Assembly (NCBI GenBank): GCA_043228905.1 | Contig: JBHGNT010000004.1 | Coordinates: 23,436,001 to 23,500,000 of the forward strand | From: Azolla caroliniana | Taxonomy: Eukaryota; Plantae; Polypodiophyta | Length of the DNA: 64,000 bases | Reading direction: 5' to 3' | Shown: piece after piece, positions 1 to 64,000 of the stretch | How positions within the stretch are numbered: position 1 is the first letter of the stretch | Layout of the letters: every line of letters starts with the position of its first letter | Program-made: the position numbers and the translations under genes | Notes under the pieces: model-generated | Told to the model about the DNA's origin: nothing | Seen by the model: only the letters and a program-made list of their open reading frames with translations | The model's database searches: none

Positions 1-354
1 CAAGCAAGCCAAATGTTTGGAGGCACTACTAAAGTTAGAAGTCCTTTTCACAATGTGAAATCAAATTCTTGTTGTTTTATGTTCCAAATTTGATGGACTG
101 AGGGGCTAAGTTAGCCCTTCTATACATATATGGAATGTGGGCCAGATGTCAAAATCACTAAGGATTTATAACAAATGTATCAAAATAAAAAAAATAAAAA
201 GGAAAAGAAACAAGAGTGGGAAGGAAATTTTAAAGTATACATTGTAACTAAGAAGAAGAAATTGAAGGAATGACATGCAACAATAAAAGTTTGATGGTGA
301 AGGAAAGCGAAGAGCATTAAGGCTAAAGGAAAGCGAAAGAGAAGAGAGGACAAG

Positions 355-3300
355 ATGAATCAATATTATGTTCCTAATTCCTCAGAGCAGGGAGGGTTAA
401 TGAACATGAACATGAAGGTGGGATACAGTGTTGTGGATGATGCCATGGACCTTACCTCAGAGCTAGACCCACGTCTACCTTTGCTCCAAGATGCCCATGC
501 AGGTGACAACCTCCAAGACAAAGTGGTGCTCCTTAGGGTTGATCACAACGTTGTCAAGAAAGGTGACACCAAACCCTAATTCAATATGTGGCTACTTCAA
601 TATGTTGGGATTTATGATATGATGATGTTTCGATAATTGTGGGTGTCGATAAATAAATGTTTATCTTGTTTCAATAAGACTTGGGTATTTATGATATGTT
701 TCAATTAAGGCGGTATCAACCATAATCTCTAGCATACAACTTAATACAGGAATTAAGACTAGGTACAAATTGTTTTGTCAGTTAACTTTGTAACTGGTAA
801 TGCCAATAGCTTTATAGAATGAATATTAAGCCTAAGTAGCCCCTCTCATCTTATCCACCCAAATAGATAAAGGATGGCAATGAATGAAGAACAAAGTCAT
901 TAGCTCCCAATGATTGATGCAGCTAATCTTTGAATTGGGTGTTAATTGTATCATGATCTCGGGGCATGTTTTCTAGTCCATGCAATGTGTCAGTTGCAAT
1001 TTTATGAGTGCATGAACTCAATGCAAGTCAATATTTTGCAATTTATAGTCCTAGAACTTGATCGAAAAATCAATATTGCAATAATGTGCTTGAACTCAAT
1101 GCAATTTATAGTCGTAGAACCTGATTGAAAAATTAATATCACAATAATGTTCTTGATTTCTCTTACCTGTGAAAAATCAATCAATGATATACTTGCTTTC
1201 CTGGAATATCCATATTAGGAAAAATCAATGATCAATATCGAATTGATGTAACGCTTGCAACTATGTACAATATCGTGGAGCGAGGTGGCAGGTAAGCTCA
1301 TTTCACAACTTCTCTTCTCATCTTCTTTTTCCACATGGTTACTAATTTGATTCTACTTTTGGAAGTTTTTTGTTGTTTAGTGATGTAGTTAATGTCTTAT
1401 GTAGGTATTGCACGTTTATGAGTGAATATTTATTTGTTATATGTTGTGAAACATAAGAGACTAATTACCTCAAATTTTGCTACGTATAAATGTCAAAATC
1501 TAGACCCATCTTGATGACACATATTGGGAGGCCATTCGACAAGAAAACTAGAAAGATCAATATAAGACAAGATGATTCGGTGGATGCAGTAGTCTCGTAT
1601 TTGCAACACAAATTGAGGATCAAGTTCGTGGTTCCTCAGTTCCATGTGGATAATGAAAAGGATAGTCGAGGTATCCATGACATTGATACATCCATTAACT
1701 GGTTGATTCAAGATCTTCGTAGCCGTAAAATTGGCGGTATTTATTTACCTAATACTAGGTGGTTTGCGGTAAGTTATTCATATTCTTTTCATGAATCGGT
1801 AGATATGTATCTAATGAATTAGAATGTTCAACCCTCACGATGTCACATGGTTTTTCTTGAAATTAGGGCGAGGAAGACAAAGGAGAGTATATGGAACGAT
1901 TTGTAATTCAATTAGCTGGTTTGGCAGATGTGTATGTAAATGATGCATTTGGATCATGGCAATCACATGCTTCAACTTATCACATTACAAAATTCCTTCC
2001 TTCATATGCTGGCCTTTGCTTGCAAGTATGTATACCCGGTTTTCGATTTGCGGCTTTATATTATCATGTGCAAGTACATGTTCTTGATTGACTTATCTTA
2101 CATGCCAAGATTATTATATGAGGGTTACATATGAGACAAAATGTCTTGATAAAGACTGTATGCGTATGTTTCCGTCAATGTATCCTTTGAATGGAAAAAG
2201 TTACTGCCATATAGCTTTGGATGAATGTGGTGTGAAATTTGTGAAACGCGCACAATGAAGATGACATATGATACACACCATTTTATTACCATGTGATCAT
2301 ACTTCAAGCCTCTTAGGTTTGAAATCTACTCCGTAAAAGAAGGATTGCATGACATTCTACTGAAATGTGTATAACTCCATCTAGATGAAAATTTGCTTGG
2401 CACTCTAGAGTCATGTGATTACTCTAATATGGTTTGCTTGTGTTTTCACTTGTGGCAAATCACTGTTTAGCTGTACTGTTGTGTATATAACATTCTTATA
2501 CTCAAAATGTTACAGTAAATGTATGCCCATATCCACTTACACTACCGGTACATGATTGTTAACTATAGTTTATTGTTTCTTTTTGTTCCATAGGATGAAC
2601 TTTGCCATGTAAAGCTATTATTACAACCTACTAGGCCATTTGTTGCTGTTGTTGCTGGTGCCAAGTATGATACAAAGATTGGGCCATTGGTTGGAATATA
2701 CAATAAGGTTGACAAACTTATTCTAGGTGGAGTAATGTATAACACATACCTTTGTGCGAAGTATGGAGTGAAGATCAAAGGCATACAGGTATCACTAAAT
2801 TATGCATTTGTGATAAAAAATTTGAGTTGAGTTCCACATTCTTTTTTAAAGATGGAGTTTTGTCAAGAAATGGTTTCATGTTTTTTTATTGTGATAGCAG
2901 TTGATCATAAATTTTGATGATGAAATGGTTCCTTTGACCTGTAACTTCTAATGGCATGATATTTAAGATCCATGGTGTGAATGTAGGAATCTGATATAGA
3001 ACTTGCAAGACATCTAGTGGAGCAAGATGCAATTGAAAAGAAAATTATTGAGTTGCCCTTCCTTATCGAGTCGAATATATTGGAAGCAAGGAAGGATGGT
3101 CAATTCCGCAAGATCTCTGTGAAGGTGAAGTATATATGCTGCGAAATGTAGTGAAAACTCCCATCTTTCTTTGATCAAATTTTGTTAGTTAATTTGTAGA
3201 TTAGATCATAAAAGTTCAGGCATTTTGAAAAGTAACTTAAGTTTTGTGTTAATTATATTATTAGGAGTTCACCAAAGGCGCAGAATATAATTACGTTCTC

Positions 3301-4027
3301 GACGTGGATCCCACTTCATTCGAAACAGAACCTTGCAATTCAGCATTGAGATCGGCAAAAACCATTTTTGTAAATGCGGTTATGGGTTTAATGCCTCACT
3401 TTTGGCATGGCACCAGTAAGATGAGCGAGGTTATCAACGAGAATATTACAGCTCAAAAGTTTTTTGGAGGGGGAGATACGCTTCAAGAACTTAAGAGGTA
3501 TGGATTTTCACGATTGAGATCCAACTACCACATCTCTAATTTTTCCTTCAGCTTTGGTGCCTTCAATGTTAGTTTCTAATTCGTTGGATTATTACGTTAG
3601 TTTGTCAAATTGATTCTTGATTACTTTGTGTGTCGACATTTAGTTTCTAACTCATTGGGTTAATATGTTAGTTTGTTAATAATTTGATTCTTGCATCACT
3701 TTGTGTGTGTAAATCAACACTCACAATCTACTGAATATCTAAATGTTCCTTTTCACTTACACAACTTCTCTAATCCGTCTGTCAATTGTCTTCATTCCTA
3801 TTTGTTAGCATTGTCTTAATTCACTGACCTAATCAATCATCTCTCCATGCAGTTTACATCCCAAGCTATATGATGAAGCTTTGCATAGCACAAAATATTA
3901 TTTGTTTACTGGTGGGGGAACTGTCCTGAAGGTGATAGAGGAAGGGGATCCATATGGCCTTGAGATTGTAAGAGCACTCATCGAGAATAAAGAGAGAATG
4001 AGCGATTCACTCAGAGTATCCACATGA
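355..4027 (+). CDS. PGK: Phosphoglycerate kinase-like protein (divergent), 8 exons, ~481 aa
   Basis: GT-AG exons 355-562, 1219-1291, 1504-1768, 1867-2025, 2594-2788, 2987-3124, 3265-3497, 3853-4027 join in frame (1446 nt). PGK motifs in order: [60 protein letters not shown]. Confidence 0.9.
985..1155. repeat. ~70-bp tandem repeat in PGK intron 1
   Basis: 'tgaactcaatgcaa...tttatagtc(c/g)tagaac(t/c)tgat(c/t)gaaaa...aatat' occurs about twice in tandem. Confidence 0.6.
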
Positions 4028-4225
4028 TCTATATAGAGATTGGAGACGATTTTTTATGTGAAAGAATATGGGCTAGAGATTGGCAAACTGTGATCAATAA
4101 TTTTGGTTTTAGTGACATATTGGGGGGAACACATGATCAAAAGAATTTGATCCAATAATGTTTTATATTTTCTAGTGCTTTGCTTTGTAGGATGTTTCTT
4201 TGTAAATATGTTGTTTAAACTTCAA

Positions 4226-4505
4226 TGCAATTATTCATTCCATCAACATATTGATATGTTCTTGACTTCATTGATCTTTAAACATTAAGGAAATATCCTG
4301 TTAAAAATTGAGCAAGAAATAGCATAAGATTTTAATCTTTAACAGAAGCATATGATGATCTGATCAAAGCAATTATTCATTCCATGATATATTCAAGATA
4401 TGTTCTTCTGGCTTCATTGATCTTTTAAGGAAATATTCTGATATAATTAGACCAAAAAATAGCATAAGATGTTAATCTTGAACAGAAACATAATGGTCTG
4501 ATCTG
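4226..4505. repeat. ~143-bp tandem duplication downstream of PGK
   Basis: 'gcaattattcattccat...aaggaaatat...aaatagcataagat.ttaatctt.aacagaa' occurs twice. Confidence 0.7.
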
Positions 4506-6374
4506 TTGGCATGGAGCACTATTATTGGTAGCGGGAAATCGTACCAACATGGTGTTCCTAAGGAAATTCACATTTTTAACTATTAATTCAAAGAGGGGCT
4601 TTATTTGCAAAGGAAAAAAACAATTAGGAACACCATATTATACTAGTCTTTTTGTTCGCTGGGACAGCGGCTGCTTCTTAATTGGACATAAAAATTTTGG
4701 AAGCAAAACTAATTGCTCTGTATTTTTTAAATCTCTATCAACGAGATCATGTTGTTTCCATGTCCCAATTGTGCAAGGAATTAGTAGACCCAATTATATC
4801 GCTCTATATGTTTGATCCTATTAATTCAAATATGATGGAACATTGCAAGGATGGACAATATACATCACCAAAATTTCTGACAAATTTGATACTCCACTTC
4901 GTTTAGAATATTTATGCAATCTATAACGCGAAAGTATTTAATTCATGTTCAATCAATCACCTGGGCAAAGAGGTAGGTTCATTGCAAATCTAATTATTAT
5001 GTGTTGTATTCCATAATAAGAATGGATTCTTCAAAATGCCCATTCAACAATCATGGTTATCAATCAATCTTGATTGAAAAGTGTGTCAATTTCCTTTACA
5101 AAAGTATGCAATGCATAAAAATGTGAGCTAACTAATTCTAGAGAGGGTCGCGATATCTTGATTGATTTATTGGATGCGTGCAACCAATGACCAAGTTAAC
5201 AACTTAAGAGGTGGACAGGTTGAGTCAATGATATTATTCCCATACATACATTCTGATATGGAGTTTAAAAAGAAATTAATTAGTTAAAGTTATGCCTCAC
5301 TTTTACTTATCCAGACATACATGGATGGGGTGCAATATGCACCAAATTTGGATACACATTTATATATATCATGTTGTCATAAACATTTTAGTCCATTGCT
5401 ATTTATAGAAAAACAAAGTGTATGTTAAGCTTTAATAAAAGGTGATATCTTTGATATTAATGAAGAATAATAAAAATACTCACACCATCTCATGCTTTTG
5501 AGAGATTGGCATCTCTAATATTCAATAAATAGACAATGTGCATGGATGATCGGAAACAAATGTGCCAAGGCCCAAGAGTATATATTTATTCATGTCCCTT
5601 TTGTATTTTTGAATGTCTTTAAAAGGGCTATTTATTCACATGCTATATAGTTTGAACTTATTAATGTCGTTGGGGCTTTTGGATGTATTGCATGTACGTA
5701 TTGGAGATGGGATATGGACCGAAGCTATCACAAATAAGTAAATGCATACAACTATATGACAAATACTACTACGATTGCATGTATACCATACATATAGGCT
5801 ATATGAAACATATGGGTCAAAGTATGTAGTTATTACATTGGGCATACAAGATGCATGACACTATCATAAATATAATTAAGCAAAATAGCCCGGCATATTA
5901 AGAGTATCTACTACACCAATCATGATAACACGGGGAATCATTGAGTTGGGCGAAACACGATGAAACAAAATGTAAGATACATAATAATTCATTGGGCAGC
6001 ATATAAGTAACATGACATGCCATGCCATGCCATGCATGATAAGAGAGGAGTCGGAGAATCAAATAATAAGGTCAAAAATGAAGGTTAGCGCCCAAAAAAA
6101 TTTGTACATGTTACAAAGAGAGTTCAAGATAGTGAGTGGTGTTTGCCTTGTAAAAAACAAAAACAAAAACAAAAAAAACCAGCTTCTTGACTCCTAAAGA
6201 AAGAATACCCTCTCTATCATGTACACATACATTGTTTATAAAGGTCAAAAAAGAAAAGGAAAAAGGGAGGTGAGGTTAGGTTAGGTTAACTTAACATATT
6301 AGCTTGGTGTAGTAGGGTACTAAAAAGAAGAAGGAACTTGCTTGGCTCCCAAGTTTTAAAAATAAAAATGAATC

Positions 6375-8241
6375 TCATTGGCAGCATGAGCCAAGTGTAG
6401 TAGTAGTGGTAGAAGAAGTAGTAGTAGTGTTGGTATCATCAATGTCATTGTGGTGGTGGTGGTGGTCGTGGTAATCGACCCCGTGGTTCTGCTGGACCTC
6501 GATGTCGTGTTTGTGGTCCGAGGGGGGTAGGAAGCGCGCCCAAAAGGGATGGGCGCGCCACACGCGGTCCATCTCCTCGATGGGCACGTTCTTGGTCTCG
6601 GGCAAGAAGAAGTAGACGAAGGCGGACATGAGGAGCACCCAGGCGGCGAAGAAGAGGAAGATGGCGAACTTGAAGTGGCAAAGCATGGCGAGGAAGGCCT
6701 GGGCGATGACGAAGGTGAAGAAGAGGTTGACGGACACGTTGAGGGCTTGGCCAGCGGAGCGGATCTCGAGGGGGAAGATCTCGCTAGGAACGAGCCAGCC
6801 GAGGGGGCCCCAGGACCAGGCGAAGGCCGAGACGTAGACGCAGATGAGAACCACGACGACGAGGGCCCAGGCGCGGTCGATGGACCCCGTCCCTTGGGCG
6901 CCGAACTTGGCGCCCAGGATGGCGCCCACCGCCAGCTGGGACACCACCATTTGGGCGCCGCCTTCCAGGAAGAGCGTCCGCCGGCCCACGCGGTCCACCA
7001 CGGCGATGGACACGAACGTGGCCACCACGTTGACCCCCCCCGTGATGACCGCCGAGTAGAGCGCCGCGTCGCTGGTGAAGCCCATTGTCTGGAACAGCAC
7101 CGGCGCGTAGAACATGATCGCGTTTATCCCCGTGAGCTGCTGGAAGAACGGGATCATGACCGCCATCACCAGCTGCGGCCGGTATCGCCGCTCCAGTATG
7201 TTCCGCCATGGCCGCTCCACCCGCCTCGCCGCCTCGCTGGCCTGCACGATGTCCTCGTACTCCATGCCCACGTCTTGGACCCCCCTGATCTTCTGTAGCA
7301 TGGCCTTCCCTGCCTCGCGCTCCCCGCGCTCGATCATGCTGTTGGGCGTGTCCGGCAGCAGCGCCGAGCCGGCGGTCATGATGATGGCCGGCACCGACGC
7401 CAGCCCGAGCGACACCCTCCACCCCCACGGGCTCAGCCTCCCCGTGCCGTAGTTGATGAGGTTCGCGCACAGTATGCCCAACGTGATGGCCAGCTGAAAC
7501 ATTATGTTGAGCGCCCCTCGGAACTTGGCCGGCGCCATCTCCGACAGGTACACTGGAACAGACTGCACACACCCCACACACAACCAATGAATGAATATAG
7601 AACATCTGTGGGAACCCGTTTCTTTTTGGATTCAGGAAACTTCCATGGGAAACCCTAACGGCTCCACCTACCCTACCTGATTGGCGAAGCCGACGCCGAC
7701 GCCCAGCAGGATCCGGCCCACGATCAGCATGGGCACGTTCATCGCGAAGCCGTTCAGCGCGGAGCCGGCTAGGAAGCTCAACCCCCCCGACAGCATGGAC
7801 GGCTTCCGCCCGTACTTCCTGGTCACGCCCGACGCCGCGAAGGACGCCAGCAGCCCCGCCACGTACAGGGAGGATGTGAAGGTCGTCAGGATCTGGCTGT
7901 CGAACTTGCAGTAGTCGTTGGCGTTGGGGGCTTGCTTCTGCCGCCAGACGTCCGGGAAGAAGAGGGAGAGGAAATCGTCCATGGACGTGACACCACCTGT
8001 GGAAAGGAAAGAAACAAGGTTAGTTAGGGTTAGTTAGGGTTAGGCAGCCATGGATGGGATGGGATCGGATGGTACCTGAAATGCCGATGTCGTAGCCAAA
8101 GATCAGGCCACCGCTGGCGGCCATGATGCAGGAGATGATGACGAAGGAGGTGGCTTTGCCGGGGTATTGACGGACCTTGGCGGATGTGCCGCCGCCGCCG
8201 CCGCCGCCATGGGAGGGATTTGTGAAACCGCCGCCAGCCAT
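6375..8241 (-). CDS. STP: Sugar transport protein (STP/MST hexose:H+ symporter, MFS), 3 exons, ~557 aa
   Basis: Exons 8241-8076, 7996-7677, 7562-6375 with GT-AG introns. Motifs [90 protein letters not shown]. Confidence 0.96.
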
Positions 8242-8249
8242 GATTCAAA

Positions 8250-8410
8250 TGGAAGATGGATGGGATGGATGGATTAATGGAGGAGGAGGGATGGATTGGA
8301 TACACAGACAAATCAGATGGATGGATGGGATGGATTGGATATACAGACAAATCAAATGGATGGATTGGATGGATGGGAAGAGATGGATACACAGACAAAT
8401 CAGATGAAGG
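8250..8410. repeat. (GGAT)n-based minisatellite immediately upstream of the STP ATG
   Basis: Three copies of 'gata(c/t)acagacaaatca(g/a)atg' separated by GGAT/GGATT runs. Confidence 0.75.
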
Positions 8411-9389
8411 AAGCGCAAAAAAGAAGGACAGAATCAATTTATGGATTAAAGAGGAGAAAGGCAATGCAATTATGTGTAAAGATCAAGAGTAGGATATTGT
8501 TAGCAGGGATGGATGGATTGTGATACGATGCGATGGCATGGCCTGCTATTTATGCACATACATATATGTACATATATGAGATGATCTTCTGCGTTTCTCT
8601 GTCTGTCTGTCTGCTTATTTGCTGCTCTCTGTGCGCGTCTTCTCTGTGCTTTGTCTGTTTGGCTCTTCGGCTGAACAAAATAAATAAATAGATAAATAAA
8701 ATAACGACCAACTAACTCCTCGTCCTCGTCAGCCCTATCCCCCCACACAACATTATCCTCTCTCTTATTTTTCCTTTTTCCTTCCTCTCTCTCTCTCTCT
8801 GTGCTTTTTCTTTTTCTTTTTCTTTCCTTCTTCCTCCTCTGCTTTTTCGGTTTTACGTTTTTCGTTTCTTCTTTTTTCGCCTTTCTGCGTTTGGTTTCCT
8901 GCTTTCTGCTTTTCTTTCCCTTCTTTAGCTCATTCTGCTTTTCTCTTTGCTTTTTAATATATCTATAGACTATATCTATATATATAACAAAAAAATGCAC
9001 GACCTTCTTTTGGTTTGTCTAGATTTTTGGGGACAAAAAAGGCCCAACAAAAGGGCCCGGTGGGCCGTTCCGTGATCATCGGACTCGTCACAATGCTTGC
9101 TTCCAATGAACAAACGAATTATGTTTTCGCTACCCCCGTCCCCACTCTTGTCTACTTGATCCTCTCACTTCATGAATGACTCACGTGTTCCGCTGTAGAG
9201 TTCCTTGCCCAAGAGCAACCTCTATCTACTATTTTTCGACACATTCAGTCCATGCAAAACGAGGCCTTGATTTTCTTGCACCTCCAAACACACACACACA
9301 CACACACACACATATCCTTTGAGAGGAGGATAGTCCAAGAGTAATGTCCAACCTTTTGGACACAGAAGATGAGCGTTAGAGCTTTGGTC

Positions 9390-9760
9390 TACATGAAATA
9401 GAGCCAATGAAGCATATATTTAGGTATATGGGTTTACTTGAGATATGGAGTTTTAGAGGATTCATCTATCGCAAGGTCAATATATCTCCAAAATTCTCAA
9501 GGGGTTCCATTTCGATGAAACGAAGCATTTCAATACACCATTACCAACCTACTTGAGACTGAGCAAGGACTACCCTAGAACTTGAATTTTACTTAGGACT
9601 AAACGAACGGTGTTTTAAACTTATCTATTGACAAATGCTTGATGTATGCAATGATGGTCAATAGAAATGCCATCACATTTATGGTTAGGAGTCATTAGCA
9701 TATTCATGTCAAACATACTTAAGAAGCATATTGATCACAAAAGGAGATGAAGATAACAAT
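9390..9760 (+). mobile_element. Degenerate Ty1/Copia reverse transcriptase fragment
   Basis: Reads IHLSQGQYISKILKGFHFDETKHFNTPLPTYLRLSK, then LMYAM and GVIS-FMSN, matching the Copia RT C-terminal motif order. Frameshifted. Confidence 0.65.
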
Positions 9761-9814
9761 GAAGGCTAATCTCCAAGGATGGAACTTGAACCTAAATTAG
9801 ACGTAATGCAACAA

Positions 9815-10285
9815 AAACAAGGCATTTCTTTGAATTTGGTCACGTTCATTTCCATTCTAAAGGCTTGTGTTACCATAGGGACTATTGATAAGGCCAAGTA
9901 GATTCATGATGAGATTGTTGAACAAAAAACATTGTGCTTGCCAATGCCCTAAGTTGACATGTATGCCAAATGTGGTCTCGTTTGCAAAAGAGTGCGAGAT
10001 GTGCTTGAGGATCTTCCCACCCAAAATGTGGTCACTTAGGACACAGTTATTGCAGCATTGGAGCCATAAACAAGGGCATACAGATTCATGAGGACATTAT
10101 TCCTAAGGTATTAATGATTGGATCTTAGCGATGCATTGGTTAACATGTATACCAAATGCATGCTTCTTTTGAGATCCCAAAAAGTACATGAAAAACTTGC
10201 AAACCAAGATATTGTATCAATCACGGGGTAACAATCAAGAGGGAAATGGCCATCATAAATCTCTCGCCGTTTTGAAGGGATGTAT
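9815..10285 (+). pseudogene. PLS-class PPR pseudogene fragment
   Basis: VTFISILKACVTIGTIDKAK*IHDEIV, VDMYAKCG and ALVNMYTKC motifs like those of the PPR at 11123, but with stops, frameshifts and deletions. Confidence 0.8.
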
Positions 10286-10347
10286 GTGTTCGAATAATGC
10301 GGTATTTTAATTATAAATATAATACGTTCAAATTGGCTTATATCAAT

Positions 10348-10421
10348 GTCTGGATGGTGTAGTTGGTTATCACGCTAGTCTCACACACTAGAGGTCTCCG
10401 GTTCGAGTCCGGGTTCAGACA
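10348..10421 (+). tRNA. tRNA-Val(CAC)
   Basis: Acceptor stem GTCTGGA/TTCAGAC plus discriminator A; A box TGGTGTAGTTGG; anticodon arm CTAGT-CT-CAC-AC-ACTAG; T arm CCGGTTCGAGTCCGG; T-run shortly downstream. Confidence 0.95.
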
Positions 10422-11122
10422 ATTTTATCTTCTTCTTACCAAAAAGCTTCCTTCTTTTTTATTTCATTCATTGTTAGGATGTTTTCTTTCGTTTATCCAA
10501 AAGCAACATTTGTCAATGAGATAAACCTCTTTTTGTAAGAAAAAAAAAAGAATCCGAACTAAGACAAGCTACATAATAATTGTTATAATCTGTTCCTCTC
10601 AACAAGTTTTAAAACCATATACATGATGTTACATGAGATATCGGTGTGCCACATGGGAGTGCTCTTACAATATTAGTATCGTGCATGAGCACCGGTTGTT
10701 AGTCACACATATGTTGATATTTTGTGTGTTATATATGTATATGTGGTAGAAAGTTGCATGTATGAACATGTTGGGATCACTAGGTCTTGTATGAGAGTCC
10801 CTATATTTTATACAAAGGTTTAAATCAAATACAGAAAAAAAGAATGAAACGTCCTATATAAAATTTACAATGTTACAAACATGAAATTGCTATACAATTA
10901 GCGTGGGATTTTGCTTTTTTGAGGCCTCCATGCGATTCTTATTAAATTTATGCGTTTTGATGCCCATGGTTTCTGAACCCCTTTTGAATCTGAGAGAGGC
11001 AAAACAAGGCATGAATTGCCCATACATATTGATATGATCTCTCACTCATGTCATGAAAACGAGCTTGGGAGGTTTCAGAGGTAGAGATCACACAAACCAT
11101 ACCCTGCCATGGCAGCCACAGA

Positions 11123-13096
11123 ATGAGAACCCAAACTCTTCTTCATCATGATTTGACACTTGTGGACTTACTCAGGATTTTTGCTAAGAAGAAGGATCTA
11201 CACAATGGCATGGCCCTACATGACCACATTCTTCACAAGGGTTTGCTTCAAAAGTGCCCTTACCTTGCTAGCAGTATTGTTTGTATGTATGCCGAATGCG
11301 GAGTTCTAGAAAAAGCTCAGCAAGTGCTTCTAGACCTGCCGGTCCGAGATGTAGTCTCTTGGTCTGCATTGATCGCAGGGTATTCTCGACAAGGCCAAGG
11401 CCATGAAGCATTGAGATGTTTCGAATGCATGCAGAGAGAAGGATTTTCTCCAAATGAGGTTACCTTCACTTGTATCCTCAAGGCATGTGGAAACATACGT
11501 GCCATTGATAAGGGTGAACAAATCCATGACGAGATTGCCAGTAAAGGCTTGCTGAAAAGAAATGTCGTGCTCGGTAATGCTTTGGTGGATATGTATGCCA
11601 AATGTGGTATGCTCGCCAAAGCTCAGGGTGTGCTCGAAGAGCTTCCATCTCGAAATGTTGTTTCTTGGTCGACCTTGATTGCAGGGTATGCCCAAAATGG
11701 CCAAGCTCTTGAAGCAGTAAGATGTTTGGAGAGGATGAGAGGGGAGGGCATCTCTCCGAATGAGGTCACTTTCGCCTGCATCTTAAAGGCTTGTGGTAGC
11801 ATGGGGGTAATTGAAAAGGGAAAAGAAATCCATGATGAGATTGTTGGAAGAGGGCTCTTGCAAAAGAGTATCGTGCTTGGCAATGCTTTGGTGGACATGT
11901 ATGCCAAATGTGGGGTTCTTGAAAAGGCTTCGCAAGTACTTGAAGAGCTTCCCAGCCGGAATGTGGTTTCCTGGAATGCACTAATTGCTGGATATGCCCA
12001 GCATGAGAAAGGGCACGATGCATTGAACTGTTATACGCGCATGCAAAGGGAAGGCTTCTCTCCGAATGAGATCACCTTCTCGTCTATCCTCAATGCCTGT
12101 GGCAAAATAGGAGCTATTGATAAGGGAAAAGAAATTCACGATGAGATTGTCTGTAGAGGCTTATTGGAGAAAAATATCGTGCTTGGTAATGCTTTGGTAA
12201 ATATGTATGCCAAATGTGGCTTACTCTCGAAAGCCCGACAAGTTCTTCAAGAGCTTCCCAGTCGAAATGTAGCATCTTGGTCTGCTTTAATCACAGGGTA
12301 TACTCAATATGAGCAAGGACATGAAGCACTCAATTGTTTCTCACAGATGCAAAGAGAGGGTACCCCTCCCAATGAGATCACTTTTCTATGCATCCTCAAG
12401 GCATGTGGTAGCATAGGGGCTATTGACAAGGGCAAACAAATTCATGGTGAAATTGTGAATAGAGGCTTGCTGAAGAAACATATTGTGCTTGGGAATGCGT
12501 TGGTGGATATGTATGCTACTTGTGGTGACCTTACAAGAGCTCGGAAAGTGTTCGAAGAACTTCCGATTCGAGATATAGTCTCATGGTCATCGTTAATTGC
12601 GGGGTATGCTCAACATGGGCATGGTAATGAAGTAGTTGATATGTTGGAAAAGATGGAGAGGGAGGATGGCCTCTCGCCAAATGATGTAACATTCCTATCT
12701 ATTTTAAGTGGATGTAGTCGCTCGGGGAGAGTGGATGAGGCACAAACATATTATGAGAGTATGAGCACAAAGTATGGGATTACACCAAATCTAGAGCACC
12801 ATACATGCATGGTGTTTGTTTTTGGATGGGCAGGGCTCTTTGATAAGGCTATCTCGGTGATTGAGGCGATGCCGACATCTGACTATTCTCCAGTTTGGAT
12901 TGCACTCTTGAGCGGTTGCCAGAAATGGGGGAAAGTGAATCTCGCATTATTGGCTTTTGATCAGGCAATGAAAGCAAACAATAACCTTGCAGCAGCTTAT
13001 GTTGCGATGGCTACTATTTATGCTGATGCAGGTATGGAGGAGGATGCCATCAAGGTTGAAACAATGAGAACAAAGAATGCTTGTTGGAATAAGTAG
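11123..13096 (+). CDS. Pentatricopeptide repeat protein, PLS class with C-terminal E domain, no DYW (putative organellar RNA-editing factor), 657 aa
   Basis: Intronless ORF with repeating triplets (NVVSWxALIAGYAQ / PNEVTFxCILKACG / IVLGNALVDMYAKCG), then EHHTCMV...WIALLSGC...AAAYVAMATIYADAG (E-type region). Stops before any DYW domain. Confidence 0.93.
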   Translation: MRTQTLLHHDLTLVDLLRIFAKKKDLHNGMALHDHILHKGLLQKCPYLASSIVCMYAECGVLEKAQQVLLDLPVRDVVSWSALIAGYSRQGQGHEALRCFECMQREGFSPNEVTFTCILKACGNIRAIDKGEQIHDEIASKGLLKRNVVLGNALVDMYAKCGMLAKAQGVLEELPSRNVVSWSTLIAGYAQNGQALEAVRCLERMRGEGISPNEVTFACILKACGSMGVIEKGKEIHDEIVGRGLLQKSIVLGNALVDMYAKCGVLEKASQVLEELPSRNVVSWNALIAGYAQHEKGHDALNCYTRMQREGFSPNEITFSSILNACGKIGAIDKGKEIHDEIVCRGLLEKNIVLGNALVNMYAKCGLLSKARQVLQELPSRNVASWSALITGYTQYEQGHEALNCFSQMQREGTPPNEITFLCILKACGSIGAIDKGKQIHGEIVNRGLLKKHIVLGNALVDMYATCGDLTRARKVFEELPIRDIVSWSSLIAGYAQHGHGNEVVDMLEKMEREDGLSPNDVTFLSILSGCSRSGRVDEAQTYYESMSTKYGITPNLEHHTCMVFVFGWAGLFDKAISVIEAMPTSDYSPVWIALLSGCQKWGKVNLALLAFDQAMKANNNLAAAYVAMATIYADAGMEEDAIKVETMRTKNACWNK

Positions 13097-13999
13097 GGAG
13101 GGATAGTGAGCGCGCAAATGTGCATTTACAATTTCATTCATCCATTCATTTCTCTAAGCAAAATGTGCATTACAATTTCACAGCTGAAGAAACATTAGCA
13201 AAATTATTGGAGGAAATCTCTTTTTCCCATCTCTTTAGTGTCTCATTGCTACAAAGAAGGGCATGATATGTGCCATTGCTTCTGCCCCTATGTATACACC
13301 TGAAGAGAAAATTGTACATTTAATGAATTGTTCTAATCCAGGAGGTCATGAATTTTGGTTCACCATATGTATAAAATGGAGGTACAAGTGCAGTTGTGGC
13401 GGTGTATACAAATACATGATGTACTCAATAGATCCCGGAGGATCTTCCAATCCATCCTTGAATTCTTGTTCTTATCCATATAAAACTAGCATTGTGAAGA
13501 TCTGGATTATGCGACAGATACCGAGCATCCCAATTTTTGTTACTTCATGTGATTCAAGGTTTTCAAAATTTGAAAACTATTCTCTCGTTGTATCTTCTGC
13601 ACACAGAACTGTGAATGAAAATTTTGTAAATTATCAAATCAAACAAATCGACAAATTTCATTAAATTATGAGTCAATGGAATTGATTGATTTCGATTATA
13701 CATTTTTTATTGTTTTGATTTGAATACTTTGAGTAATTAATTTGACTTGTAAGATTTGTTTTTGTTTTCGAAGAATCAATTCATTGCAGATGATTTATAC
13801 ATCTTGTGATAGGTTAAAAAAAGGTGAGTTTTTGCACATAAATTAATTTGATCAATCAAAGTTGTTTTCAGTGCAAAAGAAAATGATAAGAAGATGTAGA
13901 ATTTTGAAAGATAGATGATCTTAGAATGTGACCTTATAACAAAATTTCATTGTTTGATTGCCCAATTTCGGAAAACATGGTTTGACCTAAGCTTCATCC

Positions 14000-14830
14000 C
14001 TAACCCCACTCCCACCTTCATTTTTGCCTTCACCTTCATCTTCTCTTTTTTGTACCTTGGCCACTACATTTGACATCGTCATTACTGTCATCATCTTCTT
14101 CATCAACTACATTGACCATTGTGATCACATTACTATCATAATCTTCTTCATCACCTATAATGACCATCGTCATCATCTTGTTACTCTTTATCTACATTGC
14201 CATTATTATCACAAATGTCATCATCACCCCTGCCACTATCATCAATCATCATGTTCTCCTTGTTTATGATTACGACTACCATCAACCACACCATCTTCTT
14301 CTTTAACATTCTTCGTTACGTCCAAGGACTATTGCCATACACCACCATCATTGTCTACTTTCTCTCTAAGGACACCATAATATTAACAACCATCAGTTTC
14401 TTTATCACCATTAACATCATTTTTTTCATAAAAAGTTATGATATCCTCCATTGGTATTAAAATTAGAGTGATGAAAGGCAATATACAAAATAGTCCACTA
14501 TTACAATGAATATTGTATACTCGTGCCGAATGGCTGTAGCCAATCTTTCTAGGTAAAGATAAGTAATCTTTCTAGCCAATCTTGTTCATGTTCGGCATAT
14601 CCAAGACTAATGTGTTCATCCAGCAATCTCTTTCTTTCAATCTCAGCATGCATTTCACATTCCTTCTAAATTGCTCTTGTGTTATCATCATTATCATCCT
14701 CTTCTCCAAAGGTTCATGACAATACAATTATAATTATCATATTTACCATCACCATCACATTCTCCACCATTGACATCAAGTTCCTTCATTTGGGACACAT
14801 GACCCAAAGCTACATGAAGTCCTACACCCA
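14000..14830. repeat. Degenerate (CAT/ATC/CAC)n low-complexity tract
   Basis: Dense catcat/accacc/ttcttc triplets; the ORFs called here are I/T/H/S-rich artefacts. Confidence 0.6.
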
Positions 14831-17800
14831 TCACATAACCAACTTTTCGATATGTGGATGTGTGTAACTGTGTATATATATGTACATACACATGAGTGTA
14901 AATATATGTGTATGTATATGCATTGTGTAAATGTTTATATAATGTATTAATACGTGGGATTGTAGGGTGTGAAGTGTATTTTTTTTGTAAGGGGTTATGT
15001 GTGAATATGTGTTGGTGTGTGGGGGGGATATGGCTAGCATAGGGATGACATCAACATGTCATGTGGTTGCAGATCCGGCATCACTTGTTGCACGAGTCAC
15101 AACTTGTCGCTTATGCTTGACTTTTGCCAAAATGAATTCCTCCTTTCATTTTACCACATTCCCCCATTCCTCATTCTTATATCTCATGTACTACAGATCA
15201 CCTTTCTCCCTTCATCACCCATTACGATATTTGGGTTTGATCCGCATCCAAAATTGGCTCCTCGCTACACATTTGACCATCACCTTAACCTATCATAAAA
15301 TCGATTTTAACATTTTCCTCCTCTGTACACGCCACATCACAACATCATTCCTTCCCATGTTGAATGCAATAGGGTAGATGACAATTTTGGTGTGAGAGGA
15401 AGAACTCAACTAAGAGAGAAGTGTGTTGGAGGAATTTTACACACACTTGTTTGCTTGTGGCACAAGTTTAGCAAGTCCCCAATTGACTAAGAACTTCAAT
15501 TAGTTGGGCAAAGGCTTCTCTTCTGTGAAGAAGCGTTCATGGGGTGACCCCCATGTTAATTTCATTTGAACTACCTTAGGTTTCTTTTATCTTGGTAAAG
15601 CGATATACGTCCCCATGATATATATCCCATTAATCACACTTGGAACCCATTGGAGTTGCAATGAAAAAGTTGCTTGCTAATGTTTAGTGAGGCAAAAATA
15701 AGAAAGATAACTTATGAGTCATAATAAGGGCTCATTGGATAATGTTTAGGTGTTCCAAAAGTGGTAATTTTTTGATAATGCACAAAATGTTGATTATTAT
15801 TAAAATGTGTTCTTAGATAGGTTATCTTGAAAACAAATGGCCTTTGTATATCCTTTCCCAATGAATTGGGGTCAACTTAGAAACTATGTGGTAATTAGGT
15901 GGCAATATCCAATGATTCAAGGATATATCATTATGTGTCCAATACATAACATATAATTATTCATTGGACTTATCAAAAGGATACACTTTCAAGGAGCATA
16001 ACAAAATTCAATGCATTATGTATGCTATCACACTTACTTTGAACATATTATCATTTTCATAGAGGGTCATTGAAAAAGTCATTGTATTTCATATATCATA
16101 ATAATCAACATAAAAACTTTAGCATAAAATTATCAAACATGACTATTGTCAAAGATCTGAAGCTAACTTTTAAAAGATATTGGGTATAACTAAAATTATA
16201 GTGGTGTTGTTCGAAGCTTCATTTTGCTTTCTTGCAAGGTATTGACATGTTGCATATCTGAAGAGAACTTAGAAACTTTTAATCCCCATATCATCGAACC
16301 AATAGTGATAGTTAACAAAATGCTAGTTGATTAGCAAAACATTAATATAACAAGGCAACCTAGAGGAGACAATTTGGGGGATGCATCAATCTCTCACACT
16401 TGTGTAGGGTATTTGAAAAGAATGGTTGTGAAATTGCAAGCAACTTTCAAAAAGTTTGCACCAAGAACGCTTAACGTTAAGTTATTGCTTTTTGTTATTC
16501 CCACCTCATCGTTGATATTGATTGTTCTCCAACCTTGGCTGGTTCTATCATGCAAAGAGTGTTTTAAAGCATGCAAATTTTAGGCTTGCCCCTTGATATT
16601 ATTGCATTGACACGTTACATTGTGTACATACAAAGGAATTGGGACATGTCATCTCACCTATATATATCTAGTCACATATGCACACACACATGATGGCACA
16701 CGACTCTTTGTGTGAATGGACGATTGACTTTCCACAATAATTCAAACTCAATAAGGCACGGAAGCCTCAACAATGGATCATCAATATATAATCTAAGACA
16801 AAAAAACACTTGTTCTACTCACTTACTTATAGAGAGTAAGTTGTGCAAGGTCTTGTTGTAGTGTATACATACTTAAATTTTGGAAGGCACATGATTTAAA
16901 GGAGTTTCTTTCGTTTATAAAACTTTATTTTCACAGTTTCAATAACGATTGACTTGTACACTAGCTTAAAGAATGATAAAAAAATAATCCAATCTCTTTC
17001 AAATTTGATAAATGTTATTAATATGGATTTGTAAGTGTCTCTGATAAGGTTGATCTTAATAAAGCATATCATTGTCGAAGCATTGAAAACGTCTACACCT
17101 CTAAATATGAGACTCGTCATGTGAAGTCCCAAATTGGCAATAAATGACGGCACTCCACTAAATAAGATGCACTATTGAACACTAGAAAACAACATGCATG
17201 GATAAGAAAGAGTAATGGCGAGTAACATGCCACAAAGATGGTATGAGGAATATTAAGTAAGGTGATTAAAGAAACAAGAAACATGGATGCACTTTCTATG
17301 TGCACATTCATTTGTATGAATGGAGAGGTTGTGGACAACCGTATGCAAGCATATTGGATCTAGGCTTGACTGATGACTATATAAAGTGCATGCATGCAAA
17401 GAGGCATTTATATATTACAAGCCTAGTTGCCCTCTATTTAAATGGCGAGGAAATCGTGATCATGGATGGCTATCCTAGATCATGAATCATGGATGGTCTT
17501 TATTTAGAGCAATGACACTGATTAATTGAAAGCAAGGATGATGCTAGTTTCTTCCTTATTTTAGCTCTTTATGTGTTTTTTAGTTTATTATATCTCTCAA
17601 ATTCCTTAAAATATCATACATGAGGATACTAATTATTTAGTAACATATGCATCAAACGTCTACAATGTAGCATATGGTTACTTTTGTTTTCCTTCTTTTA
17701 AGTGAAGATATAGTTTGCTTTTGTAAACAAGTCTTGGCACCTTATAAAAATATAATGAGAAGGTTTTATAAGAAAATTATAATGGTTTAAATCTGTATAC

Positions 17801-18420
17801 GTTGCACATTGTCATTCCTTGTCATGTTCAAATTGTCAAGAAAAGGCAAGAGAAAAAGTTTAGAAAAGTTCAAATCACGTGTTGACTTAAAATTACCAAA
17901 AGGTGTTTTGATTGACTTACAAGTGTCTAATGTGCATTGGTAGCATCAATTTTATTCATGATTTCTAAAGATAACCAATATTATATTTGGTATATCACCG
18001 TTTAATTCAGCACGCCAAATCAATGTCATACGCTAACAATAATGAAGGATTGATAAGTTCATATCCTTACATTTATAAGAGCAATCTAGATTGGATTTAG
18101 TATCGTTACATCCTGTGTTCAATACTCCGCAAAATAGTCACGAGGCATGACTTGTTGAGCGACAAAATTTGTTGGAAATTCGTATATAGAGGACCTATAA
18201 ACATGTTCCTATTGATATCCTTACTGTCAATTATTTGTTGACTAAAAGTGATATTTTTGTATCGTGCACCTTAAATGTACAATTTATCCATTGCAATATT
18301 TAAATTCTCTTGCAGACATTTCTTAGTAGTTTTAACATGAAGAACATTGTCTTCTTAGAGAATTAATTACTAAAAAGTAATATAATCTTAAGCAACAATG
18401 CTCACAAATTGACATTTATA

Positions 18421-19095
18421 GTAAAATTTGTTACCTTTAACAAACAATAGGTTCTAAACTTGATTGACTATTGTAAAGAATCAAATATGATTCTTGTGTA
18501 GTGGAAGAGATGTGTGTTATGTGCGAGAGAAAAGAGATGAGAGAAGAGAAACACAAGATAGATAAGCTAGAGAAAATGAACTAAACCTGATTGACTATTG
18601 TAAAGAATCAGATATGATTCTTGTGTAGTGGAAGATATGTGTGTTATGTGTGAGAGAAAAGAGATGAGAGAAGAGAAACACAAGATAGATAAGCTAGAGA
18701 AAATGAACTACTCAAGAAGAAGAAGATGTATATTCACAAGTAAAATAGCAAATACAAAATGTAGCATTACAAGGAGTCCCAACCGACTTAGTATGAAGTA
18801 TGTAGGAGAATAGTGCTTTATATAAGGTCACCCTCTCTCTTCATTAATTCACTACAACAACTACTCTCTCTTGGGGAATGTGAAGTCTCATAGTAATGGG
18901 GAATATAGAACTCAATAGTTATGTGTCATAGAATATGATGACATATATTTAATGTGTAGAGAGTAGTGGTATGACTCTTGACATTTGAGTGATCATAGAT
19001 TCTCAAAGAGTCTGTTCACACGTTGCACTATGTTGAGCTTGATGTAAAATTTGTTACCTTTAACAAACAATAGGTCTAAACCTGATTGACTATTT
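18421..19095 (-). mobile_element. Probable solo LTR (~18599-19020) with local duplications
   Basis: TG...CA bounded segment (tgtaaagaatc...ctgttcaca) with a reverse-strand TATA (ccttatataaagca). Its first ~120 bp are tandemly duplicated (18460-18585 / 18585-18710), and a ~52-bp direct repeat lies at 18421 and 19044. Confidence 0.45.
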
Positions 19096-19366
19096 TTAAT
19101 CTTAAGTTGCCCACAATCAAGGAAAAACAATGCATTATTACATAAAAATTAAGTGCTTGTGCAAGGTGTGATTGTGTGTATGTAAATATATGTATGTCTA
19201 TGGGAGTATCTGTAAATATGTGTCCTTACGTGTTATGTCGCGTAAACGCGCGTGGGTGCTACTCAAGCAGGACCACGAGGGGTCTTGGACGTTTGGGGAC
19301 TCAAAGGCTCATAGGAGTTAAACACATGCTAGACTAGAAAGCTCCTCAAGGTCAAAGACTCATTAG

Positions 19367-19742
19367 TGTCACAACATTGACATGTATATGAGGTTAAATT
19401 TACTAGATGCCATTGTGGAATGTAGGGTTGAACCCATGACCTCCTAATCTCCATTATGCAACCTTATCAAGTGAGGTACATCTATTTGGTCAGCCCTATA
19501 TAAAATTAAACTTGATGCATTATATCTTGAACACTAGAAGTTTCTTAGCGTGCATGCATTCTCTAGAATATTCCTAGTTTGCATGCATACCTCCACTTTC
19601 TTGTATAAATACTTGGGTGCACCTTGATTCCAATCAAGGTGAACAACACCAGTTACGAAAGCATAAATTGAGTTCTTGTTCTCTTCTCTCTCTTACTATT
19701 TAGTCTTGTCTTGGTTTTGCTCTATTCTACTCATTCGTGATA
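19367..19742 (+). mobile_element. Solo LTR, chromovirus-like
   Basis: TGTCAC...GTGATA ends; flanks ATTAG/GTTAG (4/5 TSD); TATA (tataaata, 19604); shares 'aacccatgacct' and 'ttctctagaa.att' with the LTRs at 41164 and 46407. Confidence 0.65.
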
Positions 19743-19856
19743 GTTAGACTTGAAGGCTCCTCATAGTTGAAGGCTCGTAGGAGTTAATGATAGTGATAAG
19801 TCGAATGACAATTAATGCGTGTGGTTAGGATCTAAATACATGATTAACAATGGCGT

Positions 19857-20436
19857 TTTGTGAGATGGGGAAGATTGGCTAAGGAAATTCAAAACTATGA
19901 AAAGGAGTATGGTGAGTTCCTTCTCCTCTCCGATGGGAGACATGTATTAGAGATCTCGGATATTACATCAGTTCGTTGTTTGGAAGAGGATATGGTCTGG
20001 TCCACAATATCTTCTCTAGTCGTTTGGGTATTGTGGAAGGCTAGATGTAAATGTGTATTTCAGAAAGTTAAACAGAATGTGGTTGACTTAGTCAAAGAGT
20101 ATGGTTAATGCTCGTACACACTTTAAGAGGTCAATATGATGCAATAACTGGTGAGCCTGAGGTTGTGATTCGTAGACAACAACAGTTTCGAGATATTTGG
20201 AAAAACGTTGAGGTTTTCATCTCCTTTGGAGAAAGAATAAAGTGGAGATATGCTCCACCAAGATGGCTTTTTCCACCCCCCGTCTTGGAACAACTTCCAT
20301 GAGGGCTTGTGATACTTGACATTCTGGTTGATGTGGATATAACAGTTGTAATATATTGTATGAATTCATTGTAGCCTTTTGGCATCTTTCCATTAATACC
20401 AAGGTGAACCTTTTTTTAAATAATAATAATAATAAA
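19857..20436 (+). mobile_element. 5'-truncated L1-like LINE (ORF2 C-terminus + 3'UTR)
   Basis: WSTISSLVVWVLWKARCKCVFQ...LRGQYD...WRYAPPRWLFPP, then a 3'UTR ending in a T-run and (AAT)n tail. Same family as 61092-62240. Confidence 0.8.
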
Positions 20437-20479
20437 TACACGATTAGCACGAGGAATGCGAGATTATGAAGGGTTTGCG

Positions 20480-21742
20480 CAATGCATGATTAACGTGGTT
20501 CCGGTTGGCGAATGGCTAGGTAAACGTGGTGGTCTAATAGCTTACCCACTCTATTCTTCACCTATTGAAACTTTGAGACACTGTTTGTGGTATTTCCCTC
20601 AAGCTTAGAGGGTATGGGAGAGAGTGACTCGCCTACTAGTTGCATGCAAAGGGGAAGGAACAACATCATGGAGTGTAGTGGCTTGGATTGATCTCTCGAT
20701 TGATAGTTAAACGAACACCTTCAATGCAAATAGTTGGTGCTATGAATGCACACGAGGTAAAATTGTCAAGACCCGATTTGAGAGAGGCTTGAAGATTTCA
20801 TCCCCTTGGTTCTGGGTGATTTGGATGTTGATCGCGGGCTTCACCCTGTTGTATGTATGGAAAGCACGCTGCCTAAAGGTATTCCAAGATTTGGTACGCC
20901 CCCCGGAGGAATTGATCATGGATATATGGTTCGCAATTATCAGTTTCCTACGAGGGCAATTGGATGAGATTTTTGGTCACTCCAACGACGTGGTCACTGC
21001 TCATTTGTGCTTCTAGCAAAAATGGCGGAACACGCCAATGGTGACGCAAGGAGGAAACGATCCGAGTTGGAACTAGCAGTCCCCACACTAGTTGTTTCCT
21101 ACTCACCTCTAACAATCAGCAACGGTTCAGTTTCAACAATCAAAAACCGGTTTAACGGTTTTTTATTTTTTATTTTTAAAAAATTTAAAAAAAATCTAGA
21201 AAATTTAAAAAATTGTTTTTAAACAAACTTTTCATTTTTAGACCTTATTCTCACATTTAAGGAACATCTTAAAATTTTAAAAAAAATTAAAAAATGAAAT
21301 ATTATAAAATTTAAAAAATTAAAAATTTGACCTATGTTGAAAACTGAAACCGAACTACGAAATCGCGATTTTTACAGTTTAATCGTTTAACAGTTTCGTG
21401 GTTTGGTTCGGTTTGGTTCATGTTTCAAAAAAATTAAACGGTTCGGTTTGGACCCTCTCAAACCGAACCGAACCGTCGCCGATTGTTACTCACCTCCCAC
21501 CCTCCCTTCGTTGTAGGCCACAAGATTCGGCTCGTACTGGTTAGTGATGAAGGGCACTAGTTTATAGTTATAGGTACCTAATTACATTAAGTAGTTAGTT
21601 TGAAAGGATATGTACGTAGTCTCATATCCTTGAACTCGGTCGGAGGGTGATTCCCTGATTTATATATAAGCCACCTTGTATAATCTTTTTGTAATAATCT
21701 CTCCTAACTAATGGGAAAGTAGTTTCTTTTTGAAAAAAAAAA
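20480..21742 (+). mobile_element. Degenerate L1-like LINE 3' end interrupted by a hAT MITE
   Basis: ETLRHCLW-type zinc-finger remnant, VWKARCLKVFQ, LRGQLD, then a 3'UTR ending 'aactaatgggaaagtag...tttttg(A)n'. Confidence 0.75.
21110..21488. mobile_element. hAT-superfamily MITE
   Basis: TIRs taacaatcagcaacggttc / gaaccgtcgccgattgtta; perfect 8-bp TSD CTCACCTC (21102-21109, 21489-21496); subterminal AACCG/CGGTT repeats. Confidence 0.9.
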
Positions 21743-22049
21743 GAATCTTTCACGAATAAAATCATTTACCTTTGAAACAACTTTCTTCCATCAACACTTA
21801 GTGACAAGGAGATTAATGGCTGTGTAGTGTTAAAAAAACAAGCTATCCATAAGCTCTCTTCTCATTCTTGGCAACCCTTCCACTTAGCTTTGCTTCATTG
21901 CAAATCACTTTGTTATTAGAAAGCCTACCATTATGATCTATTATGTGTTTACATTATTGATATCTCCTGCTTTGTAAAGGTTTAATCCAATTTGTACTCC
22001 AATCGTGGGGCATGTAATATATGGTACATGGTTAATAGTATCACTTCTC

Positions 22050-23080
22050 TTCGGCTCGTATTGGCCAGTGATGTGGGGTACTTTTTTTTTCCAAAAAAAA
22101 CTCCTTCCATTAGTTATAAAATTTTACAAATGAGACGATTATGTACAAATCCCTGAAGGGACGCAATAGTTCCATCTTATGTGGATGCCCACTAACTCAA
22201 GAAAGGGAGAGGACGACCATTGTTGGATGAAGACTATTCGTTGTCTTTCAACTCCCTCGGAGCTGCCGTTAAGGCCATAATATTGGCTCTTCATAGTGGC
22301 TACAATTTCACTCCATATCTCTTGCAGTAACCTTGTTGGATGTGCGGTTTGGTTGGAGAAGACTCGCCTACATCGTTGTTTCCATAGAATCCAAAGGGTT
22401 ATTGGGCTCACCAATTCCAACACCTCTTGAGATTTGTCATTAAGAGGAATGGAGTGGACATTGCCACCGGAGGAGAAAAGGACCTCTTGTGCTTTTATCA
22501 CCAAAGTCATCCCCTCCTCCTGATGCTCGTATCTGCCAATTGCAGCCTGCCATGATAGCCAACATATATTTCCCCACTTGATTGAGCCTTGCATCTAACA
22601 TAATTGCAACAAGCGGCCAACCCCCCACCATATTCGATGGGATGTTGGGCAGTCCCACAAAGCGTGTCATATGGATTCTACTACATGTGGGCACTCTACA
22701 CAATTAGGAGAGCTAAGGTTCCCACGTTGCCATGCTCCTACCGGTAGGGACTTATGTATTAATAGCCATTGGAACGTGGTAATACGCCTCGCGTGTTGTT
22801 GTTTCCAGATTTTCTGCCAAAACTTAGCGATTATTGTGGAAGGAACTTGAAATGTATGCCAGACCTTCACAGTAGCCGGTTCTCGGTGCGGGGTACTAGT
22901 TTATATATATAGGTACCTACGTACATTAAGTAGTTAGTTTGAAAGGATATGTACGTAGTCTCATATTCTTGAACTCGCTCGGAAGGTGATTCCTCGATTT
23001 CTGTATAAGCCACCTTGTATAGTCTTTCTATAATAATCTCTCCTAACTAATGGGAAAGTAGCTTCTTTCTGGGAGAAAAA
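22050..23080 (+). mobile_element. Short LINE 3'UTR insertion (family of the 21526-21742 tail) split by a nested LINE
   Basis: 16-bp TSD aatagtatcacttctc at 22034-22049 and 23081-23096. The two halves (22050-22082 and 22890-23080) match 21526-21742. Confidence 0.85.
22083..22886 (-). mobile_element. 5'-truncated L1-like LINE nested in the previous element
   Basis: Minus strand reads FWQKIW...FQWLLIHKSLPVG...CVECPHVVES (zf-RVT-like) and LWILWKQRCRRVF...WNYCVPS. Poly-T at 22082; TSD tg(t/c)ggggtact on both sides. Confidence 0.85.
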
Positions 23081-23273
23081 AATAGTATCACTTCTCCAAA
23101 CATCTTTTTTCCTAATCCATTTGAGCATTTTAGTTTCTATCCCATAAAGATCTCTTGAATTGTGAGTGGGCAATTTCTTAAGCCCTATGCAAACTTCCTC
23201 AATAGTAAAGAAGGAAGAATATATGAAAAAGAACCCTAACAAATTGTCTTTAATATATTTGATTACTTGATTT

Positions 23274-23275
<2 letters not shown>

Positions 23276-23332
<57 letters not shown>
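23276..23332. repeat. (AG)n microsatellite
   Basis: Perfect GA dinucleotide run. Confidence 0.95.
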
Positions 23333-23336
<4 letters not shown>

Positions 23337-24209
23337 ATTATTGTTCTAGAGATCAAATATGACATATAGGACAAAGTGAAACGTGCTCAATAATTTTACT
23401 AATAAACGTTGCAATTGAGAGTGTACATGGTGATTTTGAGAGGAATATCTTGTGAGTGGTTTGGATAGGTAATGTGTGAAAAGCAAACTCAAGTGTAGTT
23501 GAATGTGCGGTGCATTGCATCAAAGTGTAATATTCCTGAACTTATTTAGGTAATGAGTCACCATAGTTGTGACTTGAAATCGAAGAGAATATGCCAACTA
23601 AGTATTTTGGAAGCAATCGTGTGGATAGCGAACAAATGGATGGGCTCTTGCATGAATTGTTGAGTGTCGTTCCATTGTTCAAAAAAGATGAAGATTTTGT
23701 AGTTTGGTGTAACATATGCAATATAATGTGTGAAACATGAGCCTCAACATCTTTCCCAATTCATGATACATTGACATTTCAAAAAAGAACTCATTCACAT
23801 AGGAATGTATTGATGCTTCGTGAAGTAAATGATGTCGTCCATTTTCCAAACCATTTCTTTCTAATATACATCCATCTGTAACCCAAAATTTTGTTTTTAT
23901 GTGTCTTTTGATTGTTTTTTACTTCAAAAGCAATCCTAGGAAGTTAATGCAAGGGCCTTTTTTTAACCTTAAACATGCATGCAACAACTCTTTCCATGGC
24001 TATGATCTCGCCTACAAGAAAGGAGACTTGTTTGGCAAATCAAGGAGAAGATATAAATCTTGTAAAATGTGGAAGAAATAAAATGTAATCTCAAAACATA
24101 TCATCATTTAACTATTTAATTGAATTAATCCTCAATATGTTTTGGTGTGCAAATATGATGTCTTGGTATAGACGTTAAAAACACACAAGGCATGTGTTTG
24201 ACAAGCAAG

Positions 24210-26207
24210 CTATTCGTACTGTTAAAGCGTGTATTAGGGGATTTCTTTGGGCTGGGATGAGGAAAGACAATGCGGCAGCCAAAGTATCATGGTCCACATT
24301 GATTCTTCCCAAGAGTAAGGGGGGTTTAGGATTAGTTGACCCTGGATTGCAGAGTTAGGCATTGTTATGTAAGATATTGGTAAGAAGCTTGCTACCTGGT
24401 GATGAGTTATGGAAAACATTGATACATAATAGGAGCATGCTATGGAGTCCAAGACTGGGTGGGCAATGGAAGTCACACAAAGCGTGGCCTTTTTGCATGG
24501 ACTTAAAATTGAGGAAATCTAACTGATTGGCTGATCGTACTTGTATGTCAGTGATGCAGGCGTGGAGTATGCTTCGTGGGCATCTAAGTCGGAATCGTCC
24601 AAGTACTAGTGCTGAATGGATGCGCCAACCCCTATTGTGGAACGAGACCGTGCAATCGCCAGAAGGAATGATGCTTGGACAAAGCAAGCGCATGCCGTGG
24701 GCTATATTGCATTGTCTAGGGATACACTCAGTGGCTGATTGGCTGCGGCTGTCCGACAGTAATCGTGATCAATTATATGAAGACATGGGAAAGGTCAGAA
24801 ATGGCAGAAAGATGCTTGACGTAGTCAATACAACTGTCTCCTCGCTTCCTATTGGTAATGAGGAAGAGGGTGAATGGTGTGGCCAATGTGATGGTACCGG
24901 AAATATTATCAATGTCAGGGGTCTAGGAAAGAGTGGGAAGACCGTCCTGATGGGATTATTAGATGAAAGTACAGGCTGGTACCCTATTAGAATTGTGGCA
25001 AGACACGGAAAGAAATGGAAGGTGAATCCACCAGTCGAAGAGGTCGAGGAGGATTGGATCTTGTACGTGGTTGAAGGCAAGCCTCTCGAGCGCGTAGAAT
25101 GGGATCCCGCTGAATATAGGTGGAAGGGAGAACAAGCTAAATCACTAGGTTTCTTCGAATACTCGACGCACTTGGGGAGAAAGTTAGGTTCGTATCGTGA
25201 GAAATGTGCCAACAAGTGGACCCATGCAGCTATCGATTCAGTCTTCGTGGATAGAACAAGGAGCAGGATATGGAACTCATCCCTTCCCGAGCGGATCAAA
25301 GTGTTTTTCTAGTTAATCACCCATCGGGCTGTTCCAACGGGAGAGTGGCTTGGGAATAGAGGCGGCATGAGTGGTTGCAAGGCGTGTAGTGCGAGCTTGG
25401 AGGACATCACTCATTGTTTGTGGTGTTGCCCACGAGCGCAAGAAATCTGGCCGAGGAGCTTAAGAATCTTGGCTCGTTTTGGGGTTGAGGTTCATGTATC
25501 GAGCGCAGCAATCACTTGGTTGGCCACTGAATCGGCCTCGTGGTTTCAAGGGTGGAATGGAAACAGTCCTTCTTTAATGGTGAAGCAAGGATCTGTGCAA
25601 CCAGCAACGCAAGGAGGTTTATTCTTCTTACAAGAACGCTACGTGGACATATGGGTATTAGTGGTCGGCCTTACGGTCTGGCAAGTGTGGGTATCTCGGT
25701 GCAAGGAGACCCTCGCAGGTAAACGAACCCCACCGGCTGAGAATTTAATGATGATATGGTTTAATCTTATTTCTACGTTGCGAGGTGAGTTTGAAAATCT
25801 TCAAGGGCCATCTGATGCAAGTGAAGAAGCTAGAGCTCGATTCCTTCGAAAATGGAGCGGTTCGTCAATGCTGCAGATAATGGATGGTAAAGTGAAGTGG
25901 AATTATCAACCACCGCGGTGGCTGTTCCCTCCAAGTGTTCCTAACATCTAGATGGGTGCTGCCATGAGGAGCGAATGGAGGACATCTATGTTGAATTCTG
26001 TTTTGTATGAGGCTCACGTGGAGAATATGTGTTCGAGTAATGCTATACACATAGAATGATGTGGTGTTTTGGAGTTGTTTTTTTTATGTTGTTTCATCTA
26101 CACATTGTTTACCTTTGACATGCAAGATGTCTTGTAAGATATGAGTTGTAAACGATTCCTTTGTACATTCTTAACTAATGGAAGTAGATGTTTTTGGAAA
26201 AAAAAAA
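24210..26207 (+). mobile_element. L1-like LINE, ~2 kb 3' portion of ORF2 + 3'UTR + poly(A)
   Basis: FLWAG...AKVSWSTLILPK-KGGLG post-RT motif; RIWNSSLPERIKVF; CKACSASLEDITHCLWCC zf-RVT; WQVWVSRC; WNYQPPRWLFPP; A-tail ~26198. Confidence 0.88.
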
Positions 26208-26422
26208 CAACTATCAATATCATATGGGCATTATAAAGAGAAAATTTTGGAACTATCCGTTATCTTAGAAAGGTCATGGTAATGTACAAGAATTTTCTCA
26301 AAAACACATCAATTAAAGATTTTGTCTTTTTGTTTACAATATAGTAGACGCACTTTAGAAAAAACCAAAGAAGCCACACAACCTTCTGCAAAGACTCCAC
26401 ATGACCATTGTTTAACTTAATA

Positions 26423-27256
26423 CAATAGACATTCGGTTAAGTGTGTGCCCACTTAAGTGCACCATTCTATTAAGTGCGCCTTATATAGAGGTCAAAATCC
26501 AAATAAAAAAATTTACATTGTTTCATGATGAAATTACATTAAACCAAATTCAAACTATGTTCCAAACATTCAGAAACAACAAAAGGAGTTTCTCTATGTA
26601 TGTGTATGTCTATGTGTGTGTCATGTGTTCTACGTGTGTGTGTGTTTACGATTACGAGTCTGTGATTTTGATTCTTGATTAAAGAACATAAGCAAAGAAG
26701 GGCAAACAATTCTTGATGATTGTGAATAGTCAAGTTTTTGCAGCGATTGGTCGCTCTCCTTCTCCATGTGCAACAAAACTTCTGCCTCCCTCTCTCTTTC
26801 TATGCATCTTGTTTTTTCTCAAAGATGATAGAAGTTGCAAATTGTGATTTGTCCATTGCTCCCCCACTCTCTTTTCATGTCTCCTCCATCTGCACTTCGA
26901 TTCCTCAAACCTGCCGCCACTAGGAAGAACATGCAAGAAAAAAACTCATCGCATCCAAGGAAGTTCATTAGTTTTGTTGCATAATGGATGTATTCCTCAG
27001 ATGTGGCAAAAAGGTGAAAACTAAAGGTAATCTAGAATCGAGAAAGAAACTAAAGAGTATGTATGCATAAACGTTTTAGGTCAATTATATCACGTAAATT
27101 GATCACTTTTCTTATCAAGAATTGTATGATTAGAGCACAAAAGGAAAATATTTCTGAAAACCCTTAAATGTTTTAGAAAACCTCTAAGTGTGCAGCTCGA
27201 TTAAGTGCGCACTTCTTCCTTGCGTTCAAAGTGCGCACTTAACCGAATGTCTATTG
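26423..27256. mobile_element. Tc1/mariner (pogo-like) non-autonomous element
   Basis: Perfect 21-bp TIRs caatagacattcggttaagtg / cacttaaccgaatgtctattg, TA on both sides, subterminal 'ttaagtgc' repeats. A related fragment lies at ~36690-36790. Confidence 0.88.
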
Positions 27257-30200
27257 TATAGTGATGGTATTTTTCCCATTAAAAAACAAGATCATGGCTC
27301 TATAAAAACAGGATTGAAAATGATCACAATACATCTTTATTCTTTTCCTCTACCTTGCTGATATCCTCTCCATCGAAGTCTTCTATACATTGAGAGTTCT
27401 CCTTCGCACAATCTTCCAAAGCATTTGCCACACACCTCAAATGGTTCGAAGTTATGAACTCTACAGTTGAAACTTGATACCATATGATCTAGATTTTCCC
27501 CACGAACGTGTGTTTCTTAGCATTTGCCACAATCGCATCCTCTAATGCATAAAATTTTAAAATTTGAGTGAACACCACACCCCCTCGTTTCTATCTATAC
27601 AAAAAAAATCATCCATCTCATTCCTCATTGCAGACATAAATTTGTAGGTTCACACTTTGATTCCCTACCTCCAATTGAGGCCTTATTCACAATGGAGACA
27701 TTATTTGTGACCTTTAGTTGATAGCCTTTGAATATATTATTGCTAGAGTAGGCTCACTGTATAAAAATAAGTTGTGATTTGGCAAGTGGGACGAAGAATG
27801 GTACCGTTTTTATTATCAATGATAGAATTGTGATTCTTGATATTAACATGGGTGGTTTTGATATTACCGTCATGTTTCTCCATTTCATTACAAACCTTCA
27901 ATATCTATGTTTGTGAGTGTTTTGTCTATAAGTTAGTCTACTTAGAATTAGGTGGAATATTACTTGCTATCACCAGAAGAGTTAATGCTTACATATATGT
28001 AGATCCACTAGGAAACAACTATTTTAGTATTAAATTGTATTGTTAGTAATGGTAAACCGTAATGCATATAATTATTTTAGATGAAGTGCCACAAAATGAA
28101 TGTTGGTGTACAAAATAGAATGGGAACAATATGTTGTTTCATGTTGATGAAAGTTGTTTGATACAATCATTGCGGTATAAAAGATGAATATATTAAAATG
28201 TAAAACAAATTTGATTTTTTCTTTACTTTCAAACTCTTTACCAAAAGTTCACTTGTAGCAAATAGAAACAATATTACAAACTCACTACATATAGTGTAGT
28301 GAGAATCTATAGATGGCTTTGTCGGGTGGGAATATGTGTTTCGTATGAATGCAATTTCTTTTCACATTATGCTTTATTATGCCATTTCATGTATTTTATC
28401 AATCAGTTCCAAAGGCACAATAAGAAATTTGAACATGTTCAACTTTATAGTTTAGGTATATAAAATAGCGATAAAGGAAATTTTACACAATTATGTTAGA
28501 ATGGAACCCTTTGGATGCATGTGGCCTCTAGATGTGAGCCCTTGACTAGATCATAAAAAAACGCGTGCTAATTGGAAATGGAGATACTGTCAAGGATATA
28601 ACTATGATGGACATGTATAGCCTCATTACCTCCCATTAGCAAGAGGCAAATATATATGGGCATCCATGCCCATAACTTCTATAGGGAGCTTCATCATGGT
28701 CAACACAAATCTACGTAATTTGAAGGAACTAAAATATATGATATGCATAAGGCTACCTCTACGCATAGTATGCAAGTGTTTTGGACAGACTATCATGATG
28801 CTCACAACCATTAATTATATTAGTTGATGTACATGTGTAGAAAGAATATCTCTCATATTTTGTGCCTTGCCAATTAGCGTAAACATAAAATGTTCCATTT
28901 GTTCGATATTGCATCTACACTTTATTCTATTATTCACATTTGTGGACTTTATGGCGTTTACACGATAACTTCCATTGTTCAATATTGAATCTCAAACTTA
29001 TTAAATTATTCGATATTACCGTTTATGAAGAAATTTGGTGTGGGACCCCCTAATCATTTACTTCAAATGAAAGCCATAGTTGATATTATGATAATGAGAC
29101 TTCTTGTGTTGACTCACGTATGTAGATAGAAAGTATGAGAGTCTATGGAACTTTGAACCATGTAATGGTAATGGATAAACCTTATCATTAAAACATGTAT
29201 ACCTCAATTGTAAAACGGCTCTCATGCTTTATAAGTAAGACCGTAAGACGTGTGAAAATGGATAAAAACGCTTTATCCACTATTGTATTTATCTTCTCAA
29301 GCCTTAAATAAAGTAAAGGGAAAATGATAACTATCACAAATACAATACAAATTTCCAATATTCCACCTTCGAAGAATATGTGAAATTTACGAGTGTGAAC
29401 ATATATGGTGGAAAGACCCTACAACTTTGACCATTTACAAGGTTCATAGGAATGCAATGTTCTTTACAAACTCAAATTATATGAGTCCTTAATGGATGTG
29501 CATGAGTTTTTGCCTCACACGTTGTAATGCAAATCCACAATATATATATTTCTTAATGGTGTTGTCTCCACCCAAAATCCTCGATTGGTATTTTCTGCCA
29601 AAACTCCTTAATGCAAACATGCTCACCCCATATTTCGTGCAATAAATGATTTCCACAACTTCATCATGAAATCCTTTTTGAGGATTGTCTGATGTCTTCT
29701 TTACAAAGGCATCCTTATTCGATGATTTTAAATATCTTATTATTATACACACACACACACACACACACCCACACACACACCCACATAATATTGGTGAGAG
29801 GCGCAACATTTATCAAATAAAAAAGGAGTGTTACACATTGTCATACATGTGAGGAGAGTATTAATATTAGGCACATGATGATGATGGGGGGCATGGAAAG
29901 CTTCAGTTGCGAACACTGAGAAACTTCAATGTTAAATGGTGCACACACACACACAGTGTTGATATGTATCCGTATGACAAACGCCTTTGTTGATAACAAA
30001 AGCACGCCATGTCGAAGAGCGGAGAGAACGGGAAGGAAAAGAGTCGGAGGGGGCGATTTGACATGTCAACTTTCAACTTTTTTGAAAAGCTTTTCCGTAA
30101 GAGGGACAAACAACTTGTTCTATCCCGGGTTTGTGGAGAGAAAGGGTCCATGGGACTTTAAACATAAAAAAAAAATAACGATGAGATGGATGGAAAAAAT

Positions 30201-30444
30201 ATATCAAATAAAGACTCGTGGGATCGTCGGATCGAAAACTCGTGAGACACAAGAGAAGAGTCTAAAGAATGAGTGGGGAAAATGGTTTCTTCGCTCTTTT
30301 TTGCTTATAAAACTCAAGCAATTTGGGGGTGATCATGGGGACAATTTCATAGATAAACCAAAACTAAACTTGTGGGAAGATAAAGCCACAGAGAAAGAAA
30401 GAAAGATATATTAACGTCTTCTAAGACCAAAATTGGGCCATGAG

Positions 30445-31352
<908 letters not shown>

Positions 31353-31573
31353 TGAAACCAGAGGACCTGAGACCTCTTTTGAGTTTTCTTGAAATCCTCT
31401 TCTTTCTTCTGCTTTCTTCTTCTTCTTCTTCCTCTGCCTCTTTCTTTCTTTCTTTTCTGTCTGTCTTCTTCTTCTTCTTCTTCTTTCTTCTTCATCTTCT
31501 GTCTTCTTTCTTCTTTCTGTGTTTTTGGGGGTTTTGATTCTTCTGCTGTGCTGTGGAGGTCCTTTGCTTAGCT

Positions 31574-33882
31574 ATGGCGGCAGGAGGCTTCGTGAGCGGC
31601 GCTGCCGACGCGCGTGACTACCCGGGCCGCGCAACTTTCTTCGTCATCGTCTCCTGCATCATGGCCGCCAGCGGAGGCCTCATTTTTGGTTATGACATTG
31701 GAATCTCAGGTTAATATATGCACACCTCCTACCTCCATAGTTTCAGTTAGTATTGCTCCCACAGATCGATCATTCATTCTTCCAATATCTCTGTATCTGT
31801 TCTTCTCTTCTTGATTTCCTGTTATTGTTACCTGAATGCATTTTCTTATTGATGATGATTCTCTCTGATCACATCACAGGAGGTGTCACCGGAATGGATG
31901 ATTTCCTGTCCAAATTCTTCCCCGATGTCTACCTCAAGTCTCATCTTCTGGCGGATGAAAACACGAACGAGTACTGCAAATTCGACAGTCAGAAGCTGAC
32001 CTCGTTCACATCATCGCTGTATCTGGCAGGTCTCGTGGCCTCATTCGTGGCCTCCACTGTGACCCGGAGATTTGGGCGGAAGCCCTCCATGTTGGCCGGA
32101 GGCCTGAGCTTCCTGGCCGGGGCGGCCCTCAATGGCGCTGCAGAGAACATCGCCATGCTCATCATAGGCCGCATCTTGCTTGGCGTTGGTGTAGGGTTCG
32201 CGAATCAGGTATGTATTGCTCAAGAATCAAATAATAGATACTTTGGCTAATCTTTCCTTTCTGTACTGAATCCGTTCTTTCCCATGCCCTTTCCTTCTCA
32301 TCTAACGCCATCGAATTTTATCTTGCTTTCTTCCTGTTTTCCCCCCCTCCCCTATCCTTCACAGTCTGTCCCCCTCTACCTGTCTGAGATGGCTCCTGCC
32401 AAATACAGAGGCGCACTCAACATCATGTTCCAGCTCGCCATTACATTTGGGATCTTGTGTGCCAATCTCATCAATTATGGTACTCAGAAGATAACCCCAT
32501 GGGGTTGGAGGCTCTCCCTAGGCCTCGCCGCCGTCCCTGCCATCATCATGACGGTCGGATCGGCCCTCTTACCAGACACGCCCAACAGCATGATCGAGCG
32601 GGGCGAGCGCGAGAAGGGCAAGCTGATGCTTCAGAAGATCAGAGGGATCAAAGATGTGAGCATGGAGTATGATGACATTGTGCAGGCGAGCGAGACCGCG
32701 AAGCTGGTCGAGCACCCGTGGAGGAACATACTAGAGCGCCGTTACCGGCCCCACCTGGTCATGGCCATCATGATCCCCGTCTTCCAGCAACTCACAGGGA
32801 TCAATGCCATCATGTTCTATGCCCCGGTCCTCTTCCAGACCATCGGCTTCACGAATGATGCCGCGCTCTACTCGGCCGTCATTACGGGCGGCGTGAACGT
32901 GCTGGCCACGTTCGTGTCCATCGCTGTGGTCGACAAAGTTGGGCGCCGTACCCTCTTCTTGGAGGCTGGGGTTCAGATGTTCATCGCGCAGGTAAAACAA
33001 AAAAGAAAGGAACAAACACAATACATATGAGGAAAGAGCAAGTAAATGTAAATTGGGACAAAAAAAAATTTTAGATCCAAGAAGATGTGGAAGGATGGAT
33101 GGGTTTTCCTTTGATTTCCTTGAATTGCATTTTGCATTTTGTTGTTTGTTTTGTTTGGGTTTTCTGAGCATTTGATAAAGTAGGGTTCCAATCAAATATA
33201 TAATTGCTGGGAAGTCAACTATATTCAATGATATATGTAGTTATATTTATGTAAGTAGTAATTGGCTGTCTTTCAAAGTATGTTGTAGTAGTAGGTCACA
33301 ACACAATCAAAGAAAAGCTCTTTGTTTTCTTTTTAATTAAATGTTTTGCATTCATATTGAATGCCTCCCCCCAGTCAGTAAAATCACCCCCCATGCCCTC
33401 GTGTACATATATGTGTGCAGGTGGTGATTGGTACTATCCTAGGGATCAAGTTCGGGCTCCAAGGTACAGGGTCCATTGACAAAGTGTGGGCGATTGTTGT
33501 GGTGGTTGTCATATGTGTCTATGTGTCGGCATTCGCTTGGTCGTGGGGCCCGCTCGGGTGGCTTGTGCCGAGCGAGATATTCCCGCTCGAGATCCGCTCG
33601 GCTGGCCAAGCAATAAACGTGTCGGTCAACCTGCTCTTCACCTTCATCATCGCGCAGGCATTCCTCGCCATGTTGTGCCATTTCAAGTTCGGCATCTTCC
33701 TCTTCTTCGCGGGCTGGGTGATCATCATGTCCCTTTTCATCTACTTCTTCTTGCCGGAGACGAAGAATGTACCCATTGAGGAGATGGACCGTGTGTGGCG
33801 TGCTCATCCCTTTTGGACCCGATTCATCCCTCCTCCGGACGATAAGAATGATCTTGAGATCACTAATGCGCCTCAACATTAG
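31574..33882 (+). CDS. STP: Sugar transport protein (STP/MST), 4 exons, ~517 aa
   Basis: Exons 31574-31709, 31880-32208, 32365-32991, 33421-33882 with GT-AG introns; same STP motifs as the 6375-8241 gene and high similarity to it. Confidence 0.96.
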
Positions 33883-36800
33883 CTTTTTAGCTTAACCTAG
33901 CCTAGCTTCTTCTTGTCCCCTTGTACTTGTTTCGTTTTTATTTTGTTTTTCACTCCTCTCTTTAACATATGTTAATTCATTCTTTTTGTAGCCACAATAC
34001 AATACCTTTGTGCAAATGGCAAACTAAAAAATGAAAAACCTTCTTGTCTAATCTTTTTACAAAGAACTATGTATGTGGGCTTTAGTTTAAGTTGCTCTCA
34101 TTCCCGAAGGGTCAGATCTCTAGTGCATGTCTTTGCTCGACAATGAATATGCTCATGTACTTGTGCTCTCGTTCTCTATCCACAACATACATACATACAC
34201 ACTCTCGCTGTTGAACGGAACATATCTAGGTTTTGCATTCATTATAGAAGCAATGTTTCCATGATATCGACATCATGAGAATACAAATGTGGATAAGATA
34301 GTGACACCAACCATCTATCTATGTGTACGAGATATTTTGGCCAGAAGATACTTCCGTAAGCTTGTTTCTTTAGTATATATTCTTGAAATGAGTAATGATA
34401 TCATGACATGATGTTGAAAAATTGAGCAAATCTTGACTTAAGCCCTCTTTGAAAAATGGACGAAATCTTGGCCCCACAAGAAATGACTTTTCAACAGGTC
34501 CCTTAACCTAGATAAGTTGTACAGAAAAATCATTAAAAGAAGCCACCATATTGCTGCACCTCAGGTATTACATTCTTCAACACTTTGGGCACACATTAGT
34601 ATTGAATATTCAAAACATGTTTCTATCAATCTTGCCTTTATAATGCAATATTACATATTTCCAATCTTTGTCCAAATTTCTAAAAATTTGCTACTTGTGT
34701 GCCCCCTCATTTAATTGAATACCAAAACTTGGGTGTTTAGCTTGTCTCTTTAGATTCATATATCACATTAGATTTGCAGTTTCTCATTATGTACAATTAC
34801 ATATCATCACAGAGCTTTAGAGTCATCATATTCACATTGACCTTTTATGAAGTTCTAATGATACACAAAGTTTGTTGAGAATAAGATGAGTGATCATTAT
34901 GCTTCAGGGTCAATATGACATAAGTTATAACATAAGTTGACAAATTGAGGCATAAAGTAGAGGCCCGAAAAGATAACAAGAATCAAAGGAGTGATCATCA
35001 AAGCATGTAGCCAATATGCCATTAAACATAAGATGAAAAGTTGACGCCATATAGTATAACCTCGAAAATATACACAAAGAAGTGTATGTGACATTTACTT
35101 GTTGCTTCTATATGTGATACATCGCTCTAATGACCCTCCAAAGAAGAGAGAAAGTTAATGATCTTAGTTTTCCCAAGATCGATCATGAGCACTCATTTAA
35201 AAAACAAAACAAATCTACCAATGTGTTTGCTATTTCATAAGGGTGGCTTCTCATAAATACATATACAATGTGAGAAGTGCAAAAGTATCAATCACTTATT
35301 TTTAACCACAATTTGATGTGTTTCCACTTCATAAGACTTTGAAAATTTCACAAAACAACAATAAAGACAGACAATATTTTGGAACTACACACTTTGGAAG
35401 CCCTACACTAGTACACTAGATTTATGTATGAAGACTCACGAGCACACACAAACAAAAACCCAAAATAGAAACTAGGGGTTGGTTGAATATCAAGTAGCCA
35501 AAGAGCATTTTGGTAATACTCTGTTTCATCAATGTGGCAAAAATAGAAGAATATGTAACTTTGGATTGCCAGACATATGCAGAAATCATGCATGCTTTCC
35601 AAAAATCCTTACGAGATTGGATATGATTTTAAGAACTTTTAAAAAGAATAGAACCGTCTCTTGAAGATAACACTCGGGAATGTTAAGAAGGAAGGAAGAA
35701 AATCCACACATCTATTCTAGCAAGAACTCAACCATGTTGGAATGCCCTTAATGTTTTGCCTTTTGGGGCAGGGTAATGGGGCAACAGAAAACATATAGAA
35801 TGTACCTTATATTAAAGGAAGTTAATTAGTTAGAGTAAGGTCTAAATTGAAGAATACCCAAGTATCTATATATGGCCCTATACGTAAGGGTCAAACTATG
35901 GCATTTGCTTTCAAATAAGTGGGCTATGGCACTATATATAGAGTGGCCCAAAATATACGAGTCTATTTTAAATGATGAAGTTTGCTTAGTTATTGGATTG
36001 ACCAATTAAAAGAAAATCGTAGAGTCCTTAATAATGATTAATATCCATTAATCATTTGAATGGACTAATTAATAAATTGTTAGTAAGTAGATTCTTAGTC
36101 GATCAAATTGTTATGCTTATATGATTGATATATGGATAACTTGAAGCCAACCACATGCTCTAGATTGGTCTTAAGCCCTTTTCCATACTCTTGCACTTTA
36201 CTCTAGACTTTGACTTAAACCATTCGAGATCTTCACGTCTTTCCATGATTGTTTATACATCTATTATATTCTCCAGTTCCTAGGATTGCTCATGGCCATA
36301 GTATATTCTCAAGTCTTCCACGCATGGTCACAAGCCTTTCCACAATAATGATAAGTTTTCTTGTAATTTTAAAAATGAAGCGTTAGTCTTAATATACTCA
36401 TTGGTCTATGTACATCATCATGTACTTTTGTTTTCATTGGGCTCTGGTTTAATCGTCTTAAGCAATATATAAGTAGCAAAGAGAATATGCATTTGTTGTG
36501 CTTTGGGTACTTGATAGTCTTCAGTGTTTTGCAAAACACCAAGAATTTTCATTTCAGGTGCTTTTGTCATAAGTCACATGACCTATGCAAATTATGATTG
36601 TCGCGAATTCATTGTGGGTTCTAATGAGATTGATGAGCATAAGGATCTTTGATCAACAATCAACTCCACAGATCAAAAGTGTGCCGTGGCCCATTCTATT
36701 AAGTGCACTTTTTATGGAGGCCAAAATCTAGATAAAAGAAGTTGCATTGTTTCATTATGTTCCAAACATTCAAAAAAATGATTCAACAAAAGACAGTTTT

Positions 36801-36993
36801 CGAAGTCTTTCTCTATTTCATACCAAATTCATGTAAGATTAATTTCTTACTATTGAAAAATAAACATAAGTTTGTTCAATTCTCCATTGCAATGTTTGGA
36901 AACTATTGCTACATTTTGATATTAATGTTACAATTACATATTGATAAAACATGCTTTACAATATGTAAATTCCTTCACACATGGTGATATAAT

Positions 36994-37706
36994 TGTTAGG
37001 AAACAGGTCCCTCCGGATGAGCAAACTCCTCGGCCGAAACCGGATGTGGAGTACCCAGCAACGGAACACCCGGTGAGAACCGGATGACGAGTACCCGGCA
37101 ACGGAAGACCCGATGAGAACCGGATGACGAGTACCCGGCAACGGAAGACCCGGTGAGAACCGGATGACGAGTACCCGACGACGGAAGACCCGGTGAGAAC
37201 CGGATGACGAGTACCCGGCAAGCGCCGGATGATGCAAGCTTGGTGAGGAGTGCTCACCGGATGAAGGGACATATTCGTAAATATGTTTTCTGAGAGTCCA
37301 CCGGGCTATATTTGTAAATAGCCGAAAAGTCATATTAGAATAAATATGACTTAGGGCAAACTTAGTGTAGTGGTTGTCATTCTTGTTGGTGCAAGATTGG
37401 AGTGCGTAACTGTGTACAGAGAGAGAGAGAGAGGAAGAGGTCGTTGCCTCTGTTGTAACTGCCGCCTGTGGCGAAGATAGCAAGCTCGAGGTCGTTGCCT
37501 CGGTGCTTTACTGTTGTACATTGTGATATAGTGATAGTTTGCAGTCTTTGGGCTGCCGTGGTTTTTCCCTAGTTTGGGTTTTCCACGTTAACATCATGTG
37601 TACTCTTCTCTTCTCTGTGTCGTGCATTCATTCCCCGTTTTCTGTGTTTGATTCTAAGCTCGGTTGTGGCCGAGCGTTGTTCATCCGGAGCATGTAGTTC
37701 CTGTCA
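36994..37706 (+). mobile_element. Solo LTR (713 bp) with internal 40-bp tandem array
   Basis: TGTTAG...TGTCA ends; 5-bp TSD ATAAT; 'ccgtggtttttccc' motif; closely related to 60143-60852. Confidence 0.9.
37035..37222. repeat. 40-bp tandem repeat inside the LTR
   Basis: gagaaccggatgacgagtacccggcaacggaagacccggt, ~4.5 copies. Confidence 0.92.
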
Positions 37707-38762
37707 ATAATATGGGAGCAATTCAAGCTGCAATTGGGAGCGATTAGAGTAGTCATCATTGTTATGGAAGCGATTAGAGTGGTTTTGGGGGCTCATTAAA
37801 GTCATGGAGCGATTGCTAGAGTGGTTGTGGGGGCTACGCTTTCTTCAACACTATGTCATTCCACACGTCTAAGGGTAAATGCTATTGAAAAATACTAAAG
37901 GAGCTTGCTTGAATGGTTATCCCTAACAATATTATTTCTTGTTATGGTGCCCACAAAGTAGTTGTGGTTACTACAATATACAAACCATTAGATGTTGTAT
38001 ATGTGGAACATAGGCTTAATGAAGTAGTTCAACACATCATTGTGCATGAGAAATATCATCAAACTACTAGCAGCATTGGTTTTAATTACACTATGGAAAG
38101 AAGAGGGTTTATTTGAATAATATCTCATCAAAAATCAATTGGACATATGGTTGCATTCTTTGCTTATTTGGCAATGAAGAGTATTCTTACACGCAATCAA
38201 GATATTGATGATATGCTTTCCACCATCTTGATATCATTAACGCAATTCATATATGTATATAAGATCTCCATGTCTATTTGGCAATGAAGAGTATTCTCAC
38301 ATGTAATCAAGATATTGATGATAGGCTTTCCTACATCTTGATGTCATCAATGCAAATCATATATATATGATCTCCTTTGACATGCAAAGCCCTTTCTAGA
38401 TTCATCATTTGTGTTGCATTGAAGTCTATCCATCACAATATAATAAAATTAGGAGAAGTTGTACACATCATTATGGGTCAATCGGTTGAAGAACCAAGCA
38501 CTCAATTGACACTAATATTTTTTTATATAGGACTAATATTGTTGGTGATAATATATCAAAATATATATGAATTTCATTTAATGGAATCATCATTTTTGAC
38601 ATGAATTAGTTGCAATATACAATAATATGTGACATGGGCATCCTACATGCATGTGTTGAAGTGACCTAATCCTCAATATGATATGCAAAGGTTCACCATT
38701 CTCACACAAAATCTACTTGTGATCAAGATTGGTTAATTAGGGGAATCAAAACAGACAATTGT

Positions 38763-38912
38763 TGAACTAGTTTTCTCTACTTTGGAGTACATAGATTGCT
38801 TTCCTCAAACCATCATCTTATAAAGATGAGTTGGGAAAAATATTTTGTATGTTGTTGTTATGACTTTTCTAAAAACTAATGGAAGGATATGTTCTTTTGA
38901 AAAAAAAAAAAA
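38763..38912 (+). mobile_element. ~150-bp LINE/SINE 3' tail insertion
   Basis: Ends aactaatggaagg...ttttg(A)n; TSD aaaacagacaattgt on both sides. Confidence 0.8.
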
Positions 38913-39221
38913 CAGACAATTGTCGAAGTCCAAAGCAAGAAATTTTCTCTCAAAGAACCTATTGAAAAATATTTGTTTCTAAACAAAGGGAAAGAAAGAC
39001 TTATCGTACAAAATTAACATAAGCAAAGAATGCAACTTCTTGGTTCCTAATGTAGTTTACATAATCCAAGAACCCTCTCTATCCTCTCTTCCTCCAATTT
39101 AAAAAAAAACAACATTATTAATGAACAAGGTGCTCAAATAACCTCTAGTGCTTTTAGTAAAGGAATCATATCTAAATTTAAAGGAGATTGTTACATCCAT
39201 AACCACAACTAATCATGAGAT

Positions 39222-40085
39222 TTCCCCATGTAGTAACATTAGGTCCATATGCAACATCAATGAGGCGCAACATACGTTTCCAAATAGAACATGAGGCCAT
39301 ACAGTTCCATAAGCCATGTTGCATTGATTCCAAGTGAAGCCCACAAAAAGAGCAAGTTTTGGTTCCCTCTTCCCTATGCATCCATTCCAAGACTGGAAGT
39401 GCATCGTGGACACATAACCATCTAAATGTAATGATTTTGTGAGGAATCTATAGAGCCCACAACTATTTCCAAAATGGCAATATTGAATGCATAGGAATAT
39501 TATTATTTAACCATCTCAATACTGGGGAAATGTCTTTTGGATGGACGCAAATGTGGATAAGCATAATTATGAAAGGGAAAAGATATTATTTACCCTTCAA
39601 ACTAGGGGAAGGCAAGTTAAGGGCATACCATACTCAAGCTCAAATCAGTTGAATATGAATGCCACAGTCTGGGCTACAATATCATCGGTGGTTCTATGGA
39701 ATATTTGGATAGATCGATGCAAAAATGTGTTTCAGCAAATAAAGCAAAATCTTGCTCATTGTGTGAAGGAAATTTGGTCGATGCTTATATCAATTTTAAA
39801 AGGTCAATATGACTCCTTCACGGGTAATGAAGATATGATTTTTCTAAAACAACAATCCTTTAAAGGCAAATGGAAGGATTTGTTAGTTTTTGTGGAGAGA
39901 AATGACAAAATGGATTGGCAATATGTACCCCCGCGATGGTTGTTTCTTCCATAGGCGGAGGTTTGTTTCAATTATGACATAATGGGGGATAACTTACTTG
40001 CCACTAGATTGTATCATTATATGTCTTGTATATGCTTTTTGGATTGGTAATGGAAACTATGGTGTAGTTTATTTTTGAAAAAAAA
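39222..40085 (+). mobile_element. L1-like insertion with 5' inversion
   Basis: TSD aactaatcatgagat (39207-39221 and after the A-tail). 39222-~39520 encodes CSFCGLHLESMQHGLWNC...TWGN on the minus strand; 39523 onward continues WGNVFW...WQYVPPRWLFLP on the plus strand. Confidence 0.88.
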
Positions 40086-40625
40086 ACTAATCATGAGATA
40101 GGTTTTAGTTTCCCCTAATCTTATGATGAGTACCCACAAGGTTAATTCTGAAAGTCATGAGGGTATGAATTTAGTTAGAATTCTACAGCGTGAGATAGCT
40201 ATTAAAGTGTGAAAACACATGAGGGTCTAGGGTTTGGTAATGGAAACTATGGTGTAGTTTATTTTTGAAAAAAAAACTAATCATGAGATAGGTTTTTCTT
40301 AGTTTTCCCTAGTCTTATGATGAGTACCCACAAGGTTAATTCCGAAAGTCATGAGGGTATGAATTTAGTTAGAATTCTACAGAGTGAGATAGCTATTAAA
40401 GTGTGAAAACACATGAGGGTCTAGGGTTTGGTAATGGAAACTATGGTGTAGTTTATTTTTGAAAAAAAAACTAATCATGAGATAGGTTTTTCTTAGTTTT
40501 CCCTAATCTTATGATGAGTACCCACAAGGTTAATTCCGAAAGTCATGAGGGTATGAATTTAGTTAGAATTCTATAAAGTGAGATAGCTATTAAACTGTGA
40601 AAACAACACATGAGGGTCTAGGGTT
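40044..40625. repeat. Three tandem copies of a ~190-195-bp unit
   Basis: Units start at 40044, 40234 and 40428 (ttggtaatggaaactatgg...gagggtctagggt). Confidence 0.93.
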
Positions 40626-41455
40626 TCTGCCTATAAACGAAGGCTAGTTACCTCCTTATCAAGGAAGGCTTAACTTATGTTGAGACTATGTCAGTGTGGT
40701 TATGACTCTATGACTCTTGTTATGATTCTTGCTGAACCCAAGGTACAACACCCAAGGTTCCATCTCACATCGTCATTAGGGTGGTTGGGTGGTTTGATAC
40801 CCCTATTACCTTATGTTTTGCTTAAATAATTAGTTAAATTCTACCATAGGCAAAATAACACTCAAATAAGTATCCTTCTTGAAAAGTTTTATATTCAAAA
40901 TGATTCACTAGTATATCCAAACATGGTGAAATTCTAGTTCCACTAGGCAATATTTTTTTTAATGAATATAAATATGAGAATTCAATTGATTCACGATCCA
41001 TTTACATTGCATACGAAAGGTGCAACTATTGTTTTGATAAGATTAATAATAAACCATTAGCTCATTCAAGACTTCTTTTGTAAGAGTAATTTTCCATGTA
41101 CAAAATCCTAGAAATTGAAGCCTTTATTTATATGTCCTATAGGAACAACAGAATAGAAATGACTGTCATGATATGGCAAGACTCAAACCCATGACCTTAT
41201 GTTATATGGGTCGAGCTCTTAACCATTATACCATTCATTATAATACATAGGATATTATTTTCATTTAAGTTTTCTTATAGGAAATTAATGTATATTCTAG
41301 ATTTCTCTAGAACATTCTAGAAGCTTCAGGATTACTCCTGAGAACACTATAAAAGAAGGCACTAGGCATTATTTTGAACCAAATTGGTTCAATGCCAGTC
41401 TTAAGCCTCATAGCCATCTTGTACTTACTCTTCCTATAATATATCGTTTGTTATC

Positions 41456-41495
<40 letters not shown>

Positions 41496-41608
41496 TCTCT
41501 TTCCTCCTTCTTGGGAGCCTTACGTAGTCCTGTCCTCTTAGTTTTACTAATAGTACTTCCCTTCTCTAGTACTAATTCTCTCTCTGTTTTAGTACTATTC
41601 TTGACAGT

Positions 41609-41620
41609 TTGAACCAATTT
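41609..41620 (+). promoter_or_regulatory. Self-priming primer-binding site
   Basis: ttgaaccaattt, 2 nt after the 5' LTR, is the exact reverse complement of aaattggttcaa (41381-41392), which lies ~30 nt downstream of the LTR TATA (tataaaag, 41348). No TGG-initiated tRNA PBS is present. Confidence 0.8.
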
Positions 41621-42819
41621 TTTCCTCTAGTCTTTCTTTTGGTTTCCCTCATCCTCTTATCCTTTTTCTATACAATGGCTTCTGTTAGCGCCCAAGAGTA
41701 CCAATCCGTTTTCTCCGAGCTACAGTGTCTTAAAGAAAAATTTGTTGCCTTGGAACAAGAAAACCAATGGTTGTTAGGGGATCTTCAACAAATCGCCCTA
41801 GAAAAACAACAAACGTAGCAACAACATGGGGAGTTAGCGTTACGTGTGCAACAACTCGAAGCAGTGTTGCAACAACAAGGATCAAGTCCCCATGGATTTC
41901 ATAAAGAGCCCAAGATTGGACTTCCTGTGAAATTTGATGGAACACGATTGCAATTTAGGGGATTCCTCAATCAGGTACGCTTAGTCATTCAAATGCATCC
42001 TTCTCGATACCCCACTGATGCATCCCGAGTTGGCCTAATAGGCATGTTGCTTAGAGGCTCAGCCTTGGCATGGTTTGCTCCGCTTCTGGAAAAACAATCG
42101 CCCTTACTTAATAACTTTGAAGACTTTATTAGTGAGTTTAAAGCTTGCTTTGGAGATACAGACAACATCCGGACGACGATCAACAAAATCCAACGATTGC
42201 GTCAAGGTGATCGTCCAGCCTCTGGCTACGCATCGGATTTTCGTCTACTCGTTTCAGATATCCCCTGGGATGATCATGCACTAATGGAGCAGTTTCACGA
42301 TGGCCTGCGAAACGATGTCAAAGATCTACTTCTAACATTCCCCGAAGAACCAAAGTCTCTTACAGAGGCAATCAGTCGAGCGGTCCGATGTGACAACCGC
42401 CTTTTTGAACGGCGTTCGGAACGTCAATTACAAATACCACGCTCTAGGCCGGAGCCCACTTACGCCTCAGTCGTGGCTAAACCGTTTGCATGAGACATAC
42501 CTCAAGCAAATACTCTAACACTGATGGAGATCGACACCATGCGTCGACGTGGCCTGTTATCGGAAGAAGAAAAGCAACGACGACGTGCAAATTGATTATG
42601 TCTTCATTGCAGTGGACCAGGGCATATCACAATCAATTGTCCCCATAGGCCAAGAAGACAAGTAAATCAAATCATAGCATGTACTAAACCCGAGTCAATT
42701 CTCCCCTTAGGAGTGTCTGATAGTATTAATAGTATCAATAGAGTGTCTGATAGTATTAATAGTACTAGTAGCCCAAGTATCTCAAACAAATTTGAAATCC
42801 TTAGTCAATTAGATGAAGA

Positions 42820-42832
42820 GTTAAACGATTGA
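42820..42832 (+). promoter_or_regulatory. Putative -1 ribosomal frameshift site (G TTA AAC) at the gag/pol junction
   Basis: The gag frame reads GAG TTA AAC GAT TGA; the protease ORF (42829-) is in the -1 frame. The same heptamer plus stop occurs in the relative at 53260-53248 (minus strand). Confidence 0.7.
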
Positions 42833-45800
42833 GTCCAGCCAAAATAGGAGCCATTTGGTTGGACAACCCTAGATCTGTACAACCCATTAGTGGTTCCATT
42901 CCCCCCAAGCAAGTTAGCAATGTGTTCCTAGCCCAAGTCATGGTTAGTACTAAAAGTACTCCCCCAGTACACGTCCTAGCACTTCTAGATTCTAGAGCTA
43001 ATTCCTGTTTCATGGATCGAAATTTTGCCCAAGCTTCTTAGATATCCTTAAGAAAACTTCCTTGCCCCGCATCTGTAGTAGTCATTGATGGTCATCCCAT
43101 TGCCTCCAGGAATATTGTAGAAGAGTCAGAACCCATTCAAGTTGTCCTAGGTAGTTTTGTGTGTGTAGTAGCATTTAATATAATTAGTAGTCCAAAGCAT
43201 CCCATTGTCCTTGGATTACCTTGGTTTGAATTACATAATCCAGACATAGATTGGAGAACAAAGGAAGTCCGACATCGACAACCCCAAGAATCTACTCATC
43301 GAGTTTCGACTATTTCACTACGTCAATTATGCGAAGAAGGACACAAGGAGGCAATGTTCCTATTTGCAATATCAATACATCCTTCCACCACTATTAAGGA
43401 GGAATCCTTAGTGCAACTTCCGGCGAAATATCATCCTTATGCCGATGTATTTGACAAGGTAAAAGCTGGTACTCTTCCTCATCATCGTCCCTATGATTGT
43501 ACCATCGATTTACAACCAGGAGCAGAGCCACCATGGGGACCAATTTACAACTTGTCACCCACCGAGTTAGAAGTCCTTCGAGCCTACATAGAGGAGAACT
43601 TGGCAAGCGGGTTTATTCGTCATTCGAAATCTCCGGCTGGTGCACCCATCTTCTTTGTCAAGAAGAAAGATGGCTCACTTTGTCTCGTTGTTGATTACCG
43701 CGGCTTGAATAAAGTCACCATCTGGAATAGGTATGCACTTCCTCTTATATCAAGTCTTTTAGAGCAAGTTAATGGTGCCAAGTCTTTTACAAAAATCGAT
43801 CTACGAGGAGCGTATAACCTCGTGCAGATCCGACCGGGAGATGAATGGAAGACCGCCTTTCGCATGCGGTATGGGCATTTAGAATATACTATTATGCCGT
43901 TCGGTCTAACCAATGCACCCGAAGTCTTCCAACACATGGCAAATGATATATTCAAAGACCTTGTGGATATCTGATTGATCATCTATCTGGATGATCTATT
44001 GATTTATTCGAAGACCCAGGAAGAGCACGATTCTCATGTACTATTAGTACTAAAATGACTCCATGAGAATGGTCTTTATGCCAAGCTAGAAAAATGTAGC
44101 TTTGACTGCAAGCAAGTGGAATTTCTAGGCTACGTCATCTCCTCAAAGGGCATCTCCATGGATGCAGCTAAAGTACAAACTGTGCTAGAGTGGCAAATTC
44201 CACGGTCGGTACGAGATGTACAATGTTTTCTAGGTTTTGCTAACTTCTACTGAAAGTTTATACAAGATTACTCGAAGATTATTTTACCTCTCACACAACT
44301 TACGAAGAAGGGACAAGCATTTCTTTGGTCTAATGAAGCGAATATGGCTTTTCAGCACCTTAAGAAAGCCTTTACATCAGCTCCTATTCTAGCTCATGTG
44401 GATACAAAGAAACCATTCATCATGGAGGCCGGCGCATCGAATTTCGCCCTCGGTAGCATCCTTTCTCAACAAGGAGTTAAAGAAGAGTTACATCATGTGG
44501 CTTTCCATTCGTGCAAATTTGATGCCGCGGAAATCAACTACGAAATACATGATAAGGAGTTATTAGCCATCATGGATTCCTTTGTGCAATGGTGGCATTT
44601 CTTAGAGGGCTCTCCACATCAAGTCATCGTCTTTAGTGATCACAAAAACCTTGCTTATTTCGAGAACGCTCGAGTGCTAAATCGATGGCAAGCTTAATGG
44701 GCTCAATTCCTCACACGTTTTGACTTCAAAATCACATATCGACCGGGGAAGCAGGAAGGAAAAGCAGATGCGCTCTCATGACGTTCATATCTTGCACCTC
44801 GTCTTGGTGATCCAGCGTTTGATAATCAAAAGCAAGTAATCTTGGGACCAACACGATTGCACACAACGCGGATTTTTCACACTCCAATGGATTCCTGGAT
44901 TACTGATGCCATACGTGCGAACTTGAAGACAAACAGTTTTGCTCAAGACATTCTGGCGCACATTGATATCTCACGGGCATCCTGTTCCCAATCTCAACAA
45001 CCAGGTATGGACTACTGACAATTCAATATCATGATGGTTTGTTATTCTTTAAAAAGCTTCTATATGTCCCTGATAGCTCCTATCGCCTTCAAATCGTCCA
45101 AAATTGCCACGACACCCATATGGCGGGACATTTCGGTATTACTAAGACGTTGGATCTCGTTCAACGATCTTTTTGGTCGCCCCATATGCGACATTTTGTC
45201 GACGACTATGTTCGAACTTGTGATGCTTGCTGCCGAGCAAAGATGCCCAGACACCATCCATATGGCTTGTTGGAACCCTTACCGATTCCAAGTAAGCCGT
45301 GGCAATCTATTTGTCTTGATTTTATCACAGATCTACTGGTCTCGAAGGGGTTCGATGCTATCTTAACCGTCGTCGATGGATATACTAAGATGGCACATTT
45401 TGTGTTGTGTACTAAGGCCATCACTAGCAAGGAAACCACCGCCCTTGTCATGCGTGATGTATTTCGGCATCATGGCCTCCCAGACAGTATCATCAGTGAC
45501 CAAGGACCTCAATTCATCTCCAAATTTTGGCAACATCTCTTCAAGATGCTCAAGGTCTCTTGCAACCTCTCCTCTGGCTACCATCCCTAGACCGATGGGC
45601 ACGCGGAACGAACAAACCAAACGCTGGAACAATATCTCCGGTGTTTTCTGAGTTATCAACAAGACGATTGGGCCGAGATTCTCCACTTTGCGGAGTTTGC
45701 ATATAATAATGTTGTTCACTCCTCGACTCAGGTCTCCCCATTTTACGCTTATACCAATTCTCATCCTCGTTGGTCGGTGATCGACACCCCGGAGCTACCT

Positions 45801-47049
45801 ACCAATCCTCGCGCCGAGGATCATTTGGAGAGGCTACGCAAGATCCAAATGGATCTCTCTACTCATCTTCGTCATGCTCAACACACATAGAAGACTTATG
45901 CGGATCATCATCGGCTTCCCTCCTCTTTTGCCATCGGAGATCAAGTATGGTTCTTACGTCGTCACATCAAGACTACTCGATCGTGCGACAAATTGGATTA
46001 TCGACGACTTGGTCCTTTCCGTATTACTAGTAAAGTTAATGATGTCACGTTCCGCCTTGATCTCCATCCGCATCTTCAGATCCATTCGGTTTTCCATAGC
46101 TCTCTTCTTGAACCTTATATAGCAAACACTATTCCCGATCATGTTCACCACCACCGCCCCCGCTTGAGTTGGAAGTTGGCCCGGAGTATGAAGTTGTTGC
46201 CGTCCTCGATTCCAAACTTGTTCGCAAAAAACTTTATTATTTGATCGATTGGCTCGACTATAGTCCAAGCGAACGTACTTGGGAACCCGTCGAGCATGTC
46301 GCCAATGCTCAGGATCTTCTTGTTGAGTTCCACCGAAAGTATTCGGACAAACCCGGTCCGCAATCAACGCAGACTCGTTCCACTCGTCATCGTAAGGGGG
46401 AGATAGTGTCATGATATGGCAAGACTCAAACACATGACCTTATGTTATATGGGTCGAGCTCTTGACCATTATACCATCTATTGTAATAAGTATAATATTA
46501 TTTTCATTTAAGTTTTGTTATAGGAAATTAATGTATATTCCAGATTTCTCTAGAACATTCTAGAAGCTTCAGGATTACTCCTGAGAACACTATAAAAGAA
46601 GGCACTAGGCATTATTTTGAACCAAATTGGTTCAACGCCAATCTTAAGCCTCATAGCCATCTTGTACTTACTCTTCCTATAATATATCGTTTGTTATCAT
46701 CATCTCTCTCTCTCTCTCTCTCTTCTCTTCTCTTTCCTCCCTCTTGGGAGCCTTACGTAGTCCTGTCCTCTTAGTTTTACTAATAGTACTTCCCTTCTCT
46801 AGTACTAATTCTCTCTCTGTTTTAGTACTATTCTTGACAATGACCAACCCACATATATCTTTTGTCTTCCTCATACTTTCAACAATATATCTTTATCTTA
46901 CGAAGTTTTAGCATCAACCCACATATATCTTTTGTATTCATCCATTGAAGTAACAACTTTATTTGGCATGTTGTTACATTCTTCGTAGAGATTCCAATTG
47001 ATTAACTTGTATGGACCACATCATGATGTTCCTTTTTCTAATGTGTGTG

Positions 47050-49270
47050 CTAACATTCTTACATATGAGAAGATTGGAAAAGTGTTTGTTGTTTGAGATT
47101 TTAATGCCAGAGTTGGAATGCAATGTAGAAGTTTAGGATAGAGTAATGGTATCAAATTTGGCACATGATTCCCAAGATTGTTATAGGCTTCTTGTACAGA
47201 AGCTTAATGGCACAAACTTGAAGGTTCTCATTGGTACCCATGCATTTTCTATGACAAGTCTTTAACATGTTTTCTAGCGTTGGAGGAGAAAGTGTAGTTG
47301 ACTATTCATTGATGAAAGAATGTGATGCATCTATATAGTGAATACATTTAGAATTTCCCATTTGCACCCGACTCAAACCATAATCCCTTATACTTGCAGA
47401 TTGCAACCACAAACTCACACATAGACCAATGCATCAAAGAACAAAAGGAAAAGAGGTACTTTATGTGATCTTATTGTAACATGAGGTTGAGAGCCATGTC
47501 ATGAACCTCTCCCTTAGTAAATATGTCAAAACAAATTGGGACCAATTGAAGGATGTCATTTTTGAAGGTAGGATGTCCATATTCCAACGCATGTGCCAAT
47601 GGAAATCAAATGCTTTGTTTCCCATGTAATAATGCTTGATTTGACGAAGAATGCAAGGCTCATCACAAAATGTTAAAGATCTCAAAAAATGAAAATGTTC
47701 TAACATTGTATTGCTATAAAAAATTAGTGAAGAGAAAGAAGAGATGTTATTATAAAATGCAAGACATGAAAAAAACTCAAATGCGTAATCTCCAACCAAA
47801 GTTAGCATGGAGACAATTCAAGTGATAATAAAAGACTGACATAATTGATGAATTTAGTGATAAATAGATGGCCAATATGTACATAACATTTTTATTCATG
47901 AATCACACTAGAATATTTCCCATGACACTTAGTACAAAAACACCATATAATGCACGTATGTCTATTGACGATGTTAATATAGAGGAAAAATATGTCTAGT
48001 AGCTAAGCGATCAACTTTAATGACAACCAAATTCTTGAAAACTTGAGAAGTCTAGTAGCTAAGCAATCAACTTGAGCCTTCTTTATCATCATGGAGGGTT
48101 ATTTTAAGATCTTGCCAACTACATGGGAATGTTGATGTGGCAAAAGAATTAATTGAATTTATCATCAAGTTGGCGCCAAAAAAAGAAATTGTGGCTGACT
48201 TTTTCCTGGACGTTGGACTATGCATCTTGCTGATTTGGATAATGGTATGGCATCATTGTAATTTCTTTGCTTATAAAGATTCGCGAGGGTTTTTTTTTTC
48301 TTACTTATCTTACATAGAAAGACTGGTTAGAGTCATTCGGCATGGCTTTACAACATTCGAAGTAATATTAGACTATTTTGTACATGGCCTCTGGCCACTT
48401 TCATTTTAATACCAATGGAGGATATTTTTTCAAAAAAAAAAACAGAAGGAGACATTTCATCTCACTTCTTATTGTAAAATACAAAAGCTAGTACATCTGA
48501 TCAAATAGATGATGTCATATATGAACAGTACTATCCACTATCCATATATGAACAAGGAGATAAAAAATTAGTATCCAATAATCAAACTATTATGGTTAGC
48601 TCAAATTTGACCAAGTTTATATAGCTCTATCATGGAACAAATGATTAGCTAATGGGTTGAACATCATCACAAACAAGCACTTGGTCAACCAAGCTTTCGA
48701 CCAAAAAAATCCATTATCTAATCATTTAGTTATACTCAAATTATTTATATAAGAAAGTCGAGTTCAAGGAAATTGATATACTAATGTTTTGTGGACTTCA
48801 AGAAACCCTTTGACACTATACCAAGAATTCAACTTTCGAAAAAAATGACAAAGATTGGAACACCATTAGAGCGTCGAGTACTTGTAGCGTGATTGTATGG
48901 GCAAGTTAGATGCCAATTCAAAAAAAGAATTATCATTCAAAATAAGACTTCATCAAGCAGACTTTAGACCAAAGCATTCAATTATTGATAATTTACAAAG
49001 GAATTATAGAAGAAAGTCAACTCCAAGAGAAATTGTTTGACTATTTTTTTGTGGACTTCAAGGAATCCTTTAACACCATACCAACTACTGAACTTTGGAA
49101 AAGAATGATAGAGATCAAAATGTATTTAGAGTATAGAGTACTTAAATCATGATTGTCGGAGCAAGTTTGATGCTTATTGGAAATGGATAATGGTTTCTCA
49201 AAGTACTCATTGAGAAACAAGGGGGGCAAGTAAGGGTCTCTCTCTCTGGTTTATAAATTGGACAAGTAGA
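47050..49270 (+). mobile_element. Degraded non-LTR (RTE/L2-like) retrotransposon: endonuclease and RT remnants
   Basis: DFNARVG and SVVDY endonuclease-like motifs near 47095-47305; FVDFK---(D/N)T RT motif twice (~48787, ~49045); many stops. A short poly(A)-tailed L1 tail is inserted, ending ~48442. Confidence 0.6.
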
Positions 49271-49634
49271 ATGATAGAAGATTCAAATAGTCACGTGGCC
49301 TTCCAACAAATCCCAAGAAACATTTGACATCACATATGGATCATTGTTACCGTACGAGATGTACAGAGAGTTGAGTGTGACGAGGGCGAAAGAGTAAAGT
49401 GTTGATGTGTATGTGTAAATGTGTACAAGTGTAATTGTGAGTGTGAGTAGTTGTGTATGTGAACACATTACACACGTGTGTGCATGTGGACAGATAAGAA
49501 GAGGTGTGAGTGAGTGATTAGTTTGAATGACTAAGGGGGCTTGCACCCCTATGTATCTATCCCTCTTGTAACTATTTAACCCCCTTGTGGGGAGGGAATG
49601 TAAAAGTAATACGTTCTCTCTCTCTCTCTCTCTC

Positions 49635-49757
49635 GACTTTGTGCTTCAACATATGAATACCCCTTCTTAGGAAGGAGACATATATCAAGAACACATATAT
49701 ACTCTGGTCCCATAGGTCAAAATTGGCCTCTTTATGGACGATAAAAATTATAATTCT

Positions 49758-49762
<5 letters not shown>
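49635..49762 (+). mobile_element. Short LINE 3' tail inserted in a (CT)n microsatellite
   Basis: Matches 57952-58053 + 58967-58990 (…ctctggtcccataggtcaaaattggcctctttatggacgataaaaa…aattctaattct); flanked by (CT)n on both sides. Confidence 0.8.
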
Positions 49763-49800
<38 letters not shown>

Positions 49801-50004
49801 CTCTCACGTTGAACCCCCTTGAGAGGGGGGTGGAGCCATTCTAGGCACCACCCCCCACCCTAGAATGCGTCTTAATGCCCTAGCCATAGCCATCAACCCC
49901 ACAATGCTTATTATATTCCCATCATAACCCTATTTTACCATTACCATTCATCATCATAATCATCGTCATTGATCCTAACCTACAACACTATTTAGGGTTG
50001 ATCC

Positions 50005-51370
50005 TGATGTTAGAAGAAGAGTTGGCAAGGGCCAAGGAATTAGTGGCCATTATGGCGAACATGGGCTAGGGAACCAGCACAAAAACGGAGTTGATCAAAC
50101 CGGAAATAACACAGGAAGAGGCTCCGGTGAAAGAAGTAGAACTAGTGGCTAGTACGACACCGAAGAATGAGCGCGAGTGGAAGAAAGAAATCAGAGCGCT
50201 CAAGGAAGAGTTGGTAGTGCACACGACATTGAGAGAGAGAGAGAGAGAGAGAGAAAGAACTACGGAAGACAACCGAGGAAGTGAAACGGAAGACTGAAGA
50301 CAGTCTTCGGAAGATACAAACCAACGATGACCAACTAAAGGAGGAGAAAGAGAATCTGCTGCAAGAAAAAGATAAACTCCGAAGAATGGTGGAAATGGAA
50401 ATTGAGAAGCTCAAGGAAGAAATCTGGCAGTAGGACCAGGACGATTGGCTACAATCGAAAGTCAGCCGACGTTTGAGGCAAAAATAAGAGGATTTCAACA
50501 AGCTGTACTGGGACTACAAGAAGCTAGAAACGGATTATGACTGACAGTAGGAGAAGTTGAAAGAAGTCTGGGCGAAACTCAAGGAGAAGATAGAGGCTCT
50601 AACATCTCAGGAGAAATTGCTAGAAGAGAGAATGGTGAAGTTGATGACCGACGCGGCAAACGAGCGGTCCGAATTTCTTGATACTCAAAATCAAATCATT
50701 GAGCGTTCAAGGACGACATTGGAAAGGGTCTAGACGACATATCATACCCACTTCAAGGATTATGAGGAGCAGGTGGCGACAACGGTGGCATTAATAAAGC
50801 AGATGAAGAAAGACAACAAGGCGGCGGAGGACAAAGTGAAGATGAACATAAAGCGTACCCGGATCATAATCAGAGCTCAATGGGAACGGATGAAGGAGAA
50901 GATGGAGGAGTGCTCCGCGATGATATGGAGCCAATGGGCTAAGCAGGCGGCCGAACTTCTAATTCTTCGAGCTGATGCCGAGAACTGGAAAAAGGACGGA
51001 GAGAATTTCTACAAGATGGATGAAGCTAGTGTGATCATCATCTGGGAGGAATTGTCCGACGACTTTTACGCCCTTGCCGATGCACAAATGGACGCGATCC
51101 GAAGGCTGCTCGAAGGATTCAAGGATGACCAACTACAAACCACATTGGAGTTGGAAGGATATGAACGTGAGTGACGACGAAAGGAAGAGGAGCAAAAGAC
51201 TGACTAGATAAACATCAATGATGAAGAGCAACAGCCGGAACTAGAGCCGGAAACACAAAGAGAGGAGCAGACAGTAGACGTAGGACCGGAGAAACAATCA
51301 GAACAGGAGCAACAACAACAAAGGACAGAAACTGAGGAGGAGCCACTCGAACCCTTGGACCAAAGCATAT
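50005..51370 (+). pseudogene. Disrupted long coiled-coil ORF, probably an LTR-retrotransposon extra ORF
   Basis: E/K/Q/R-rich reading frame of roughly 450 codons, broken by in-frame TAG/TGA/TAA and an (AG)n frameshift; followed by a hairpin, a purine tract and an LTR-like segment. Confidence 0.6.
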
Positions 51371-51467
51371 TGGATATACTCTGAATCATACTCCTAGTGC
51401 CTTGCAATTCAAACCCACATGTTAGCTCCATCAATCTTGGCCCTAGGAGTATGATTCGGAGGAGAAG

Positions 51468-51914
51468 TGTGGACGGGGAAAGAGTTGGAGCGGATGAATA
51501 TTATGTAAATATTAGTTAGTAGTTATTAGGGAAAGGACGGATCTGGATAGTTGTACCGATCTGGATCTGCAACGATTAGTAGTTGTAGAGCCTGTAAGGC
51601 ACCGTTTTGTAATCTGTACTAGATGCCCATTGCCTATAAAAGGATCTGGATTGATGTATGAATCTTACGAAAGTATTAGAAGTTGAGTGTTCTTGCTTTT
51701 AATCTTATTGTTATCTTGTGTACTTGCCGTCTGTTGCATAATTTCTAATCTTATGCGTGTAATTGATATCCGGGTAAGTGTATGGTTCCGGAAAGTAATC
51801 GGATAGTGTTAGGTGAATAAGATCTGGATTATCATCCATATCTCCGACCACCCCTTTGGAGACGTGTTCCGAAAGGACACCCTGTGTTTGTGGATAGTCT
51901 GAACCAGGATAAAC
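51468..51914 (+). mobile_element. Probable 3' LTR
   Basis: TGT start directly after the purine tract ggaggagaag; TATA (cctataaaagg ~51633); ends ...gataaaca. The right boundary is uncertain. Confidence 0.5.
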
Positions 51915-52079
51915 ACTCATTGTGTTTTCCAATCTAAAATTGTATGCACCTTTAGTGGATCCATTGAGATAGCTTCTAATGATACTATGTACATATTCAA
52001 AGAATTCCATGTGGTTGTGATAAAGAATTACATTTCTCAAGTTTGACATGGTTCTTGTAATCAGTGCAGAACTTGGCAA

Positions 52080-54120
52080 ACATGCACCTCATGCTCCTCT
52101 TGAGTCTTGGAGTAGATTCGGATGTCATCAAGATAAAAGATCGTGAATATTTCTAAGAATTCTCGAAAAATATTATTGATCATAAGGTGAAAAATTGTTG
52201 ATGCATTTGTGAGACCAAGAAGCATAATAGTACATTCAAAATGTCCATATCAGGTGCAAAATGTGGTCTCCCATTAATCACCAAGACAAATCCAAACAAG
52301 ATTATAGTCACCACAAAGATCAAGTTTTAAGTGAAGTATTTAGCTTCCACTCTAGCTCTCCAATTAGAGGCAAGGCATACGAATTTCCAATTTCAGTGTT
52401 GTTTAAGCCTTGATAATCTACAACCAAACAAACCAATCCATCTTTCTTCTTAAGAAAGAATATTGGAGCACTAGTAGGAGATCTTGTGTGACGAATGAAT
52501 CTACTTGTCAAATTCTCTTTGGAATCCATTTGCCAAAATCTATTTAATGTATTCTCAAAGAATCTTATGCTTTGATGGTGCTAGGTTATAAATTGTTCCC
52601 CATGGAGGATGTTTTCCTAGTTGAAGATCAATCCGAAATCATTAAGTCAATGTTCTGAGAACATGCCATCCTTTTCCTTATCAAAGACATCTTTGGAATC
52701 TTAATAATTGGTTGGAAGTAAGGTATTCATCCTTTATGGAGAAATTATTGAGATTTCTTAACACAATGGACTTGAGACGTGAGATTAGAGCAACAAGGAA
52801 GTCCAATATGTGGTTTTTCTAGGATTTGAGGATTACTTGTTTTCTTCAATCCATCTCTAGATTATGAAGCTCGAACATCTAAAGGTAGACCGGGGACAAC
52901 TGAATGCTCGAGACTATGGATACTATTGAATGGAATCACACAAGTTTAGACTGACTCGGACTATTTGGTTATGTCTCTAGAGGCAATAGATTGAATATCT
53001 ATGATTGTGATAGATGTTGGATAAGGCAGTTTTTTCAAGAGGATTTTTGTGTTAAGACAAATTTTTAGTCCATAAAGCAAGAATTGCCTCCTTGAACCAA
53101 GGACTTGATGACATCTCGAACTACTAATTTCAACTTGATATGCTACAAAAACCCTACGAACGTAATTCAATGAAATGGAAACATTACTTTCAACCAACTC
53201 TATGAATTCACGATTGTCCAACGAAATGGCTCCTATTTTGGTTGAACTTACTCGTTTAACACTTCATCTAGTTAACTAAGGACTTCAAATCTATTAGAGG
53301 GTGCAAGTCTACTAAGATTGCTAGATGTAATTGTAGAATCGAGATCAAATTTGCTACTCACACTTACTTGGTTAACTTGACATTTGGGTTAATGAGGACA
53401 ATTTATCACTGTCTTGGACCATTGCAATATAAACATAGATTGTTTGCTTTTCATCTTTATTTCATCTTCAATTAATCACCCTTGATCATTGTGTTCAATG
53501 CTTGAGTAAGGATTGAAGATGGAGCTACGATTGTAGATACATAAGTTTGCTCCACCTTTGAGCGTAATATTTGTTTTTCATTCCCAACATCGCTCAAATA
53601 ATTGATTATCACATTGTACCCATTGACTTATAGCCTCTATTAGTGATTTTGAATATTCATGGAAAGTCAAAAGTAAGTCTTGTACGCATTATATCCCTGA
53701 ATGGTACTTATCCATTAAGGCATCTACATCCCAAGGAATGTCAAATGGAAGGAGGCAATCTATTGCATAAGCTAAGGCAAGGTGATCACCATGTCTCAAT
53801 CTGTGAATCTTGTTGTTTGTTGTTCTTACACTATTCATATTCCCAATACTTGCTTGAACTTCTTTGAAGAAACCATCAAACTTTCTTGGTAGGTTGATCT
53901 TTGGTTCCCCAAGAGGGCTTTGGAAACTTGATCCTTGTCATGTTGTGCAGTTGTGTGCTTTTTACACACTTAGTTGTTGTAACTCCCACAATAATCTTGG
54001 GTTTTCTTGCTCCAATGCCACGAATTTGGTTGATAGATAGTCAACTTTAGAGAGAATACTCATGTACTCTTGCTTGTTGACAGACTCAACGACAAAGCTT
54101 GAAAAAAAACTCGAATGAAA
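52080..54120 (-). mobile_element. Degraded chromovirus-type Gypsy element (gag-protease-RT) related to 41164-46839
   Basis: Minus strand: QEYMSILS...KFVALEQENPRLLWELQQ (cf. QEYQSVFS...KFVALEQENQWLLGDLQQ) and RFIRHTRSPTSAPIFFLKKKDGLVCLVVDY...YALPLI. Confidence 0.85.
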
Positions 54121-54304
54121 AAAAGAGATTATTCCATATTTGTTAAAGCTTAGATGGATTCGAATTTCTATAATAAGGGTCATGCATTCGAATCTCCATG
54201 ATGATTATGGTATAATATATTTTATGGTATTTTGTATAGATGTTCATGAGAGATTGAACCAGCTTATTGAGCCTAAACCTAATAGCTTAAGTTGTTTTTC
54301 CCAT

Positions 54305-54790
54305 TCACTTGTTAACCCATAATGCAAAGGAGTAACACTAAGGTGGAAATTTGCTAAAGTGAGTGCCAACAATCCAAAGATTTTCTGGAAGGATTTCTAT
54401 ATGCAATTATTAGTGTCTTTGCCTCTAGAATCTACCACTTGTTAACCCATAACGCAAAAGGTGTGGCATTAAGGTGGAAAGTGCAAAAGTGAGAGCCAAC
54501 AAACCCAAACATTTTCTGAAGGATTTCTATATGCAATTATTAGTTTCTTTGCTTCTAGAATCTACAACGCTTTTAGAGCTTCACATATGCATTCTATCAA
54601 ACATTAGATACTTCGTAGCATTTTTGCAATTTCATTCTATGGACTAATAACGCTTGCCAATTCCAAGTTTCTATAGCCTATCAACACACAATAGGGTCTT
54701 TTCAATTTTCCCGTATATTACTTGTGTTGCATTTATCAACACACAATAGGGTCTTTTCAATTTTTCCTTATATTACTTGTGTTACATTAT
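54305..54790. repeat. Two adjacent tandem duplications (~130 bp x2 and ~56 bp x2)
   Basis: 'cacttgttaacccataa...ctagaatctac' twice; 'tatcaacacacaatagggtcttttcaatttt...tatattacttgtgtt' twice. Confidence 0.8.
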
Positions 54791-55739
54791 TGTTCACTGA
54801 GGGATACTTAGTCATGTAAAACCATCATCATTCAAACACACATCCATTGTTTATAATGGTATTCTAATTTCAAAGAAAGATCTTTAAAGCTATCATTTTG
54901 TTTTCAAAATTCCTTATGGTTTTTACCCATCCCTCTACTATAAGGTATGAGCTACATGGGCCTTGGAAAAGTGGCCCTTTCCCTTTTCATTTCCTAATTC
55001 ACTTTCACTAGCTTCTACCAATATAAGCTTAGAGTATTTCCATTCTTCTAGCTACAATGATGTTTCAGTTCGTTAAGTTTCTTAAGTCTAAGGCAAAGCT
55101 ATAACACATGACATGCATGATTTGCTTGCATATGGTTTCCAAATTGGACACCCATTGATCACAAATAGTATCTCCCCAATGGCCCTTCATGTTTGGAGCA
55201 TCGTTTCCTAACAATGCCTAGGTGTCCATCCACAACCATCTTTTGGATATGGTAGTCCTAAGTTGAACCATCTAGTAACCATAGAACATCTTAGTAAGTG
55301 TTTTACAATCACCAGTCAACCTGTCACTGCATAAAACTGAGACAAAAGCTATATTTCTCATAATATTATACAATAATCTTTTGTTTGTATAATAATTTCA
55401 TTGTTCAATAAACAATTGCTCAATTCCTTGGAAAGAGGATTCATTGTTTTGACAAAAATATCTACCAAAAGAACTTGCATCCTTTGTTTTCCCTTTACTT
55501 TCTTGAATTTCCATTCCATGTTTGTACAATCCGCATCAAGGAAGCAAAAAATACTTCACATCTTGTTCAACTAAGCACTTCAATTTTTCCTTGATAAATT
55601 ACCTAGATCTCCAGTGTAAGAGTTAAAGATAAATTTTGTGATTAATTAGCATTGTATGCTTATTGTTGTATTATGTCTTTACACCCATGCTTTGCTTTCT
55701 TTCATTGTCATATGTGTTGCTTTCTTTACACCCATAACA

Positions 55740-56062
55740 TATTTAGGTAATCACATACATGATTTGAAAGGGTTTGGCCTATCAAATTGTGTCACCGCAA
55801 ATTTATCAAAACCCCTGATGGATAATGTTTTTGAAATATCAAGGTTGGAATGGGACTACATGTTTTCACATCTTACAAAGGTTGTTTTTTTGCTAATATC
55901 ATATGTATTTGCATCTAATCTTTAGGTAATCACATATACAATTTGAAAGAGTTTGGCCTATTAAACCGTGTCAACCCAAATTTATCAAAACTCTTGATAG
56001 ATCATAGTTTTTATATATCAAGGTTGAAATGGGACTACATGTTTTAACTATTACAAAGGTGT
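55740..56062. repeat. ~180-bp tandem duplication
   Basis: 'tttaggtaatcacatat...aaatttatcaaaac...atatcaaggttg.aatgggactacatgtttt' twice. Confidence 0.8.
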
Positions 56063-57329
56063 TCAAATGGAACAAAACATTCATTAATGAATGAATGAGT
56101 GTTAACAACAAACGCAACATGCGCGAAACATCAAGCAATCAAGCAAGAAAAGTGCAAATATAATTCATGCTTGACCTTTTGTTACTACCACCTCACAAGC
56201 ATGTCAACAATTCCTAGGTGGCTACTAAGTCAGTAATGTAATTAATATAAATGGCTACTAAACCAAAGTTCGTCTTTTTAAACTTTCATGGAGGCTTGAA
56301 TAGTCCTAGATGATTATATGCCAATATTTAATGTAGCTCAAATTGTGGAGAGAATTGGATGTTGGAATCGTGATATTCCCAAATATTAAAGCCTTGAGGA
56401 TAGATTAGTTTTACATTCTCAAGCATAGATTATTAAACAATTGTGTCTTCTCAAGGTACACATCACTCAGAGCATGTCTATTGATCAACGGATTTCTACC
56501 TCGATGTCGATATTGTGACTCAAAGGATTCAGACCGTTGTATACTCTATTGGTAGTGAACTAGGCAAGAGTGGTTGTCAATCACTTTTGAGCCTCTAGAT
56601 ATATAACCCTAACATCACGAAATATCACTAACACTTCCTAGAGTTAACTTTTCATTAAGAGACTAATTAAGTCCTAAGGAAAGCTTAAAAAGTGTATATA
56701 TACACATACATATAAGTAAAGATATACCATATATGTGTTAACTTTGACCCCATCTTGATTAATATAAGAGTTCCCAACACACATACAGAAGGAAGAGTGA
56801 TTAAGATATAGCTAACTAATGCTTAACCTTAATCATCCACTCACTTAAATGAAAGATTAAGGAAATGGGGGAGAGCTCAATCTTAGGTAATAGGAAAAGA
56901 GAAAAACTCATGACACCAAAAGTAACTTTCATAGCTTTTTACAATGGGGTTTGGCCTCTTTGTATTGGAGTGACCCTTTTGGCCTAGAGATTTGAAGGGA
57001 GCTTTGTTTTATTCCCCTTTTCTCTCATGTTCCATTGAACTTGGTGTCTACGCTAGTGTCAATGTCATCATGAATCATGTTATGTACGGTGGGTACTTAA
57101 CTCTCGTGTACCTAATACGATCCTCCAATTTGCAGGTACTGAAGATGTCTTCACTTGCTCTCGCGGCTCCACCAAGTTCCTCAATAACTTTGTCAAAGTA
57201 TGTTTGCCCCATTTTTTCTAGTCTTCCTCCTTACCATGTGTGTTCATCTCTATTTTGTTTAGGTTAGTTGTGTTTATCACAATCACTTCCTTCCCTTATG
57301 TTGCTCTTACTTTACAAAAGTATATAAAT

Positions 57330-58990
57330 ACATTACAAAAGTCAAGAATATGTCGAACCATCGATTATCACATCTTGCTTGGAATGTTGGATGTAAGCTA
57401 CAAAAGAATCATAAGAGTAAGATTCTCTCATCCGATTGGGTTGTTGACATAAGGAAATGGTTCAGAAGATGGGGTGTGAATGATCTTTTAGAGCTTTCAG
57501 GCGATGCTATGCATTATGTAATGATTGAGGAAAGGTTGGCGGAATCATTAAGGATGAAGTGGGAAGATGCTAAGAGGACAAAGCTAAAATACTACATTGC
57601 AAATGTCAATCCAGAATGTTGTTCTCAATATAAAGCAAGAATGCCTATGGATCATATCCAACCTTATCTCATTACCAATATGAGTAGTAATGCTTGTAGA
57701 GCCCTTACACTACTTCGTACTCGATCTCACAAGTTAGGTATTAAAGTTGCATCATGGTATCAAAATGTAACAAATTTGAAGACATGTAAAGTATGCAATG
57801 AAGGCATGGTAGAGGAGGAATGTCACTTGCTCGATATATAGTGTAATTCGTTCAAGATATGCTATTAAGAGGGAGTGATAACTTAAGTGGCATATTTAAG
57901 ACACCACCCAGAAGGTTGAGCTCATATGTGTATGCTTTATTCGCACATAGAGACTTTGTGCTTCAATGTACAAATCCCCCTTCTTAGGAAGGAGACACAT
58001 ATCAAGAACACATGTATACTCTGGTCCCATAGGTCAAAATTAACCTCTTTATGAGATGGCTGATGTCGACTGAATGAAGAATTATTGTGTTAAGGATGAG
58101 TGAAGATGGTGGGGAGGGTCGAAGCCAATGTGCAGGAGTGGGTGAGGACATGTTTTAACCTAAGTTTTTGTTGATTATACAGGATATGCGTGGACATTGG
58201 AACCAGGTTAATCGGTGAGATGGCTGATGTCGACTAAAGGAAGAAATATTTGTGGTGAGGATGAGTGAAGATGGTGGGGAGGGTCGAAGCCAATCATCAC
58301 GAGTGGGTGAGGAATTTTTAGACGGATTTTATTCTTATCACAGATTTTTGGGGTTTTTGGGCAATGACGTTAATCGGAGACATGACTGATGTGGGTTAAA
58401 TGAAGCATGGTTGTGATGAGATTATGGTCTAATCAATGTATGGTTGTTCTGAGTTTCAGCTTGAAGAAGACTACGGCCAAGAAGTAGCAGATTACCTCAA
58501 TGGCTTGATTGGAGAGAGCAGTTTTGTATTACCTAAGTGGTACAAAAGGACATTCACAAAGGAAAATTAAAGGCCAAGGAACGGGAACAGCTATTGGACA
58601 ACCAGGTGATAGTGAACAACTTTAGTACATGCGGAACCAAATGCAAACATGGAGTTTTTAGACTACTAGCCATGATTACCACCAACATATGTATTCACTT
58701 GGACCGCAGGAATTTGTTTATAGGTTGAATATGGGTATACTAAAGAGCTTCAGTATATGTGGAATCACATTCAGCCAATGTTGGCTGCAACATGATGTTT
58801 TTTAGAGGCCATAACAAATGCCATCTTTATTTGGTCCCTTTTTATACGATATATACTTATGGAGTGGAAACTATTATGTACAATTTGTAGATTGCCTTTG
58901 GCATTGTTAATTTTAATACCAATGGAGCATATTTTTAAAAAAAAAAAGAAAATTGACCTCTTTATGGACGATAAAAAATTCTAATTCTAC
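57330..58990 (+). mobile_element. RTE/L2-like LINE 3' end with (AATTCT)n tail, interrupted by an insertion
   Basis: LRTRSHKLGIKVASW...CKVCNEGMVEEECHLL C-terminal zinc-knuckle motif; the 3'UTR resumes after 58949. Confidence 0.8.
58054..58948 (+). mobile_element. Poly(A)-tailed, apparently non-coding retroposon with internal ~165-bp repeats
   Basis: 18-bp TSD aaaatt(a/g)acctctttatg (58036-58053, 58949-58966); 3' end ttttaataccaatggag...ttttt(A)n shared with the L1 tail at ~48405-48442. Confidence 0.82.
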
Positions 58991-59220
58991 TTGAGCTCAT
59001 TGAATTCTTTGTGGTTTATCCATGCATGTATGTGTGTACAGAAGTTGTTTGGATCATATGCCCTTGTGTGGGACATGTGTATGGATGGTATGAGTAAAAA
59101 CGTTTTTTGGAAGATGTGCCCTTATGAGGATAATGGTGTATGTATATGTAACAAAACTTGTTTGGATGATGTGTCATCCCGTGAAAAATGGTATATATAT
59201 ATATATATATAGGAAAATAT

Positions 59221-60088
59221 AGGAAAAGTACTAGGATACCCCTGGAAGTTTGTCTATTTACCAGAATGCCCCTAGAAGTTCCAAATTTACCAAGCTACCC
59301 CTATGTCCAAAAAAATACACCTTATAAAGTAATTATACACTCAAATCTGTTGAGAAATCGTTGCGGAATTAATCATAATAAATGAACTACGCACTGAAAT
59401 ACGAATTACAGAAATGCCAGAAAAACAAGATAAACAAGAGTGCACAGAGTAAAATGGGAGAAAACCACGGGAACAGATTCTTCACTATAACTAGTGGATA
59501 TACAATACAGAGATGATTACGACACTCTGTCGAGTGTATCAGCCACACAGGGCTCTTCGCGTCTGCTGTTACTCACACAACTATGGCACGGCTCACACAC
59601 ACACTCTCTGTCTCACTCTTTTCGCTCTATCGCGCATTACAACTTCTGTACACATCATAAAGTTTGCCCTAGTTGCATATATACTTACGCAACTTCCGTC
59701 TATTTACATACGTAGCCCTCATGGGGCGCACTCTTAGACTATTTACAAATATAGTCACCCGAGTTGGCTATATACACAATTTCAGTTTCGGCCAAGGCCG
59801 AGTTCTTCATCAACTCGGCTCCTGTTTTCCGACTCTTCGACTGTCGGCTTTCCGAACATTCGGATCATCCTCCCATTGGAGGGACATATTCCCAACAAAA
59901 TCTACAAGCCCTATTTACCAGAATACCCTTAAAACACAAATTTCTTTACTTAAGAGATTCTTTGGGTCCTTTGTACTTACTTTATAAAGTGTATTTTTTT
60001 GGACATAGGGGTAGTTTGGTAAAATTGGAACTTCTAGGGGCATTCTGATAAATAGACGAACTTCCAGGGGTATCTTGGTACTTTTCCC
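59221..60088. mobile_element. Long-TIR (Mutator-like) MITE inserted in (TA)n
   Basis: ~110-bp TIRs (ggaaaagtac.a.gatacccctggaagtt...cccctatgtccaaaaaaatacac and its reverse complement at the right end); (TA)n on both flanks. Confidence 0.85.
59348..59897 (-). mobile_element. Solo LTR (550 bp) nested in the MITE
   Basis: TGTTG...CAACA ends; TSD AAATC. Minus-strand start tgttgggaatatgtccctcc resembles tgttaggaaacaggtccctcc of the 36994/60143 LTRs; carries ccgtggtttttc. Confidence 0.88.
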
Positions 60089-60142
60089 TATATATATATA
60101 TATATATATGAAATTCACTTCTAATGTGGAATATGGTGTGTA

Positions 60143-60852
60143 TGTTAGGAAACAGGTCCCTCCAGATGGGAAGTGAAAAGAACAATGATGATGAGCAAAC
60201 TCGGCCGAGGCCGATAGGCCTCGGCTGAAACCGGATGTGGAGTATCCGACTACGGAAGACCCGGTGAGAACCGGATGACGTGTACCCGGCAAGAGCCGGA
60301 TGGTGAAGACCCGGTGAGAACCGGATGTGGAGTACTCAGCAACGGAAGATCCGGTGAGAACCAGATGACGTGTGCCCGGCAAGCGGCGGATGATGCAGGC
60401 CCGGTGAGGAGTGCTCACCGGATGAAGGGACATATTCGTAAATATGTTTTTGAGAGTCCATCGGGGCTATATTTGTAAATAGCCGAAAATTCATATTAGT
60501 ATAAATATGGCTTAGGGCAAACTTAGTACTGCTTTTTTGTCATTCTTGTTGGTGCAAGATTAGAGCGCATAACTGTGTACAGAGAGAGTGAGAGAGAGGA
60601 AGAGGTTGTTGCCTGTGGCGAAGATAGCAAGCTCAAGGTCGTTGCTTCAGTGCTTTACTATTGTACATTCTGATATAGTGATAGTTTGCAGTCTGTGGGT
60701 TGGCGTGGTTTTTCCCTAGTTTGGGTTTTCCACGTTAACACCCTGTGTACTCTTCTCTTCATTGTGTCATGCGTTCATTACCCGTTTTCTGTGTTTTATC
60801 CTAGGCTCAATTGTGGGCGAGCGTTGTTCATTGGGAGCGTGTGTTCCTGACA
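60143..60852 (+). mobile_element. Solo LTR (710 bp), same family as 36994-37706
   Basis: TGTTAG...TGACA ends; TGTA on both flanks; same GC-rich repeat units and 3' half. Confidence 0.88.
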
Positions 60853-61091
60853 TGTATGCATATAAGTTGTTTTACATAGAACATTTAATTATGTACATAT
60901 ATATGTATGTAAAGAAGTATTATGGATGATTTGTCTTGGCTCCTTTGGGTTTCTCTAAAGATCCCAATAAGTTTGAGGTGTATAAACTCAAGGCAATCAA
61001 TAATTGTACGATCATGAATCATTTTTTTTCATTGTTGGTAATATGATGCATCTACTTTTTTTTGCTTAGTAAGATTGTGGATCTACATTTC

Positions 61092-62240
61092 CTTGTTTTT
61101 TTTAAAGTCAAGATTCACCTTGGTATTAATGAAAATATGCCTAAAGGCTACAAAGAACCCATACAATAATATAACCCTCCTACCCACACCAATCAACATG
61201 TCTAGTAGCAGAAGCCCTCATGCAGGATCCTTCCAAGATGGGGGGCGGAAAAAGGCATCTTGGTGGAGCATATCTCCACTTTATTCTCTTCCCAAAAATG
61301 ATGAAGACCTCTACATTTTTCCAAATTTCTTGAAAACGTTGTTGGTTACGAAACATAACATCTTAGAGTATGCAAGAGCATCAACCATATCTCCTTGACT
61401 AACTCAACCGCATTCAATTTGACTTTTTGAAATACACATTTACATCTTGCCTTCCATAATATACCTAAACTACTAAAGAAGATATCATAGACCAAACTTT
61501 GTTCTGTTCCAAACAACAGATTGGTTTAGTATAAGAGACCTCCAATACATGTCTTCCATCGGAGAGGAGAAGAAAATCAACATACTACTTTTCATAATTC
61601 CGTATTTTGTCAACCAACCTTCCCCATCTCACAAAACCCCATGTGTACATCTGTTTACCATAAATATGATACAAAATTCTCAACATTCTTTTCCATATTG
61701 CTCTAGCAATAGAACATACCCATAAAACATGGTGAACCGTTTCACTGGGAAAACCACAACTATCAGATTTTAAATCATGGCAATGCCCCCTCATCCATGA
61801 CTTCACAGGAATGCCATAATGTACCAACAACTATTGAGACAATACAACTTTTTTAGGAATTTGCATGGCCCATAGCCATTTCCAATAAGCATCCAACCAA
61901 GAGTATTGTACATTACCCAATCTCCAAAATTTACACGCTGCTGGAGTCACGACCACACGTCTTTGTAGTAATTATCTACCCATTTTTGCTGAGTACTGAA
62001 AAAATGGGATTTGCTTACCTAGCATTCCTTGCACTGATATGATTATTATTTCCACTCACTAGGATCCCACAAAAGGTGATCAATGGGCTTATTCTCGTAG
62101 ACCAATAATTCAGATAAAATGTTTATATCATTTGGATGAGGATTCAACATCGATTTTTTATCATTCTTCCACAATATATGAACAGGCAACATATTCCCTT
62201 GAGTTACAACTTTGTCTTCCATAAAGATAGAAGAATGAAG
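61092..62240 (-). mobile_element. L1-like LINE 3' portion (family of 19857-20436)
   Basis: Minus strand: LLWDPSEWK, CGFPSETVHHVLWVC, WGFVRWGRL, YAPPRCLFPP; T-run at ~61092-61102. Confidence 0.85.
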
Positions 62241-64000
62241 CCGTCCAAAAGGCAAAACATCCGAATAAAGACAATCACGAGAGTTTTAATAACCTTTGAC
62301 CCCCAACAAGACATGTAAAGATGAAAACATACCATACCAAAATAGACTAATTTGAGAAGGATGAAAGGAAGACATTGTAAACACTCTATCCATTTCTGCA
62401 TACATAATGTTCCCACCCCAAATTGTGCAACAAACATGGGTTTTGTTTTCCATCGTCGAAGAAGACATTTCCTTGTTTTTTGTTTTGGAAATCTCAATGT
62501 AAATATGTGTTTCAAGGACTCTGACATGTCTTCTAGCACTTCTTGCCTTTCTAGGTTTCTATGTTCAAGTTGTGGCCTATCCAAGCGTTGAACCTTCGGG
62601 AAATCTTTTCACACGCCTTGTTGATCCATGGAACAAGAAAATTGCAAAGGATTATCCTTCCAATGTCTATTTTGTAGTTAACATGCTCTTCAAGACTTCT
62701 AAAGAACTTTGAAACCTATTGCAAGGTTTAACATGCATATGTCATTCATAGACATTGTTTCACATGAGTTAAAAAGTCTTTCTCACACAAAGCATTGTTG
62801 TGTATGTAGATAAATATTATGATGTCTTTTCCTTTTTCTCTTTGGTAACCTTGTCATGCCATGCATTTGAGTGCTTATTTAACTAGTTCATTTATACTCA
62901 TTCTTTGTCATATTTGGCATCTTTTAAGAATGAACTACTTTGTATTCCACTTGCCAATCTTATTATAGATGTTGATGAATCCTACAATAGAGTCAATCTT
63001 CAAAGAAGATGTTTTTACCAAGGTATTGTTAGTCAACGTGGATGAGTGTCGTTATAATCCGTTTTTTTCTTCTATGTTTGTAGAATGTGTTGCCATTTCA
63101 ACAATGCTTAAAGATGTTTGGTGTTGTTCCATATGTGAAAGTGAGAAAAATCAAACATCAAAGCTTATAAGAGGTTGAGGGAGACCCATTAGCATGTCAA
63201 CAAGGGAGAAGTTATCCCTACCATGTCAACATGTTGTCAAGGCATCACAAAACACTTCAAAGGGTTGTATATAAATATAGATATATGTATAGTTTGTGTG
63301 CAAACATATCAAGCTCTATATATATATACACACTTAAAACTTACAGGAAATCATGATTGAATCAAGAAGATGATCAATGCTATTCATTGTTTTTCCCTAA
63401 TAATTTGTGAATCCTCGTGAGATTTTTTAAATAGAGATATGTGAAAAAGACTAAAAAATAGAGATAGTTTTTCTCTAATAATTTGGGGTTCAAGTTCCAT
63501 TTGGATGTGGTGGTGGCATTGTTGTTGTCTTAATTTCAGTTTTTAGGGTTGACAGTTCCATTTGGATCGCCATGAGAATGGTTTGATGATAAAATGCATA
63601 TCACCTAGAAATGTGGGTTTGAAACTATTTGAATAGTAACCCCTATAATTCTCAACCGGGAGGAATAAGTTTTCATAGTTTCCACTTGTGAGCATATCGA
63701 TTTAGTCCTCTATAACTTTAAATCAAACTAAACGAATAGTTTACCATTCTTCCCGAAACAACTACATTCCATTTATAGATAGTTTAAATTAAATCTGAGA
63801 CGGTTATAAGTCTGGATAGATAGTTCAATCTTTATGGATGTTATTCGTCTCATACATTACAACAGGCTTCGGGGGAAATGAATCCAAATTTAAATGATTT
63901 ATATAGTACTTGAACCCTAATATAGGATGAGAATAGATTAGGTTAAAGACTTTAGGGGGGATATCCTTGACTGTCAATGTGGCACGTCTACAATCGACAA

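What the first reader, a model, noticed from the sequence alone, without database searches (positions are those of the whole stretch)
355..4027. Intact but non-canonical phosphoglycerate kinase, unlike normal plant cytosolic or plastid PGK
Seen: eight clean GT-AG exons give an uninterrupted ~481-aa PGK-fold protein, yet near-invariant motifs are rewritten. RVDHNVV replaces RxDxNVP; LPNTRWF replaces LENx[14 protein letters not shown] replaces NDAFGTAHRAHAS (one residue shorter, basic-patch His-Arg lost); GAKYDTKI replaces GxKVSx[12 protein letters not shown] replaces WNGPMGVFE (ribose-binding Glu lost); [10 protein letters not shown] replaces HISTGGGASL. Established: plant PGKs keep the canonical forms, and those residues bind 3-PG and nucleotide. 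Inference: this is a separate PGK lineage, possibly acquired horizontally from bacteria and later intronised, and it may have altered substrate or nucleotide specificity. No obvious transit peptide.
Basis: partly seen in the sequence, partly recalled or inferred. Interest (0 to 1): 0.8.

Follow-up and report, generated by a model that had tools for sequence, protein, structure and literature searches.

The report
Bacteria-derived PGK4A kinase in a fern
This fern gene encodes an intact member of an unusual, already published branch (PGK4A) of the sugar-metabolism enzyme phosphoglycerate kinase that green plants likely took from bacteria long ago; it likely still runs the normal reaction, probably in the cytosol, but no test of it was found in print.

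Summary
Real, but largely known. Eight GT-AG exons give a 481-aa PGK-fold protein; one contig from a close relative lacks all seven introns (pN/pS about 0.07). It is PGK4A (Foflonker & Blaby-Haas 2020); moss copies were reported as a delta-proteobacterial transfer in 2012. Relatives occur in ferns, other seed-free plants, Ginkgo, Taxus, streptophyte algae and Mamiellophyceae (no named angiosperm), form one clade inside bacteria, and share no intron with canonical PGK. Most 'rewritten' motifs keep their catalytic residues; the lost contacts are His150-Arg151 (now Trp-Gln) and ribose-binding Glu323, with a rebuilt base pocket. Evidence for function: in one Desulfobacterota order 32 of 61 sampled genomes have PGK4A as their only PGK, one of them a single 4.8-Mb contig with gap, tpi and enolase; Arg151 reappears in 11 of 35 sole copies. 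Both canonical PGK genes of this fern carry transit-peptide-like leaders, so PGK4A likely supplies cytosolic PGK. The published arsenate link is weak here (no ArsJ in this genome or 50 bacterial carriers). Nucleotide preference is open. The scan noted this family before in a moss and in bacteria.

The parts
355..562 (+). exon 1 (ATG; aa 1-69; land-plant N-terminal extension, Asp63/Asn65 of the 3-PG site)
   Evidence: donor confirmed by X2
1219..1291 (+). exon 2 (aa 70-93; catalytic Arg77 = Arg36 of B. stearothermophilus)
1504..1768 (+). exon 3 (aa 94-182; His100, Arg103, Arg179; family-specific insertion)
1867..2025 (+). exon 4 (aa 183-235; Trp213-Gln214 in place of His150-Arg151)
2594..2788 (+). 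exon 5 (aa 236-300; Lys259, Lys263; rebuilt base-pocket loop)
2987..3124 (+). exon 6 (aa 301-346)
3265..3497 (+). exon 7 (aa 347-423; Asn383, loop lacking the ribose-binding Glu, GGGDT with Mg-binding Asp417)
3853..4027 (+). exon 8 (aa 424-481; C-terminal GGG motif; TGA at 4025-4027)
4028..4159 (+). 3' untranslated region covered by the spliced relative contig X2
   Evidence: piece 3851-4159

Best explanation
The gene encodes a PGK4A-family protein with the full phosphoglycerate kinase fold and catalytic core, which likely catalyses the ordinary reversible transfer between 1,3-bisphosphoglycerate and a nucleoside diphosphate, probably as the cytosolic glycolytic PGK of this fern. Shown: gene structure, splicing in a relative, purifying selection, predicted fold of a close homologue, kept residues, family range and tree. 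Inferred: the 3-PG carboxylate/hydroxyl contacts (Asp63, Asn65, Arg77), three of the four phosphate contacts (His100, Arg103, Arg179), both lysines, Asn383 and the Mg-binding GGGD motif would still support domain closure and phosphoryl transfer. Loss of Arg151 would lower 3-PG affinity or anion activation. Loss of the ribose-binding Glu and the rebuilt base pocket would loosen or shift nucleotide preference (for example towards GDP/GTP). The gene likely entered the ancestor of green plants from an anaerobic bacterium related to Desulfobacterota, gained seven introns of its own, and was likely lost in flowering plants, where a short copy of the plastid-type PGK does the cytosolic job.
For: Fold: AlphaFold model of the 80%-identical Adiantum protein, pLDDT 91; Foldseek E 1e-28 to 1PHP; VIA Z 39.4, rmsd 2.1 over 383 residues. 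Residues; roles from PMC7729029 section 3.1. Sole PGK: in a Desulfobacterota sample of 151 genomes, 5 of 23 PGK4A carriers have no canonical PGK, while all 128 non-carriers have one, three as contig-end fragments. In the order of G141, 32 of 61 genomes have only PGK4A, 21 have canonical PGK, 8 have none or a 35-bit hit. 5 of 21 in the family of G139 have only PGK4A. 32 of 33 such genomes checked have GAPDH. G336 is one 4.80-Mb contig with only PGK4A, gap next to tpi, and enolase 1.3 kb from PGK4A. Arg is back at the Arg151 position in 11 of 35 sole copies against 1 of 78 in the first locus set. Cytosol: no transit-peptide-like leader; only two canonical PGK loci found in this genome, both with long Ser-rich leaders; in the alignment of PMC8256493 every canonical PGK of moss, liverwort, hornwort, Chara, Azolla and Salvinia has a long leader.
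Against: No activity was measured and none was found in print. In most carriers it is an extra copy: 38 of 50 first-tested bacterial genomes also have canonical PGK and 6 more have another divergent PGK; all 81 Nitrospirota sampled have canonical PGK; in the family of G111 only 1 of 17 has PGK4A alone. It never sat beside gap or tpi in 80 loci. The cleanest sole case (G336) has the Arg back, so it does not test the Gln form that plants carry; the Gln-bearing sole copies (23 of 35) lie in multi-contig assemblies whose completeness the tool did not print. Sole copies are related, so counts are not independent events. Both canonical fern genes have a Met at the end of the leader that could give a cytosolic isoform. 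Selaginella has a short canonical PGK as well as PGK4A. The PMC8256493 set was filtered towards organellar isoforms.
Confidence: 0.62

Rival explanations
1. Its main job is arsenate defence: it recycles 3-PG released from 1-arseno-3-phosphoglycerate, or handles the arseno-ester itself, as proposed for algal PGK3/PGK4A.
For: PMC7826186: Mamiellophyceae PGK4A genes lie next to ArsJ and/or GAPDH3, and a Chlamydomonas mutant of the other subfamily (PGK3) is arsenate-sensitive. ACR3 is also kept in non-angiosperms and absent from angiosperms (PMC13674352), and this genome has two ACR3 copies.
Against: No ArsJ match in this genome (exon-wise search, assembly may be incomplete) or in 0 of 50 bacterial carriers at E 1e-20. 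No recurring arsenic gene was identified among neighbours of 80 loci (only some clusters were annotated). The paper itself exempts streptophyte copies from the clustering. The reaction would still be the PGK reaction.
Confidence: 0.12
2. It phosphorylates a different phospho-acid, with a site widened or shifted by the Trp-Gln change and the invariant His after Asp63.
For: His150-Arg151 are replaced by Trp-Gln in 155-156 of 157 rows, and His64 is fixed in 153 of 157. It is usually kept beside a canonical PGK. Arg returns mainly where canonical PGK is missing, which suggests the Gln form is tuned for something else.
Against: All other 3-PG contacts are kept. Whole clades with Gln have no other PGK. 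No neighbouring pathway gene points to another substrate.
Confidence: 0.11
3. It is a PGK that uses pyrophosphate or polyphosphate instead of a nucleotide.
For: The ribose-binding Glu is gone (acidic residue in that loop in 3 of 157 rows) and the base pocket is rebuilt, while the phosphate-binding residues stay. A PFK with the GGDD motif (PPi-type signature, recalled) is adjacent in 11 of 80 loci. A 1,3-diphosphoglycerate:polyphosphate phosphotransferase activity is cited from Neurospora (reference list of PMC13604480).
Against: The 11 PFK neighbours are all Nitrospirota and probably few events. The base-flanking position stays hydrophobic or aromatic (Phe, Leu or Tyr in 152 of 157), and both alpha-phosphate contacts are kept. 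No fungal member was seen.
Confidence: 0.08
4. It is a non-catalytic pseudoenzyme or scaffold.
For: Two conserved ligand contacts are lost; dead PGK isoforms exist in kinetoplastids (PMC7729029).
Against: All chemistry residues are near-invariant from bacteria to ferns; it is the only PGK in genomes that keep gap, tpi and enolase.
Confidence: 0.04

Closest known systems
PGK4A subfamily (Foflonker & Blaby-Haas 2020, PMC7826186)
   Same: Same taxa define the clade here: Mamiellophyceae (Ostreococcus lucimarinus, Bathycoccus prasinos), Klebsormidium nitens, Selaginella; stand-alone PGK-like protein distinct from canonical PGK; function stated as unknown.
   Different: Here extended to ferns, Psilotum, hornwort, liverworts, mosses, Zygnematophyceae, Ginkgo and Taxus, and to hundreds of bacteria; no ArsJ in this genome; the paper gives no residue analysis in the passages read.
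Horizontally acquired moss PGK (Yue et al. 2012, PMC3493653, Table 1 and Fig. S17 legend)
   Same: [quoted passage not shown]
   Different: Identity of their GI numbers with P0022's cluster was not checked; they filed it as glycolysis without comment on the active site.
Canonical PGK (EC 2.7.2.3; PF00162; B. stearothermophilus 1PHP; plant plastid-type PGK)
   Same: Whole two-domain fold (Z 38-39) and 11 of the named catalytic or binding positions.
   Different: About 29% identity; His150-Arg151 to Trp-Gln with one residue fewer; Glu323 loop shortened; Gly220 to Val, Gly317-Pro318 to Ala-Val, Leu237 region rebuilt; two insertions; no shared intron (0 of 7 against 5).
PGK4B (PGK-like domain fused to TrmB-like methyltransferase)
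   Same: Non-canonical PGK-like protein of streptophytes; a likely copy lies on contig C15 of this genome.
   Different: The window gene ends at a stop with no fused domain; the C15 gene is much closer to canonical PGK (E 3.5e-17 for one exon) than to this protein (E 2.4e-4).
GDP/GTP-preferring PGK of Entamoeba histolytica (PMC7729029)
   Same: Precedent that changes in the base pocket switch nucleotide preference in an otherwise normal PGK.
   Different: A canonical-type PGK; not compared residue by residue here.

Membership tests
PGK fold family (PF00162) | Sequence match to PF00162 and two-domain PGK fold | tested here: met
   4 of 8 exons hit PF00162; model of the 80%-identical P0002 matches solved PGKs
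Canonical PGK (EC 2.7.2.3) | 3-PG contacts Asp21, Asn23, Arg36, His59, Arg62, Arg118 | tested here: met
   Asp63, Asn65, Arg77, His100, Arg103, Arg179; kept in 153-157 of 157 family rows
Canonical PGK (EC 2.7.2.3) | Third basic-patch arginine (Arg151; pig Arg170) and His150 | tested here: not met
   Trp213-Gln214 by profile alignment; Gln in 155 of 157 rows
Canonical PGK (EC 2.7.2.3) | Phosphate/Mg contacts Lys197, Lys201, Asn316, Gly349-351, Asp352, Ser/Thr353, C-terminal GGG | tested here: met
   Lys259, Lys263, Asn383, Gly414-416, Asp417, Thr418, Gly444-446; 154-157 of 157 rows
Canonical PGK (EC 2.7.2.3) | Acidic residue 323 binding the ribose hydroxyls | tested here: not met
   No Asp/Glu in that loop in 154 of 157 rows; Glu in 101 of 103 comparison rows
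Canonical PGK (EC 2.7.2.3) | Measured 1,3-BPG:ADP phosphotransferase activity | not testable with these tools
   Only indirect genomic support
Canonical land-plant PGK (plastid-type and its cytosolic copies) | Falls in the plant canonical clade | tested here: not met
   29-30% identity to the genome's own canonical PGKs; family forms a separate clade
Canonical land-plant PGK (plastid-type and its cytosolic copies) | Shared intron positions | tested here: not met
   0 of 7 introns coincide with the 5 of the canonical genes; the closest pair is one codon apart
PGK4A (PMC7826186) | Clade of Mamiellophyceae plus early-diverging streptophytes (K. nitens, Selaginella), distinct from canonical PGK | tested here: met
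   Green clade 95/98 holding Ostreococcus, Bathycoccus, two K. nitens, Selaginella and this protein
PGK4A (PMC7826186) | Stand-alone PGK-like domain without TrmB fusion | tested here: met
   Stop at 4025-4027; spliced contig runs into 3' UTR
PGK4A (PMC7826186) | Same accessions as in the paper's Fig. 3C tree | not tested
   Figure not viewable; supplement search gave no PGK4A identifiers
ArsJ-GAPDH3-PGK arsenate cluster | Adjacent to or co-occurring with ArsJ | tested here: not met
   Neighbours are a P450 gene and a sugar transporter; no ArsJ match in G000 or in 50 bacterial carriers; the paper exempts streptophyte PGK4A from this feature
PGK4B (PGK-TrmB fusion) | C-terminal TrmB-like methyltransferase domain | tested here: not met
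   Protein ends after the PGK fold

The most novel reading that the evidence does not exclude
PGK4A is a phosphoglycerate kinase that has given up the nucleoside half of its cofactor and runs on pyrophosphate or polyphosphate. It would be the missing gene for the old 1,3-diphosphoglycerate:polyphosphate phosphotransferase activity, and would mean that cytosolic glycolysis in ferns, mosses and gymnosperms passes through a bacterial, ATP-independent PGK that flowering plants replaced.
Probability: 0.08. Interest if true: 0.88.

Novelty: new member of a known kind. Interest (0 to 1): 0.45.

Why it matters
The family and its bacterial origin are published, so the gene itself is not a discovery. 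Its function is open, and two testable points come out of this work. First, a PGK lacking two 'invariant' ligand contacts appears to serve as the only PGK in whole bacterial lineages, with the arginine coming back in some of them. That is a natural experiment on what the basic patch and the ribose-binding Glu are for. Second, seed-free plants seem to lack a dedicated cytosolic canonical PGK. If PGK4A fills that role, the cytosolic PGK of early land plants was a horizontally acquired bacterial enzyme, and the plastid-derived cytosolic PGK of flowering plants is a late replacement. One knock-out in moss or Marchantia and one enzyme assay would settle both.

Tried and rejected
Alternative splice sites: several in-frame GT/AG pairs exist near introns 2-6; the X2 contig supports the chosen ones. 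RNA evidence for this species itself: no RNA holder listed; run X5 of the same species label covered only a short stretch. Recent or fern-specific transfer: rejected. Two separate transfers into streptophytes and Mamiellophyceae: a FastTree run split them with weak support, but the mixture-model tree joins them (95/98), and forcing streptophytes with the Desulfobacterota clade alone was rejected only narrowly (p-AU 0.038; group named after seeing the first tree). Operon context with gap/tpi: not seen in 80 loci. ArsJ link: not found. NCBIfam has no model for the family. The ESM Atlas gave only generic PGK clusters. Search for an upstream 5' UTR exon matching the loose end of X2: a similar short repeat lies about 9 kb upstream but does not join cleanly; left open. 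Literature searches for a biochemical test found none; the library lacks most subscription papers, and the yeast Arg168 mutant data could not be read. No complex prediction was run, since no binding claim is made. The spliced window protein itself was not folded or searched remotely; single exons and the 80%-identical Adiantum protein stood in.
Full report
OBSERVATION. The eight exons given under parts join through seven GT..AG introns into 481 codons with no internal stop, and all six quoted motifs are present. Four of the eight exons hit Pfam PGK on their own. No RNA run of this organism was listed, but a 1774-nt contig from a close relative (X2, about 96% alike, RNA status a guess) skips all seven introns at these junctions, and X3 from the same study shows five of them. 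The 34 listed coding differences are 27 synonymous and 7 conservative, pN/pS about 0.07 (differences near piece ends are not listed). The host is a fern by protein similarity (80% to Adiantum).

THE FAMILY. Exon 3 found 1321 longer proteins; two full-length searches followed (best 120 shown each). Named eukaryotic members: Adiantum, Ceratopteris, Psilotum, Selaginella, Diphasiastrum, Ginkgo, Taxus, Physcomitrium, Ceratodon, Sphagnum, Marchantia, Riccia, Calypogeia, Nothoceros, Klebsormidium, gene models whose ID prefixes I read as Mesotaenium and Spirogloea (recalled), Ostreococcus lucimarinus and Bathycoccus prasinos. No named angiosperm appears, although bacterial hits of lower score are listed; some unnamed records cannot be placed. 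Bacterial members are about 60% identical and come mainly from Desulfobacterota and Nitrospirota (586 candidate stretches, 80 kept). A profile search of 1.84 billion representatives separates the family (up to 697 bits) from ordinary PGKs (about 200 bits or less). In a 264-row FastTree the 157 family rows plus one divergent row form one clade on a long stem. A 65-row IQ-TREE run (LG+C20+F+G4) joins streptophytes and Mamiellophyceae (95/98) inside bacteria, next to a Desulfobacterota group (89/87, not starred); the root rests on four long unnamed rows. Holding streptophytes with that group alone is rejected narrowly (p-AU 0.038). The simplest reading is one transfer into the ancestor of green plants; the exact donor is not fixed. 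None of the seven introns matches the five of this genome's canonical PGKs, and a paralogue on C11 shares all seven.

WHAT IS IN PRINT. Yue et al. 2012 (PMC3493653; I saw the Table 1 passage and the Fig. S17 legend and table row in the supplement, not the figure) list two moss PGKs from delta-proteobacteria with no Arabidopsis homologue. Foflonker & Blaby-Haas 2020 (PMC7826186; abstract, passages, one supplement row, not Fig. 3C) name PGK4A (Mamiellophyceae, K. nitens, Selaginella) and PGK4B (TrmB fusion), report Mamiellophyceae PGK4A next to ArsJ/GAPDH3, and call the function unknown. Ten literature searches found no biochemical test.

ANATOMY. The model of the Adiantum homologue (pLDDT 91, pTM 0.88) has the whole PGK fold. 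I mapped positions to B. stearothermophilus PGK from the printed alignments and took their roles from PMC7729029 section 3.1 (read whole); the roles of Arg36, Lys197 and the C-terminal GGG are recalled. Counts are over 157 de-replicated family rows (of 298) and 103 comparison rows. Kept: Asp21, Asn23, Arg36, His59, Arg62, Arg118, Lys197, Lys201, Asn316, Gly349-351, Asp352, Ser/Thr353 and the last GGG (153-157 of 157). Changed and fixed: His150-Arg151 to Trp-Gln with one residue fewer; Gly220 to Val or another aliphatic; Gly317-Pro318 to Ala-Val; the Leu237 loop rebuilt around an invariant Gly; the Glu323 loop shortened, acidic in only 3 of 157. So the chemistry is intact, one phosphate clamp is lost and the nucleoside pocket is rebuilt.

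DOES IT DO THE PGK REACTION? Usually it is a second copy: 38 of 50 tested carriers have canonical PGK and 6 more have another divergent PGK (50 of the 80 loci tested); all 81 Nitrospirota sampled have canonical PGK, 13 with a second hit of PGK4A score. But in 151 genomes of the phylum of G011, 5 of 23 carriers have no canonical PGK, whereas all 128 non-carriers have one (three as fragments). Following that up: in the order of G141, 29 genomes have only a full-length PGK4A and 3 only a partial one, 21 have canonical PGK (7 with PGK4A too), 1 has a weak hit and 7 none, of 61 (identity confirmed). In the family of G139, 5 of 21 have only PGK4A; in the family of G111 only 1 of 17, which may be incompleteness. 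GAPDH is present in 32 of 33 checked. G336 is one 4.80-Mb contig with gap beside tpi, enolase 1.3 kb from PGK4A and no other PGK at E up to 10. At the Arg151 position the 35 sole copies have Gln 23, Arg 11, Ser 1; the first locus set has Arg in 1 of 78 (in a genome with canonical PGK), and 388 of 389 stored proteins with the motif have Gln. On a tree built without that residue the state changes 7 times, at least 2 forced by strong branches. I infer that the site still faces the 3-phosphate, that the family can carry flux alone, and that Arg is favoured when it must. Limits: completeness was not printed, the genomes are related, and the cleanest case has Arg.

ROLE IN THE FERN. The protein has no transit-peptide-like leader, whereas both canonical genes found do. 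In the PGK alignment of PMC8256493 (passages, one discussion section, supplement 1 parts 48-49) all canonical copies of Physcomitrium, Marchantia, Anthoceros, Chara, Azolla and Salvinia have long leaders, and the moss and liverwort copies lack the Met at the leader's end; short copies appear for Arabidopsis, Brachypodium and Selaginella. That set was filtered towards organellar forms. PGK4A is therefore the best candidate for the cytosolic PGK of seed-free plants. This is inference; an internal-start isoform of the fern's canonical genes is not excluded.

RIVALS. Arsenate defence rests on algal gene order and on ACR3 sharing the same range (PMC13674352, passages only), but ArsJ was not found here or in 50 bacterial carriers. 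A pyrophosphate or polyphosphate donor fits the lost ribose contact and the GGDD-type PFK neighbour in 11 of 80 loci (the meaning of GGDD is recalled; the polyphosphate activity is seen only as a reference in PMC13604480), but those loci are one lineage and the base pocket stays hydrophobic. A different acceptor and a dead enzyme fit the sole-copy data poorly.

VERDICT. Real, intact, selected gene; a new member of the published, untested PGK4A family. Best mechanism: ordinary PGK chemistry with retuned affinities, probably cytosolic (0.62). Interest 0.45: origin and name are known and the scan has met the family before, but the function is an open and cheap experiment.

Noticed in passing
G000:C11:17041200-17044350 (L024): Second PGK4A gene of this genome, 80% identical, same seven intron positions, open frame; the two copies are sisters in the tree.
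   Followed up: yes
G000:C9 (L021) and G000:C12 (L022): The only two canonical PGK genes found; both have long Ser-rich leaders that end in a Met which could start a cytosolic isoform. Their leaders resemble Azolla and Salvinia sequences in the supplement of PMC8256493.
   Followed up: partly
G000:C15:3221800-3226100 (L023): Degenerate PGK-like gene followed by small exons with a methyltransferase-like motif (recalled as TrmB; the two exons tested gave no Pfam hit): the likely PGK4B fusion. It is closer to canonical PGK than to PGK4A, which questions grouping 4A with 4B.
   Followed up: partly
L106-L111 (G048, G025, G033, G031, G044, G024): Six Desulfobacteria genomes lack canonical PGK and carry a third, about 540-aa divergent PGK-like gene (archaeal-like by recall, not tested). 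In three it sits in the gene context that canonical pgk has in L118 and L122.
   Followed up: partly
G224, G231, G216, G238, G207 (Nitrospirota sample): Five genomes have a further, about 500-530-aa PGK-like frame that matches PF00162 in two separate pieces.
   Followed up: no
L082:2065-3279 and 10 other Nitrospirota loci: A divergent PFK with a GGDD motif directly next to PGK4A, co-directional in 9 loci and convergent in 2.
   Followed up: partly
G319: A 1.7-Mb genome whose largest contig exceeds 1.5 Mb shows only a 35-bit PF00162 match, so possibly no PGK at all.
   Followed up: no
P0106, P0110 (Spirogloea gene models): PGK4A joined to DUF1365 in two predicted proteins; possibly merged gene models.
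   Followed up: no
L025:5596-7630 (minus strand, about 2-4 kb upstream of the window): Cytochrome P450 gene (CYP51-like by recall) transcribed away from the PGK4A gene.
   Followed up: no
window 6375-8242 (-) and 31741-33882 (+): Two sugar-transporter (STP-like) genes; the first is unusually GC-rich (57% in 6001-8000) against about 35% around it.
   Followed up: no
window 11057-13096 (+); 10347-10422 (+): Intronless PPR gene of 679 codons and a tRNA-Val(CAC) gene.
   Followed up: no
window 41819-46439; 22139-25951; 39511-39954: Broken LTR-retrotransposon (gag, protease, RT, integrase-like frames) and LINE-like fragments, judged by eye.
   Followed up: no
G000:C7:1367300-1372200: Two tandem ACR3 arsenite-transporter genes.
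   Followed up: no
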